From: an uncultured Granulicatella sp.
Lineage (GTDB): Bacteria; Bacillota; Bacilli; Lactobacillales; Aerococcaceae
Direction: 5' to 3'
DNA length: 64,000 bases
Assembly: GCF_963521425.1 (NCBI RefSeq)
Contig: NZ_CAUQUN010000005.1
Location: forward strand, 15,090-79,089
Below, in pieces: positions 1 through 64,000 of the stretch (position 1 is the first letter of the stretch; each line of letters starts with the position of its first letter). The notes below the pieces were generated by a model. The model made no database searches and was not told the origin of the DNA. It saw only the letters and a list, made by a program, of their open reading frames with translations. A program made the translations under genes and the position numbers.

Positions 1-544
1 TAACTCCTAACTCTTTTCCCTTACGTTGGAAGATTGGTTCTTCTCCCCAGCCAAATGATGAATCTAAATGAATCGGAATTTGTTTTTCAATGATTCGTTT
101 ATTTTCATCCGAGTACATCGCATAATTAAATGTAAAATCTCCAGTATTACTAAAATATGAAGTCCAATGAATATCATAAAATAGTGAAGAATTGTCTAAT
201 TGTAATACATGTCTATGACTGACAAGTAATGAACGTTCTAAAAGAGGAATACGACTTAATATCGCTTGTTCTCTCGCTTGCCCATTCCAAGTCCCTAATG
301 TTTGAAATAGTTTTTCCACTTTCCCATCAACAATGGCTGATGTCGAAACACTATTACTGATTTTTCCTGCGCCTTCTTTTCCTACTTCAAAAACTGTCCC
401 TTTTAAATATTGATTGGCTTCAGCTGAAGTTTCTATGGTGTAAGGAGCATCTGACATTGACGTCCAAACCATATTCCCAATTCCTAAAACTAGAAACCCA
501 ACAACAATTACGAGTAATCCCCATGCAAATTTAATTGATTTCAT
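1..544 (-). CDS. Hypothetical membrane-anchored protein, last visible gene of the ytr-like operon; truncated at the window edge
   Basis: Manual translation from ATG 544 (GGGGGTG RBS): MKSIKFAWGLLVIVVGFLVLGIGNMVW..., with an N-terminal TM helix; frame stays open to position 1. Confidence 0.75.
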   Translation of the reverse strand, partial: MKSIKFAWGLLVIVVGFLVLGIGNMVWTSMSDAPYTIETSAEANQYLKGTVFEVGKEGAGKISNSVSTSAIVDGKVEKLFQTLGTWNGQAREQAILSRIPLLERSLLVSHRHVLQLDNSSLFYDIHWTSYFSNTGDFTFNYAMYSDENKRIIEKQIPIHLDSSFGWGEEPIFQRKGKELGV

Positions 545-557
545 AATCTCACCCCCA

Positions 558-1352
558 CTAAACACTGACTTTACGTTCTAATAAATAATAATCGACGAAC
601 CAATGAATACCCATAAATACGACAGCATACAAGATTGTCACAAAATATTGCTCCGTTTGAGTAAACGATAGGTTTACCATCACTTGAACATAACTTGCTA
701 AAATACCACAACAAATAACAAAGTAACCCACTAAAGATGACACCATCAAAACCCAACCATATGCTTTCAATCCTTCTTCTAAAATTGCTAATTGGAAGAA
801 GAAAACAATGACAACCATTAAAAATGCCATACACCATGCATAAGCAGTTCCATTTAACGGTAATAAATATTGTAACATTGAACCCGAATTCAAGAAGTCC
901 GTATAATGAATATGGTTTGCTAAAACTGGAAATCTCCAAAGCAATAGCGCCTTATTCACTCCAAGAATGATAAATTGTGTTATTTGAAGTACTAAAATGT
1001 AAGACAAAATCGTTAAAAATTTTGCAAAATACACTTGCATTCGATTCCCTGGTAGTAAGAATAATCGATTAATAAAATTCCCCTTACTACGAAATTCTTT
1101 GACCCAAATATAAACCGAAGCAATAATAATAATGATAAAAGCTGCCATCAGTGCTAAATTCATTCCAAATCTTGATTGCACTAAATCCGTCACGCTTCTT
1201 GTATCTTCGACATTAAGATTTTTAGGATCTATTCTTAAAATACGCATCAGATGAACTAATACTTGAATGACAAAGAACACAATCATTAGAAATCCTAACA
1301 TAAATTTACTTTTTCCCAACTCATACAACCATAAATTAAAAATCTTTTTCAT
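558..1352 (-). CDS. ABC-2 type permease
   Basis: 264 aa, about 6 hydrophobic segments, overlaps the ABC ATPase stop (ATGA). Confidence 0.75.
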   Translation of the reverse strand: MKKIFNLWLYELGKSKFMLGFLMIVFFVIQVLVHLMRILRIDPKNLNVEDTRSVTDLVQSRFGMNLALMAAFIIIIIASVYIWVKEFRSKGNFINRLFLLPGNRMQVYFAKFLTILSYILVLQITQFIILGVNKALLLWRFPVLANHIHYTDFLNSGSMLQYLLPLNGTAYAWCMAFLMVVIVFFFQLAILEEGLKAYGWVLMVSSLVGYFVICCGILASYVQVMVNLSFTQTEQYFVTILYAVVFMGIHWFVDYYLLERKVSV

Positions 1353-2038
1353 GATTGATACACCTCCCTCATCACATCTACAATAGATTTACCTTCTTCT
1401 TCACGCACTTGTTCTGCATAAAATTCTTTAATCACTTTTCCTTCATCTAATAAGATAGCTTTATCAACAATATATTCAATATCTTCAATTTCATGAGACG
1501 TTAAAATAACTCCAATTCCTTCTAATAAATCTGAAGTAAATAATTGTACAATTTGTTCTCTTGAAAAAATATCAATTCCGGAAAATGGTTCATCCATTAA
1601 TACGAAATCAACATCTAGGGATAAACCTAATAACAAGTTAACTTTTGCAACATTTCCTTTTGATAATTGTTGAATCACTTCATTCCCTTTGAATTTGAAG
1701 AAATGTAATAATTTTTTAGCTTTGTCATCATTCCAATTCGGATAAAAAGTTCTCATAAAAGCCATCGCTTCAAAAACCGTTTCACCTTTATTGACGACAA
1801 TTTGATCACAAATGTACGCTAACTTCTTCGAGCGATCTCCTTTGATCACTTGTCCATCAATACTTACTTCCCCTTTTTTGATTGGAATTAACCCCATGAT
1901 CATATTCATAATCGTTGTTTTCCCAATCCCATTCACTCCGATTAATACGGTAATTTCTCCACGTTCTGCTGTGAAAGAAATTCCATTTAACACCGTTTTG
2001 TTGCCAAATCTCTTATGTAAATGTTTCACTTCTAACAT
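1349..2038 (-). CDS. ABC transporter ATP-binding protein (YtrB-like)
   Basis: Walker A GVNGIGKT, LSKG signature, Walker B VLMDEP. Confidence 0.92.
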   Translation of the reverse strand: MLEVKHLHKRFGNKTVLNGISFTAERGEITVLIGVNGIGKTTIMNMIMGLIPIKKGEVSIDGQVIKGDRSKKLAYICDQIVVNKGETVFEAMAFMRTFYPNWNDDKAKKLLHFFKFKGNEVIQQLSKGNVAKVNLLLGLSLDVDFVLMDEPFSGIDIFSREQIVQLFTSDLLEGIGVILTSHEIEDIEYIVDKAILLDEGKVIKEFYAEQVREEEGKSIVDVMREVYQS

Positions 2039-2039
2039 G

Positions 2040-2411
2040 CTACTCTCCCTCTCTTCTCTTCATCGCCTGTTCCAACTGTTCCATGACTTCCTCATTCGAA
2101 ACATGTAATGGATAAATTGAATCTGCAAATATTTGTATCGCTTCTTGTAACATTTCTTGCTTTAATTGCCCAATTAATTGGGGATTATCGGTCACTCGAC
2201 TCATGACATTATTTCCTGTAGAAATCAACCCCATCTCCTCCATTTCTCGAAATGCCCTTTGAACAGTGTTCGGATTGACTTGCAGTTGACTAGCAAATTC
2301 TCTTCGACTGGGCAATTCTTTTCCTAATTCCCATTCACCCGATACAATTTGCTTTTTAACATAGTCAATAATCTGTTCATATACCGGCAATCGTTTATCA
2401 AATTGGATCAT
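2040..2411 (-). CDS. ytrA: GntR family regulator, YtrA subfamily
   Basis: PVYEQI...LPSRRE...VNPNTVQRA winged helix, short C-terminus, precedes ABC genes. Confidence 0.85.
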   Translation of the reverse strand: MIQFDKRLPVYEQIIDYVKKQIVSGEWELGKELPSRREFASQLQVNPNTVQRAFREMEEMGLISTGNNVMSRVTDNPQLIGQLKQEMLQEAIQIFADSIYPLHVSNEEVMEQLEQAMKRREGE

Positions 2412-2437
2412 AACATTTCATCCCCTCCTTGTACTAT

Positions 2438-2504
2438 TGTGTTAATGCATTAATACACTTTGTTCCTTGACTGTATTATACGCTTAACACACTTGGTTCG
2501 TCAA
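2438..2504 (-). promoter_or_regulatory. Promoter of the ytr-like operon with two YtrA-type operators
   Basis: TTGACG (2504-2499), 18 bp, TATAAT (2480-2475); near-palindromes TGTGTTAATGCATTAATACA (2438-2457) and TGTATTATACGCTTAACACA (2472-2491). Confidence 0.7.
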
Positions 2505-2600
2505 CTGTTTTTTGAAAACTTTTTTAGTTAATCCGAAAAATTCTTTTGATGGCTGTTTTTTTCGATAGATTTGTCAATCGAATAGCGATTTTCGCAAACA

Positions 2601-2637
2601 AAAAAACTTTAGATAGGAATTTCCCATCTAAAGTTTT
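2601..2637 (-). terminator. Intrinsic terminator after the tautomerase gene
   Basis: AAAACTTTAGAT...ATCTAAAGTTTT stem with a U-tract on the minus strand. Confidence 0.65.
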
Positions 2638-2646
2638 CATTAGGCA

Positions 2647-2826
2647 TTAGCCACGTAATTGACCATTTTGCCCTAAGTTTTCATGTTTGATTTCTTGAAT
2701 AATAATGTGAATATGTTCTGTAGGAGCACCCATGTTTTTCGAAACAACTTCTGTCACTTCTTTGACAAGCGCTTCTTTTTGTTCACGTGTACGTCCTTCT
2801 AACATTTCAATATGAATAAACGGCAT
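2647..2826 (-). CDS. 4-oxalocrotonate tautomerase family protein (59 aa; absent from the ORF track)
   Basis: Manual translation MPFIHIEMLEGRTREQKEALVKEVTEVVSKNMGAPTEHIHIIIQEIKHENLGQNGQLRG; catalytic Pro1, GRT..QK motif, GGAGG RBS. Confidence 0.92.
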   Translation of the reverse strand: MPFIHIEMLEGRTREQKEALVKEVTEVVSKNMGAPTEHIHIIIQEIKHENLGQNGQLRG

Positions 2827-2859
2827 ACTATCCCTCCTTATTTTAAGAATAGTATACGC

Positions 2860-3387
2860 CTATACTCGATATTTCTCAATGATCTGTTGCATGGTTTGAT
2901 TACGAAACAGCACATATAAAATCACAGTATTCAACGGTAAACTGATGATATTTTTCAAAATTCGAAGTCCCATAAAGGCTGAAAAAGCTTTTTGCGTCAT
3001 CATATAAATCCAAATCGAATTAAATCCTAAATTAATCACAACTGTAATAATGAGTACTGTCACAAAAATACGTGAAAGTGTTAATTCTTTACGATACAGG
3101 AAATATCCGTAAATTAATCCTCCTAAAACGGCTGTTAAAGTAAATCCAGGGAAAAAGGTACTCGCTTCCCCTCTTAGAAAATTCCCTAAAATATCTACAA
3201 AAAAGCCTACAACAGCTGCTCGATAAGGTCCTAAAATTACCCCAGCAAGTGCCGCTCCGATAAATCCAAATCCGATTTGTACGAGATTCCCCATTTTAAT
3301 CGATGGAATCATCTCAATGATTAAACGCATGGCAATCATTAATGCGGTTACCGTTAATGTTCTTGTTAATTGTGTTTGTTTGTTCAT
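2860..3387 (-). CDS. folT: Folate ECF transporter S component
   Basis: Hydrophobic 175 aa, FFPGFTLTAVLGGLIYG motif, THF riboswitch upstream. Confidence 0.9.
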   Translation of the reverse strand: MNKQTQLTRTLTVTALMIAMRLIIEMIPSIKMGNLVQIGFGFIGAALAGVILGPYRAAVVGFFVDILGNFLRGEASTFFPGFTLTAVLGGLIYGYFLYRKELTLSRIFVTVLIITVVINLGFNSIWIYMMTQKAFSAFMGLRILKNIISLPLNTVILYVLFRNQTMQQIIEKYRV

Positions 3388-3450
3388 ATTAGCATCTCCT
3401 TTTAACTGTCATAAAGAGCTGCTCCATTTAATAAATGGTCTGTCATTAAA

Positions 3451-3548
3451 TGCAGCGAATGCGAATACACTACCGCAAAGAATTTTCTTTTTCGTCCAAT
3501 CGGCAACATCCCATCCGTTTGGCACTTAACGCAATATATTCTACTCTG
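3451..3548 (-). ncRNA. THF (tetrahydrofolate) riboswitch
   Basis: Minus strand CAGAGTAG...GCGTTAAGTG...GATGGGATGTTGCC...ACGAA...GCGGT...GCATTCGCTG matches conserved THF-I aptamer segments; lies 5' of folT. Confidence 0.9.
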
Positions 3549-3745
3549 ATTTGTAGTGGTTCATCTCTTCGATTGACGAAACCTTTTCCATGCACTCCTT
3601 TCTACCAGGAAATAGCATACCTGTTTTTAAGAACAACGTCAATGAATCTGTCGTACTTCCGTTTGTTTCTATCTTTTCCAAAAGGGAATTGATGAATAAG
3701 GCGCTTTCAAGTATAATGAAAGTAATAGATAAGGATGTGAAAAGT

Positions 3746-4588
3746 ATGAGTAATGAACGTTATTTAGTGATTGAATCGAATATGCGAAGTTTATCCTTCC
3801 ATTTAGAATCTATTACAAAATCAAAATATGATAGCGACTGGCACAGCACTATCCATTCTCATCCATTTATGGAATTATTTTATGTATTAGATGGAAAGGG
3901 AGAATTTTTAATTGAAAACCGTCGTTTTCCTGTAAAAGCACAAGATTTTGTTATCATTAATCCTCAAGTAGATCATACAGAAGTTTCTTCTCCTGAAGAA
4001 CCTCTTGAATATATTGTATTAGGAATTACTGGACTTTCTTTTTCTAACTTTTTTAATACGCAAACTAATGTTGAACAACCTTTTTCATTTTTTAACTTAC
4101 GAGATGAACAAAAAGATATTTTAGTGTATTTAAACGCAATGGTAACAGAAGCAACCAACCACTCGATGAGCTATGAGTTAGTTTGTCATAATTTATTAGA
4201 AATATTACTGATTAAAATTCTTCGCAATAAATCTTTTGAAATTGATGTAAGCCCGATTAATAAAACGACAAAAGATATTAGTCTCATCAAACATTATTTA
4301 AAGACACATTACCAAGAACAAATCTCTTTACAAGACTTAGCAGATTTAACCCATTTAAGTCGATTTTATATTTCTCATAGTTTTAAAAATGAAATGGGAC
4401 AAACTCCAATGGAATATTTAACCGATATTCGAATTGAGGAAAGTAAAGTACTCCTTTCTACAACGAATTATTCGATGTCACAAATTGCATCCATTGTAGG
4501 ATTTTCAACTCAAGCTTATTTTTCAAAACAATTTAAACAAAAAATGGGCATGACACCACTCGCATACCGCAAATCTCAACTAGAATAA
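3746..4588 (+). CDS. AraC family regulator (cupin plus double HTH)
   Basis: HSHPFMELFYV cupin and IASIVGFSTQAYFSKQFK; ATG 3746 preferred over 3590 (AAGGA RBS, upstream TATAAT). Confidence 0.88.
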   Translation: MSNERYLVIESNMRSLSFHLESITKSKYDSDWHSTIHSHPFMELFYVLDGKGEFLIENRRFPVKAQDFVIINPQVDHTEVSSPEEPLEYIVLGITGLSFSNFFNTQTNVEQPFSFFNLRDEQKDILVYLNAMVTEATNHSMSYELVCHNLLEILLIKILRNKSFEIDVSPINKTTKDISLIKHYLKTHYQEQISLQDLADLTHLSRFYISHSFKNEMGQTPMEYLTDIRIEESKVLLSTTNYSMSQIASIVGFSTQAYFSKQFKQKMGMTPLAYRKSQLE

Positions 4589-4597
4589 GGTGAAACA

Positions 4598-5164
4598 ATG
4601 ATTCGACACCCCAACCCAGAAGAAAGAAAACAAATCATTCCGCTCATCCAAACCATTATCGATGATATGGAATTGCCTATTTTAACAAAAATATCACTCA
4701 GCACTCTTCATGCGATGCTAGAAGAAGCAATGCTACACGAAGACTTCCGATATAGTCTAACCAATACACTTGTTTATATTGAAGACGGAACCGTTGAAGG
4801 AGCAATTTTTGGCTACCATGGACATCTAGAAGAAAAGATCGATGACCCATTTTATCAATTGTATGAAAAGCACAATATTCCTTCTTCCATTCGTCTCTAT
4901 GAAGATTCTGAAACACAAGCCGGTGAATGGTATATTGATATTCTCTCTGTGCATGAAAATCATCGAAGAAAAGGAATTGGGATAAAATTACTACAGGAAG
5001 CTGAAGAATTAGCCAAACAACAAGGCGCTAGTGTCATTGCTTTGAATTGTGATGAGATGAATGTCAAAGCGTATCAGCTCTATCAAAAACTAGGCTATTC
5101 TGCAACTAGTACAAAAATCCTAAGCGGACATTCTTATTATCATATGACAAAAAAACTTGAGTGA
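4598..5164 (+). CDS. GNAT family N-acetyltransferase
   Basis: YIDILSVHENHRRKGIG acetyl-CoA motif, N..AYQLYQKLGY. Confidence 0.88.
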   Translation: MIRHPNPEERKQIIPLIQTIIDDMELPILTKISLSTLHAMLEEAMLHEDFRYSLTNTLVYIEDGTVEGAIFGYHGHLEEKIDDPFYQLYEKHNIPSSIRLYEDSETQAGEWYIDILSVHENHRRKGIGIKLLQEAEELAKQQGASVIALNCDEMNVKAYQLYQKLGYSATSTKILSGHSYYHMTKKLE

Positions 5165-5186
5165 TGTTGAGTCACTCAAGTTTTTT
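5150..5186. terminator. Bidirectional terminator
   Basis: AAAAAACTTGAGTGA...TCACTCAAGTTTTTT between convergent genes. Confidence 0.75.
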
Positions 5187-5203
5187 CGTTTTTTTATAGG
5201 ATG

Positions 5204-6823
5204 TTATTGCACACTTGCTTGACGTAAGTTCACCGTACGTCCAAATGGCAATACTTCAAAGCCTTTTACATTTTCAGCTAATAAATAGCTTTGAGAAGCT
5301 TGGTAAATTGGAGCTACTACTGCATCATTCATAATAATTTTTTCTGCAGCTAGCATTTGATTCCAACGATTTTCTGGTTGAGTCGCATAAGTAGATTTCA
5401 CAGCATCTACTGCTTTATCATATTCAGGATTAGAGTATTTCCCAAAGTTAATACCGCCACCTGTAATATATTGCTCTAAGAAGTTCAATGGATCTTGATA
5501 ATCTGGAGCCCAAGTTCCGTAAAAAATATCATAGTCGCTTGCACGTTGTAATTCTAAACGATTTTTCAATGGAACAGGTTGTAATTTAAATGTTACACCT
5601 GGTAAGTTCTTTTGAATTTGAGCTTGTAAATATTCCCCTACAAGTTTTGAAGTTCCTGTATCAGAAGTTAATAAAGTAACCGTTACTTCACTAACACCTA
5701 ATTCTTTTTTCGCTAATTCCCATTCTTTTTGAGCTTCTTGTACATCAAACTTCAAGAAATCGCCTGATTCATCTACAAAATCTTTTCCAGTTGCTTCATT
5801 TGTTGCAAAACTTTTTGGAATTAATCCTGTTGAAGGAATTGATCCATCTTTTAAGACATTATTTGTTAATGCTTGTTTGTCATAAGCCATCGCAATGGCA
5901 CGACGGAAGTGTTGATTTGCTGTTGTTGGTTTCAATGTATTAAAATTCATATATCCCATTGTTGCTTTTGGTTGCGCATGGAATGTTGATTGAGATTTAT
6001 ATTGATCCACAAATTGGTCACTAATCGTTGTATATTGAACTTGTTTTGAATCAAATAATTGAACAGAAGTTGCTACCTCTTTTGATACATTTACGGTTAC
6101 TTCGTTTAAAGCAACATTACTTGCATCCCAATAATCAGCATTTTTCACTAATTTCCAAGTTAATTCTGAACCTGTCCATCCTTCTAATTTAAATGGTCCA
6201 TTTACAACTACATTCGAAACATTTGAACCATATTGATCACCTAATTTTTGAGCTACCGCTTCAGATTGTGGTAAAAAACGTGAGCCTGTTAATAATTTTG
6301 GTAAATATGGAGCTGGATTTTCAAGTGTAATTTCTAATGTTTTATCATCAAGAGCCTTAACTCCTAATTCTTCCACTGGTAATTCTCCACTACGAATTTT
6401 TTTCGCATTTTTGAACACATCCGCTGATTGTGCTACATGTCCTTCTTGTGGATTCACTAATTTACGATAAGTAAAGACAAAATCTTGTGCTTTTACAGCA
6501 GATCCATCTGACCATTTTGCATCACGTAATGTAAATGTGTAAACTAAACCATCTTCACTCACTTTTGGATCTTGAGCAGCCATTCCTAATTCCACTTTAT
6601 TATTCGCAGCTACACGATATAATCCTTCAAAAATTTGTCCCATCATATCTGAACTTGGAACATCATCATAATCGGCACTATCTAATGTTGTTAATTCCCC
6701 AAAGGTTGTCATTGTTAAGCGATTTGCAGCATTCGTAGAACTTGATGATGAATTGCTGCCACAAGCAGCCAAACCTACCGCCACTAATAAACTGGTCGCT
6801 AACATTTTGGTTGTTTTTTTCAT
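5204..6823 (-). CDS. oppA: Oligopeptide ABC substrate-binding lipoprotein (orphan OppA)
   Basis: Lipobox LAAC, DGLVYTFTLRDAKWSDG, NGPFKL; no oppBCDF adjacent; start moved to MKKTTK. Confidence 0.85.
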   Translation of the reverse strand: MKKTTKMLATSLLVAVGLAACGSNSSSSSTNAANRLTMTTFGELTTLDSADYDDVPSSDMMGQIFEGLYRVAANNKVELGMAAQDPKVSEDGLVYTFTLRDAKWSDGSAVKAQDFVFTYRKLVNPQEGHVAQSADVFKNAKKIRSGELPVEELGVKALDDKTLEITLENPAPYLPKLLTGSRFLPQSEAVAQKLGDQYGSNVSNVVVNGPFKLEGWTGSELTWKLVKNADYWDASNVALNEVTVNVSKEVATSVQLFDSKQVQYTTISDQFVDQYKSQSTFHAQPKATMGYMNFNTLKPTTANQHFRRAIAMAYDKQALTNNVLKDGSIPSTGLIPKSFATNEATGKDFVDESGDFLKFDVQEAQKEWELAKKELGVSEVTVTLLTSDTGTSKLVGEYLQAQIQKNLPGVTFKLQPVPLKNRLELQRASDYDIFYGTWAPDYQDPLNFLEQYITGGGINFGKYSNPEYDKAVDAVKSTYATQPENRWNQMLAAEKIIMNDAVVAPIYQASQSYLLAENVKGFEVLPFGRTVNLRQASVQ

Positions 6824-6970
6824 AACAATTCTCCTTTTCATTTCATTCATCGTTTATAACGATAGAGCTATAGTAACAGATTTTATCCGATTCCCCAATT
6901 ATTCTGCTCACGGTTTTGAAAATTTTCTGAAAATAAAAAAGGCTGTCTTTAAAGACAACCCTAATTTGTA

Positions 6971-7780
6971 TTATTCATGATAAACGCTTTTTGTTTTATT
7001 TAAGAATGCGTAAGCTAATCCAACGATCACGCCACCACCGATTGTATTACCGATGAACGCTACTACCCAGTGACGAATTAAGTTGAACCAGTTCATAAAT
7101 TCTAGAGATGGAGAAACTGCTGAGAATTTAACAATTGAGAATGAAGCAAAGTTTGCTACCACGTGTTCTTCTCCTAAAAATACGAACATGAAAATTGCTG
7201 AAATAATAATCCACATTTTAGCAGCATCATCTTTAATTAATAAGAATGCTAAGATTGCAACGTTAACAAAGATATTCGCTAAAACAGCTTCTAAAAGAAC
7301 TTGTCCATTTCCTCTTAATGCTTTCCCTTTAACAAGACCAACGATGAAGTGTTGAACATCTATTGCATTAAAAGCTGAACTATACGCAAATGCTGCACCG
7401 ATAATCATCGCTCCAATCAAGTTGAAGATTCCGCAGTATAATAAAATTGTTACAGCTTTTGATAGGCGAATATTTTTTTGATAAACTCCTGCTGTTAAAT
7501 ACATCATATTAGATGTTGCTAATTCAGAATTTAAGAATAAGATATAAACTAATCCCCAAGTAAAAATAAATGCAAAGAAAAATTTACTTAACGCTGGATT
7601 TAATCCTGCAATCACTTGTGCTGCTGCCGCTCCTGCTGCTGTACTCATTGTTAGAAAAGCTCCTGCAAACATTGAGCGTAATGCATAGCGTGCTTTACTT
7701 TCGTCAAACAACGCCTCTTTCTTCTGACAAGCTTTTGCTACTTTTTCTGAAAATTCATAACCTTGTGCCATATAGGTCAT
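6971..7780 (-). CDS. Formate/nitrite transporter family protein
   Basis: ELATSNM, EHVVANF and GNTIGG FNT motifs. Confidence 0.9.
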   Translation of the reverse strand: MTYMAQGYEFSEKVAKACQKKEALFDESKARYALRSMFAGAFLTMSTAAGAAAAQVIAGLNPALSKFFFAFIFTWGLVYILFLNSELATSNMMYLTAGVYQKNIRLSKAVTILLYCGIFNLIGAMIIGAAFAYSSAFNAIDVQHFIVGLVKGKALRGNGQVLLEAVLANIFVNVAILAFLLIKDDAAKMWIIISAIFMFVFLGEEHVVANFASFSIVKFSAVSPSLEFMNWFNLIRHWVVAFIGNTIGGGVIVGLAYAFLNKTKSVYHE

Positions 7781-7963
7781 TTCCTCCTTTTAATTACTCT
7801 TCCTTTTTTGGAATAATACTTTGTCAGTATACCACTTTTTTCACAATGTGAGAAGATAAGATTTTATATTTTTTAATTTCTTCTTTGAATATAAATAACT
7901 TTACATTCTAACTTGCTTTCGCTATGATAATATAGGTTTAAATAAACACTCTAGGAGGATTTT

Positions 7964-8365
7964 ATGAAAAAATTATTAGCATTAGCTTTATTAACCCTAT
8001 CTTTAGGAGCATGCGCACAACCAGCTGCACCTGCAAAACAGTCAACTCAAGAAACAACAACTACAGCAAAAGTAGAACAAACCATTACTGTCAATGTTAA
8101 AAAAGACGGAGAACCAATTTCAGGTAGCCCATTTACATTAACTTTCAAAGATGGCGATAAATTATTAACAGTCATGAAAGAACAAATGCAAATCGTTGAA
8201 AAAGATGGTTTTATTTCTGCAATTAACGGAATCGAGCAAGACCCAGCAAGCCAAAAATATTGGTTATTTGATGTCAACGGAGAAATGAGCCAAGTCGGCT
8301 CTAACCAAGTTGATTTAAAACAAGGTGACGTTATCGATTGGAAATTAGAAGCCTTTAAACAATAA
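7964..8365 (+). CDS. DUF4430 / transcobalamin-like C-terminal domain lipoprotein
   Basis: Lipobox LGAC; GFISAINGIEQ...YWLFDVNGEMSQVG...LKQGDVIDW. Confidence 0.8.
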   Translation: MKKLLALALLTLSLGACAQPAAPAKQSTQETTTTAKVEQTITVNVKKDGEPISGSPFTLTFKDGDKLLTVMKEQMQIVEKDGFISAINGIEQDPASQKYWLFDVNGEMSQVGSNQVDLKQGDVIDWKLEAFKQ

Positions 8366-8904
8366 TGAAAAATACTACTATTTTTTCTATTAGAAAAATT
8401 ACACTCATCGCATTACTATCAACCTTAGCCTATGTTGGTAGACTCCTATTTGCCTGGATTCCAAATGTTCAACCGGTGACGGTGATTCTATTAATCATTA
8501 CCCTAGAAATGGGATTAGTAGAAGGAATTCTAACAGCTAGTTTATCCATGATTTTGTCTAATATCTTTTTAGGAATGGGGCCATGGACCTTGTATCAAAT
8601 TGCTAGTTTTGCGATTGTCATTCTTGTATTTTTTTGTTTGAAACCTTTCTGGAGACAAACTTGGAAACAACCCTTATTGAAATTAGCCTTTTTTACAATC
8701 ATGGCTGGTTTAACGGGATATTTATACGGATTTGTCATTTCGATTTTTTCTGTATATTTTTATCACATCCCTAAATTTTGGGTATATTATTTACAAGGAT
8801 TACCATTTGATACGCTACATGCATTGGGAAATATTGGTTTTTGGATAATCTTATCACCAATATTGCCACGTATTATTCAAAAATATCAAACTAAATTTCA
8901 GTAA
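8365..8904 (+). CDS. cbrT: ECF S component, CbrT-like (probable cobalamin)
   Basis: IPNVQPVT, GMGPWT, GLPFDTLHALGN motifs; translationally coupled (TAATG). Confidence 0.7.
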   Translation: MKNTTIFSIRKITLIALLSTLAYVGRLLFAWIPNVQPVTVILLIITLEMGLVEGILTASLSMILSNIFLGMGPWTLYQIASFAIVILVFFCLKPFWRQTWKQPLLKLAFFTIMAGLTGYLYGFVISIFSVYFYHIPKFWVYYLQGLPFDTLHALGNIGFWIILSPILPRIIQKYQTKFQ

Positions 8905-8927
8905 TACAAAAAGGAGATTGATGCCAT

Positions 8928-9227
8928 TCAATCTCCTTCTTTTTTTATTTCTATTGGTTGACAACAATCACAAATTCTCTTTTTTCGATAATCTTTATGT
9001 CGTCTTACTGTAAATTCATCTGGAACTGGATCTTGTCCTCCTAAAATAAATGGATGACATCTCATAATTCTGCCAATTCCCATTATTACACCCTTAATAA
9101 CGCCATGTTTTTCAATTGCTTGAATCATATACGTTGAACAAGTTGGTCGATAAATACAAGATGGTGGAAATAATGGTGAAATCCACTTTTGATATCCTCG
9201 AACCAATCCAATCATTATTCTTTTCAC
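8928..9227 (-). CDS. yidD: Membrane protein insertion efficiency factor
   Basis: YQKWISP...[10 protein letters not shown]...RCHPF..GGQDPVP; GTG start after GAGGTG. Confidence 0.9.
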
Positions 9228-9238
9228 ACAAAACACCT

Positions 9239-9850
9239 CTACCCTTGAATCCATTTAAAAAGGACTTGTACTCCTTCTGCTGCGATTAATGTATAAACAT
9301 ATAGTGTAACAGGTTTTGCCACTAAACAAATTGCTACAAACTTCTTAAACGTCATCTTCCCTAATCCTGCTACCATACATAAAAAATCATCAGGAAACCC
9401 TGGTAACACTAATGCCCAGAAAAAGAATCGTTCGAATTTCTTTCCATCATTTAAATAGCCAATATATTTATCATAAGTTTCTTGAGAAACAAATGCTTGA
9501 ACGACTGTCTCTCCATACCGTCTCGCTAGCAAAAAATTAATCATAGATCCAATCATAATCCCAATAAAATTATAAATAAACCCATATAATGGACCAAACA
9601 CAAGATGCCCTACTACACAAGTTAAGCCTCCCGGAATAATCGGATAAACAACTTGTACAATTTGAATGGATATAAAGAATAACACCCCATAAATCCCCCA
9701 ATTACCAACCAACTGCTGGAATGCTCCTCCAACTTCAAAATAATGATGTTTCGCAATGATATATCCTAAATAAATCGTAAGGATAATTCCTGCTATCGTC
9801 AATACTTGAATTATTTTTCGGTTTAGTGCAATTGCATTTGTTTTGTTCAT
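9239..9850 (-). CDS. TVP38/TMEM64 (DedA/VTT) family membrane protein
   Basis: [25 protein letters not shown]. Confidence 0.88.
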
Positions 9851-9965
9851 AATTTCCTCCAGTAATCTTCTTCCATTTGAATCATTTACAAGATTACTTT
9901 AACAAATCAAATATGAAAAATCCTTGATTTTTTCTAACAAAAACGGTAATAACCTTACATTACTG

Positions 9966-10496
9966 TCACAATGATTCCATCCAAGGTTTATGAATAGAAA
10001 CATGATTCATTAATTCTTCTTGTCGTTTCAATTGTTCTAATCGAGCTAAACGTCTCTCTTCATAGCCACTACAAATAAATTTCTCTTCTGCCGTTTCCGG
10101 CTCAATCGCTGGAACTGCAAAATCTGTCTCCCCTTCTCGAGGTAAAGCTACAAACGTCCAAAAACTAGTTGCCGCCAAATAACGTTCACCTGTTAAAACA
10201 TCTTCTCCTACCACTTTACAAAAAACTTCCATACTTTTCTTTCCAACACCAGAAATATAAGTTTCCACACAAACAGAATGTCCTAATGGTAAAGGTTTTA
10301 AATAATTCATTGCATCAACAGAAGCAGTCACTGCTAAACGACGACAATGACGAGATACTGTAATCGATGCACAATCATCAATAATTCGTGTTAAATTCCC
10401 TCCAAATAATGTTTGATGCATATTCACATCAAATGGAAAAATTCTTCTAGATTGAATCGCACGTGTTTGTGCGCAAGTTTTAATGGTTGTATTCAT
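9966..10496 (-). CDS. Acyl-CoA thioesterase (hotdog fold)
   Basis: NMHQTLFGG, AVTASVD, SMEVFCKV; start at MNTTIK after GGAG. Confidence 0.88.
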   Translation of the reverse strand: MNTTIKTCAQTRAIQSRRIFPFDVNMHQTLFGGNLTRIIDDCASITVSRHCRRLAVTASVDAMNYLKPLPLGHSVCVETYISGVGKKSMEVFCKVVGEDVLTGERYLAATSFWTFVALPREGETDFAVPAIEPETAEEKFICSGYEERRLARLEQLKRQEELMNHVSIHKPWMESL

Positions 10497-10650
10497 AATA
10501 ACTCCTCTAATATTCGATAAGGTTATTGTACCATTCCTTTTCTTTTTTTCAAAAAGTATGGCTTTGATTTTATAGGTAACTAAGTTTTTATATTGTACAC
10601 AAAAAAGAGAGAGCAACTTTCGTTACTCTCTCATACTCAAACTTCAATTC

Positions 10651-12006
10651 TTAGTCTAAGCCAATTTCTTGACGAACTACATCCGCGATACGCGTTACAT
10701 AATCATGACATAGTTCATCTGTTGGTGCTTCTACCATAACACGTACTAATGGTTCTGTTCCACTTGGACGAACTAAAACACGACCATTTCCTGCCATTTC
10801 AGCTTCCACTGTATCGATAATTTCTTTAATCGCTGGAACTTCCATTGCTCCGTTTTTATCGCTCACTCGAATATTGACTAATTCTTGAGGATAAGTTGGT
10901 ACTTCACTGGCTAATTCACTTAATTTCTTACCTGTTTGTTTCATAACATTCATTAATTGAATTCCTGATAACAATCCATCACCTGTTGTATTTAAATCTA
11001 AGAATACAATATGTCCTGATTGTTCTCCACCGAAGTTATAACCATTTTTACGCATTTCTTCTACAACATAGCGATCCCCTACAGCTGTTTGAAGAGCAAC
11101 CATTCCTTCTTCTTCAACTGCTTTATGGAATCCTAAGTTACTCATGACTGTTGAAACAATTGTATCTTGATTCAATTGACCTACACTACGTAAGTATTTT
11201 CCGCAGATAAACATAATTTTATCGCCATCCACGATTTCTCCATTTTCATCAACAGCAATACAACGGTCTCCATCTCCATCGAAACTTAATCCTAAATCTG
11301 CACCATTTTCTTTCACAAATTCTGCTAAAGCTTCCGGATGTGTTGAACCCACTCCATCATTAATATTCACGCCATTTGGTTTATTTCCCATTGTGTAAAA
11401 TTCTGTTTCTAAATCTGCAAATAAACGATTTAAAACTGCTGAAGTTGCTCCATTCGCACCATCTAACGCTACTTTCATATCTGTTAGAGGACCATCAATT
11501 GTTTGTTGTAAAAATTGACTATATTTCATTGTTCCTTCTAAATAATCATCCACAGTTCCTAATTCATCTGTAGAAGGACGTGGTAATGTATCTTCTGGAC
11601 TATCTAATAAAGCTTCAATTTCTGCTTCTGTTTCATCAGATAATTTAAAACCATCTGCTCCAAAGAATTTAATTCCATTATCTTGTGCTGGATTGTGAGA
11701 TGCAGAAATCATTACCCCTGCTACTGCTCCTTGCACACGTGTTAAATAAGAAACTCCTGGTGTTGGAATAACGCCTAATTGCATCACTTCAATTCCTACA
11801 GATAATAACCCTGCAATTAAAGCATGCTCTAATAATTGTCCTGAAATACGAGTATCTCTTCCGACTAAAACACGTGGATGCTTATCTCCACCGGCTTGTT
11901 GTAATAAGACATAGCCACCAAAACGTCCTAATTTAAACGCTAATTCTGGTGTTAATTCAGCATTCGCTACTCCTCTTACACCATCTGTTCCAAAATATTT
12001 GCCCAT
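10651..12006 (-). CDS. glmM: Phosphoglucosamine mutase
   Basis: [36 protein letters not shown]. Confidence 0.97.
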
Positions 12007-12036
12007 GTTCAATCTCCTTTAAAATTCAATCATTTT

Positions 12037-13071
12037 CTATTGTCTTGTTGTTTGTGTAGTTTCTGTTGTCTGTGTAGTTTCTGTAGTTTCTGTTGTCTGC
12101 GTAGTTTCTGGTGTTTCTGGTGTTGTAGATGTAACAACTACTTCAACAGAAATATTTTCTGGATTAATACTATCCACTCCAGTTGGAAGAGTTATCTTCA
12201 CAACTTGTGTTGTTGTTTTTGTCACTTGACTGACATCTACGACTACTGGAATTGCTGTCAATCGACCCAACACTTCTTGAGCTCCTAAAATTGTAACCTC
12301 TTTGGTATCAGATTTCAACTGATAGGAATATTGCGTACCTGCACTTCCTGTTGTTGTTAATATAATAGGAACTTTTTTACTATTTGTTGTAATTGGTACT
12401 CTTACTTGAACTTGCTCTGGTTCTACCTTTAGTGCCAGAGGTTTTCCTGTTGCATCCAACGCTTGTACTGCAACGGAAGATGTATAATCTGCTTTCGTAT
12501 TTTCTGGCACTGTAACATTTGCGATAACCTTCTCTACTTGGTTAATAAGTGATTCTGATCCAGAAATCGTTACTCTAGCAGGACTCACTAAAGCTTGTCC
12601 ATTTTTATAAGCGCCTGGTAAATTCGCACGATTTACATTAACTGAAACTGGTAATTCTATTGTCGCTTTCTTTTCAATTATAATCTCAACTGTCTCTGGA
12701 GAAACCGTCCCTTTTACTCCTGAAGGTAACCCTGTTACTTGTAAAGTAATCATATGTTTTCCTGCTCCTAATTCATTTAAGTTAGGAGTTTTCACACGAT
12801 ACGAACCATTTCCTACAACCGTTAATAGAGAACTACTAGATCCTTCTACCCTTAAAGTAACAGCTTCCGGCAATCCAGTTACTGTATATAATTGACTATC
12901 CATATCAACATATACAGGAACGTTTCCAATTGTATTCGAAGTTGTCTGAATAGAAACAGCTGATGATTGTCTACTTGGACTTGATTCACTTGCGTATACA
13001 AATAAAGCCATCGTCAAAACAAAAGATATTAGTACTAAAAATGATTTTTTTGTCATCCACTTACTAATCAT
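12037..13071 (-). CDS. cdaR: CdaA regulator with YbbR repeats
   Basis: N-terminal TM, YbbR-like repeats, lies between cdaA and glmM. Confidence 0.92.
   Translation of the reverse strand: MISKWMTKKSFLVLISFVLTMALFVYASESSPSRQSSAVSIQTTSNTIGNVPVYVDMDSQLYTVTGLPEAVTLRVEGSSSSLLTVVGNGSYRVKTPNLNELGAGKHMITLQVTGLPSGVKGTVSPETVEIIIEKKATIELPVSVNVNRANLPGAYKNGQALVSPARVTISGSESLINQVEKVIANVTVPENTKADYTSSVAVQALDATGKPLALKVEPEQVQVRVPITTNSKKVPIILTTTGSAGTQYSYQLKSDTKEVTILGAQEVLGRLTAIPVVVDVSQVTKTTTQVVKITLPTGVDSINPENISVEVVVTSTTPETPETTQTTETTETTQTTETTQTTRQ
12046..12126 (-). repeat. 9-bp-period coding repeat giving a Thr-rich CdaR tail
   Basis: Encodes TTPETPETTQTTETTETTQTTETTQTT. Confidence 0.8.
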
Positions 13072-13912
13072 TGATTCGACCTCCTCTAAAGAAATCGATA
13101 ATCATTGTTAAAATTGTCGAATCTTTTTGAGAAGTTTCTTTAGTAATTAAATGTTCACTTAAAACTTCTACAAATTCATCTGGAGTTAGCTCACGTAATA
13201 ATTTTTCACGCAGTGCGACACTAACTTTCCCCGTTTCTTCTGAAATAACAATAATTAAAGCATCTGTTACTTCACTTAATCCGATAGCTGCACGATGTCT
13301 TGTTCCTAATTCTTTAGGAATAAATTTACTTTCAGATAATGGTAAATAACATGCCGCTGCTTCCACTTCATGACCTCGAATAATAACTGCCCCATCATGT
13401 AGGGGTGTATTCGGAATAAAAATTTGCGTCATTAATTGGTTTGAAATTCGTGATTGTAACGCAATACCCGTATTAATATATTCTTCTAAAGAATTCGATT
13501 GCTCAATACAAATTAATGCCCCTATTCTTCTTTTCGCCATATATTGTACAGAAATATTTAACTCTTCAATCATCCTTTGAGCTTGATTCGTTCCCGAAGC
13601 TCTCTTTGAAAAAAAGTTCGAACGACCAATATGTTCTAATCCTCTTCGAATTTCTGGTTGAAAGACGACAATGGCTCCAACAACTCCCCATTGAATCACT
13701 AAATTCATAATCCAATCAAGAGTAATTAATCCAAACATATAACTGATGAATTTAACTCCTGCAATGACTGCCAATCCCTTCATCAAATGTACAGCCCTTG
13801 TACCTTTCATGATGAGTAATAAATTATATAATAGATACCAAACAATCACAATATCGACAATATTACGAATGCTACTCCATGCACCTAGACTACTCCAATT
13901 AAATTGCATCAC
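13064..13912 (-). CDS. cdaA: Diadenylate cyclase
   Basis: Three TM helices, FQPEIRR, PLHDGAV, GTRHRAA. Confidence 0.96.
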   Translation of the reverse strand: MMQFNWSSLGAWSSIRNIVDIVIVWYLLYNLLLIMKGTRAVHLMKGLAVIAGVKFISYMFGLITLDWIMNLVIQWGVVGAIVVFQPEIRRGLEHIGRSNFFSKRASGTNQAQRMIEELNISVQYMAKRRIGALICIEQSNSLEEYINTGIALQSRISNQLMTQIFIPNTPLHDGAVIIRGHEVEAAACYLPLSESKFIPKELGTRHRAAIGLSEVTDALIIVISEETGKVSVALREKLLRELTPDEFVEVLSEHLITKETSQKDSTILTMIIDFFRGGRIND

Positions 13913-14061
13913 TCAACCCCCATTTCTATATCTTCTTTAGTTTATACCTTTTCTAAAAACATTACAACTGCCCCCAGCGTGAACTTATTTATATTTTATT
14001 CTTTGACAGTAAATTTCTCTCCGTGTTACACTACAATCAACTGATGAAGGGAGGATTTATC

Positions 14062-14367
14062 ATGCAAAAAAGTTATTTTAATGGAGATATACTAACGTAT
14101 ATTTTTAGTTGCATTATTTCATTTTTTATTATCACATTTACCTTTGGATTAGGAACTCCTTGGGCAGTTTGCATTTTGTATAAATGGGAAATTGAACATA
14201 CCGTTGTTGAAGGACGACGACTTGGATTTAATGGTACTGCGCTTGAATTATTTAGAAACTGGGTCAAATGGTTTTTCTTATGTATTATCACATTAGGAAT
14301 CTATGGCTTCTGGGTCCATATTAAAATACTAGAATGGAAAGCTGAACATACTTATTTCTTAGATTAA
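14062..14367 (+). CDS. DUF898-like small membrane protein
   Basis: ITFTFGLGTPWA...EGRRLGFNG...IITLGIYGFW; GGAGG RBS. Confidence 0.75.
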   Translation: MQKSYFNGDILTYIFSCIISFFIITFTFGLGTPWAVCILYKWEIEHTVVEGRRLGFNGTALELFRNWVKWFFLCIITLGIYGFWVHIKILEWKAEHTYFLD

Positions 14368-14407
14368 AATAAAAAACCACTCCGCCTAACGTTACGGAGT
14401 GGTTTTG

Positions 14408-15337
14408 TTATGCCACATTCTTGTCTTTTTGCTGAACTCGTTTAGCGATATACGCCGTTAAAATTGGTGTTAAAATAGCCGTCACAATAACAGAAGCTGT
14501 AATTTGAGTTGTAGCAGTTGCTTCAATTGCTTTAAAGGAAGCATCTACCGCAGAAAGAGCAGCTGGTGTCGCAATAGCACTTGCAGCCGTACTAGAAATC
14601 GCAGCACCTGCAACCCCATTTCCTCCAGACAATTTATCTGCAGCAATCGCTGCAACCCCACCAATTAAGGTTGTAATCACACCTAATAAAATACCAGGTA
14701 ATCCACCTTCAAGAATTTGTCCAAAATTCATATTTGCCCCTAAACAAAATCCTACAACAATTATAATCGCTGTAATTCCGTTTGAAAGAACTTTCTTCAT
14801 ATAAGGAAAGGCATTTCCTAAAATAATCCCAATAATGAGTGGTAAAATCGTTCCAATCAAGTTCCAAATGGAAATATTCGCTAATCCTGCGGTACTTAAC
14901 ACCGCCATTGTTACCATTGGACCAACACTTAAAGTAGTAATCCCAACAGCACCAGCATCAATTTCATCACCATATACTTCTACAATCCCAGCATACATCG
15001 CATTATTCGCTACTGAAATTGCTCCAATTACCGCTACTGCGCTCAATCCTAAGAAATTATCATTGAAAACTTTTGCCACTAATAATCCTAGAATAATGGA
15101 TACAATAATTTTAGCGATAATAATAGACGCCCCACGAACAACAGCCTTCGGTGTATTTTTTAGGGAAATCGTTCCACCAATGACAAATAAGAACGCACCA
15201 ACCAATGGCCCAGCACCTTTTACAATCGGTGTTGTAAATCCTCCAATTTGCAAGATTTGAGGGATAAATGTATTAATAAAACATCCAATAAACATAGGAA
15301 CAATAATAGTATCCCCAGGAATTTTAATCTTTTTCAT
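14408..15337 (-). CDS. kdgT: 2-keto-3-deoxygluconate permease family transporter
   Basis: KIPGD..IVPMFIG..INTF.P, about 10 TM, STAASAIATP; start uncertain. Confidence 0.82.
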   Translation of the reverse strand: MKKIKIPGDTIIVPMFIGCFINTFIPQILQIGGFTTPIVKGAGPLVGAFLFVIGGTISLKNTPKAVVRGASIIIAKIIVSIILGLLVAKVFNDNFLGLSAVAVIGAISVANNAMYAGIVEVYGDEIDAGAVGITTLSVGPMVTMAVLSTAGLANISIWNLIGTILPLIIGIILGNAFPYMKKVLSNGITAIIIVVGFCLGANMNFGQILEGGLPGILLGVITTLIGGVAAIAADKLSGGNGVAGAAISSTAASAIATPAALSAVDASFKAIEATATTQITASVIVTAILTPILTAYIAKRVQQKDKNVA

Positions 15338-15381
15338 CACATTCACATACCTTTTTGAAATTTTTTTGAACGGAAGAAGAA

Positions 15382-16131
15382 TCAACCATCTAACGTAATA
15401 CCGCCATCGCAGTCGCCGATTTCCCCTGTAATAAAGCTTGCTAAATCACTGGCAAAGAATAGAATCATTTGAGCAATTTCAACAGGTTCAGCACGACGTC
15501 CTAATGGAATCATACTAATCACTTTTTGACTCTTTTCTTTATCTTCAGAAAGCACCGTTGTCATATCTGTTCTTGTAAATGATGGACATACCGCATTACA
15601 AGCAATATTGTATTTTCCTCCTTCTTTAGCAACTGCTTTTGTTAATCCATTCAAGCCTGCTTTAGAAGAAGCATACGCTGCAGTTCCTAGAAGACCTCCC
15701 CCTAATTTTGCAGCAACAGAAGAAACATTGACAATTCTACCTCCTTTATTTTCAATAAAGTGAGGGAAAATCGTACTAATCGTTGAGAAACATCCAGAAA
15801 GATTAATACGAATTGTTCTTTCCCATTCTTCATACGTCAATTGATCGAAAGGTTTTGCACTAATCACTCCTGCACAATTGACTAAAATATCTACTTTACG
15901 TTTAGATAGAATCTTATTTATACTTGCAACAATGGATTCATGATTTCCTAGATCCATATATTCAAAGATAGTATGGTCTGCTCCAAACTCGGCTACCGTT
16001 TTCGTAGCAGCAGCTTCATTAATATCTGCAATCACTACAAAACCTCCACCTTCAACAATTCCTCTTACTACTTCTTTTCCAATCCCATTTGCTCCACCTG
16101 TCACGATAGCAACTTTTCCTGAAAAATTCAT
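15382..16131 (-). CDS. SDR family oxidoreductase
   Basis: TGGANGIG, VNCAG, YASSK catalytic motif. Confidence 0.92.
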   Translation of the reverse strand: MNFSGKVAIVTGGANGIGKEVVRGIVEGGGFVVIADINEAAATKTVAEFGADHTIFEYMDLGNHESIVASINKILSKRKVDILVNCAGVISAKPFDQLTYEEWERTIRINLSGCFSTISTIFPHFIENKGGRIVNVSSVAAKLGGGLLGTAAYASSKAGLNGLTKAVAKEGGKYNIACNAVCPSFTRTDMTTVLSEDKEKSQKVISMIPLGRRAEPVEIAQMILFFASDLASFITGEIGDCDGGITLDG

Positions 16132-16249
16132 AAAAATCACTTCCTTTGATTTATTGTTTACATTCTATTCCTGTGAAAAAATCTGATTGTTATCATTTGT
16201 TACTATTTTCACAGTTTTTTATAAATTTTATCAAATTTACGTACAACTA

Positions 16250-16278
16250 AAAAAACCTGTTGGATCCACCAACAGGTT
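16250..16278 (-). terminator. Terminator after rhaD
   Basis: AACCTGTTGG...CCAACAGGTT plus a U-run on the minus strand. Confidence 0.7.
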
Positions 16279-16293
16279 ACTAATTTGTTCAAA

Positions 16294-17127
16294 TTAATCT
16301 AAATATCTTTCTGGTACTTTTAGAACAGCACAGATTTTCTTCAAATCTTCTTTAGATAGAACATTACTTTCATAAATGCTCTTACCACTGATTCGTTGAA
16401 CATCTAATGCAATATGGGCTGCTTTATCAGCAGTTTCAATTAATCCGAAGCAATCTTGATAATCTACACCAGTAGAAAGAACTCCATGTTTGCTCCAAAC
16501 AACTAAACGATGAGTTTCCAATTCTTTAGCTGTAGCAGAACCAATTTGTTGAGTTCCTGGTACTTCCCAAGGTAGAACAGCGATTCCATCAGGGAATACT
16601 ACGATTGATTCAGTTAACACTGACCATAAATCTAATGATAAAGATTCAGTTGTTACATCATTTAATAAGCAGTAAGTTACAACATTTGTTGCATGATTAT
16701 GAATCACTACTCTATGATTTGGATTTTGTTTTAATCTAGCCGCATGAGATAATACATGCATGAAGATTTCACTTGTAGGACGTTTTCCTGTAACAAAACC
16801 TGCAACTACTTGATAACCTTTATCTGTTAATTGAATAATACCAGTATCCGCATGTGGTTGAGAATGTAATGTTCTAAAATGGCTTCCAGAAGCAGTAATT
16901 AGGATATATTCTCCTCTCACATGTTCTGGAACATCTAAAACTTCCACTTCTTTTCTATTATCAGCATAGTACGTATATTCTGTACCAGCTAAGCTGCTTT
17001 CAAGATTTTCAGCTTCTTCAACTGTTAAACGATAACTAACATTTCCTCCGTTATATTCGTCCCAGCCTTTATTCCACATATCATATGTCACTTGACATAA
17101 TCCTTCAATAAACTTAGGATACCCCAT
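16294..17127 (-). CDS. rhaD: Rhamnulose-1-phosphate aldolase (class II)
   Basis: GWDEYNGGNVS, PTSE, HNHAT, WSKHG metal ligands, FGLIETADKAA. Confidence 0.88.
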   Translation of the reverse strand: MGYPKFIEGLCQVTYDMWNKGWDEYNGGNVSYRLTVEEAENLESSLAGTEYTYYADNRKEVEVLDVPEHVRGEYILITASGSHFRTLHSQPHADTGIIQLTDKGYQVVAGFVTGKRPTSEIFMHVLSHAARLKQNPNHRVVIHNHATNVVTYCLLNDVTTESLSLDLWSVLTESIVVFPDGIAVLPWEVPGTQQIGSATAKELETHRLVVWSKHGVLSTGVDYQDCFGLIETADKAAHIALDVQRISGKSIYESNVLSKEDLKKICAVLKVPERYLD

Positions 17128-17198
17128 AATTATTCCCCTTCTTTAACTATAATATTTTTCAGCCGTACCTGAAAAAATTTTTTTGTTTATCCAACATA

Positions 17199-17227
17199 AT
17201 AGTAACCGTTTTCTTGACTGTCGTCAA
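17199..17227 (-). promoter_or_regulatory. rhaD promoter with an overlapping cre-like site
   Basis: TTGACG-17-TACTAT; AGTAACCGTTTTCT (17201-17214) resembles the CcpA cre. Confidence 0.55.
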
Positions 17228-17484
17228 CCGAATTTGTTTAATTTTTAATAATTTATGCGTGATTTATCTCAATCCGTTATTATTATAAAATTTTACTGAG
17301 ATTAAGTATTTAATTAAACAAATTCTATAAACGAATCCCAATATCTATTCTACAAAAAGAACGGATCCCTATAATGAGATCCATTCTTTGATTTCTTCAA
17401 ATTTTTCCCATTCAACCGAATTCAAATTTATTGATTCTTCTATTCTATCTATTTCTAAACTAATTCTTTGAATTTTCGTCTTAT

Positions 17485-17664
17485 TTACGATTCTTTTTTA
17501 GTGCTACGGACTTTCTTAAATCTGCTTTCATCAAATTCCTTGAATAAATTTTGCTTATCTAAGTAAATAGCAACAGGTAAAATTAATACCGTTAACCAAA
17601 TAATCTGGGAAATGATAGAATAGACAAATAGTATACCTAATACTAAAATAAGCAACTTCTTCAT
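17485..17664 (-). CDS. Small membrane protein (59 aa) following PTS IIC; absent from the ORF track
   Basis: MKKLLILVLGILFVYSIISQIIWLTVLILPVAIYLDKQ...; starts 1 nt after the IIC stop. Confidence 0.6.
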   Translation of the reverse strand: MKKLLILVLGILFVYSIISQIIWLTVLILPVAIYLDKQNLFKEFDESRFKKVRSTKKES

Positions 17665-17665
17665 T

Positions 17666-19006
17666 CTATTCGCCTACTTCTAATGTTTCATTATATTTCT
17701 TTCTATCTTTTAATAGCCATACATAAAGAGCTAACCATACAACTCCTAATACAATAGCGATAACATCTCCATTAAATCCATTTGCTAAAATATAACGAAT
17801 GTCTGGCCCTTCAAAAGTAGCCCATGAAATTAACCCACTTTGATTTAATGTTTTTGTTTCTTCTGCTAAACGGGTCATATATGGAGTGAAGTAAGTTGCT
17901 CCATATAAGAATAAAGGAGTAGAAATTAAACCATGAACTATCATTCTTAATACATTACCATTTGTTAATAATAGAGCTCCTACAACAAATGATAAATTAA
18001 TAATACCTGCAAATGGTAATACAATATTATTTGGTAAAACGATAGATCCAACTAAAAGGAATGGAATTGTAAAGATAACTGCTACCCATAATTCATTACG
18101 TCCACCAAGTACTGGCCAGTCTAAACCAATATAAACTTCACGATCTTCAAATTTTTCACGCATAAAGTCAGATACTGCTTCTGAAATTGGTGATAAGGCT
18201 TGAGAGAATAATTTTGATACCATTGGGAATAAAGTTAAAGCTGTTGCGGCTTGAACTGAAAGAGTTAATGCATATTTAATACCATTACCAGATGCAGCCC
18301 CTAATGCAAACCCAATAATAGCCCCCATTACTCCATTTTCACCAAATACACCAATTTTTTCTTTTAATGTGTCCGCATCAAATTGTTTATTTAAAACAGG
18401 AATTTTTTTCAACAATTCATCAATTGGATGTAAAATTACTGCAATCAGACAAATAAAGTGAGGCACTGTAATCCCTGGCACTCCAGTTAAGCGTTCTACC
18501 TCTGGTGCAAATACATCTCCAAGTTTTAGTTCTAATACAATAATAATAGCTGCTGCAATAAATCCTAAGAAAATGTTATTTGTAAAGTACGTTACAATTA
18601 CTGCTGTAAAAATTTTATTCCAAACATTCCATAAATCTACATTTAATGTTTTTGTTTGTTTAGTAACCAACATGATAAAGTTAATTGCTAATTGCAATGG
18701 GAACACTAAGAAAGCATACGGCCAAGCCCAACTAATTGCTGCAGCACCAGGCCAACCAATATCAACCGCTGGTAAACTTAATCCAGTATGAGTTGTTAAA
18801 TCATTTGCTGCTGCTCCCATACTTGTCATTATAAAGTTTACAAGAATTCCCATACCTGTAAATGCAATCCCTAGAGTTAACGCTGCTGTGAAAGCTTCTC
18901 TGAACTTCATTTTCATTGCTAATCCAACAATTAACATTAAAAATGGAACAAATACTGCAGCTCCTAAATCCAAAATATATTGAATAATTACTTGCAAGGT
19001 TTCCAT
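17666..19006 (-). CDS. gatC: PTS galactitol-family IIC
   Basis: DIGWP, TLNVDLWNVW, YIGLDW. Confidence 0.9.
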   Translation of the reverse strand: METLQVIIQYILDLGAAVFVPFLMLIVGLAMKMKFREAFTAALTLGIAFTGMGILVNFIMTSMGAAANDLTTHTGLSLPAVDIGWPGAAAISWAWPYAFLVFPLQLAINFIMLVTKQTKTLNVDLWNVWNKIFTAVIVTYFTNNIFLGFIAAAIIIVLELKLGDVFAPEVERLTGVPGITVPHFICLIAVILHPIDELLKKIPVLNKQFDADTLKEKIGVFGENGVMGAIIGFALGAASGNGIKYALTLSVQAATALTLFPMVSKLFSQALSPISEAVSDFMREKFEDREVYIGLDWPVLGGRNELWVAVIFTIPFLLVGSIVLPNNIVLPFAGIINLSFVVGALLLTNGNVLRMIVHGLISTPLFLYGATYFTPYMTRLAEETKTLNQSGLISWATFEGPDIRYILANGFNGDVIAIVLGVVWLALYVWLLKDRKKYNETLEVGE

Positions 19007-19017
19007 AATTTTTCCTC

Positions 19018-19296
19018 CTAACTATTTAAGAAATCTATAATTTTTTGTAACTCTTGTTTTTGACCCATTCCTGTTAAAAATGCAATTCCGTTAAATACTG
19101 GAACCCCATAGTCTTTTTTTGCTTTAACGATTGAAATATATCCATCTGCTGATTTTAAATGCATTTCTAATGCCTTCATATCTACAGCTTCAATCTCGCA
19201 AGGTACATTAGCTTCTTTTAATAATCTTTCAACTTTTGATGCTACTGTTTGAGAAGTAGCCACTCCTGATCCACATGCAACAATTAATTTTTTCAT
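19018..19296 (-). CDS. gatB: PTS galactitol-family IIB
   Basis: VACGSGVATS phospho-Cys loop. Confidence 0.9.
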   Translation of the reverse strand: MKKLIVACGSGVATSQTVASKVERLLKEANVPCEIEAVDMKALEMHLKSADGYISIVKAKKDYGVPVFNGIAFLTGMGQKQELQKIIDFLNS

Positions 19297-19772
19297 AACT
19301 CTTCCTCCATTTCTACTGTTACAAATAATTGATAAACTTCTTCTTCCGATTTTGCATTTTGCAATTTTGTAATAAATTCATCTTGTCCAAAAATATTCAT
19401 TAGTTCAACTAACAAACCTGTTTGATTTTTTGGTTCAGAAATTCCTAATACAATTACAAAATTCACAGGAACCTCTTCATCCGATGTTCCCATCTGAATG
19501 AAAGTTATAGGTTTTGATAATTTAACAATGTAAATAAATGGTTTTTTTACATATTCACTATACGTATGTGGAATTGCTACTGCAGTTTTTTCTAATCTTA
19601 ACCCTGTTGGAAACTCCTCCTCTCTTTCCACAATTGCAGATGCAAATCCATCTGTTACAAACCCTTTATCAAACAAAGTTTTAGACAATTTTTGAAGTAA
19701 TTCTTGTTTGTCCTCACCCACTCCTTCTAAATTAATTAATTGTTTATTGACTAACTGTGATATAATTGTCAT
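19293..19772 (-). CDS. gatA: PTS galactitol-family IIA
   Basis: REEEFPTGL...VAIPHT. Confidence 0.88.
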   Translation of the reverse strand: MTIISQLVNKQLINLEGVGEDKQELLQKLSKTLFDKGFVTDGFASAIVEREEEFPTGLRLEKTAVAIPHTYSEYVKKPFIYIVKLSKPITFIQMGTSDEEVPVNFVIVLGISEPKNQTGLLVELMNIFGQDEFITKLQNAKSEEEVYQLFVTVEMEEEL

Positions 19773-19784
19773 TTTTCTCACTCC

Positions 19785-21716
19785 TTATAATATTGATTCA
19801 AAGTTAGCTTCAGAAAATAATGCCGTTATAAAACTTTCATAATCTTCGCTCTCCCATAAATTTTGTATATAAGAAGAACTATCAATCTTAGAGTAAATAA
19901 CTTTTAAAGCATCTTTATAAAATTCTAATTCCTTTTCTGCAATTGCAATTAACATAACTACTTTAACTAAATTTTGTCCCCAATAAATTGGCTTATCTAA
20001 TGTCATCATTACTAATTCACTAGTATGCACCTCTTTGGGATTAGCATGAGGAAGTGCTATTCCTGTATAAGTACTTGTTATGCCTAAATTTTCTCTATGA
20101 CGAATAGTCTTTTCAAAATTTATATTTTCTAAATTTTTCTCATTAGCCAATTGAATAATCTTTGATAAACACTTATCTACGCTGCCTACTTTTTCTCTAA
20201 TATATATCGATTTACCAAGTAATTTTTTAATAAGTCGATTCGTATATTCTTCATCATTTTTCGTTAAAAAGTTATATTGTGTTTGCACCATTGTATTGGA
20301 TAAAAATTTCTTCTGGATTTTTAGTAAATCTTCTTCTTTCATAATCGTTCCAACATGAATATATGGAAATGATATGTTTTCTAATTCCACTGAGCTAATT
20401 ACTAAGTCATTTTCACTAACATCTAAAGAACTTGCTTTTGAATATTCAACTTTATGAATATGTTCGTACTGACCTGTTATTTTTCTAACTTGATTCAATA
20501 ATAATTCTGATGTTGCTAGACTATGTGGGCATATCACGTAAATATTCATTGGTTTTTTTATCTTTTCTACTGATATTTCCAAATGTATGGTTAAAAGTGC
20601 CGCTTCATTATCTGTTAATTCAATATTGAAATGATTCTTAAAAACTTTTCCTGATAGCCAAACAAAGTTATACAAGACTCCATACTGGTATTTAATTTCT
20701 TCCATCAAATCACTTTTTAAATGAATTTTGTTTCGTAATCTCATAATCATTGCAGGAATATGATTAATTAACATTCCTCTTAAATACTCATCTTTCTCAA
20801 AATGAATACCTGCCAATTCACCAACTAATGATATAAATTCATCCACCGTTTTCTCGATTTGAACATTGGACTCTAAATAAGAATTTTCATAATTTCCAAT
20901 AGTAATTAAACTTTGACAAAGAGATATAATTTCTTTTTCTTCAACTTCTTTTCCAGAAACTTCATTCAATAAATCTCTAGCTAATAAATACGTTTCAATA
21001 ATTTTGGGATTATTACTATCTAAATCATTTTGTTGTTCCATAAAGTATCCATTTTTCCAACGAATATCGAAAATTACCAAATCCATTAATAAATAATGGC
21101 GATATTCATAACAAACTGAAAACTTATATTTTTCTAACAACTGATTCATAATTTGTATAATTTCTTGAACTCTATTCGGATTGATACATCCATAATTCGA
21201 TAATCCTGTTAAATTAAAATGAATTAATCCACTTAATAACTTATTACGGAAGAATTTTCTAATATTGTCTTCCAAACCATCTAGTGAAATTTTTCCTTGA
21301 TGTTTAATCAACTTAATTCCATTCTTATTCATTTCTTTTTCCAGTTCATGAATTTCTCTTCTTATAGTTGATTCACTCGTGAAATTTTCAATTGAACAAT
21401 CTAAAATATCTATTTCATTTTTCAATATAAATGTAGATATAAGTTTACACTCTTCATTTTGTTTATTCGTTTTTTGTGAGGTTTGAAAAGTATTTTTTAA
21501 CTGTTCTTTATATTTTTCATCTATTTCAATATAAATTCCCATACTAGGTTTTTTCTTTATCTCTGAAGAAAAAGCTTTTAGATATTGATTAATAACTGAA
21601 ATATCATTGTAGATTGTTTTAGTGGAAACTAAATACTGTTGAGCTAATGCCTTTCCTGTCACAGGTTCATTTTCTTGAATTAACCGATTCAATAAATCTA
21701 CCTGTCTATTATTCAT
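19785..21716 (-). CDS. PRD-containing transcriptional regulator (MtlR/LicR type)
   Basis: N-terminal HTH (VSTKTIYNDI), PRD, EIIB-like VICPHSLATS, EIIA-like IALPHA. Confidence 0.88.
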   Translation of the reverse strand: MNNRQVDLLNRLIQENEPVTGKALAQQYLVSTKTIYNDISVINQYLKAFSSEIKKKPSMGIYIEIDEKYKEQLKNTFQTSQKTNKQNEECKLISTFILKNEIDILDCSIENFTSESTIRREIHELEKEMNKNGIKLIKHQGKISLDGLEDNIRKFFRNKLLSGLIHFNLTGLSNYGCINPNRVQEIIQIMNQLLEKYKFSVCYEYRHYLLMDLVIFDIRWKNGYFMEQQNDLDSNNPKIIETYLLARDLLNEVSGKEVEEKEIISLCQSLITIGNYENSYLESNVQIEKTVDEFISLVGELAGIHFEKDEYLRGMLINHIPAMIMRLRNKIHLKSDLMEEIKYQYGVLYNFVWLSGKVFKNHFNIELTDNEAALLTIHLEISVEKIKKPMNIYVICPHSLATSELLLNQVRKITGQYEHIHKVEYSKASSLDVSENDLVISSVELENISFPYIHVGTIMKEEDLLKIQKKFLSNTMVQTQYNFLTKNDEEYTNRLIKKLLGKSIYIREKVGSVDKCLSKIIQLANEKNLENINFEKTIRHRENLGITSTYTGIALPHANPKEVHTSELVMMTLDKPIYWGQNLVKVVMLIAIAEKELEFYKDALKVIYSKIDSSSYIQNLWESEDYESFITALFSEANFESIL

Positions 21717-21977
21717 TTAAATCACCCTCCAACCATTTCCACAATTTCATTTTAAACCGTTTGCAAAAAAATATTAAATCAACTTTTTTCCAGAACATTG
21801 TGGAAGTTTTATTTTTTAATTACAATTTTCCAAGCATAAAATGCTAGTTTTATTTCCTACCATTTTCCTACTTTATCCCATACAAATCAATGCCCCTATC
21901 AAATTTGTAAAACAAAAAGAAAAAGAAGCTAGCAATATTTTTCACTAGCTTCTTCCATTTCTAATTTTTCCTAAATT

Positions 21978-24629
21978 CTACTCTTCACCCACACCAGGTC
22001 GATATGCAATAACTCCTAGCACCATAAAGATTAACAGTGTAATCATTAAGAATACAACCTGCTCTTGAATCGTCCCTGCCATAGAAATCGTTTGACGTAA
22101 TCCTGATACTGAATAACTCATCGGAAGCCATGGATTGATAGTTTTGAAGAAATTATTCGTCAATGCAAGAGGATAAGTCCCTGCACTTGAGGCTAATTGT
22201 AATAATAATAATATAAGTGAGAAGAATGCTCCCACACGAGAATTCCATGTCGTTAATGCCGTCACCATTGCCATAAATGTAACGCTCGCTAATACAATAA
22301 GGAATAATGTTTTCATTTCATGGACTGCTGTTAATCCAATGGCGTGTACTCCACCATAAACTAGTATTCCTGCTAATACCGCAATCATTCCATTAATTTC
22401 TATTCGAGCTTTGAACCAAGCCCAACGGGTTTCTGGATGTCTTCCAGATGGAAGTTTTGCAAAGATCATATTCGTTGATAATGCTGCAACAAATAAAGCA
22501 ACAGAAATCATATATGGAGCCATCGCAATTCCGTTGACTGCTACGGCATCATAATCTGTTTTCGATAATGCCAATGGGTTTGATAAAGTTTTCGCATTTG
22601 TTTCTTCTGTAGCAGCTAATGCTAATTGTTCATTGGCATCCATTAATCCACTACTTAATGTAGTGACTCCACCATATAAAGTTTCCAATCCAGTTGAAAG
22701 AGTATGTCCTCCATCAGCAAGTTTTTCTGAACCTTCTGCAATTTTTTGTGATCCATCTGTTAATTTATAAGAACCTAAAAGGAGTTGTTCAGATTTTTGA
22801 TTTAACTGATTTGTTCCTGATTGTAAGGTAGTAATTCCAGATACTAATTCTGAAGATTTTTGATTCAACTGATTACTTCCAGAAGAGATTTTTTCAATGC
22901 CTGTAACTAGTTCAGGAGCTTTTTGCGCCAATTGTCCGACTCCAGAAGTTAAAGTTGAAGATTTTTCGGCCAATTGAGAAGAACCTGATGCTAACTGGCT
23001 GACACTACCGTTTAAAGTACTGTTTTTAGAGCTTAAAGCATTGGCTCCTTGTGCAACTTTATCCACTCCACTTGTATAAGCACCTACACCACTTTGAATC
23101 GCTTGGCTAGCTGGAACTAGTTGTTGACTTACTGCCGATTGTAGTGTTCCAATTCCTCCTGATAATTGTGTTAATGAAGTAGAAGCTAATGGCAATACTT
23201 GTCCTGCTGCGGATTGTAATTTAGCGATACTTTCCGCTTGAGATTTTGCATTTCCCAAATTCCCTTTTAATACTTGAATCGTCGATAAAATTTCTTTTGC
23301 AGATTGCACAGTTGTATTTGCTTGATTTGATACAGCTGCTGTTAATTCTGCTTGCTGTTCACCCCTTAAAGTGCTATACGCTTTTGTTGATTGAATAGCT
23401 GTTAATGCAGCTTGTTTAGAAGCTTGACTATTTACTATTACACTTTGTGCTGAAGCTGCGATTGTAGATAAAGCATTGGTTACCTCACCCATTAAAGCTG
23501 TACTTTCATTTACATTTGTTGCTTGAATCGCTTGATTTAATTGATCTAACCCAGCTGCCAATTGAGAAATTTGACTACTTTTTTGTGCAGATGCCTCTAA
23601 TTGACTCGATAATTGCTGAATTCCTTGATTCAATTGTTGAACTCCATTTCGCAATTTGTCTGATTGACCTGCCAATTGAGTTGCACCTGAAGATAAACTA
23701 TCCACTCCAGATGTATATGCTTGAACTCCACTAGATAATTGATTCAACCCTGAGTCTAGTTTCGCCACTCCACCAGCATATGCTTGAACCCCATCATTTA
23801 ATTGTTGGATTCCGGAAGCTAATTCTGGAGTTTTAGAAGATAATTGATTTAAGCCATTATCTAATTGAGAAACAGCTCCTGTATATGTTAGTAATCCATT
23901 ATGGAATGTCGCTACACCTGCATCAATTTTTTTCACAGCATCTGTATAAGTCGTTAATCCGCTTGTAAATTGCTCTGCACCATTTGAAAAAGTGACACTT
24001 GATTGAGCTAAAGTTTGTAAATTAGTCGCTAATTGTTGGCTTCCATCTTTTAATTGACTGGATCCATCAGCAAGAGTCTGACTTCCTTGCGAAGCTTGTT
24101 CCATTCCATCTTTTAAATCACCCATTTTTTCAAATAAAGCTTTTGTATAAGTTTCTGTCACATTTTTCGCAACAGTTTGCTTTAATTGAACCATCGCTGA
24201 ATCGCTCATTTTACTAGCAATAAAACTATGCCCACTAGAAGTTTGATAATCAATATTCATTTGTTCCGGATGATTCGTTAAAATTGACGAAGCTTTTTGG
24301 GATAAATCACTAGGTAAGGTCACAACCATATAATAAGTACCATTTTCTAACCCTTCCTTCCCTTCTTCTTCTGTTACAAAATGAAACTCCAACGCATCAT
24401 TATCTTTCAAATTCGAGACCATATCTTCGCCAATATTCATTGACTCTCCATTATAAGAAGCAGCCTCATCTTTATTCACAACTGCCACTGGTAATTCAGA
24501 TAATTTTCCATATGGATCCCACATAGAAGATAAAAATATAATGTTATACAAAGCAGGAATCAACGCGATTCCTACCATCACAATGATAAAAGTTGGTTTT
24601 TTCAAAATAGCTTTCCATTCTCTAAACAT
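21978..24629 (-). CDS. YhgE/Pip family membrane protein
   Basis: MWDPYGK..LPVAVVNKD, heptad L..G..QL repeats, APY, SAGTYP, PMSYSV. Confidence 0.92.
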   Translation of the reverse strand: MFREWKAILKKPTFIIVMVGIALIPALYNIIFLSSMWDPYGKLSELPVAVVNKDEAASYNGESMNIGEDMVSNLKDNDALEFHFVTEEEGKEGLENGTYYMVVTLPSDLSQKASSILTNHPEQMNIDYQTSSGHSFIASKMSDSAMVQLKQTVAKNVTETYTKALFEKMGDLKDGMEQASQGSQTLADGSSQLKDGSQQLATNLQTLAQSSVTFSNGAEQFTSGLTTYTDAVKKIDAGVATFHNGLLTYTGAVSQLDNGLNQLSSKTPELASGIQQLNDGVQAYAGGVAKLDSGLNQLSSGVQAYTSGVDSLSSGATQLAGQSDKLRNGVQQLNQGIQQLSSQLEASAQKSSQISQLAAGLDQLNQAIQATNVNESTALMGEVTNALSTIAASAQSVIVNSQASKQAALTAIQSTKAYSTLRGEQQAELTAAVSNQANTTVQSAKEILSTIQVLKGNLGNAKSQAESIAKLQSAAGQVLPLASTSLTQLSGGIGTLQSAVSQQLVPASQAIQSGVGAYTSGVDKVAQGANALSSKNSTLNGSVSQLASGSSQLAEKSSTLTSGVGQLAQKAPELVTGIEKISSGSNQLNQKSSELVSGITTLQSGTNQLNQKSEQLLLGSYKLTDGSQKIAEGSEKLADGGHTLSTGLETLYGGVTTLSSGLMDANEQLALAATEETNAKTLSNPLALSKTDYDAVAVNGIAMAPYMISVALFVAALSTNMIFAKLPSGRHPETRWAWFKARIEINGMIAVLAGILVYGGVHAIGLTAVHEMKTLFLIVLASVTFMAMVTALTTWNSRVGAFFSLILLLLQLASSAGTYPLALTNNFFKTINPWLPMSYSVSGLRQTISMAGTIQEQVVFLMITLLIFMVLGVIAYRPGVGEE

Positions 24630-24644
24630 ATAACCCCTCTTTTC

Positions 24645-24735
24645 TGTACATACTGTCTAATTTTTGATAAAATAGATTATACATCAATAAAAACAGATAG
24701 CAAGTTCTAAAAATCGTTTTTGGACACCGTGTATA
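24645..24735. promoter_or_regulatory. Two inverted candidate TetR operators in the pip/tetR divergent region
   Basis: TGTACATACTGTCTAA (24645-24660) and TTGGACACCGTGTATA (24720-24735) share TnTACAnnnTGTCnAA in opposite orientations. Confidence 0.5.
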
Positions 24736-24758
24736 AAAATGTACATAAAGGAGATATT

Positions 24759-25325
24759 ATGACAGAGAGTAATAAAAGACAAAAAACAAAACAAGCGATT
24801 GAAAATGCCATGGTACAATTGTTAGCAGAACAACCTTTCGACCAAATTAGTACTGTAAAATTAGCAGAAACAGCTGGAATTAGTCGTTCCAGTTTTTATA
24901 CCCATTACAAAGATAAATACGATATGATTGATCTGTACCAAAGTAGACTATTCCATACACTAGAATATATTTTTAGCAAGTATGCCAACGATAAACAACA
25001 AGCTATTTTTGAAGTATTTGAATATTTACAATCTGAACCCCTTTTAGCCGCGTTATTATCCGAAAATGGTACAAAAGAAATTCAAAATTATCTTCGAAAT
25101 AAACTGCTTATTCTTGTAAAGACAGATATCGAAAAAAGAATTTCTACCAATTCTTTAAATATAATAGAATTAGAATATTATAGTGTCTATCTCTCCAACG
25201 CATTATTCGGGGTTTGTCAAAAATGGATTGCCCGAGGAAAAAAAGAAAGTCCTCAAGAAATTACAGACTTTTTATCTCCACTCTCTAATGCTATCAGTGA
25301 ATATTTCCCATCAAAAAAGGCATAA
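24759..25325 (+). CDS. TetR/AcrR family regulator
   Basis: AGISRSSFYTHYKDKYD HTH; AAGGAG RBS; divergent from pip. Confidence 0.92.
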   Translation: MTESNKRQKTKQAIENAMVQLLAEQPFDQISTVKLAETAGISRSSFYTHYKDKYDMIDLYQSRLFHTLEYIFSKYANDKQQAIFEVFEYLQSEPLLAALLSENGTKEIQNYLRNKLLILVKTDIEKRISTNSLNIIELEYYSVYLSNALFGVCQKWIARGKKESPQEITDFLSPLSNAISEYFPSKKA

Positions 25326-25354
25326 ATCATACGCTCATGATTTATGCCTTTTTT
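25313..25354 (+). terminator. Terminator after tetR
   Basis: AAAAAAGGCATAAATCAT...ATGATTTATGCCTTTTTT. Confidence 0.75.
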
Positions 25355-25362
25355 GATATTTT

Positions 25363-25467
25363 AAAAACAAGAAGAAAAAAATTTTTGTAGTGAAAATTAA
25401 CTATGAGCCTCGCATGCGAGGCTGCTGGCGACCTCACAAACAAAAAGATTTTTTTCTTGCCTTTTTT
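25363..25467 (-). repeat. Multi-hairpin repeat family, internally deleted copy E
   Basis: Keeps GGTCGCCAGCAGCCTCGC..GCGAG hairpin 1 and the A/T-rich terminal arms; lacks hairpins 2 and 3. Confidence 0.75.
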
Positions 25468-26987
25468 TAACGTTTCAAAAGATTAACTTTCACTAAATAT
25501 TCTCTAGCAACTTCTTCAGCAGGTCTTCCATTTGCCCCTACTTCAAAGTTCATTTGGCTCATTTCTTCTTCAGAAATTTTTCCTGCTAATTGATTTAAGA
25601 TTCCTTCTAATTCAGGATGTTTTTTCAACAATTCTTGTTTCATTAGAGGCGCGCCTTGATAAGGTGGGAATAATTGTTTATCATCCTCTAAAACTTTTAA
25701 CTGATAACGTGAAATTTCTGCATCTGTTGAATAAGCATCTGTAACTTGAATATCACCAGATTGAATGGCCTGGTAACGTAATGCAGGTTCCATTGTAGCT
25801 ACATCCAATTGTAAGCCATACATACTTTGCAATCCTTTGTTTCCGTCTTCACGGTCATTAAATTCTAGTGTAAATCCAGCTTTTAATGGATGGTTTACTT
25901 TTTTCAAATCAGAAATTTTTGTTAAATTCTCAGATTCTGCTAATGATTTTGGTACGGCAACTGCATAAGTGTTTTGATACGCCATTGGTTTTAAAAATAC
26001 AAAACCATCTTGTTCTAAAATTCCTTTACGAGCTACTTCGTACACTTCTTCAGGTTCATGACTTACTTTTGGTTTATTTTTCAATAAACTTTCTGTAATC
26101 GTTCCTGAAAATTCTGGATAAATATCAATATCCCCTTTTTTCAATGCCTCATATAAGAAGTTCGTTTTTCCGAAGTTTGGTTTCACTTCGACTTTTAAGT
26201 TTGTTTGATCTTCGATTAGTAATTTATACATATTCATCAAAATCTCAGGTTCTGGTCCTAATTTTCCTGCGATAACTAGTTTATCTGATGTTTGCATTTT
26301 AGCAATGGTTGGAGCATAAGAAGTTCCTAAGCCAATAATTAAGACTACAAAGGCTGCCAAAATCGTTCTTAATTTTGCAGTTTCCATCCATTTCAATAAG
26401 AAATTAAATAAAATCGCTAAAATCGCAGCAGAAATAGCTCCAATTAAGATTAAACTTGAATTATTTCGGTCAATTCCTAATAAAATAAAGCTTCCTAATC
26501 CCCCAGCACCAATTAATGCTGCTAAAGTTGCTGTCCCAATAATAAACACTGCTGCGGTACGAATCCCTGACATAATTACAGGCATCGCTATAGCAATTTC
26601 AAATTTTTTAAGACGCTCGAATTTTGTCATTCCGAACGCAATTCCTGCTTCAACTAGACTTTCATCAATTCCTTGAAGTCCTGTAATTGTATTTTGCAAA
26701 ATTGGAAATAAAGCATATAACACTAATGTTGTTAAAGCTGGTAATGTTCCAATCCCCATTAATGGAATAAATAATCCAATTAACGCTAAAGATGGTAATG
26801 TTTGAATAATTCCTGCAATTTGTAATAAAAATCCAGAAATCTTTTTCGATGGACTCACTAAAACTGCAATAGGAATAGCAATGACTACTGCTAATAATAA
26901 CGCTAATAAAGAAAGTTGAAGGTGTTGTCCAAGAGCTAACATCCACTCACTATTTCTCTCTTGAAATGTTCGAATGAATTCATTCAT
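25467..26987 (-). CDS. Osmoprotectant (choline/betaine) ABC permease fused to a substrate-binding domain (ProWX/OpuCBC-like)
   Basis: [34 protein letters not shown]. Confidence 0.9.
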
Positions 26988-27711
26988 GATATTCTCCCCC
27001 TTTGAATAATTCTTTGACAAACTCATTAGCCGGTTGCGTTTGAATTTCGTGAGGAGTAGCTACTTGTACAATTTCTCCATCTTTTAATACAGCAATTCTA
27101 TCTGCTAATTTTACGGCTTCATCTGTATCATGTGTGACAAATAATGTTGTCATTTTAAATTCTTGATGTAATTGCTTCGTTAAATCTTGTAATTGTTTAC
27201 GGCTAATGGCATCTAATGCTGAAAAAGGTTCATCCATTAATAAAATTTTTGGAGTCGCAATAATAGCCCGAACAATTCCTACTCGTTGTTGTTCTCCTCC
27301 AGATAATTCTCTTGGATAACGATGCGCATAATCTTCAAAAGAAAGCCCTACTTTTTCTAATAATTCTTTTGATTGCGCTTGAATTTGTTCTTTTTTCCAA
27401 CCTTTCATTTCAGGAATTAAAGCAATATTTTCTGCTACTGTTAAATTTGGAAAAAGCGCAATCTGTTGTAAAACATATCCTGTTTCTAAGCGTAATTCTC
27501 TTTGATGATGATCTTTAATACGTTTTTGATTCAAGTAAATATTTCCATCTGTTGGTTCGATTAATTGGTTAATCATTTTCATCATCGTTGTCTTCCCTGA
27601 TCCTGATGGCCCTACTAACACCATAAATTCTCCGTCTTCAATGCGCAAATTGACATCTTTTAAGACAGATTTTTCATCGTAGCGTAATGCTACATTTTTA
27701 TATTCAATCAT
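26980..27711 (-). CDS. Osmoprotectant ABC ATPase (ProV-like, no CBS domains)
   Basis: [33 protein letters not shown]. Confidence 0.9.
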
Positions 27712-27766
27712 TTTAACTTCTCCTTTTATCAAAGGCAGATTGCATCAACAAACGCCTCCTCTAATT

Positions 27767-28216
27767 TTACTCCCGTTCTCCATCTTTTAAATTTTGTAGA
27801 ATCCTATTTAGATAGTTCTCTACTTGTACGATTTCTTCTTCCTTAAATCCTGCATAGAAGATTTCTCCTAATTCTCGGCTAACTTTTTCTCCAATTTCTT
27901 TTTGAGATTTTCCTAATTCCGTTAAATTCACATATTTTCTACGTTTATCTTTCGGACAATCTTGCATACAAACTAAGCCTTGTTCTTCTAATTTTTTTAG
28001 CATACTTGTTAATGTGTTGTTCGCTAAACCTGTTCTACAGCTCAATTCTGTACATGTAATATACCCTTCAGTATCATTCCATAAAACAGACATTATTTTT
28101 CCTTGTTCACTTCTAAAAAGAGCATCCGGTTCTTTACTCAATAGTTTTTGATAAAGTCTCCCATTCAATAAACGAATATGGTGAATTAAATATCCCCCAT
28201 TCTTTTTACACTCCAT
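27767..28216 (-). CDS. MarR family regulator
   Basis: TLTSMLKKLEEQGLV...DKRRKYVNLT. Confidence 0.88.
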   Translation of the reverse strand: MECKKNGGYLIHHIRLLNGRLYQKLLSKEPDALFRSEQGKIMSVLWNDTEGYITCTELSCRTGLANNTLTSMLKKLEEQGLVCMQDCPKDKRRKYVNLTELGKSQKEIGEKVSRELGEIFYAGFKEEEIVQVENYLNRILQNLKDGERE

Positions 28217-28239
28217 AAAAACAACTCCTTGAATTTTGT

Positions 28240-28295
28240 TTCTATGTAGAACTATATCCCCTTTTATCCACTTTGTCAATTACTTCTATATAGAA
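28240..28295 (-). promoter_or_regulatory. marR-proV-proWX promoter flanked by two palindromic operators
   Basis: TTGACA (28279-28274)-17-TATAGT; TTCTATGTAGAA (28240-28251) and perfect TTCTATATAGAA (28284-28295). Confidence 0.65.
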
Positions 28296-28352
28296 TTTTT
28301 AAAAATAAAATAAAAAAAGAGCGTTCTTTCTCGAACACTCCTCTTTGAATCA

Positions 28353-29708
28353 TTAATCTACTTTTTTCATTTCTTCAAACATTTCATCATTGACATAACA
28401 ACCTAGAGCTGGATTTTCAGATGGGTTAATCACTACATCGAAAGCTTTTGTTACTTGAGATAAAGTCTGAATCATTCCACTCCAGCTTTCATCATAAATT
28501 TGTCTCAATCTCTTCCAATCTGTATAGAAAACCATTGCTTCTTTTTCATCTTTTCCTGGTAAAATCGCAACATTTAATTTTTCTCCAGATTGTAAGTCAA
28601 TTTGAGCATTTGGATCTGCATTTTCTAATTTAATTGGTGTTAAGAATTTTGCTTTTGGTAATTCTAAGCATAAGAAACGATAGTATAAACCGTGCATAAT
28701 TTTTTGTTCTTCTGTCTGCGGAAATCCTAATTGGCCTAATAACAAGATCCATCTCATCGCATCAGGGTTTGTAACCGGAATATCTTCTTCTGCTACTCCT
28801 GTATAATCAGGTGCTGCAATAATTCCTTCTGCCGCAAGAGAGGTTTGTTCTGTTACAAGATGAACCCCTGTCGCTCCGTTTTGGTAGAAAGTTTCTAAGA
28901 AGAAATTCTCAATTCCTTTTCCATCTTCTCCTTTTTGAATACGACGTAATTCAAAAATTTCTGTATCTGCAAATCGAGAAGCAAGTCTTTCTTCATACGC
29001 TACTGGAGCAATAAAAATCATTGGAGAACTACAAATGAAGCCACCTTCTTCTCTTTGTTGTGTTTGAGAGAATAAATAAGGTTCTTTTGTTTTTTTAGAA
29101 TAAACCGTTACTAACTCATCTGCTTGTAATAATTTATCTCGTACAGCAATCATTAATTGTTCAATCTTGCCGACATTTGCAGTATGCTCTTCAGGTGTTT
29201 CTTGTGAAGCATTCATATGACAGTATAGTAAAAATACACGCGCGATTTCTGATAAATCCGCTAAACTTAAGGTCTCAATATCTCTTTGTGTTAAAACACC
29301 TTCTTGACGACCAACAAAGACATTTCCTAATGTATTTACAAAAGTTTTATAGATTTCTTCCTTGTCGGCACCTTCTTCATGTAACACAGTTCCTTTTTTA
29401 ATCCCTAAAGGCATTGCATCTTCTAACCAAAGAGCCACTGGTTCATCTGTTACTTCAAACACTTTTTCTCGCTGAGCATTTTCCATTGCATAAATCGCAG
29501 AAGTTCTTACAGTTCCATTGTCATCTCCAAGATTTGTCAACCAAACAAAATCCCCTACTTTTAGCGTTCCTTCCAGATTCCCTGTTACTACTAAATCTAG
29601 AGAATCATCGCTAATTTTATAGACATCTTCTACCCCTAGTTTGAATGTTGGTTTGTCTTGAGCTGTTTCTTCTGTTTCTTGTTTTTTAAATAAATCTTTT
29701 AATCCCAT
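28353..29708 (-). CDS. Hypothetical protein: N-terminal translation-factor-like beta barrel plus C-terminal SseB-like domain
   Basis: FKLGVEDVYKI...VVTG...GTLKVGD; C-terminal FLTP...FYTDWKRL...VVINP. Confidence 0.55.
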   Translation of the reverse strand: MGLKDLFKKQETEETAQDKPTFKLGVEDVYKISDDSLDLVVTGNLEGTLKVGDFVWLTNLGDDNGTVRTSAIYAMENAQREKVFEVTDEPVALWLEDAMPLGIKKGTVLHEEGADKEEIYKTFVNTLGNVFVGRQEGVLTQRDIETLSLADLSEIARVFLLYCHMNASQETPEEHTANVGKIEQLMIAVRDKLLQADELVTVYSKKTKEPYLFSQTQQREEGGFICSSPMIFIAPVAYEERLASRFADTEIFELRRIQKGEDGKGIENFFLETFYQNGATGVHLVTEQTSLAAEGIIAAPDYTGVAEEDIPVTNPDAMRWILLLGQLGFPQTEEQKIMHGLYYRFLCLELPKAKFLTPIKLENADPNAQIDLQSGEKLNVAILPGKDEKEAMVFYTDWKRLRQIYDESWSGMIQTLSQVTKAFDVVINPSENPALGCYVNDEMFEEMKKVD

Positions 29709-29721
29709 TTTCTTTCCTCCG

Positions 29722-30582
29722 TTAATTCTTTTCTCCGACTAATATCCATAAATGTACCGTAATAGTTTCTAAAGGATGATTTTTACTATAGTCTTGATCT
29801 TCAATACTCGCTCCCCAATATAAAGGAGTCATTTGTAATAAGTGTCGATACATTTCTTTTGTAAGTGTCACTTGATAAGAAACTTCTTTTATCTTCATAG
29901 ATGGATATTCTTGTTTAAATCGTTCTACAATATCCTCATTAGAATAGTGTTGTTTTTCTTTATTACTTTTATATAATTGTTGTCTTAATTCAATTAAATA
30001 ATTACTTCCAGGAATAATTTTAATTAATTTTCCTTCTGGTGCTAATACACGGTTGAACTCCTTATAATTCGAAGGAGTTAACATATTGATTAACGCTCCA
30101 CAGGATTCATCCCCGAAAGGTAACTGCGCTAAATCTGCCACAATCCACAAAGCTTTTTGAGCATGATGATGACTAGCAGCAAGAATTCCTTCTTTAGCAA
30201 TATCCATTCCTACTAAGGGAATCGATTCTAAAAATGACGATAAATAAGCAAGCGGACTTCCTTCTCCACAGCCAATATCAACAATTAGTTGATTCTCCTG
30301 TTTTGGAATGAGTGTCAAAACTTCGTCTAATAAAGGATTGAAAAATCCACTTTGAGCTAACTCATAGCGATGCATAAATAACTCTGCATCATAATCCTCA
30401 TTCGCTTTTTGTTTCATCAAATGGAGAGTCCCTTTTTTATTAATATCGAAACGATGACGGTTCGTACAAACCATACTATACCCATCTAACGCTTCAATAG
30501 CTGCATGACAATAGGGACATGCAAATAAATGTTGATGTTTTTGTATAAAGTCTCGACTCCAGTCGATTTTCTTTTGCATCAT
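29722..30582 (-). CDS. rlmA: 23S rRNA m1G methyltransferase, RlmA family
   Basis: CPYC...C..RHRFD zinc finger, DIGCGEG, QMTPLYW. Confidence 0.82.
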   Translation of the reverse strand: MMQKKIDWSRDFIQKHQHLFACPYCHAAIEALDGYSMVCTNRHRFDINKKGTLHLMKQKANEDYDAELFMHRYELAQSGFFNPLLDEVLTLIPKQENQLIVDIGCGEGSPLAYLSSFLESIPLVGMDIAKEGILAASHHHAQKALWIVADLAQLPFGDESCGALINMLTPSNYKEFNRVLAPEGKLIKIIPGSNYLIELRQQLYKSNKEKQHYSNEDIVERFKQEYPSMKIKEVSYQVTLTKEMYRHLLQMTPLYWGASIEDQDYSKNHPLETITVHLWILVGEKN

Positions 30583-30678
30583 GCACACTCCTGCTCCATT
30601 TATTCTCAATTGTCAGTATACCATAAAATTGATTTTCTGTTTGATTTTCTTTCTCTATAAAATTACCAGTTTTTTATT

Positions 30679-30733
30679 TTGACATTTTTTCATGCAATGA
30701 TACAATAGAATAGAATCGTAATTATGCCGATTT
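30679..30733 (+). promoter_or_regulatory. Promoter with a Zur box
   Basis: TTGACA and extended TGn-TACAAT, then AATCGTAATTATGCCGATT close to the firmicute Zur box AAATCGTAATnATTACGATTT; gene is COG0523. Confidence 0.75.
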
Positions 30734-30755
30734 AATTACATGAATGGAGGAAATC

Positions 30756-31925
30756 ATGATGAGTAATAAAATTCCAGTAACCATTGTCAGCGGATTTTTA
30801 GGAGCAGGTAAAACAACGCTCATTAACAAAGTATTAAAAGAAAAACACGGCGAACATATTGCTGTAGTTATTAATGAATTTGGAGAAATTGGTGTTGACC
30901 ATCAATTTGTATTAGATGTAGAAGAAGAAATTTATCAAATGGATAATGGCTGCTTATGTTGTACTCTTCGTACAGATATTGCAGACATGTTAAAATCTAT
31001 TTTAATGGTCAAAGAACAAAACGGGATTAAAGTAGACCGTGTATTATTTGAAACAACTGGTTTAGCAGATCCTGCACCAATTGCTCAAACATTTATCAAT
31101 GTACCATTTTTAAATGAACATTTTATTTTAGACGCTGTTTTAACAGTTGTCGATTCAAAAAATTTCTTATATCAAACAACTCATCAAACTGAACCAGCAA
31201 AACAAGTTGGTTTTGCAGACAAAATCTTTATGTCTAAACATAGTTTAGTAGACGACACTATTTATGCAAAAGTCATTAACGAAGTTCGTTCTATCAATCC
31301 TTTTGCAGAAATTCAAGATTTAGATGCTCGTCCAGTAGAAATGAAAGATATGTTTGGTCTTGAATTATTCTATGCTTCTGAAAAGAAAATTTTAGAAATG
31401 CAAGAAAATTCTGAAGAAGAATATTGCGAAGCTTGTGGACATACTCATGCGCATGGCGAACACGATCACCATCATCACGATGAAGAACACTGTGAAGAAT
31501 GTGGACACTCTCACGCCCATGGGGAACACGATCACGATCATGATCACCACCATCATGATGAAGAGCATCACCACCACCACCATGATCATCACCATCATGG
31601 ACATCATCATCACAAGCATCACCACCACAGTGGTATTAATTCATTTGTTATTGAAACAGAGAAACCTCTTGTTTTAGCTCATATTAACGAATGGTTAAAT
31701 GAATTAGTTTATATTTACGGACCTGAATTATATCGTTATAAAGGGATTTTAAGCGTAGAAGGTTTAGATTATCAAATCATTTTCCAAGGGGTTCAAATGA
31801 GTTTTGATATTTCTCGTGGACGTGATTGGAACGATACAGAGCGTAAGTCGACTTTAGTATTTATCGGTAAAAACTTACCAGAAGATACATTAAGAGAAAG
31901 CTTCGTTGCTTGTACAAATAAATAA
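30756..31925 (+). CDS. COG0523 (CobW/YciC/ZigA-type) zinc metallochaperone GTPase with a His-rich insert
   Basis: GFLGAGKT, NEFG, GCLCC, ETTGLADP, LYRYKG, LVFIG. Confidence 0.92.
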   Translation: MMSNKIPVTIVSGFLGAGKTTLINKVLKEKHGEHIAVVINEFGEIGVDHQFVLDVEEEIYQMDNGCLCCTLRTDIADMLKSILMVKEQNGIKVDRVLFETTGLADPAPIAQTFINVPFLNEHFILDAVLTVVDSKNFLYQTTHQTEPAKQVGFADKIFMSKHSLVDDTIYAKVINEVRSINPFAEIQDLDARPVEMKDMFGLELFYASEKKILEMQENSEEEYCEACGHTHAHGEHDHHHHDEEHCEECGHSHAHGEHDHDHDHHHHDEEHHHHHHDHHHHGHHHHKHHHHSGINSFVIETEKPLVLAHINEWLNELVYIYGPELYRYKGILSVEGLDYQIIFQGVQMSFDISRGRDWNDTERKSTLVFIGKNLPEDTLRESFVACTNK

Positions 31926-31945
31926 ATTCTTAAAACAATATACGT

Positions 31946-32108
31946 AAAATAAAACAGAAAAACTTTTATCACTGTAGCAAGGTCGCCAGCAGCCTCGCTT
32001 TGCGAGTCTCATGGCTAAACTTCGAGCCTTGGTCTCGAAGTTCCCCTGTAATATAAGCCTCAGGCTTATATTACTTTTGCTACGGTGATCGTTTTTCTGT
32101 TTTATTTT
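31946..32108 (+). repeat. Multi-hairpin repeat family, copy A
   Basis: Terminal IR AAAATAAAACAGAAAAAC/GTTTTTCTGTTTTATTTT enclosing a stem and three hairpins; homologous to 48844-49618. Confidence 0.9.
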
Positions 32109-32284
32109 TTCCTTCTCTGACAAAATATATTTTTTCACAAATCTTCTTACTTTCTTATTGGAGTCTTCATATTATTTTCAAAATTTCACTCTATACTTTA
32201 GTCATTCCCAAATAAGAAATATTATCCTCCCAAGTTAAATATTTCAAAATCCTTTTTTCCACCGACCATTGTGTCGGTGGTTTT

Positions 32285-33100
32285 TTAATATTCTTGGAGA
32301 ATCACCATCATCTCATCCTTTAAAGAATTTTCCCAAAGGTTCAATGATTCCATTTTAAAATAGATTGTCGCTAAAAAACTTTTGTACATTGCTAAACGTT
32401 GATAACTTTCACGGCTTCCATCTAATTCTTCAAATCTTTGCTTTTTAATCCACTCACACAAAAGTTTTTGAGAAAGATTTCCAGACTCTATTCCAAAAAA
32501 GATTGCTAATCCTAATCTTCTTTCTTCTTCATCTATAAATGGTTGTTTACTCTTTTGAAAAATATCACTAATGACTTCTAATACTTCTAGTACATATTCT
32601 TGGGTACAAGCCGGATGAGAAATAATGGTTCCTAATAAATCTGCTCCATGAGCAAATGCGTGTACCCATCCCAACTTTTCATCATATCCCGTTCTGTCTT
32701 TTTCTCTTTTTAAATAACAAATTCCATGTTGAATCCAACTCGTTCTCTCAGAAGTTGTTAAACAAGAGTCATATCCACTTGTTTTATCCCCGTCTACTTG
32801 TAATATCATTCCCATTACAAGTGCTGAGAAAGAGCGATACGCTGTAGCGATACCAACTTCTTCCATTCTATACTCTAAAGGATTTGTGACAGTCATTTTT
32901 TCAATAAGCCAACGTAATTGTTCTTTTGTCATTAATTGTTCAAAAATAACTTGTCCAAATAAACAAAAAACTAAGTCATCTCGAATTTCTGGATTAGGAT
33001 TTCCTATATTCTCCCATAACCATTCTAATTCTTCTTGTGTTAACGCTAGATTATTGACTTGTTTTATTTTTAACTGAGAAATCATTTCTTGTTCTAACAT
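32285..33100 (-). CDS. DUF2785 family protein
   Basis: PEIRDDL, RSFSAL, GWVHAFAHGADLL, DEEERRL. Confidence 0.85.
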   Translation of the reverse strand: MLEQEMISQLKIKQVNNLALTQEELEWLWENIGNPNPEIRDDLVFCLFGQVIFEQLMTKEQLRWLIEKMTVTNPLEYRMEEVGIATAYRSFSALVMGMILQVDGDKTSGYDSCLTTSERTSWIQHGICYLKREKDRTGYDEKLGWVHAFAHGADLLGTIISHPACTQEYVLEVLEVISDIFQKSKQPFIDEEERRLGLAIFFGIESGNLSQKLLCEWIKKQRFEELDGSRESYQRLAMYKSFLATIYFKMESLNLWENSLKDEMMVILQEY

Positions 33101-33214
33101 GATAGTCACCTTTCTACTTATAAAGCCATTTTACAAAGCTTTCCTCTTACTAGGTATATTTTAACATAAAATAAGAAGGCTAAGCATTTCTGCCTAGCCT
33201 TCTTTTTACGCTTT

Positions 33215-33883
33215 TTATCGCATACTTTTTGGTTTTGATAATATTTCACTTGCGACAATTGCTTTTTTCCATTGCAAGTGATGTTTCAATACTCGGTTTT
33301 TTGTTGTATAGTTTGTTGCACTTTTTACGGCTTCTACCACTAATTCACCTTTTGAACCCATATGTTGAACTTCTTCTTCCTGTAATTGGATTGCTTCCAT
33401 TTCTTCTACAAAAGATCGAAGATGTTCTAATAATTCTTCCGGCAAATTCGGATTATTTAAATATAATCGTTTTAATTTTTCAGTATGAATTAATAGGGCA
33501 CTTCTTCTCATCGTATCAATTTCTTCGGAAGAAATAATCGACACTCTTTGAATGAGTTCCTTATCAAATACGGATAAAGAATAATCCTCTGGTGAAAATT
33601 GTCGAAAGACTTGTACAATTTTTAAAAATTGTTGTCTCATTTTCTCTGTATGAGATAATGTCGCTTTTGTTTCCGGCATTTCTTCCACAACAACATCTAC
33701 CACTTTTTGATTTTTGGGATGATGACGTTTAGGCGAAACGGATTTTTCTTGAAAAGAATGATTCAACCAATCGTGCAGTTGGTTAAATCCCTTTTCTTTA
33801 CTTTTCATTTTTAAATTAAGATAACTACCAGCAGACATGATCACGAGGATCAATATATACAAGAGAAAGAGTACAATATTCAT
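33215..33883 (-). CDS. Hypothetical membrane-anchored protein (YqfB-like position)
   Basis: N-terminal TM, C-terminal [13 protein letters not shown]; follows floA. Confidence 0.6.
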
Positions 33884-34884
33884 GATTCACTCTCAACAGA
33901 AGATTTGCTAATCGCTTCTCTCATATCTGTATCAGATTGAATATTTTTCAATTGATAGTAGTCCATGACTCCAAGTTTTCCATTACGAAGAGCTTCTGCC
34001 ATCGCTAATGGAATTTGCGATTCAGCTTCTACAACTTTTGCACGCATGCGTTGTACTTCTGCTAACATTTCTTGTTCTTGCGCTACGGCAAGAGAACGAC
34101 GTTCTTCAGCTTTAGCTTGTGCAATTTTCTTATCAGCTTCTGCTTGTTCTGCTTGTAATTTTGCTCCGATATTTCTACCAACATCAACATCCGCGATATC
34201 AATGGATAGAATTTCATACGCTGTACCTGCATCCAATCCTTTTCTCAAAATCGTTTGGGAAATAGAATCCGGATTTTCTAAGACTAATTTATGATGAGCT
34301 GCTGAACCAACTGTAGTAACAATTCCTTCCCCAACACGGGCAATAATTGTTTCTTCACCAGCACCACCAACTAATCGTTCAATATTAGCACGTACCGTTA
34401 CTTTTGCTTTTGCTTGAACTTCAATCCCATCCATCGCAACCCCTGCAATAACCGGAGTTTCAATCACTTTTGGATTAACAGACACTTGAACGGCTTCAAA
34501 CACATTTCGACCTGCTAAATCAATGGCAGCTGCTTGTTCAAATTCTAAGTCAATATTCGCACGTTGCGCTGCAATTAACGCATCAATGACTACATTGACA
34601 TTCCCACCTGCTAAATAATGGGCTTCTAATTCATTAATATCGATTTTTAATCCTGCTTTTGTTGCTTTAATCATCGGACGCACAATATATTGAGGAGCTA
34701 CTCGACGTAATCTCATCCCCACTAATGTGCCTACTCCAATTTTTACATCAGAAAAATACGCTGTGATCCATAACCCAATCGGCACAAATCTAAAAAATAA
34801 CATAACTACTGTTAAAATTAGAAATAGTATCACAATGAGCCCAATGACTCCTGTTGGATTATTGAATAAACCTTTTTCTAACAT
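33880..34884 (-). CDS. floA: Flotillin-like protein FloA
   Basis: [25 protein letters not shown]. Confidence 0.95.
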
Positions 34885-35513
34885 CTTACTCCCTCCTTCT
34901 CATTATTGTTCTCCAAAACTTGTACGACGATTTTACTTCCTTCTACTTTTACAACTTGTATCATTGTATCTTCTGGAATAACAAATCCCGTACTGACAAC
35001 ATCAACGATTTCTCCGTCTAGTTCAACCTTTCCGCTTGGACGTAATATCGTTAATGTTTTCCCTGTTTTATTGACTAAATCGTCATATACTTTTGAGGTT
35101 GAATAGCCTTTTGATTTTTTTAGAGAAGAAAGTAATACTAACCCTTCCTTATGAGAAAAATGATTTCCTCTTTTTACCAATAAAACTAACAAGGCTATTG
35201 CCAACAATAGTGACATTAAAATTAAAACGACTAAATCCATGACAGCCTGGTTTGCCCAGTACATCCCTCCTAATACGAATACTGTCCCTAACACTCCTAA
35301 AGCCCCAATTCCTGGAATTAATACTTCAAATCCTAAAAATAGAAACCCAAATACAAATAGGATAATGACGAAAAAGTTCCAGTATGGATGAAGGAAAGTA
35401 TAGGTTGCAAAACTTATTACTGTTATCACACTACCGAGTAGGTTCCATTTGGAGAACACAGAAATGAAAACACCAATAACAGCTACTAACAGTAATAATA
35501 AGTCTAGATACAA
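34878..35513 (-). CDS. NfeD family protein
   Basis: TM bundle with EVLIPG, C-terminal OB domain LRPSGKV...[11 protein letters not shown]; probable TTG start. Confidence 0.85.
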
Positions 35514-35620
35514 AAGACCACCCCCATTCGTTGCCATCATTATAGCACTTTCCTTTTTAAATACAACTGAATAATTATTATGAAATGCTTAAATTTAAAG
35601 AATGAAAACTATTTCTAAAA

Positions 35621-35914
35621 TTACGAAGGATAGTCTTCCATTTGAGCAAATTCTTTCGCTTGTTGCAGTTGTTTTTCAAACAATTCTAGATCAATAAATC
35701 TCGCTTGACGAGCAAATTCCTTATCTCCTACAAAAACAATCGCAACCGGAACTGTTAGTACTTGATACTGACTTGCCACTTCAGGATGCTGCGTTACATT
35801 TATGACTTCTAACGCTACTCCTTCTTGTTCTGTCACTTCTTCTACTCGTGGCTGTAACGCATGACAAACTCCACAAGTTTCGCTTCCTAAATAGATTACT
35901 TTAATATTTTTCAT
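35621..35914 (-). CDS. Thioredoxin family protein
   Basis: CGVC motif, VLTVP cis-Pro loop; GGAGG RBS. Confidence 0.85.
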   Translation of the reverse strand: MKNIKVIYLGSETCGVCHALQPRVEEVTEQEGVALEVINVTQHPEVASQYQVLTVPVAIVFVGDKEFARQARFIDLELFEKQLQQAKEFAQMEDYPS

Positions 35915-36057
35915 AAACTCACCTCCCATATAGTGTAACATTTTTAGAAAAAATTTCTTGTAAAATGCATTTCTGAATAGAAAATACTTAACAAACCTAG
36001 CTTCCATCTGTATAATGAAAAATGTCTTATAGATATTTTTAGAAAGTGAGTGAGAAA

Positions 36058-36777
36058 ATGGGACGTAAATGGGCTAACATCGTAGAAAAGAAAACTAAAC
36101 TCGATGCTAACAACAGTAAAATTTATGCAAAATTCGGAATTGAGATCTATGTAGCAGCAAAACAAGGCGAACCAGATCCACATTCTAACCAAAAATTAAA
36201 ATTCGTAATTGACCGAGCTAAAACATATAATGTACCTCGTCATATTATCGAACGTGCGATCGAAAAAGCTAAAGGTGGCGGCGATGGCGATTACCAAGAA
36301 TTACGTTATGAAGGATTCGGTCCTAACGGTTCTATGATTATCGTAGATGCACTAACAAATAACGTAAACCGTACTGCTGCAGACGTTCGTGCTGCTTATA
36401 GCAAAAATGGCGGAAACATGGGTGCACCTGGTTCTGTAACTTATTTATTCGACCATACAGCAATCTTCGGTATCGCAAACAAAGATGCAGACGAATTATT
36501 AGAACAATTAATGGAAGCAGAAGTAGACGTTCGTGACGTTGTACAAGAAGACGACCAAGCAATCGTTTATGCTGAACCAAACGACTTCAACACAGTTCGT
36601 ACAGCATTAGAAGGATTAGGAATTTCTGAATTCACAGTATCTGAAATCGAAATGATTCCTCAATCAGAAGTAACATTAACAGGCGATGACTTACGTTTAT
36701 TTGAACGTATGATTAACGCTTTAGAAGATAATGAAGACGTTCAAAAAGTTTACCACAATGTAAACTTAGAAGACTAA
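36058..36777 (+). CDS. yebC: YebC/PmpR family protein
   Basis: [25 protein letters not shown]. Confidence 0.95.
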
Positions 36778-36804
36778 TTATTGTTGATTTTTACGAAATA
36801 TGAC

Positions 36805-36848
36805 AAAAAGTCTGTCCTAGGAGAGGTTCTCCTGCGACAGACTTTTTT
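36805..36848. terminator. Bidirectional terminator
   Basis: AAAAAGTCTGTC...GACAGACTTTTT between convergent genes. Confidence 0.7.
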
Positions 36849-36861
36849 GGTTTGAGATTAT

Positions 36862-39828
36862 TTAAAAATTATCTTTATTGTTTTTTCTTTTAACGAAAAC
36901 CCCACCTATTAAACTTAGGAATCCTAACCATGTTGGAAGTAACTCTGCTTGCCCTGTTTTTGGTAGTTCATTTGAATGGATTTCTTCAGTATTATTTTGT
37001 GTTGTTTCTTGTTGAGATACTATTGTTTCTTCAGAGGATTGCTCTACTTCTACCGAAGGAGAAGAAGGCATTCCATTCCCTTCTGGTACATTCGTATGAG
37101 ACTCACTAGTCATTTCTTTATAATAGTGTGTTGTAATTCCATCTTCTTCATGAGTCGATTCATATTGATATTGTTTACTATCTTTGGTAATCATCCCTTG
37201 TTTTGGACCAAAATGACTTACCTCAGTTGGAACAAGTTCTTCATTGGATCCAATAATAATATGACGAGTAATTAATAGGGGAGCTACGGGATGAATCGCT
37301 AGTTCGCCCTTTTCACTCACGACACCTTCAGGTAACGCTGGCTGGACTTCCGGTTCACCTTTCTCGCTCACAATTCCTTCTGGTAATTCCGGCTGTACTT
37401 CTGGTTCACCTTTTTCACTAGAGTATTCTACAAAGTCATAAATAATTGTTTTTTCATTTTCATCAACCGTACCTATTTCAGGCGCTGAAGTAGCACGATG
37501 TTCTTTATAGAAATAAGTCTTCCCATCTTTTCGAAGCAGTGTTCCCACTTTTGGAGCAACAGACGTATATTCCTCACCGAGAGAAGCATCTTGTTTTAAG
37601 ACTTTCCCTTCAGCTATTTCAGTAGTTGTTCCTTCTAACATATATTTTTCAAATACATTTCCACCAGTTGCTAGTTTATAAACATAGGTAATTTCAGTAG
37701 TTCCCGATCCTACGTTTCCTTTTTCTGCAGGGGAACCCTCTTTCAATCCTACTAGTTTATATTTTTTACCATCTTTTATGATTTCGGGTAGTTTTACTAT
37801 TGTAGCATCATAGAGAACTTCTTTGTTTGTTGTCGTTTGTGTTCCTACTATTACTTTATTATTGCCCTTATCTAGGTAATATTTAGCTTCTGTAGATGAT
37901 ATCACTGCATCTTTAACAACATCTGCAGTTTCTTTAATAGAAGTTCCATCCGCTAATTCATACTTAACAATGACTCTACCCTTATTTTCAGTCGTTTCTG
38001 TTTCTTCCTTAGCGTAGATGTTTTTAACATTAGTTAATTGGTCACTAACGTGGTAGGCACGAGTTGGTTGATATAAATTGTAATAATGAATTTCACTATA
38101 AATAGGAGCAGAAACTGACGCATGTTCATCATATTTAGTAGGTGCAGTAATTCTATATCGAACTCCATCTTTTTCATATTCTTTATATAATTGACCTAAT
38201 CCATATTGAAATCTAGTATCATCACCAGAATATTTAAAATCTGAGTATCCCAATATATAAGCTAAATAAGTTTTCGCTGGTTGATTAGAATCATCATCTT
38301 CACTAGGATAATAAGAATCTGTACTCTTATCTCCTAATTTAAAATCAATATTTACTTCAAACACATTTTTTACAAAAGTTGCATTTGTTGGAACTCGGTC
38401 GACATACTGAATTGCTTTATGATTCTCTTTAAACTTTGTAACATTTGCTTTTTCACTCTCATAGTTAGCAGTTTCCTTAAACTCTTCAATATTTCCAACA
38501 AATTTTGGTTCCACTTTATCTCGAGAATTTTTCCATCCTACTGTGATTTCCTTTTCACCAAACATTTCTTTTAACTTAGCAATATATGTTGTCACATCGT
38601 GATACTCTACAAATTGCCCGTTTTCTCTTATATAACCATTAAACTCTTGATGTACAGAATAAGTTGGACGGTTCTTTTTATCAACTACAGCTTTATTTGC
38701 TAATGTAATCTTATAGATTTCTTCCCATGTCTTTTCTTTTGCAGGATTCATGACATCTTCGTCTTTTAAATCTCTTAATCTATCATCTAAAAGATTATTT
38801 AACCCCTCTTCTAATTGATTCTCATTAAAAAATGCACCAGCTGTATAAGCTGCTTTTTCGGTTGCTGTTGAAACAGAGTCTTTTAACGCTACCTCATTTT
38901 TTTCAACAACTAATATAGTATCTCCTTCCTTAATTCCACCATCAGTTGTTATATTTTCTTTTGTAAAATCTTTAGCATCATTTTCACCTTGTTTAAATGT
39001 TTCAACAGCCCAAGAATCATTGGCTGTAGTTGGTTTTGTGGCTAAAACATACTTCCCATATTTTCCTTCATCAGTTTCAGAAACTAACCAAACTCGACTA
39101 CCTTCTTTAATATTGTTATAGCGAATACTTCCGTCTTCATTATGTAAGTTGCCAGGATTTGCATGTACTGTAATATCATTAAACGTTGTTTCCTTAGTAG
39201 TTCCTTCATGTTTATCTACTACTGTATCAATCTTATGATATTTTTCTCCATTCTTTTCTAAAACTTTATCAGCTTCTTTGATTTTAGTTAAGACATCATT
39301 ATTTAAATTCGCTACATTTCCTTCATAACGTTTTCCAAAAAGTCCGCGTATTTTATAGTTCATTGTACTACTAGCAGTTTTTTTATCACCAACAGAGATT
39401 TCTACATCCGATTCTTCTTTTAGAACTTCACCTTCTTTTGTGACATAAGAAATTCTTGAATCCTTAAAGTTATCTTCTCCTTGTTTTTTGATATTTTCCT
39501 TTTCAACTCTGTCTAAATTATATTTGGCTCTATCTTCATTTACACGGTGATTTATTTCATACCCACCTTCTGTACCTGCTCCATTGTAACTCAATCCACT
39601 AAACACATGCATTTTCGGCATTGTATAGCTACCAGCACTATTACTCAAAGTTTCCATTTCCACATTATCTTTTGCAGGGGTAACCGTACTTTCCTTAGGC
39701 GTGTTTGCTTCAGCCAATACCGGACTAGCTCCAACAATCATCATCCCTAACAAAACAGAAGCAGCACCAATCCCTTTATATTTACGTAATGAATATTTTT
39801 GTATTTTTTCTGAACCTATTTTTTTCAT
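36862..39828 (-). CDS. Sortase-anchored surface protein/adhesin with MucBP-like domains
   Basis: YSIRK-type signal KYSLRKYKGIGAASV, MucBP-like segments, EKGEPEVQP repeats, LPKTG plus TM and basic tail. Confidence 0.85.
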   Translation of the reverse strand: MKKIGSEKIQKYSLRKYKGIGAASVLLGMMIVGASPVLAEANTPKESTVTPAKDNVEMETLSNSAGSYTMPKMHVFSGLSYNGAGTEGGYEINHRVNEDRAKYNLDRVEKENIKKQGEDNFKDSRISYVTKEGEVLKEESDVEISVGDKKTASSTMNYKIRGLFGKRYEGNVANLNNDVLTKIKEADKVLEKNGEKYHKIDTVVDKHEGTTKETTFNDITVHANPGNLHNEDGSIRYNNIKEGSRVWLVSETDEGKYGKYVLATKPTTANDSWAVETFKQGENDAKDFTKENITTDGGIKEGDTILVVEKNEVALKDSVSTATEKAAYTAGAFFNENQLEEGLNNLLDDRLRDLKDEDVMNPAKEKTWEEIYKITLANKAVVDKKNRPTYSVHQEFNGYIRENGQFVEYHDVTTYIAKLKEMFGEKEITVGWKNSRDKVEPKFVGNIEEFKETANYESEKANVTKFKENHKAIQYVDRVPTNATFVKNVFEVNIDFKLGDKSTDSYYPSEDDDSNQPAKTYLAYILGYSDFKYSGDDTRFQYGLGQLYKEYEKDGVRYRITAPTKYDEHASVSAPIYSEIHYYNLYQPTRAYHVSDQLTNVKNIYAKEETETTENKGRVIVKYELADGTSIKETADVVKDAVISSTEAKYYLDKGNNKVIVGTQTTTNKEVLYDATIVKLPEIIKDGKKYKLVGLKEGSPAEKGNVGSGTTEITYVYKLATGGNVFEKYMLEGTTTEIAEGKVLKQDASLGEEYTSVAPKVGTLLRKDGKTYFYKEHRATSAPEIGTVDENEKTIIYDFVEYSSEKGEPEVQPELPEGIVSEKGEPEVQPALPEGVVSEKGELAIHPVAPLLITRHIIIGSNEELVPTEVSHFGPKQGMITKDSKQYQYESTHEEDGITTHYYKEMTSESHTNVPEGNGMPSSPSVEVEQSSEETIVSQQETTQNNTEEIHSNELPKTGQAELLPTWLGFLSLIGGVFVKRKNNKDNF

Positions 39829-40005
39829 AGAATCCTCTTTTCCAATTCTTCATTGTTAAATAAAATTTATACTGTATCCTGTTAATCATAGCATTCTAAT
39901 TTTTAGTTATCAAACAGTTATATAATTAATTCACAAATATATTTTTTACTTTTAAAAAGAATTTTTCCTAAAAAATTAATATTAAATTAGTATTATAAAT
40001 AATTA

Positions 40006-41325
40006 TCATGATTTGTTTATTAATAAATATTTTTTTGAAACCTCTTCTATTGAGTAATCTTTCACAAAAGAAATCGTATGATTCACTATAATTTCATTTT
40101 CTGATTCATATAAATTTTTAACAATATTTGCTAATTCATCCGGTGAATCAAACAAGCAAACATCTGGATTTTTAGCTGCATAATATTGATGCGCAATTTC
40201 TACATTAGATAATAACGGAATTAAACCAAAACTCATTGCTTCAACACAAGCATTCGCAAATAATTCCTTTTGAGAAGTAGAGATATACCCATCATGTTTC
40301 CAATACGGCACTTCATCTACATAACCAACAATATGAATATTAATAGGTAAATTCTCATACTTCTCTTTTAATTGATTCAAATCTCCCCCATAGAGAGAAA
40401 CTTCGACGGGAACTCCCTCTTTCTCCAATTGCCTAAAGGTTTCAATAATCCATCCTACTCTTTTTACTTCTGTCATATTCCCAACATAACAATAAGAACG
40501 AGGATTACTTCTTTTTGTAACTACAGATTCATTTTGAGGAGCATAAATTGGTGGCATAAACCATGTATGATAGCCTAAATCTTGTAAAATATCTGATAAA
40601 ACTTCAGAAGCTACTAAGTATCGTGTTTTTCTTCTCAAATTATGTGCGGGATCTTTCAATACATTATTATGAATATATTCAAAATATTTTCGATTCGTAT
40701 TTTCTACAAATCGCCATAATTTTGGTGTCACAACGTTATGTTGATCTCGAATCAGAAAGTCATTCTTATCGGTAAGCTTGATTAATACTTGAATCAATAA
40801 ATCTTCGTACATTAACCATTCTCCGTCTTTATAATATAAGTAATTATCCTCCATCATATAAATAGGAGTCGGTTCTTCTTTCGGTTTATAATACCTGGCT
40901 CTCATCGCTGTCGTTCCATCTCGATTAAGCCATTCTAATTCCTCTTTTTTATTTTTCTTTAAAAATAATCCTGAAGTAAAATATAATGTTTCTTCTTCTA
41001 ATTCCATACTTGCTACAAAGCCATTCATAACGGTCATTTTCCCATTTGGATATTTTTCGATAATATCAGAAGGGCGAACACTTAATTCATCATGTCCAAT
41101 ATCTGACTGATAATGAGAGATTGATATCAATTCATTACGTTGAAATCCTATTTTTTCATATCCAGCTTTCCAATCTGGTCGAACTTGAGGATGCGTTAAA
41201 ATATAGAGATGTCCCCATCCTAAATATTCAGCTATTTTCTTTCTTGATAATTGAGAGGACTCAAATCCATATTTTTTGACAGTTTCTTTCCAAAGTCCTG
41301 GATGTATCGTAACCATTTTAACCAT
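40006..41325 (-). CDS. Glycosyltransferase, GT-B fold (GT4, GtfA/GtfB-like)
   Basis: YVGNM..VKR, STSQKELFANACVEAMSFG resembling the GT4 E-x7-E motif. Confidence 0.7.
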   Translation of the reverse strand: MVKMVTIHPGLWKETVKKYGFESSQLSRKKIAEYLGWGHLYILTHPQVRPDWKAGYEKIGFQRNELISISHYQSDIGHDELSVRPSDIIEKYPNGKMTVMNGFVASMELEEETLYFTSGLFLKKNKKEELEWLNRDGTTAMRARYYKPKEEPTPIYMMEDNYLYYKDGEWLMYEDLLIQVLIKLTDKNDFLIRDQHNVVTPKLWRFVENTNRKYFEYIHNNVLKDPAHNLRRKTRYLVASEVLSDILQDLGYHTWFMPPIYAPQNESVVTKRSNPRSYCYVGNMTEVKRVGWIIETFRQLEKEGVPVEVSLYGGDLNQLKEKYENLPINIHIVGYVDEVPYWKHDGYISTSQKELFANACVEAMSFGLIPLLSNVEIAHQYYAAKNPDVCLFDSPDELANIVKNLYESENEIIVNHTISFVKDYSIEEVSKKYLLINKS

Positions 41326-41462
41326 AAATGACTCCTCGATTCTCTTATTCTAATCTACTTTTAAATCGCACCTATTTACTCATATATTACCATAAACAAA
41401 ATGAAATTGATGCCATAAAAAGAGGACTATCAACATATAGCCCTCTAACTTTTGTGTTCTAT

Positions 41463-41551
41463 TTACTTTTCCAATTTTGATAATTTAGGGCTCAATTTCT
41501 CCTGTAATCATTCATCGAGAAAGTTTTCTTTAGGAGAATAACAATCTCAAC
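41463..41551 (-). pseudogene. Decayed remnant of a second copA-type ATPase gene
   Basis: 41467-41496 matches the copA 3' end at 26/30 nt (KLSKLEK*); adjoining frameshifted ENFLDE/MITGE matches cop[13 protein letters not shown]. Confidence 0.6.
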
Positions 41552-41700
41552 TTTTGAAAAACATTTATAAAGCCCTTACAAAAATTAATTATACATCAAT
41601 TTTTTCTAAAATATAAGTCTATTTTTTTCTGAATTTATATTTTAGAATATGGATAAGATAAGGAAAACTAGATACCTAATGTGAATGGAGATGAATAAAA

Positions 41701-41892
41701 ATGAGTAAGTTTTTATTTGGTAATTATTTATTTTACGGTACTGTTTTTGGCGTAGGAACAGTACTACTTATATATTATTTCTTACCTGACTTTTTCTTGT
41801 TATTTGTTCATCTCTCGACTATTTGTTTTTATCTAGGATTACTGTATGCTTTCCTTAAATTCGTGTTCAAAAAAATTAAAAATAGAACTTAA
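41701..41892 (+). CDS. Small 2-TM membrane protein (63 aa)
   Basis: GGAG RBS, two hydrophobic helices, basic tail. Confidence 0.6.
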   Translation: MSKFLFGNYLFYGTVFGVGTVLLIYYFLPDFFLLFVHLSTICFYLGLLYAFLKFVFKKIKNRT

Positions 41893-41985
41893 AATATTAC
41901 TCATCATGCCAACTTAAATGGTGTTGGTGTTATTTTAGATTTGAATTGATAGTCAAAATTTGCTTATTACCCAAGGTGATTATAA

Positions 41986-42144
41986 ATGATAACAGTATTT
42001 GTATTTGTTATAGGTTTGATTTCAGTGACAATAAGTATTGTATTAGTATATAAAAAGAAGATTCAAGAATTTAATCCAATGAGTTTTTTAATATTTGTAT
42101 TAATATTAATATTTATTTTAGCTGTAGTTTCAATGCAACATTGA
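41986..42144 (+). CDS. Small 2-TM membrane protein (52 aa; absent from the ORF track)
   Basis: AAGGTGA RBS; MITVFVFVIGLISVTISIVLVYKKKIQEFNPMSFLIFVLILIFILAVVSMQH. Confidence 0.55.
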   Translation: MITVFVFVIGLISVTISIVLVYKKKIQEFNPMSFLIFVLILIFILAVVSMQH

Positions 42145-42203
42145 AGTAACTCTTGAATAAATTTTACTTAATAGATGTAATATGAATGTTTGGAGGGATT
42201 GAT

Positions 42204-42380
42204 ATGAAGTTTTATGAAATAATCATCTATATTACTTTTATATTTTTAGCCTTATTAGTTTGGTTTACCAATATTCTCGATTCATTTCCATTTCTTAAAC
42301 CAGTAATTGTTATATTTTGTATTGCTAGTTTTTACTACAATGTTATATTCCCAAGAAACAAAGACATGGATATAAAATAA
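42204..42380 (+). CDS. Small 2-TM membrane protein (58 aa)
   Basis: GGAGG RBS; MKFYEIIIYITFIFLALLVWF... Confidence 0.6.
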   Translation: MKFYEIIIYITFIFLALLVWFTNILDSFPFLKPVIVIFCIASFYYNVIFPRNKDMDIK

Positions 42381-42392
42381 TGAAGGAATAAT

Positions 42393-42433
42393 TGAAGCGA
42401 CCTCAAAAAATTAAACTTTTTGGGGTCGCTTCA
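42393..42433. terminator. Bidirectional terminator hairpin resembling fused IS3-type ends
   Basis: TGAAGCGACCTCAAAAAA-TTAAAC-TTTTTGGGGTCGCTTCA. Confidence 0.6.
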
Positions 42434-42439
42434 TCTTTT

Positions 42440-44692
42440 TTATTTTTCCAATTTAGATAATTTATGATTCAATCGCAATGCGTTTAGCACAACTGATACG
42501 GAACTGAAACTCATCGCTGCTCCTGCAATCATTGGACTTAATAGTGGACCTCCAAAGAAATGTAAGACGCCCATTGCTACTGGAATTCCAATTACATTAT
42601 AAATAAATGCCCAGAATAAATTTTCTTTAATCGTCATCATTGTCATTTTGCTTAATTGAATCGTTTTAGCCACTAATCTTAAATCATCTTGCATCATGAC
42701 CATATCGGCAGTTTCAATGGCAACATCTACTCCAGATCCAATCGCAATTCCGACTGTTGCTTTAGCAAGTGCAGGTGCATCATTAATGCCGTCTCCTACC
42801 ATGGCTACTTGATAGCCTTCGTCTAATAATTGTTGGACAACACTTGCTTTTTCATTTGGTAATACTTGACTATATACTGTCTCAATTCCTACTTCATTCG
42901 CAATTGCTTTGGCTGTTTTTTCATGATCTCCTGTTACCATTCTAACTTGAAGCCCTAATGCTTTCATTTGTTGGATTGCTTCTTTACTAGTTGCTTTAAT
43001 CGTATCCGCAACTACAATAATTCCGGCTACTTGTTTTTGAATGGCTACGAACATCGCTGTTTGCCCCTGAGAAGCGACTCCATCAATCACTGTATTATAA
43101 TCATCTACCGCAATTCCTTGATTTTGTAATAATAAATGATTTCCTAGTAACACTTCTTTTCCATCTACAGTTCCTTGAATTCCCATACCAGAAATAGATT
43201 GGAATTGTTCAATTGGTAAAACGTCAAACTCTCGTTTTTCAGCTTCTTCCACGATGGCTTTTCCTAATGGATGTTCAGAATGTTTTTCAATTGATGCTGC
43301 TATGTTTAGTACTTCTTCTTTTGAATAATCGTTGAATACTTGAATATCGACTACTTTAGGTTTACCGTTTGTAATCGTTCCTGTTTTATCTAGTAAAACA
43401 ACACCTACATGTCCAGCTTCTTCTAAAGCCGCACTACTCTTAATTAAAATCCCTCTTTTAGCACCGAAACCTGTTCCTACCATAATGGCAGTTGGAGTGG
43501 CTAATCCTAACGCACATGGACATGCAATGACTAACACAGAAATCATCACGGTTACGACAAATTCAAAAGATTCTCCACCAATCAATCCCCAATATAGACC
43601 TGCTAAGAGAGATAATCCCATTACGATTGGAACAAAAATTCCGGCTACACGGTCTGCAATAGCAGCAATTGGAGCTTTAGATCCTTGGGCTTCTTCTACT
43701 AAACGAATAATTTGAGATAATGTTGTATCTTTCCCAACTTGGCTCACTTCTACTTGGAATGAACCAGTTGTATTCAACGTAGCACCAACCACTTTGCTTC
43801 CTTCTTTTTTGAATACTGGTACACTTTCACCTGTAATCATGGATTCATCAACAAAGCTCTCTCCAGAAAGAATGACACCATCAACAGGAATTTTTTCACC
43901 TGGTCGAACGAAGACTACTTCGCCAACTTGTAATTCCTCTACTGGAACCTCAACTTCTTTTCCATCACGAATGACTGTTGCCACTTTTGGAGATAAAGCA
44001 ACTAACGATTGAATCGCCTGAGAAGTTCTTCCTTTTGTTAAAGTTTCAAAATATTTTCCTACGGTAATAAAAGCTAAAATCACTGCTGCAGATTCTACAT
44101 AGAGATGCATCACATAATGATGCTCTCCACCAAAAATACGAATGGTACTCCATACACTATATAAAATGGCAGCACTCGTTCCCAGTGCGACTAATGAATC
44201 CATATTCGGATGCTTTCTAATCAATGCCTTAAATCCATTCACAAAATAACTACGACCCACCCATAAAATAGGAGTTACTAAAATCAATTGCGTTACAGAA
44301 AATACAATTGGATGTTCCATCGGTTGTAAGATTTGTGGGAGAGGAAGTCCAATCATTTCACCCATCGCAATATAAAGTAATACAATGGCAAACACACCTG
44401 ATACCCATGCTCTTACTTTAAGTGATTGCAATTGTTTTTCTTTTTTAATTGCTGTTTTTTCTAACACATCTTCTTCATCATTTATCAATATAGCCTGATA
44501 TCCAGCTAGAGAAACAGTTTCAATAATTTTTTGTACATCTGCTTCCTTTGGATTAAATTGCACCATCATTTTTTCAGTTGCTAAATTCACATTGGCTTCT
44601 TTAACGCCTGGAAGATCTCGGACAACTTTTTCAACCGTACTGACACAACCTGCACATTGTAATCCTTCTAATGCAAATTCTTCTTTCTTCAT
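42440..44692 (-). CDS. copA: Cu(I)-exporting P1B-type ATPase
   Basis: CAGC metal-binding domain, TGES, CPC, DKTGT, SEHPL, GDGIND, YN..MSFSS. Confidence 0.95.
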
Positions 44693-44714
44693 GATTAACA
44701 ACTCCTTCTTACTA

Positions 44715-44924
44715 TTATGCTAATTCAGCTTGATATCCTGCTTTTGATACAGCTTCTATAATTTTTTGTTCCTCTACTTTATCTTGTAGAAATTCTACAG
44801 TCAGCTTTTTAGCTTCGAAATCAACACTTGCTTTTTCAACACCTGAAACAGCACTTACTGCATTTTCAACAGCTTTCGCACAACCTGAACATTTTAATCC
44901 TTCTACTTTAAATTCTTTTATCAT
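44715..44924 (-). CDS. copZ: Copper chaperone
   Basis: GLKCSGC HMA motif, 69 aa from ATG 44924. Confidence 0.9.
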
Positions 44925-44945
44925 TTTAAAAACCGCCTTTCTTAA

Positions 44946-45000
44946 ATTTACATTTGTAAACTTCATAAATTTATTATACCTCTTATTTTAAAAAAGTCAA
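44946..45000 (-). promoter_or_regulatory. copZA promoter with a cop box
   Basis: TTGACT/TATAAT; ATTTACATTTGTAAAC (44946-44961) fits the CopY box TACAnnTGTA with flanks. Confidence 0.75.
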
Positions 45001-45039
45001 CAGAAAAAAAGGAAGACTAAAAAGTCTTCCCTAGAAATG

Positions 45040-46281
45040 TTATTCTACTAATTCAGGACGAACGTTAATTACTCGTCCTTCTTTTTTCCATTGACGGAAT
45101 TCTGCTGCTGCTGTGAATAAAACATCTGTTGATGAATTTAAGGCAGTTTCACAAGAATCTTGGATTACCCCAATAATAAATCCAACCCCAACAACTTGCA
45201 TCGCAATATCATTTGAAATTCCGAATAAACTACATGCAACAGGAATTAATAATAATGATCCACCTGTTACCCCAGAAGCACCGCATGCTGCTACTGTTGA
45301 TAATACACTTAGCACTAAAGCTGTTAAGAAGTCTACTTGAATTCCTAAAGTATTAACGGCTGCTAGTGATAATACTGTAATTGTAATTGCTGCACCCGCC
45401 ATATTAACCGTTGCCCCTAGAGGAATAGATACTGAATAGCTATCTTCATCTAATCCTAAATCTCTACATAATTCCATGTTTACTGGAATATTTGCTGCTG
45501 AACTACGAGTAAAGAATGCTGTAATTCCACTATCTTTCAAGCAACGGAATACTAATGGATATGGATTTTCTTTAATCATAAAGAATACAATAATCGGATT
45601 CATTATTAATGCTACAAAGAACATACTTCCAACTAGCACTAAAATTAACTCACCATAATTCGCAAATACCCCTACTCCATTTTCTGAAACAGTTGTATAA
45701 ACTAATCCCATAATCCCAAATGGAGCAAAACTAATGACTACTTTAACAACATGACTTGTTGCATCTGCCACTTGTTGTAAAAATGATTTTGTAGTTTCAT
45801 CTGCTTTACGAAACGCAAAACCAAATACAACTGCCCAAGATAAAATACCAATATAGTTCCCACTCATTAAAGCATTCACTGGATTATCTACTAATTTTAA
45901 AATTAATGTTTGTAATACAGAAGCGATTCCTTCTGGTGCTTTAATTTCTGACACTGTATCTGTTAATGTTAATGTAATTGGAAATGCAAAACTAACAAGA
46001 ACTCCCACTAATGCTGCTGCAAAAGTTCCAAACAAATATAATATAACAATTGATTTCATATTTGTTTCATGTCCTTCTTTATGTTGTGCTAAAGCACTTA
46101 ACACAATAAAGAATACTAATAATGGTGCGATTGCTTTTAACGCACTTACGAATACTGTTCCGATAGTTCCTACCGCTGCTGCTTGAGGAACGAAAATTCC
46201 TAATAAAATACCGATAATCATACCAATAACGATTCGGTTAATCAAACTTAATTGATTCCAAAAATTTAATACTTGTTTCAT
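45040..46281 (-). CDS. sstT: Serine/threonine transporter (DAACS family)
   Basis: [35 protein letters not shown]. Confidence 0.93.
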
Positions 46282-46444
46282 CTTATTGCCCCTATTCTAT
46301 TTATATAGCGACAATCATACACAAACAAACCCTATTCTGTCAATAAAAATCCACGAATTAGATACATTTGTATCTGTATAGAAAACACTTCTTTTTCACT
46401 GCTTTTGAGAGGAAGAAATATAAAATTTTTAATGATATGACTTT

Positions 46445-46550
46445 TCTACGCCATTTTGAAGATTTTGGCTATGAAAAATTAGCGATGGCGAGATTAATCT
46501 ACGCCATTTTTGACGTTTTGGCGTAGAAAAACTAAAATTGGCGAGATTAG
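46445..46550. repeat. Tandem duplication of a 53-bp hairpin-containing unit
   Basis: Units 46445-46497 and 46498-46550, each TCTACGCCA...TGGC...TGGCGAGATTA. Confidence 0.75.
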
Positions 46551-46603
46551 CCTCTATAAACACAAAAAACTACCGAGCCCATTTACTCGATAGTTACTAT
46601 ATA

Positions 46604-47968
46604 TTATTCTTCTATTTCTTCTTCGTTTTCTTCTTGTTCGTACGCTTCTACTTCTTCTGGAGTTAGTAAGTGTACATGAATACGACGAATTCTTCCATTT
46701 TCTACTAAAGTTGGTTTTAATAGAACATTTTCTTGACGAACTTCTACTACTTCGTCATCTTCAGGAAAATACCCTAATTCTTCTAAAATAATTCCCGCCA
46801 TCGTATCCACTTCATCTGAATCAATCGTTGTTTGGAATATTTGATTGAATTTTTCTAATGTCATTCCCGCATCAATTAAGAAATTCTTCTCATCAATTTC
46901 ACGGTAACTCATTTCTTCCACATCATACTCATCTTCAATTTCTCCGACGATTTCTTCAATTAAGTCTTCCAATGTCACAACACCTTCAACTCCACCATAT
47001 TCGTCTTTTAAAATCGCCATATGTTGACGTGTTTTTCTAAATTCTACTAATAAATCATCTACGAAAATTGTTGAAGGAACAAATAATGGCTGATGCGCTA
47101 AATCCATTAATTGGATTTGATCAAAACCTTGTTCTTTTGCTGCTCTTAAAACGTCTTTAGAATGTAAAACTCCAATGACATTATCTTTATCTTCTTCATA
47201 AATTGGGAAACGTGAATAAGAACTACTTAAAATGATTTCGATATTTTCTGCTAAATCATCTTCCACATCAAGCATTAATGTGTCCGTTCTTGGTACCATC
47301 ACTTCTCTAGCTAATTTTGAATCAAGAGATAAGACCCCTTGAAGCATGGTGAATTCTTCTTTATCGATTGCACCATCATTGCGACTATTCGCTAGAAGAA
47401 AATTCATTTCACTACGTGTTAATTTTTCTTGTTCATTATTAAATTCAATCGGTGTCATTCGTTTTAAAATGCCTGTTGAAACGGTTAAAATCCAAACAAA
47501 TGGTTTAGATATCTTTTTGACAAATAAAATAATTCCTGCCGTATGTAAGGCAATCGGTTCTGCCAATTGTAAGGCAACTTGTTTTGGATATAATTCCCCA
47601 AACACTAATGTTAAATACGATAAGATTACGGTCACAATTAGTATTGCTAGCGTTTCTGCACCCGGTACATTTTCCAATAATGGTTGAATACGCGAAGCAA
47701 AACTGGTTGCGGCAGAAGCACTCGAGAAGAACCCTGCTAAAGTAATCGCTACTTGAATAGTTGCTAAAAATTCATCCGAATTTTCTAATAAACGTATTAC
47801 TCGTTGCGCCTTTTTATCTCCTTCACTCGCTTTTTGACTCATCTTTCCTTGATTGACCGATACAAAGGCAATCTCCGCCGCTGCAAAAAATGCATTTATG
47901 GCAGTTAATAGTACAATAATTAAAATCTGGATTCCCAGCGAACTCCCATCAGAATCTGCTGTCATCAT
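46604..47968 (-). CDS. HlyC/CorC (CNNM) family transporter, DUF21-CBS-CorC
   Basis: FFAAAEIA, GELYPK, MVPRT, DEYGGVEGVVTLEDLIEEIVG. Confidence 0.92.
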   Translation of the reverse strand: MMTADSDGSSLGIQILIIVLLTAINAFFAAAEIAFVSVNQGKMSQKASEGDKKAQRVIRLLENSDEFLATIQVAITLAGFFSSASAATSFASRIQPLLENVPGAETLAILIVTVILSYLTLVFGELYPKQVALQLAEPIALHTAGIILFVKKISKPFVWILTVSTGILKRMTPIEFNNEQEKLTRSEMNFLLANSRNDGAIDKEEFTMLQGVLSLDSKLAREVMVPRTDTLMLDVEDDLAENIEIILSSSYSRFPIYEEDKDNVIGVLHSKDVLRAAKEQGFDQIQLMDLAHQPLFVPSTIFVDDLLVEFRKTRQHMAILKDEYGGVEGVVTLEDLIEEIVGEIEDEYDVEEMSYREIDEKNFLIDAGMTLEKFNQIFQTTIDSDEVDTMAGIILEELGYFPEDDEVVEVRQENVLLKPTLVENGRIRRIHVHLLTPEEVEAYEQEENEEEIEE

Positions 47969-48186
47969 TCAGTTATCCCCTTTACTTTGTTAATTTTTTA
48001 AAAATATACAAATATCATACTCACTTTTGTGTGAAAATGCAAGATATGTCCATTATATAGAGATTTTTGCTCCCTATTTTAATAAATTTCTCGTTACTTT
48101 TTAATCAAAAAGTGGTATTATCAATAATGAAAACGTGTCTATATTTTACAAAACACGAAAATTGATTTCAAGAAAGGGGCATGTCT

Positions 48187-48825
48187 ATGCTATTAAAATC
48201 ACTTGTTATTCCTAAAAAGAGTTTAACGGTTGTTAAAGAATCTTGTACTCTTGAAGAAGCGATTGTTATTTTAGAAAACTCTGGATATCGTTGCGTTCCA
48301 GTTTTAGATGAAACAGAAACTTTCTTCCGTGGAAATATTTATAAAATGCACATCTATCGTCATAAAGCAAATGGAGGCGATATGAGCTTACCGGTTACTC
48401 ATTTAATTAAAAACACTACGAAATTTATTAATATTACGAGTTCGTTCTTCAAAGTGTTCTTTACGATTAAGGAATTACCTTATATTGCTGTGTTAGATGA
48501 TTCGCAACGTTTTTATGGTATTTTAACGCATAGTAGTTTATTAAATATGCTTCAAGAGTCTTGGAGTGTGAATAATGGTTCTTTTGTTTTAACAATTATT
48601 TCTGGTGGAGAAAAGGGATCATTAGCTCAAATTTCTAAGATTATTAATCAATATGCTTCTATTGCCAATGTTATGACATTAGATACAGAGAAAGATCGTT
48701 CGCTTCGTCGTCTGTTAATTACTCTTCCAGCAGGAGTTTCAAACGAAACATTGAATCAAATTGTTGCAGCCCTAGAGAAAAAAGATTTCTCAATTGCTGA
48801 AGTGGAAGATTTGAACGACTACTAG
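48187..48825 (+). CDS. cbpA: c-di-AMP binding CBS-domain protein CbpA
   Basis: GYRCVPVLD...GNIYKMHIY, ELPYIAV, ACT-like C-terminus. Confidence 0.8.
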   Translation: MLLKSLVIPKKSLTVVKESCTLEEAIVILENSGYRCVPVLDETETFFRGNIYKMHIYRHKANGGDMSLPVTHLIKNTTKFINITSSFFKVFFTIKELPYIAVLDDSQRFYGILTHSSLLNMLQESWSVNNGSFVLTIISGGEKGSLAQISKIINQYASIANVMTLDTEKDRSLRRLLITLPAGVSNETLNQIVAALEKKDFSIAEVEDLNDY

Positions 48826-48843
48826 ACGGTTAGACAATTAGAC

Positions 48844-49016
48844 AAAAATAAAAACAGAAAAAGTCTACGCTTGAGTAGCTAGGGACGCTAGTAGCCTCGC
48901 TTTGCGAGTCTCTTAGCTAAAAATTGAGCCTCGGTCTCAATTTTTCCCGTACTATAAGCCCGTGCGGCTTATAGTACCAAAGCTACAGCGCTCCAACTTT
49001 TTCTGTTTTTATTTTT
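48844..49016 (+). repeat. Multi-hairpin repeat family, copy B
   Basis: Same architecture as copy A with compensatory substitutions. Confidence 0.9.
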
Positions 49017-49253
49017 TGTGTGCCTTTGAGTTATCTCAACTTTAAAAATTATTTTCTTCAGTATATCTGACTCCCATCATAACCATAGTTCCTCTCATGT
49101 CCTGTAAAAACGACTTACATCGTGCCTTTACATTTTTGACACTTATCTTTTTGAAAGTACGCTGAATGAGTTATTTTAGTCAAACAATCTAGAAACCTTT
49201 AATTAGTATTTTACTCAAATAGGAGTTATTTATCGTAAAAGATCATTCCATGT

Positions 49254-49421
49254 AAATAAATCAGAAAAAGATGGAGCTTTGTAGCTTGAGTAATATAAGC
49301 CTTCTCGGCTTATATTACAGGAAAAAACGAGACCTTAGGCTCGTTTTTTAGCCATGAGATTCGCAAAGCGAAGCTGCTGGCGTCCTTAGCTACCAAAGCG
49401 TAATCTTTTTCTGCTTTATTT
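49254..49421 (-). repeat. Multi-hairpin repeat family, copy C (inverted)
   Basis: Reverse-complement homologue of A and B. Confidence 0.9.
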
Positions 49422-49457
49422 TTTCGCACTCTCCTTCACCTTATTTCCAAAGTGAAT

Positions 49458-49618
49458 GAAAATGAAAATACTAATAGCCGTAGCATTGGTGATATAAGCC
49501 AGATTGGCTTATATCACTGAGAAATTCGAGACCTAGGCTCGAATTTTAGCCATGAGATTCGCAAAGCGAAGCTGCTGACGTCCATTTGCTACAGCTATTT
49601 TTAGTTGTTTTCTATTTC
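49458..49618 (-). repeat. Multi-hairpin repeat family, copy D (inverted, tandem with C)
   Basis: Reverse-complement homologue; outer arms diverged. Confidence 0.85.
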
Positions 49619-49630
49619 TATTTTTTATTT

Positions 49631-52600
49631 TTAATCAACAGACTTCAAAGCCTCTAACATATCAACCTTTTTCAACATATGGTTCACTAATATCCCTAGC
49701 ACTGCTAAAATCAAAACGATAAAAATACACGGCCAAATATAAACATCGATGCCAACTTGCGGATTAAACCGTACAAACGCAGGCGCCACCGCTTCAATAA
49801 TCACACGATGCAATACTTTTCCCAACAACAGTCCCACTCCAATTCCAATCAAAGAAAGAACCATCGTTTCACGATAAATATATAAAGTCACCTCTCGATT
49901 CAAAAAACCTAACACCTTAATGGTCGACAATTCCCGAATCCGCTCCGCCACATTAATCGTTGTTAAATTGTATAAAATAACAATAGCTAACAGAACCGAC
50001 ACAATCGTTAATAAAATCATCACTCGACTCAATGAACCAACAATTGTTTCAATCCGATGAATCATAGAAGTATTTTGAACAACGGCCTTCACTCCATCTT
50101 GAGCTAATAATTGAGCAGACATTTTACGTACACTATCCGCATCTTTTTCTTTAAAACTAACAAAGCTTGCGTTTTTTGTTGGAGTCTCTTGAGCCAGTGT
50201 TTCATAAACCGTTGGTGACATGATCATAAAGTGCCCTGCATACATTTCAATAATGCCTGATACAACCATCTCTTTCGTCACACCGTCTTTAATTGGTAAA
50301 CGAACCGTTTCCCCTTCATGAACATTCAATAATTGGGCTAATTTTTTCGACAAGAACACTCCATCATTCGTAAGAGATTTCTGTTGCTTCGTTTTCGCAT
50401 CATACAACTGTAAATAACGACTTAACTCTGCCTCTTCTCCTACTAATAGTGTTAGAGATTGTTCCTCATGTACTCCAGCAATTTTAGTAGCAATCGTTTC
50501 ACTATGTACATCACTATAATGCTCAATTTCTTTTGTTGCTAATAACTGATTCAACGCTTCTTGTTCTTTTTGCGTCATTACAGGTTCTTTGACAACAATG
50601 GCATCATACGTAATAATTTCCCCAAATTGACGATGAGAAATTCCTGATAAAGAAGACAAAATTCCTCTTCCTGCAAATAATAAAGCTACCGAACCAGCTA
50701 CCCCAAATATTGTCATCAACATTCGTTGTTTATAACGGAAAATATTTCGTGCTGTTACCTTTTGAGTAAAACTAAATCTCTTCCAAATAAACGGTATATA
50801 CTCCAACCAAACTTTAGAACCCATACTTGGGGCTTTTGGTAATAGTAAACTTGCCGAACTTTCTTTTAATTCTCGATATGCGATCCATACTGGTGGAATA
50901 ACACTACACCCAATCGAACATAGTAAGGCTACAATCGTAATTCGCAAATTAAACAATAGCGAAATCGAAGGAAGAATCGTTTCTTTTAGTAAAGTGACCC
51001 CTAATACACTTGGTAAAAAGTAAGTTCCTAATCCTATTCCTATCACCGTTCCAATCATTCCCGCACTAAAGCCATAAAAAGCAAATTTTTTCATCACATC
51101 AAAGGTACTATAGCCTAGCGCTTTTAAAATGCCGGCATTCATTCGTTCTTCATTTACAAAACGAGTCATCGTTGTCACCGTCACAAGTGCTGCTACAGCA
51201 TATAATACAACCGGGAATAAATTCGCTACAGAAATAATTCCATCTGCAGTAGACTTCATATTTAAATAACCTTCACTGCCTAGCATGGTCGAGCGAGTAT
51301 AAACAGAATAACGAGGTTTCGTTAGCTTAGAAGCTTTGACTTTTGCATCTTCTAACTCCGTTTCAGCCTGACTAATTTTTTCTTCAGCTTTTTCTTTCTC
51401 CTCTGAATATTGATCTTGTTTTTCAATAAGTTCTTGTTTGGCTTTTGCTATAGCTTCCTCACCAGCAGAAATTTGTCTCTTTCCTTCTGCTAACGCTCTT
51501 TGCCCAGTTTCCAGCGTATCTTGTTTTGCCTGAATAGTTGCTAAGCCCTCTTGGTATTGTTTCAATCCCTCTTGATAACTAGCCCAACCACTCTCGTATT
51601 GGGTTAATCCTTGTTCATAAGCGGTCGTTCCCGCATCCAATTCTTGTTTTTGTTGAAGGATTTTTTCTTGCATAGCAGATAGTGCTGTTTGAGCAATTCC
51701 TTTTTCTTTTTGGAATTCAAATTGTTTTTCTGCTTCCGCTAATTTCTTTTTTCCTTCTTGCAAGGCACTATTTTGTTGCTCCAAAGTTTGTTTAGAATTT
51801 TCTAACTGCTCTCGATTGGCTTCCAGTAACTCAAACTGACTTTGTAAACTTTGTTTCGCTTGTTGAATTTCTTGATTCCCTCTATTTAGAGAGTTCTGAT
51901 TTTGGGCAAGTTCCTTTTGGCTTTGAACTAATTTCCCTTCTTGATTGGCAACTTGTTGTTTCCCATCTTCTAGCTTCGTCTTACCTTCTTCTAGTTGATT
52001 TTGAGCTTTGGAAATTTGTTCTTCTCCCTCTTGAATTTTTCCATCTGCTTCTTCTTTTAAATCATTCAACCTTACTGTTCCATTATCAGATAATTTTTCT
52101 TCAATAGATTGTTGAATACCAATCACTTCATCTACATATTCTTGACTAAATGTTTTCAAACTGCGTAAATTCAGATAACGTAAACGGGCAATCGTATAAA
52201 CAGAGCTATCAAAACTTTCTTGTGGAACAATGGCAAATCCTGACAAGTCTCCACTTCCTGCGGTAGAGACTCCTTTACTATTTTTCGATAAAATTTCACT
52301 CGAATGAGCAAATCCCACAATTTTAAACTCGTGCTGTTTTAATAATGACGGAGATTTCACTTCATTTAAACTGATGGAATCCCCGATTTGATAACGATTG
52401 GATAACTGTTCATCTAATACTACTTCATCAAGATTACTTGGATAAGATCCACTCACTAATTCTACTTCCGATTGCTGAGTAGTTTTAGAAAATACTCGAA
52501 TCGCTTTCGGGCTATCTTCTATCACGGTATCTACAAAATATCCAAATTCAACTTCGGCATTTTCTTCTTGTAATTCTTCTTGGTCTTTTGGACTTAATCC

Positions 52601-52801
52601 ATAATCTGCCAATACAAAAATATCGGCTGTATGATAGTTTTCCAAATATTGATGAACCGTCTCTTGAATATCCGGACCCGAAACTTTTAATCCCACTAAT
52701 GCAAATGAACCGAGCATCATTAAACATAAGATTGATAAAAATCTTCCCTTCGATTCCTTCAATGAAGAAAGAATCGCTTTATTCAATATTTTCTTTTTCA
52801 C
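49631..52801 (-). CDS. Large FtsX/MacB-like ABC permease with a coiled-coil insert
   Basis: Two FtsX halves (EERMNAGILKALG; ERIRELSTIKVLG), VDMLEALKSVD; GTG start after GAGGAG. Confidence 0.9.
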   Translation of the reverse strand: MKKKILNKAILSSLKESKGRFLSILCLMMLGSFALVGLKVSGPDIQETVHQYLENYHTADIFVLADYGLSPKDQEELQEENAEVEFGYFVDTVIEDSPKAIRVFSKTTQQSEVELVSGSYPSNLDEVVLDEQLSNRYQIGDSISLNEVKSPSLLKQHEFKIVGFAHSSEILSKNSKGVSTAGSGDLSGFAIVPQESFDSSVYTIARLRYLNLRSLKTFSQEYVDEVIGIQQSIEEKLSDNGTVRLNDLKEEADGKIQEGEEQISKAQNQLEEGKTKLEDGKQQVANQEGKLVQSQKELAQNQNSLNRGNQEIQQAKQSLQSQFELLEANREQLENSKQTLEQQNSALQEGKKKLAEAEKQFEFQKEKGIAQTALSAMQEKILQQKQELDAGTTAYEQGLTQYESGWASYQEGLKQYQEGLATIQAKQDTLETGQRALAEGKRQISAGEEAIAKAKQELIEKQDQYSEEKEKAEEKISQAETELEDAKVKASKLTKPRYSVYTRSTMLGSEGYLNMKSTADGIISVANLFPVVLYAVAALVTVTTMTRFVNEERMNAGILKALGYSTFDVMKKFAFYGFSAGMIGTVIGIGLGTYFLPSVLGVTLLKETILPSISLLFNLRITIVALLCSIGCSVIPPVWIAYRELKESSASLLLPKAPSMGSKVWLEYIPFIWKRFSFTQKVTARNIFRYKQRMLMTIFGVAGSVALLFAGRGILSSLSGISHRQFGEIITYDAIVVKEPVMTQKEQEALNQLLATKEIEHYSDVHSETIATKIAGVHEEQSLTLLVGEEAELSRYLQLYDAKTKQQKSLTNDGVFLSKKLAQLLNVHEGETVRLPIKDGVTKEMVVSGIIEMYAGHFMIMSPTVYETLAQETPTKNASFVSFKEKDADSVRKMSAQLLAQDGVKAVVQNTSMIHRIETIVGSLSRVMILLTIVSVLLAIVILYNLTTINVAERIRELSTIKVLGFLNREVTLYIYRETMVLSLIGIGVGLLLGKVLHRVIIEAVAPAFVRFNPQVGIDVYIWPCIFIVLILAVLGILVNHMLKKVDMLEALKSVD

Positions 52802-52814
52802 GATTCTTCTCCTC

Positions 52815-53519
52815 TCAATATTCCAATTCCTCAATCGCTTGCGGAGATTCATTTAATACGATACTTTTCACCCTAGCATCATGCATATGAATCACACGAT
52901 TCGCTAATGGTGCTAATGCCGTATTATGCGTAACGATAATAACAGTCGCTCCATAATCTCTCGACATTTCTTGTAAAATCTTCAATACTTGCTTGCCTGT
53001 TTGATAATCTAATGCCCCTGTTGGCTCATCACAGAGTAAAATCTTCGGCTTTTTCGCAATCGCTCTAGCAATCGATACCCTTTGTTGTTCTCCACCCGAT
53101 AATTGTGCAGGAAAATTATGAAGACGATGTCCTAATCCTACTGCTTCCAATGCTTCTTCTGAATCCCAAGCATCCTTCACAATTTCAGCAGCTAATTCTA
53201 CATTTTCTTTTGCCGTTAAATTTGGCACTAAATTATAAAATTGAAAAACAAATCCTACATCATCCCTACGATAATACGTTAATTGCTTTTCATCAAAGTT
53301 TGAAATATTGACACCATCAATCCATACTTCTCCCTCATCATTTGTATCCATCCCTCCTAAAATATTTAAGACGGTGGATTTTCCTGCTCCGGATGCTCCA
53401 AGAATAATCACGAATTCTCCTTTTTCGATGTCAAAATTCACATCATGATTGGCAATTATTTCTGTTTCTCCTACTTGATATCGTTTAAAACTATTTTTCA
53501 CTTGTATATATGTCATCAC
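52815..53519 (-). CDS. ABC transporter ATP-binding protein (LolD/MacB-like)
   Basis: [26 protein letters not shown]. Confidence 0.93.
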   Translation of the reverse strand: MMTYIQVKNSFKRYQVGETEIIANHDVNFDIEKGEFVIILGASGAGKSTVLNILGGMDTNDEGEVWIDGVNISNFDEKQLTYYRRDDVGFVFQFYNLVPNLTAKENVELAAEIVKDAWDSEEALEAVGLGHRLHNFPAQLSGGEQQRVSIARAIAKKPKILLCDEPTGALDYQTGKQVLKILQEMSRDYGATVIIVTHNTALAPLANRVIHMHDARVKSIVLNESPQAIEELEY

Positions 53520-53653
53520 TTTTCCCTCTAATCATTAAAGAAATCATGCGTTGATTGTTGTTTTTATTTACTATATAATAACATAAATTTCAATGTTTCA
53601 TTACAATCGGTATGTTGATTTAAAAAGAAATAGCCTATTAAAAAGGAGAACTT

Positions 53654-54067
53654 ATGAAAAAAGAAATTATGAAAGACCCATTTTTCTTATCACAAAAAGC
53701 AATCCCTGCTAATCCTATTACGGATAAACAAGTCATTATTGACTTACAAGATACTTTACGTGCCAATCGTGATCGTTGTGTCGGCTTAGCTGCGAATATG
53801 ATTGGAAGTCATAAAGCCATTATTATTGTTGCTGCTGGTCCATTTGACATCGTAATGGTAAATCCAGTTATTACTAAAAAATCTCAACCGTACCAAACGG
53901 AAGAAGGTTGCCTCTCTCATACAGGAATGAAGATCACCACTCGCTATCAAAAAATCGAAGTTCGCTATCAAGATACTATGGGGAAACCTCACACAGGGAC
54001 ATTTACAGAGTTTACGGCTCAAGTCATTCAACATGAGATTGATCATTTACAAGGAATATTAATTTAA
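53654..54067 (+). CDS. Short peptide deformylase paralogue
   Basis: CVGLAANM (variant motif 1), EGCLS, QHEIDHL. Confidence 0.85.
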   Translation: MKKEIMKDPFFLSQKAIPANPITDKQVIIDLQDTLRANRDRCVGLAANMIGSHKAIIIVAAGPFDIVMVNPVITKKSQPYQTEEGCLSHTGMKITTRYQKIEVRYQDTMGKPHTGTFTEFTAQVIQHEIDHLQGILI

Positions 54068-54138
54068 GCTTTCGAAGCTAAACATAAAACGAGCACCTCC
54101 TAAATTAGAAATGCTCGTTTTTCTATTCTTACTTTCTA

Positions 54139-55035
54139 TTAACGGACTACCGAACTTGCCATTCTTGCAACAGTATGTCTCATTCCTCGAATCGCAACGG
54201 ATAAAGCAAAGATATTATTCACATCGGCTAAACCGCCATAACCAGCATCTCCAATATGTTGAATATCTACCCCGCAAATTTTATTGCGAATAGCGATTTG
54301 TTCAATAACTTCCTTAGAAGAACCTTCTTGACTAGTTCCAATGGCAGATAACACAAGTGTTTCATGTTCATGAGCAAATTGGACAATATCAATCAATGCT
54401 TCTTCTGTAAATCCAGGAACTGTTCCTACTGCTGGAACCAATAAAATATCCGCTCCCGCTTCAATCAGTTCCTTTGCAATTGTTCGATTCATTACTGGTT
54501 CTTTTGAGCCTGCTCCATGCATTTTTCCAGCAATAATGACTCCTGTAAAATATTTTTTCGCTTTTTGAATCGCTTGAGCAATCGCTTGATTCGTCACTCC
54601 TGTACCAGGATTTCCTGTTAAACAAATAAAGTCTAATCCTAATGCTTCTGCTGACTTCAATGTTTCTTTCGAGCAAATTCTTCCTGCTGGAATGACTAGT
54701 CGAGTTTCTAACATTTCTGCTTCTAAATCGACTGGTTCTAAGTTTGCACCAATTGGACGTCCACATAATTCTTTTAATCGTTCAATTGGATTGGTGCTAC
54801 CTTCTACTCCATATAATTTTGGATTTAAACAATCAAATCCATTTAAAAGCATTAAGTCTCCCCCAAAAGCACTTGCAATTTCCGCATGTGTTAACTCCGG
54901 AATAATTGGACGATGACGAATGGCCATTTCACAACATACCGTTCTACCCTCACCTGCCTGAATAGCTAGTTTTAATTCTTCTGCAGAAAATTTTCTAAAA
55001 TCACTTGCCACACAGTTTAAAATTCGTTTTCCCAT
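54139..55035 (-). CDS. Conserved uncharacterised TIM-barrel-like protein (often labelled PEP-phosphonomutase-like)
   Basis: RPIGANLEP, LTGNPGTGV, AGKMHGAG, IGTSQEG, HIGDAG. Confidence 0.65.
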   Translation of the reverse strand: MGKRILNCVASDFRKFSAEELKLAIQAGEGRTVCCEMAIRHRPIIPELTHAEIASAFGGDLMLLNGFDCLNPKLYGVEGSTNPIERLKELCGRPIGANLEPVDLEAEMLETRLVIPAGRICSKETLKSAEALGLDFICLTGNPGTGVTNQAIAQAIQKAKKYFTGVIIAGKMHGAGSKEPVMNRTIAKELIEAGADILLVPAVGTVPGFTEEALIDIVQFAHEHETLVLSAIGTSQEGSSKEVIEQIAIRNKICGVDIQHIGDAGYGGLADVNNIFALSVAIRGMRHTVARMASSVVR

Positions 55036-55048
55036 TATAAAGTCCCCT

Positions 55049-55780
55049 TTATTTTAAAATAATAACTGCTTCTTTCATACTTTCTAAATGACACAAATCA
55101 TAGTCTCCGCTATCAGAATAGTGATAAGAAACTTCTCCATTCGTTGTCGTTGGATCCACTGCCCAAGCTTTAAAACTTCCATGAAGTTGTTCTAATCCTG
55201 TTTTTTCTAGAATTTCTGTTAAATTGTTAAGAGAAACGCCACATCCCCCTAAAAATTCGATTTGTTTTCCATATTGTTTTTGCCATTTAGCTAAATTCTC
55301 CAAGCCAGACATAATATTTTTTCCTTGTCCACTTGTTAAAATACGAGTACAACCTAATTCGATTAATGTTTCTAGTGTTTCTTCCGGATTTTTTACACAA
55401 TCAAAGGCACGGTGAACTACGCTATCTGCTCCGTATTCTTTACATAGCTCAATCATTTTCTTTGTCGCATCCCAATCCATGTTCCCTTCTGGAGTTAAGA
55501 AACCAAAAGCTAAACCTTTTGCGCCTGCTTCTAAGAAAATTTTCGCATCTTCAAACATCACTTCTTTTTCCAATTCGTTATAACAAAAACCAGCTCCTCT
55601 TGGTCGAACCATACAAATAATAGGAATATCAATTTTTTTAACAGCCTGAGTTAAAACAGCTAATGATGGGCTTAATCCTCCTAAATGTAATGCACTATTT
55701 AATTCAATTCGATTGGCTCCTGCAGCTTGAGCATTGATACAATCCTCAATACCTCCTGCACAAATTTCTAAAATTGTCAT
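55049..55780 (-). CDS. cutC: CutC family protein
   Basis: LEIC, RIELNSAL..GGLSPS, MVRPRGAGF, HRAFD, RILTSG. Confidence 0.9.
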   Translation of the reverse strand: MTILEICAGGIEDCINAQAAGANRIELNSALHLGGLSPSLAVLTQAVKKIDIPIICMVRPRGAGFCYNELEKEVMFEDAKIFLEAGAKGLAFGFLTPEGNMDWDATKKMIELCKEYGADSVVHRAFDCVKNPEETLETLIELGCTRILTSGQGKNIMSGLENLAKWQKQYGKQIEFLGGCGVSLNNLTEILEKTGLEQLHGSFKAWAVDPTTTNGEVSYHYSDSGDYDLCHLESMKEAVIILK

Positions 55781-56928
55781 CCTTTCCCTCCTTCTAATGA
55801 TATTGTTATGAAACTTAATTCATACAATGCTAATCCATAAATAATAGTATTCACTTTTAAATCTTCGATTCCTATCCACTCGTTTGGAAGATGAGCGATA
55901 TCTCTTTGCCCTGGAAAACTTGGTCCATAAGCAATAATATTTGGAATGATTTTGGCATAAGTTCCACCCGTTGTTGTTACAGGTGTTGCATTGCCATCGA
56001 CGACTTCTTGATAGACTTTTTGTAAAGTTTGCACATATTTTGAATCTTTATCATACAAAACTGGCTTCCATGAACTCATTTCTTCTAAACGACTTCCTTC
56101 TGGAATCTGTTTTCGAATATCCGATAATAATTGCTCTTTTGTCACAGAGGCAGGATAACACATCGTCCACTCCACAAAGTGTCTTCCTTCCTCTATTCCG
56201 ACAGTATATCCTCTCAATTGCATCATTCCAAAATCTTCATCAGAATAGTTGATTCCTAATTCTACTCCTTGATGAGCTGTATGAAGTAAGTACTGATTAA
56301 TAAAATCATATAATTCTGAAATCTGTTCTAAAGAAGTACTCAAGCGAACTTTCAATCGTCCTCTTTCTCCATAAACAACTGGCCATTTACAGTCTGGAGT
56401 CCATCCAAAAGTAGGTGGCTGTTCTTTTGTTAAATAATGTTTTACACAGCCAAATCCCGTTTCCTCATTTGTTCCAAATACAATTCGAATCGGACGGTCA
56501 AACTGAACTCCCTTTTCCTTCAATACATATAAGGCAAATAAATTCGACAAAATCGGTCCTTTATTATCTAACACTCCACGTCCAAAAATCTTCCCATCTC
56601 GCTTCGTTGCTTTTAACGCTGGACTTTCCCATCCTGTTCCTAATGGCATGACATCGACATGTCCAAAAATGCCATAATATTCCCCATCTGCTCGAGTATC
56701 TCCATATTGTGCATAGCCAATTTTATTGTCTAAATTTTTCGTTTCAAATCCTAATTCATCAGCGAGTGCTAATACTTCTAATAGAGCTTGTTTGGGGCCT
56801 TGTCCATAAGGAGCTTCTGGTAATGATTCTCCCCGAACACTTTCAATGGCGACTAATCGCTCGATAGCTTTATGCAATTCAGGTTGAATGTCTTCCAACG
56901 CTTTGACTAAATCCTCTCTTATTCCCAT
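55777..56928 (-). CDS. M20 (Sapep/PepV-like) metallo-dipeptidase
   Basis: GHVDVMP, GRGVLDNKGP, NEETG, PD, GGTYA, AHLPNE. Confidence 0.88.
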   Translation of the reverse strand: MGIREDLVKALEDIQPELHKAIERLVAIESVRGESLPEAPYGQGPKQALLEVLALADELGFETKNLDNKIGYAQYGDTRADGEYYGIFGHVDVMPLGTGWESPALKATKRDGKIFGRGVLDNKGPILSNLFALYVLKEKGVQFDRPIRIVFGTNEETGFGCVKHYLTKEQPPTFGWTPDCKWPVVYGERGRLKVRLSTSLEQISELYDFINQYLLHTAHQGVELGINYSDEDFGMMQLRGYTVGIEEGRHFVEWTMCYPASVTKEQLLSDIRKQIPEGSRLEEMSSWKPVLYDKDSKYVQTLQKVYQEVVDGNATPVTTTGGTYAKIIPNIIAYGPSFPGQRDIAHLPNEWIGIEDLKVNTIIYGLALYELSFITISLEGGKG

Positions 56929-57888
56929 TTACTTCACCTCGAGTGGTTTCATCCGTTCTCTTAAATACTCATCCAACCATTCTTGAGTGGCTTTTTCATG
57001 AAGCATTGTGCCATCTTCTTGTGGATGTACTCGGTAAACCGTTAATGCTTCTTTTTCTGTTGCTACTACAAAAGAGAAATTAGCAATATTTGTCGCTGCT
57101 CCCCATTCTCCTTTGTGATTCATCGCTACAACTGATAAATCTCCAGCATTTCCTCTTCGTTGGATTAATTTTTGAGATAAATTCTTCACAGCTGTTTCAC
57201 AGGCTTGTTGAGGGTGTATTCCTTGTTCCATTAATCGAACAATTTCGTAGGAAATAATTCCCTTCATCAAATCTTCCCCTAAACCTGTAGCAGTTGCTCC
57301 ACCAACTGTGCTATCCACATATAAACCAGAACCAATAAATGGAGAATCTCCTACACGTCCTCTTTTTTTCATAAATAGTCCACTTGTCGAAGTACCGGCA
57401 ACCATTTTCCCGGTTGTATCTAAGCTAACCATTCCAACGGTATCATGACCTGCATAAGGAACTAAAGATTCCGTTTGTAAATCTTTGACACGATTATGAT
57501 AATGAATTTTTGCGCGATTAGTTAACATATTTTTCCGTTCAAATCCTTGCTTTTGTGCATAAGCTTGAGCTCCAATTCCAACTAAAACATTATTCACCGA
57601 TTGCAAGCTCAATTGACGAGCCACTGAAATAGGGTTCGCCACATCTTGAATGGCACATACCGCTCCAAAATCAAGAGTTGTACCATCCATATAGGCTGCA
57701 TCTAATTCCACTTCCATCACTTCATTAGGAAGTCCTCCATAACCAACTGATTTATAATAAGGAAAGTCTTCAACTGCTTTAATCGCTAATTCAATCGCAT
57801 CTCCAGAAGATGCCTGTTGTTCTAATGTCTGCACAGCCTCTTGGACCCCTTCTAGCGCCATTCTCCAAGTGGCAATCATTCCCCACAT
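56929..57888 (-). CDS. N4-(beta-N-acetylglucosaminyl)-L-asparaginase (glycosylasparaginase)
   Basis: IATW, SVGYGGLPN, ELDAAYMDG, autoproteolytic HDTVG, GTSTSG..RVGDSP, TGLGE. Confidence 0.9.
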   Translation of the reverse strand: MWGMIATWRMALEGVQEAVQTLEQQASSGDAIELAIKAVEDFPYYKSVGYGGLPNEVMEVELDAAYMDGTTLDFGAVCAIQDVANPISVARQLSLQSVNNVLVGIGAQAYAQKQGFERKNMLTNRAKIHYHNRVKDLQTESLVPYAGHDTVGMVSLDTTGKMVAGTSTSGLFMKKRGRVGDSPFIGSGLYVDSTVGGATATGLGEDLMKGIISYEIVRLMEQGIHPQQACETAVKNLSQKLIQRRGNAGDLSVVAMNHKGEWGAATNIANFSFVVATEKEALTVYRVHPQEDGTMLHEKATQEWLDEYLRERMKPLEVK

Positions 57889-57890
57889 AG

Positions 57891-58982
57891 TCACTCCTCC
57901 ATTCCATATTGATAATTATATTCTAATATTTGATGGTATTTTTCCATCGTTAAATCTTCGCAAATCGCACACATTAATCGAAGAGTTGCATCAATATCTC
58001 CTAAATGCACAATACTTTGATGCGTATGCATATAACGAATTGGAATTGATAAAGTTGTCGCTAAAATTCCCGTTTCAGACTTATAAATATTGCCAGCATC
58101 TGTTCCACCCTTTGTAAAACAACCAATTTGATAAGGAATTTGATGTTTCTTACAAAGATTTTCCAAATAAATAAGCAACCCTCGATTCGTCACTGTCATA
58201 TTATCAATGGCAGTCAGCGAAACACCTTTTCCTAATTTCGTATGATTTTGATTAGCTGGAGTATCTCCTGCTAATGTTGTATCAACCGCAAAAGCCACTA
58301 AAGGCTTTTCTTGGAAAGCTGTCGTACGTGCACCCCTTAATCCAACTTCTTCTTGAATCGTTGTTGCTAATGTCACTCTTTTAGACATATTTTGATGTTC
58401 TAAAGCTTTCATAAGCCAAATTCCTAAAGAAACACTCACTCGATTATCGAGCGCTTTTCCAATCATATATTCCTGATTCAATCCAATCGTTTGGCAACTA
58501 CTCACTAAACTCACGACATCTCCTACTTCAATACCCATTTCTTGAATAGACTCTCGACTATCAACACCCAAATCGACAAATAAATTTTCCATTGCAACAA
58601 CTTTTTTACGAGCTTCTGGAGAAATCGCATGCGTTTGAGGCCCACCAATAATTCCCGTCCATTGTCGACCATCACTCGTTGTAATGGTCACTAATTGTTG
58701 TAATAGAGTATGCGCCCACATATTTCCGACAGGTTGAATCGATACATATCCTCTCTCATTAATCGAAGAAACAACAAATCCCACTTCATCCATATGAGTG
58801 GCAAACATAATGGAAAGGTCTCCCTCTCCTAACGAAAATAATCCTGAGCCTAATTTATCTTGTTCTTTCGTACAAAAAGGAAGTTGTTCTGACACAAATT
58901 GTAAAATTTTCTCTTCATGTCCTGACACACCTACAAGATTACTCAATGTCTTTAATAATTCTATTTGATGATTTTCTAACAT
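57891..58982 (-). CDS. M42 family aminopeptidase (intact active site)
   Basis: HMDEVG, KALDNR, QEEVGLRGA, AVD, GGTDAG, RYMH. Confidence 0.9.
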   Translation of the reverse strand: MLENHQIELLKTLSNLVGVSGHEEKILQFVSEQLPFCTKEQDKLGSGLFSLGEGDLSIMFATHMDEVGFVVSSINERGYVSIQPVGNMWAHTLLQQLVTITTSDGRQWTGIIGGPQTHAISPEARKKVVAMENLFVDLGVDSRESIQEMGIEVGDVVSLVSSCQTIGLNQEYMIGKALDNRVSVSLGIWLMKALEHQNMSKRVTLATTIQEEVGLRGARTTAFQEKPLVAFAVDTTLAGDTPANQNHTKLGKGVSLTAIDNMTVTNRGLLIYLENLCKKHQIPYQIGCFTKGGTDAGNIYKSETGILATTLSIPIRYMHTHQSIVHLGDIDATLRLMCAICEDLTMEKYHQILEYNYQYGMEE

Positions 58983-58986
58983 CGCT

Positions 58987-59967
58987 TCACCAACTTTCTT
59001 GGAAAGCAAGTTGCTGAACTTTTTGTAAAGTTAGATTTTCTAAAAATACTTGAAGCGTATGAATGACAGGTTTCAAATCTTCCTTATTCAATAATTGGAT
59101 AAATTCTCCTTCTTCTTTTAACGGAATCACAACAACAACCGTTGGGGTTCCTACTAGAGATTTATGAATAAATGATCCATCCGTCCCTTTTTCTTGGACA
59201 TTTGCCTTCACTTCGTATCCTAAACTTTGAGCAACTGTTTTGATTTCTTTCACTAACGAAACATTCGGTAATAATGTTTTATCAAAATAGCGAATATAAA
59301 CTGTTTGTTCTGCATAACCTCTAACGGGTGCTACATCTAATACAATCGATACATCAGGTAATATCGTATTTGTAGCAGTAATCGCTCCTCTATATCCCAC
59401 AATCGATTGAGCAATTCCTCCAATACTAAGTGTATACGGTAGAGAGGATATTGTTTCCATCAACTGATAGGCAGCATAAACTCCCGCTCGATTAGATATA
59501 TTTTTACTTAAAATCATTTGTTCCGTTTCAATAACTGGAATTTCTAATACAAAAGTATCTCCTACTTGAACCCCAAACTCTTCCACTTCTTGTAGCGATT
59601 TAGCGCCTATATGAATCCAATAGTGCTCTTGTTTTTGTAGGACATACCCATAGACTCGTTGATGATGTCGTGTTAACAGACAAACTTGTTGGTGAAGAAA
59701 ATCTTTTGGTAAAACATCACCAATCGTAACAAAAGACAATAATCCACTCTCATGAATATCGTCAATCATTCCTCCACATTCATCAATATTGGAACTAATC
59801 ATCACTTTAAAAGGACTATTCTCTACTTGTCTCTCTCCAAAAATCGAACCTAATTTATCTTTTTTCAAGTCTAAATTCAATTGTTGATATTCCCCAGACA
59901 AATATTGATGGACTTCATACTCGTCTCCAGAAACTCCAGGTAGACTACATAAGGTACTTAACTCCAC
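58987..59967 (-). CDS. M42 family peptidase homologue lacking metal ligands
   Basis: M42 fold motifs but SNIDE, NISNR, QSIVG and no terminal His; probable GTG start. Confidence 0.75.
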   Translation of the reverse strand: MELSTLCSLPGVSGDEYEVHQYLSGEYQQLNLDLKKDKLGSIFGERQVENSPFKVMISSNIDECGGMIDDIHESGLLSFVTIGDVLPKDFLHQQVCLLTRHHQRVYGYVLQKQEHYWIHIGAKSLQEVEEFGVQVGDTFVLEIPVIETEQMILSKNISNRAGVYAAYQLMETISSLPYTLSIGGIAQSIVGYRGAITATNTILPDVSIVLDVAPVRGYAEQTVYIRYFDKTLLPNVSLVKEIKTVAQSLGYEVKANVQEKGTDGSFIHKSLVGTPTVVVVIPLKEEGEFIQLLNKEDLKPVIHTLQVFLENLTLQKVQQLAFQESW

Positions 59968-59983
59968 TTCACTCGCTTCCTCT

Positions 59984-60487
59984 CTAACGATAAATCCGAT
60001 TTGAATCTTGTTGATCATGCGCAATAATGAGTGCAATGTCTTTCAACGCATCATTCAAACCAACTGCACCTTTTTTAGGCATTTCAATCATTGTCGTATG
60101 TTCCTTGAATTGTTGAATAATCTCTTCATTTTCTTTTGAACAAGCTACATACGTTTTACACTCCGTTTGGTGTTCAATAAAAGAGGCTACATTTGCTGCC
60201 ATCTCTGTAAATGTTTCATCATTAAAGCATGGACCCGCAAATAACACTTCTGCTTTTGTTTTCAAAATCAAATTATGAATTTTATGAAGCACTTCTTCCT
60301 TATGATTCGCAAAATAATCTGGACCGCAATAGACAGTCGCTAATACTTGTAAATTTTCTTTTAAAAAGTAATCTTTATACATTAAGTAGGAGCCAATTCC
60401 TCCTTTTTCTAACCCAAGAGGAGTATCTGCTCTTTCCTTTCCACCATAACCCGCTTGTATTTGATTCAAAAATAATATCACTCGCAT
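59984..60487 (-). CDS. Stand-alone GrdB/PrdB N-terminal-like protein
   Basis: LNQIQAGYGGKERAD, TVYCGPDYF, AGPCFN; no Sec-containing C-terminal half. Confidence 0.7.
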   Translation of the reverse strand: MRVILFLNQIQAGYGGKERADTPLGLEKGGIGSYLMYKDYFLKENLQVLATVYCGPDYFANHKEEVLHKIHNLILKTKAEVLFAGPCFNDETFTEMAANVASFIEHQTECKTYVACSKENEEIIQQFKEHTTMIEMPKKGAVGLNDALKDIALIIAHDQQDSNRIYR

Positions 60488-60502
60488 ATGCTTTCTCCCT
60501 TC

Positions 60503-60554
60503 AAAAAAAGTGGGAATAACAACAGAATTTCATTCATTTCTGTTGTCTTCCCAC
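60503..60554 (-). terminator. Intra-operon terminator-like hairpin
   Basis: GTGGGAAGACAACAGAA...TTCTGTTGTTATTCCCAC-TTTTTT on the minus strand. Confidence 0.6.
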
Positions 60555-60591
60555 CTCCACACGTTCAACTTTTCTATTTGTTTATTACTTT

Positions 60592-61947
60592 TTATAAATC
60601 ATCAAAACTTAAATCATCTAATGATAATTCATCTAATTCATCGCTTATTGACTTAGCAGCTTGATGTTCTTCATGAAGATATTGTTTATCAATCACTCTA
60701 AAGAATGGATAGTAAATAGCCATACCAATGATAATTAATACGATTTGGAACAATCCTGCTACAATACTTCCTGTGGCTAACCATCCAGAGAAGAAGAATG
60801 GTGTTGTCCAAGGAAGTGCTGCCCCTGTAGTATATGGAATCAATCCTATAAGAGTTGCAATAGTCGCTAAAATTGTATTCACTAATGGTGTTAAAATAAA
60901 TGGAATAACGATTAATGGATTTAATACAACTGGTAATCCAAAAATAATCATTTCGTTAATCCCAAAAATACCAGGAACAATGGCTAAACGTCCTAATTTT
61001 TTCATACGTTCTGATTTTCCAAAGAATACCATTAAGAAAACAAGTGACAATGTACTACCGCCACCACCAAAGTTTCCAAAGAAATCTCCGAATGGACCTG
61101 TAAAGATATTAGGAAGTGTTGCTCCTTGTTTAAAGGCTTCTAAGTTTTCTGCTGTTAAAGCTAAATGAATTGGATTAAATACCGTATTCGTTACAGCAGG
61201 CCCATTAATACCAAAGAACCAGAATAAAGTAGATAAGAACTGATAAATTGGTTCAAAAATCAAGCTTTGTCCGAATCCCATTAATGGTGCTTGTAAAATT
61301 TTATAAATAAAGTTATGAGCGTATTGATAATCTGTTGCTGAGAATACTAAATACACTACAAAGAAGAAGAACATTGCAAATGCACTTGGAATTAATGCTG
61401 CAAATGATTGAGTAACAGCTGGCGGAACACCGTCAGGCATTTTAATAACCCAACCTTTGTTTTTAACCGTTACAAAAATTTTTACAGAAATAATAGCTGT
61501 TAACATCGCCAAAAACATTCCAGCTGACCCCAAATGTCCTAATGCAAACCCATTAAAAGCTTTACCATTCGCTGCATTTACGAAATCAGAATGAACTTTT
61601 GGTGTAATAATAAGGAAACAAACTAGAGCAACAGCCCCACCCGCAATTGGATCACTTTCTAATTGACGAGCATAAGCGTAACCAATCCCTACAGCTCCTA
61701 ATAGTCCTAAAACACTAAATGTTGAATCAATGACAGCATCCATTTTACTTGGCCAACCTTGACCAAAAAATTGAGCTAAGAAATCAACATACCCGGGTAT
61801 TGGAAAATTCGCAATGACAAGGAAAATAGAAGCCACAATAATTAATGGTGTGGATACTAAGAAACCATCACGAATTGCAATTAAGACTTTATTATTGCCT
61901 AATTTTTCCGCGGAACTTCCCATTATTCTTTCTAACGAAGCAAACAT
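60592..61947 (-). CDS. PTS Lac/Cel family IIC
   Basis: AIRDGF, IKMPDGVPPAV..SF, FGGGGSTL, GIFGINE. Confidence 0.92.
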   Translation of the reverse strand: MFASLERIMGSSAEKLGNNKVLIAIRDGFLVSTPLIIVASIFLVIANFPIPGYVDFLAQFFGQGWPSKMDAVIDSTFSVLGLLGAVGIGYAYARQLESDPIAGGAVALVCFLIITPKVHSDFVNAANGKAFNGFALGHLGSAGMFLAMLTAIISVKIFVTVKNKGWVIKMPDGVPPAVTQSFAALIPSAFAMFFFFVVYLVFSATDYQYAHNFIYKILQAPLMGFGQSLIFEPIYQFLSTLFWFFGINGPAVTNTVFNPIHLALTAENLEAFKQGATLPNIFTGPFGDFFGNFGGGGSTLSLVFLMVFFGKSERMKKLGRLAIVPGIFGINEMIIFGLPVVLNPLIVIPFILTPLVNTILATIATLIGLIPYTTGAALPWTTPFFFSGWLATGSIVAGLFQIVLIIIGMAIYYPFFRVIDKQYLHEEHQAAKSISDELDELSLDDLSFDDL

Positions 61948-61958
61948 AACAATTCCTC

Positions 61959-62279
61959 CTATTTTTTATTTTTGATGAGTTGAATCGCGCGTTTCAAAAT
62001 ACGTTCCCCATTAACATTCCCATAATCTTCCAAATTAATGACTTCAACAGGAATACCAGTAGGCTCATATTTTTCACGAGCAGCATTATATTTGAATTTC
62101 ACTTGAGGACCTAAAAGAATCACATCAGGATGAAATTCTTGAACTACAGAATCTAACTGAACATCAGGAAATGCTTTGACTTCAATTGGCAATTGATGTT
62201 GATTTGCAACTTCTTGCATCTTACTTGCCACTAAACTTGTAGACATTCCTGCATTACAAAATAAATACACACGTTTCAT
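61959..62279 (-). CDS. PTS Lac/Cel family IIB
   Basis: CNAGMSTS, LLGPQV. Confidence 0.93.
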   Translation of the reverse strand: MKRVYLFCNAGMSTSLVASKMQEVANQHQLPIEVKAFPDVQLDSVVQEFHPDVILLGPQVKFKYNAAREKYEPTGIPVEVINLEDYGNVNGERILKRAIQLIKNKK

Positions 62280-62309
62280 ACATATACCCCCAATTATTTT
62301 GTTATGTTT

Positions 62310-62633
62310 TTATGCTTTTTCAATTTTTTCCAATCGTTGATATAAGGCTAAAATCTCTTCGCTAGTAACTTGTAAGATTTCTGCACTCATCATTTGATCT
62401 TCTGAATGTAATAAAAGCAACGAAAAAGGCACCTTATTTCCTGAACTATCTTTTTGTAATAATTCAAAGTGGATTTCATGTCCTTTTAATCGTTGCTGTT
62501 GACCTTCCTCAATCAGAGATTGAGCTTCTTCGAAATTTCCTTTTTTTGCAGCTACTATTGCTTCCATAAAAGCTGAACGAGCCGCTCCTAATGCACTAAT
62601 CATTTTAAAGCATACTAATTCTATTTCATTCAT
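62310..62633 (-). CDS. PTS Lac/Cel family IIA
   Basis: GAARS, LLLHSEDQMM phospho-His. Confidence 0.92.
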   Translation of the reverse strand: MNEIELVCFKMISALGAARSAFMEAIVAAKKGNFEEAQSLIEEGQQQRLKGHEIHFELLQKDSSGNKVPFSLLLLHSEDQMMSAEILQVTSEEILALYQRLEKIEKA

Positions 62634-62810
62634 AATTGCTCCTCCTTTCACAATCCTTTTAAAAACGCTTTCTTCCTTAATTTATTATAAACCGTCCTCA
62701 AAAAAAATCCTAGTCTTTTATCTTAAAATCTTCAATTATTCTATTTGTTCACAAAATATGAACAAAAAAACTCTCAGAACGACAGTGCTTCCATCATTCT
62801 GAGAGTATTG

Positions 62811-63251
62811 TTAACTAATTTTCTTTTCATAAGGAGACTTCACAAATTGAATTGCTTTTAAAATCGCCATAATTGGATTTACCAAAACTAATACATATTG
62901 TATCATTCCGAGTAATCGCATAAATAAAATCATTGGACTAGATAAATGAAGAATCCATCCTAAACTTAATACTTCTGCCATATAACGATATGACAAAAAA
63001 AAGATTGGTGTTAACATAATCGAAAACATCATTTCTCCTAATAAAATCAATGGAGAATTTTTCCACGTATTCCCATTCCATTGTTCTGCAACCATAATCA
63101 ATAAAGCCATTAGAAAAACAAATAAAACGACTTCACCATCCTTAGATAATAGTGAACTTCCTTGATTCATTGCAAATACAGTTATTACACTCGTTAGTAC
63201 TATCATTCCCATTATAAACTTCCAATAATAGGTACTAAACTTTTTCATCAC
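62811..63251 (-). CDS. Hypothetical membrane protein (about 4 TM)
   Basis: AAAGGAG RBS, hydrophobic segments; no family recognised. Confidence 0.6.
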   Translation of the reverse strand: MMKKFSTYYWKFIMGMIVLTSVITVFAMNQGSSLLSKDGEVVLFVFLMALLIMVAEQWNGNTWKNSPLILLGEMMFSIMLTPIFFLSYRYMAEVLSLGWILHLSSPMILFMRLLGMIQYVLVLVNPIMAILKAIQFVKSPYEKKIS

Positions 63252-63380
63252 CTTTGCTCCTTTCTCTAACTCCCACCTTTACGACTATCATCACTAACTA
63301 GACATTTTAAATCAAGAGTATCTGAGAAAATTTAATAAAAATTTAGGAAATAAAAAAGACAGCCGAAGCTGTCTATCCTA

Positions 63381-63452
63381 CTGGGGTAGCTGGATTCGAA
63401 CCAACGAATGACGGAGTCAAAGTCCGTTGCCTTACCGCTTGGCTATACCCCA
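63381..63452 (-). tRNA. tRNA-Gln (anticodon TTG)
   Basis: TGGGGTATAGCCAAGCGGTAAGGC...CTTTGAC...GGTTCGAATCC; CCA not encoded. Confidence 0.97.
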
Positions 63453-63453
63453 A

Positions 63454-63537
63454 TGGTGGAGGGGGGCAGATTCGAACTGCCGAACCCTAAGGAGCGGATT
63501 TACAGTCCGCCGCGTTTAGCCACTTCGCTACCCCTCC
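63454..63537 (-). tRNA. tRNA-Tyr (anticodon GTA)
   Basis: GGAGGGGTAGCGAAGTGGCTAAACGCG...CTGTAAA, long variable arm, GTTCGAATC, encoded CCA. Confidence 0.97.
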
Positions 63538-63565
63538 AGCTGTTATTAAAATAACGTACTCATAT

Positions 63566-63594
63566 ATAGTACACTAGACCCTAACTTTTTGCAA
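63566..63594 (-). promoter_or_regulatory. tRNA operon promoter
   Basis: TTGCAA-17-TACTAT with an AT-rich upstream element. Confidence 0.65.
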
Positions 63595-63793
63595 TACCTT
63601 TTTTTAAAAAATATTTATTTTTATATAAGCGTAAAGTTTCAGAGTAACTTCTAGTTAAGTATCAAAACTAGAAGTTAGTATGAGACAAAAACACAAAACA
63701 CAAACATTTAACGTTATCCGATTGCACTGAAATTGAATTAGGTATTACACAAGGTTCTTCATTTTGATTAGATTATCAAGAGTATGACTACTT

Positions 63794-64000
63794 TTAATCT
63801 CCTATAGATCCAGTGAATTGAGTAATTAAAAAAATATGTTCATACATTTTTACCTTATCTAGATGATTCACATCTTTAAATCCACCTAAAACCAAAAGTG
63901 GTACAAATCCAAAACACTGTGTATAATCAAGCGAACCATATTTTTCAATTGCCTCATGATAAAGCGGTAAGTCAAAATAATCATCTATAAAACTTTTATC
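63794..64000 (-). CDS. C-terminal part of a DUF1851/Tdi1-like (GAD-like) immunity protein; truncated at the window edge
   Basis: Manual translation ...YHEAIEKYGSLDYTQCFGFVPLLVLGGFKDVNHLDKVKMYEHIFLITQF...; CFGFVP.L.LGG motif. Confidence 0.7.
   Translation of the reverse strand, partial: DKSFIDDYFDLPLYHEAIEKYGSLDYTQCFGFVPLLVLGGFKDVNHLDKVKMYEHIFLITQFTGSIGD

Follow-up and report, generated by a model that had tools for sequence, protein, structure and literature searches.

We report a family of folded repeats that accounts for about 1% of one Granulicatella genome and is probably the structured cargo of an IS1182-family non-autonomous element (MITE), present in Granulicatella by descent. The four-way-junction core of the repeat also occurs in 139 of the 151 Streptococcus genomes searched. 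Several streptococci carry it as cargo within a gene-less MITE of 250-290 bp, where it lies just inside the left end; the ends of this MITE match those of IS1182-family elements in the genomes concerned.

Repeat copies at Granulicatella gene ends

The window (the whole stretch of 64,000 nucleotides analysed) holds four full copies with one shared fold, all of them at the positions and on the strands given by the first-pass annotation and with every motif pair that it quoted. Copy 1 (31946..32108, + strand; 136.5 bits) starts 21 bases past the stop codon of a CobW/YjiA-type GTPase gene (30744..31925, +). Its closing stem P0 (inner GTAGC at 31974-31978 paired with GCTAC at 32079-32083, +) is lengthened by A-rich and T-rich arms and encloses three hairpins: hairpin 1 (31985..32015, +), whose GC/CA internal loop is conserved and whose tip is exchangeable; hairpin 2 (32018..32042, +), the most conserved part, with GAGCC-n-GTCTC and a kept mismatch or bulge; and hairpin 3 (32048..32074, +), a perfectly paired 12-bp stem whose sequence varies freely and which was also scored as terminator-like. 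Copy 2 (48844..49016, +; 126.3 bits) lies directly 3' of the gene for the cyclic di-AMP-binding protein CbpA (cbpA, 48181..48825, +; NF038387, 357 bits against a cut-off of 150). The other two form a tandem pair behind a gene assigned, on weak family matches only, to the FtsX/MacB-type ABC-transporter permeases (49631..52852, -): copy 4 (49458..49618, -; 132.3 bits) is the first unit 3' of the gene and copy 3 (49254..49421, -; 140.5 bits) the second, tail-to-tail with copy 2. Copy 4 has imperfect outer A/T arms, and its hairpin 1 is closed by GTCA/TGGC, that is, with a G-T pair, a detail absent from the first-pass annotation. A short fifth copy that had been overlooked (~25370-25460, -) consists of closing stem and hairpin 1, has lost hairpins 2 and 3, and lies directly 3' of an ORF at 25467-27026 (-).

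A genome-wide HMM search of this Granulicatella elegans-like genome returned 164 non-overlapping matches at E<0.01, 113 of them full-length and the remainder short, while the reversed genome returned none at E<1. Copies were co-oriented with the preceding gene in 141 of 161 cases, first units mostly lay no more than 35 bases from the stop codon (91/109), and in convergent regions each copy was 3' of its own gene. The host genes are functionally unrelated, and the copies stand 3' of them, not 5' as a riboswitch would. A spacer of their own follows the Granulicatella copies (31/113 trailers vs 0/2000 random windows) and has no streptococcal counterpart. The idea of a CG-containing motif as the target 3' of stop codons was also considered and discarded (30% vs 26% background).

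Sister species have the repeat fixed at the same sites, and the arrays vary in place, with 0-4 units, deletion of hairpins 2 and 3 and swapping of hairpin variants; distal units collapse to a stem and T-tract. The copy-2 site was occupied in all 14 clade relatives shown. Among 45 orthologous intergenic regions compared in the G. elegans clade, 41 held a match and the other four remnants; with no clean empty site among them, no insertion footprint was seen, nor was recent mobility seen across orthologous sites of the clade. By eye, no hairpin duplication flanked the Granulicatella copies among the matches listed. At the copy-1 site, a sister Granulicatella clade has a plain terminator hairpin instead of the element (loci L090-L099). 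The contigs examined showed only strain variation around the copies.

Covariation and DNA hairpins

RNAalifold recovered from the four copies the closing stem and three hairpins that had been described, with both sides changed in 8 of 40 pairs. Copy 1 folds with z = -11.1 relative to shuffles as DNA, -13.1 as RNA (+) and -11.3 as RNA (-), and in each of the three none of 200 shuffles folded as well. Across 89 copies, double changes were found in 35 of the 40 pairs, and the covariation score was 0.456 vs 0.153 for shuffled and at most 0.087 for slid alignments, which bears out the initial view of a dispersed family whose pairing is maintained while its sequence changes.

The further step from such covariation to selection on an RNA was not supported. 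Non-Watson-Crick cells in this Granulicatella genome were about as often A-C (16) as G-T (20; p 0.62), two further sets gave G-T:A-C ratios of 14:15 and 5:12 with no wobble bias, and the strand-specific tolerance of G-U wobbles expected of a structured ncRNA or riboswitch was not found. A count of UNCG loops in streptococci was set aside, stem letters being a confounder. In the parasanguinis-type MITE, moreover, each common hairpin-1 loop occurs alongside its reverse complement (24/17, 20/8, 6/4 and 6/5). Equal mismatches and inverted loops have been described as a footprint of template switching (PMC8794818), so the covariation could have been produced by arm-to-arm template switching in DNA and is no proof of a selected RNA. 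We infer that the stems are perfectly paired mainly through hairpin formation in DNA and copying of one arm from the other by a polymerase. Template switching should erase mismatches, yet that of hairpin 2 was retained in 101 of 113 full copies and perfected in three. Among 103 parsed copies, the internal loop of hairpin 1 reads GC/CA 82 times and GT/CT 14 times. The GGAC linker was also considered as a pseudoknot partner of hairpin 2 and rejected, the columns being invariant or free of covariation.

The streptococcal carrier and its relatives

In streptococci the carrier bears the marks of a transposon. Its terminal inverted repeats match those of the IS1182 family and its target hairpin is duplicated; its median length is 251 at the 53 sites with both ends, and flank duplications of at least 10 bases were found at 40 of 112 distinct sites, compared with 20 of 2000 mismatched pairs. 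One genome (G587) records a recent burst, in which all seven fetched copies measure 292 bp with 0-4 differences and six have a duplicated hairpin. An IS1182 element at locus L196 has a left end identical to that of the MITE, a matching right end and a duplicated terminator. IS1182 transposase genes stand behind the same left end in three genomes (G559, G552 and G539), and the cognate transposase is co-resident in these and in G142. MITEs with this left end and no core exist as well. A rough count of MITE orientation gave a co-orientation bias of about 64 vs 6. The named records among the multi-copy streptococci belong to the parasanguinis/australis group, not to S. suis.

Targeting of hairpins and terminators by the IS1182 family is already in print (PMC4923244, PMC5678879), and the streptococcal carrier, with IS1182-like ends and no gene, resembles the MITEs of that family in this respect (NF033551; IS1272/TnSha1). 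It differs from them in holding a conserved four-way-junction cargo, and it duplicates the hairpin, whereas IS1272 deletes or replaces it; the Granulicatella copies differ in having no recognisable ends and in forming tandem arrays with their own spacer. A different IS1182 in genome G064, 9 of whose 12 copies lie just 3' of a stop codon and co-oriented (by eye), has replaced hairpin 2 (L141) or hairpin 3 (L258) of the element, which implies that the element's hairpins serve as targets in DNA. In the search for a parent, the GAGGCTGGGC-type IS1182 of the clade was dismissed; its ends mismatch, and it targets the element instead. ISLre2 was likewise set aside as parent: three ISLre2 copies retrieved from one genome hold the core, and none of 29 related ISLre2 loci does.

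No core was found outside the two genera in 143 other Bacilli or 150 other genomes of the phylum, and plasmids and phages gave no match. Pattern matches in viral contigs and high-GC genomes were chance-like and inside genes where inspected. An Oribacterium-labelled record (L275, G608) has streptococcal neighbour genes, so a jump between classes is not claimed. In the flank of some streptococcal copies (L054) a further repeat is inserted, which we take to be BOX-like.

The first-pass annotation could not match the element to BOX, RUP, SPRITE or a known riboswitch. The element does differ from BOX, RUP and SPRITE as these have been described, but it is not unmatched. Its core is the reverse complement of positions ~135-245 of RF02616 (SSRC8_2); the best window match to that family scores 35.9 bits (E 3e-08), and the family itself is a whole MITE copy. 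The RF02616 model corresponds to the reverse complement of the entire MITE, with both ends and flanking terminators; an S. pyogenes-type copy (L601) matches it over its full length (positions 1-281) with 340.8 bits, and all five copies in G559 pass the cut-off. The window copies differ, matching only positions 146-209 on the other strand with 34-36 bits (35.9 and 33.7), none reaching the 72-bit gathering cut-off. SSRC8_2 has been presented as one regulatory RNA rather than as a repeat. The SSRC8 homologues in other streptococci cover only ~142-250 (PMC3675131), that is, the core.

Origin, alternatives and significance

A course of events can be proposed that starts from what is observed in Streptococcus, where the MITE inserts at an intrinsic terminator, oriented with the gene, and leaves that hairpin duplicated. 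The core may then have passed from streptococci to the G. elegans clade and spread once, by the same hairpin-targeting route, to ~110 gene ends, where it would have replaced the terminators and later lost recognisable MITE ends. Its hairpins would form in the DNA of Granulicatella and stay paired as a polymerase copies arm from arm. The closing stem with its T-rich tail probably terminates the host mRNA or shields its 3' end, a role that might explain why copies are not lost. T-tracts were counted in 20 of 113 copies; pairing between the tract and the A-rich arm makes this number uninformative on termination. A simple scan at 48700-49750 returned 0 terminator-like sites.

Several observations sit uneasily with descent from the MITE. 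The window and genome copies lack the terminal inverted repeats of an autonomous IS1182, and the MITE ends are barely detectable around them: the left end, allowing up to four mismatches, gave a weak excess in leaders (10/113 vs 11/565 shuffled) and the right end none (8/113 vs 16/339). No IS1182 transposase was found in this genome, a 98% complete draft in which repeats may be unassembled. Of 44 Granulicatella genomes, 43 yielded no member of the cognate subgroup and one (G072) a short fragment; the other IS1182 matches in the genus represent a second IS1182 of 27% identity. MITE biology, furthermore, needs only ends and does not account for the retention of the junction, of the GC/CA loop and of the mismatch in hairpin 2. 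The core is also found free of MITE ends, within an ISLre2 element and within operons.

An alternative is that the core forms a mobile unit of single-stranded DNA in its own right, its kept mismatches read by a putative HUH/Y1-like enzyme or recombinase, and that it has inserted into the IS1182 MITE, the ISLre2 element, the spacers of operons and the gene ends of Granulicatella. Bulged hairpins are enzyme sites in IS608 and REP. Such a role in REP is documented (PMC6006769), and it would suit a core that keeps its mismatches, shows no strand bias in its wobble pairs and occurs in four settings, namely the MITE, the 3' end of ISLre2 (in only 1 of 30 ISLre2-type loci scanned, so as a passenger), operon spacers (grpE-dnaK, purD-purE, yqeH-yhbY and infB-rbfA in streptococci) and end-less arrays; the existence of MITEs with the same ends and no core points the same way. 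We nevertheless regard this explanation as unlikely. A Y1/IS200/RAYT partner was sought and rejected, this Granulicatella genome having no Y1 transposase and 30 Y1 loci from the family and relatives holding no copy; 549 ORFs next to copies in ~310 loci, judged by eye from their N-termini, included no recurrent HUH or recombinase neighbour, and several end-less streptococcal copies seem by eye to retain decayed left ends. REP, BIME and REPIN sequences with their RAYTs are similar in having many copies behind stops, imperfect hairpins with kept mismatches and tandem or inverted arrangements (PMC6006769). They differ in that no RAYT/Y1 gene is found here in the genome or adjoining copies, that GTAG is a paired, variable part of the closing stem which co-varies with the 3' arm and not a free tag, and that the unit comprises ~150 bases and three hairpins. 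In its widest form, which we also hold to be unlikely, the proposal would treat the junction with its kept internal loop and bulge as an independent unit, mobile or under selection, of oral lactic-acid bacteria. A putative protein would read it as folded single-stranded DNA, it would hitch-hike on unrelated transposons, and in G. elegans it would have spread without transposon ends and replaced ~110 terminators via a transcribed-strand route.

That the repeat is primarily a functional 3'-UTR RNA, a terminator, exonuclease block or sRNA like SSRC8 selected on the transcript, seems quite unlikely to us. Strict co-orientation, proximity to stop codons, the placement of each copy 3' of its own gene in convergent regions and the reduction of distal array units to stem and T-tract are what such a role predicts; SSRC8 has been seen on Northern blots and RACE-mapped in S. 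pyogenes (PMC3675131), and operon-internal streptococcal copies are long-lived. Yet both strands fold equally, neither prefers G-U, the host genes are of unrelated functions, and SSRC8 and most operon-internal copies are transcribed opposite to the Granulicatella 3'-UTR copies, and a protein-coding IS1182 and the MITE share the bias in position and orientation. Identity with a described streptococcal repeat, the S. suis boxE-boxF family or SPRITE, is highly improbable. The lengths of boxE (115 nt) and boxF (133 nt) together approach that of the MITE (PMC3049150), and SPRITE too lies close to gene 3' ends; however, boxE/F surround boxB modules and are reported for S. suis only, Table 4 of PMC3675131 gives SSRC8 no BLAST homologue in S. 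suis BM407, and SPRITE is one 18-bp duplex with a U-rich tract, not a four-way junction. The BOX, RUP and SPRITE repeats of S. pneumoniae and the BOX-type repeats of S. suis are likewise small, gene-less, structured and enriched between convergent genes, with a past burst now largely dormant and, for BOX, a modular build (PMC3049150), but their descriptions set them apart by another architecture. In the literature searched, the family was not found described as a repeat.

The preferred origin, as the cargo of an IS1182-family MITE, does not account for the kept mismatches and junction of the core or for its end-less spread in Granulicatella. In summary, RF02616, catalogued as an sRNA family of S. 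pyogenes, is recast as a MITE copy, and strong covariation, which normally counts as proof of a functional RNA, can arise from template switching in DNA. A family that occupies ~1% of one Granulicatella genome and is present in 139/151 streptococcal genomes is now described as a repeat, and the possible co-option of transposon cargo as the 3' end of ~100 mRNAs has become testable.

Distribution and placement of the repeat

We confirmed the four copies of the first-pass annotation at 31946-32108 (+), 48844-49016 (+), 49254-49421 (-) and 49458-49618 (-) (copies 1 to 4), together with their fold, in which a closing stem, P0, encloses three hairpins. For copy 1 the folding z-score was about -11 to -13 whether the sequence was treated as DNA or as RNA and whichever strand was folded, and a fifth, short copy lies at ~25370-25460 (-). 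In a contig from sequencing run X24, the spacer between copies 2 and 3 (window 49017-49253, 235 bases) is replaced by 104 other bases, so the spacer of these tail-to-tail copies differs among strains. An Rfam scan of the window reached cut-off for a THF riboswitch (3451-3550, -) and two tRNA genes (63381-63452 and 63457-63537, both -), and for nothing else.

The genome that holds the window (G000) is a Granulicatella of the elegans type, a name borne by neighbours of one window protein. An HMM made from the four copies gave 99 matches at E<1e-15 in it. The rebuilt HMM gave 164 non-overlapping matches at E<0.01 there, the reversed genome giving zero even at E<1, and a scan for the core motif found 131 matches in G000 versus 16 in a shuffled genome. 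Full copies number 113, and the remainder are mostly without hairpins 2 and 3. Against genes predicted by a simple ORF caller, 161 copies could be placed: 141 were co-oriented with the gene behind which they lie and 20 were opposite; 91 of 109 first-in-array copies start at most 35 bases past the stop codon (median 14). A first count placed 51 copies in convergent, 97 in tandem and 0 in divergent regions, the background being 61, 464 and 97 intergenic regions of at least 100 bases, respectively; 9 lay at contig ends and 7 under spurious ORFs, a few of which truly sit between divergent genes. Since each copy in convergent regions is preceded by its own gene, copy orientation tracks transcription, not the replication fork. 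Tandem units are ~170-190 bases apart and linked by a conserved spacer, which is present in 31 of 113 trailers and absent from all 2000 random windows; genome-wide it has 24 matches, 23 of them directly behind a copy.

In our samples of genomes, 15 of 140 from the bacterial family carried an exact pattern, every one Granulicatella, and the pattern occurs in named G. elegans records. The scan of relatives proposed in the first-pass annotation, carried out with a covariance model (R1), located the repeat in both Granulicatella and Streptococcus. R1 found 145 and 89 copies in genomes G063 and G064, none in the sister-clade genomes G060 and G081, and from 1 to at least 19 apiece in 139 of 151 Streptococcus genomes; it matched none of 143 other Bacilli and none of another 150 genomes from the phylum. 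Streptococcal genes flank all five copies in a genome labelled Oribacterium sp. (G608), which is probably a mislabelled bin.

Pairing and the origin of compensatory changes

Among 89 aligned copies (77 from G000 and 12 streptococcal), 94% of cells were paired and double changes occurred at 35 of 40 pairs; the covariation score was 0.456 versus 0.153 for shuffled and at most 0.087 for slid alignments, values of a kind that kinship among copies inflates. With stems parsed per copy, 2486 of 2540 cells were Watson-Crick, the rest being G-T (20), A-C (16) and other (18). In an RNA under selection, G-U would be expected in excess on one strand. The G-T to A-C ratio was 20:16 (p 0.62), and two further sets gave 14:15 and 5:12. 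According to passages of PMC8794818, one template-switching event can yield perfect stems as well as multi-base compensatory changes. The common hairpin-1 loops of parasanguinis-type copies each occurred alongside a reverse-complement form (24/17, 20/8, 6/4 and 6/5), and the hairpin-3 loop was inverted in 1 of 12 near-identical copies in the genome G587. Duplicated terminators at three loci (L383, L342 and L223) sometimes carry mutually inverted loops in their two copies, so loop flipping affects ordinary terminators too. Pure drift is disfavoured, because two imperfections are maintained, across genera too: the GC/CA internal loop is kept in 82 of 103 copies, a coupled GT/CT form taking its place in 14, and the hairpin-2 mismatch in 101 of 113 full copies, having been perfected in 3.

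The core in streptococci and its known relatives

The first-pass annotation had recognised no known match, yet an Rfam search returned SSRC8_2 (RF02616, cut-off 72 bits), to which two window copies align on the opposite strand, scoring 34-36 bits. All 5 copies in G559 passed this cut-off, and L601, in the same genome, matched all 281 positions at 340.8 bits, both ends and flanking terminators included; a protein neighbouring a G559 copy has an identical counterpart in S. pyogenes. According to portions of PMC3675131, Northern blots and RACE revealed the S. pyogenes sRNA SSRC8; elsewhere among streptococci its homologues are restricted to the core, and S. suis BM407 yielded none.

In several streptococci the core is carried by a MITE that has been recently active and duplicates its target hairpin. 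Copies in the parasanguinis/australis group lie within a ~250-bp element, a terminator directly before it and a second terminator copy after. G142 holds an IS1182-family element (L196) with matching ends and a matching duplication, its gene interrupted by stop codons. With at most 4 mismatches allowed, the left end was recognised at 60 of 112 distinct sites, the right end at 63 and both at 36, and flanks with at least 10 common bases occurred at 40 of 112 sites versus 20 of 2000 mismatched pairs. In G559, G552 and G539 the carrier left end also lies ahead of IS1182 transposase genes, and it borders core-less MITEs in G587. The latter genome has seen a recent burst: 7 of 7 examined copies are 292 bp long with 0-4 differences, and the hairpin is duplicated in 6 of 7. 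Hairpin targeting by the IS1182 family has been published (PMC4923244 and PMC5678879); in the passages concerned the hairpin is deleted or replaced, whereas the streptococcal carrier duplicates it. Other small hairpin cassettes occur within MITE cores at five streptococcal loci, at fixed insertion points ahead of hairpin 1 and between it and hairpin 2.

The core has other settings as well. An ISLre2 element of G164 contains it at the 3' end; of 29 related ISLre2 loci, none does; contig C31 of G000 carries an ISLre2-like transposase gene (13804-14898, -) and no repeat copy among the matches listed. Single old copies occur within operons whose genes were named by eye from translations. Those in grpE-dnaK, purD-purE, yqeH-yhbY and purC-purL mostly run antisense relative to the window copies; the infB-rbfA copy is in sense orientation. 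The grpE-dnaK spacer holds the core at six loci in several streptococci, and in S. mutans this spacer reportedly has a regulatory role. No recurrent HUH or recombinase gene was seen by eye among 549 ORFs adjacent to copies.

The first-pass annotation could not match the repeat to BOX, RUP or SPRITE, and these differ from it in published architecture, as described in parts of PMC3049150; S. suis boxE/F, which also differs in architecture by that description, is an unlikely match. Set against excerpts on REP/RAYT (PMC6006769), the repeat fails on enzyme and on tag. It is not described in the portions considered of PMC2828477, PMC9241797, 10.1101/2025.07.22.666184 and 10.1101/2024.06.02.596822, nor in those of 10.64898/2026.10.21.760802, whose main text names neither Granulicatella nor Streptococcus.

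History in Granulicatella

Granulicatella copies occupy fixed sites, with arrays that change in place and equal wobble counts. The copy-2 site is filled in 14 of 14 relatives listed; in 12 relatives the copy-1 site holds 6 full copies, 2 short ones and 2 remnants, and is cut by a contig end in 2, while a plain terminator occupies that position in the sister clade (at least 10 loci). Comparison for empty sites, also proposed earlier, yielded no clean one: a comparison of four regions in five relatives covered 45 orthologous intergenic regions, of which 41 contained a match and 4 a remnant, and no copy was present in a relative and absent from G000. Arrays comprise 0-4 units, the stop-proximal one usually full and the distal ones reduced to closing stem and T-tract.

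We found no IS1182 transposase in G000, no recognisable MITE ends on its copies and, apart from one fragment, no cognate IS1182 subgroup in Granulicatella. A second IS1182 of the Granulicatella clade has twelve near-identical copies in G064 (L137-L148), which have taken over terminator stems; by eye, 9 of the 12 lie directly past a stop codon and share the orientation of the gene, so IS1182-type targeting yields the same position bias as the repeat. In L141 and L258 this IS1182 took the place of element hairpin 2 or 3, which indicates hairpin formation at the DNA level. Behind cbpA, where copy 2 lies in the window, the sister clade has a different modular hairpin cassette family (L122-L136), beginning on the same stop codon and varying in number and type among almost all species shown; R1 gave no match in the 7 such loci scanned.

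We infer that the core may have been transferred to Granulicatella and spread there via IS1182-type targeting, its copies later losing their MITE ends, and that template switching plus exchange between copies would account for its upkeep. The window copies work like IS1182 MITE cargo; we do not class them as MITEs, as neither recognisable MITE ends on them nor a cognate transposase in G000 was found. The family is real, large and apparently undescribed as a repeat, and its copies in Granulicatella may be used as terminators.
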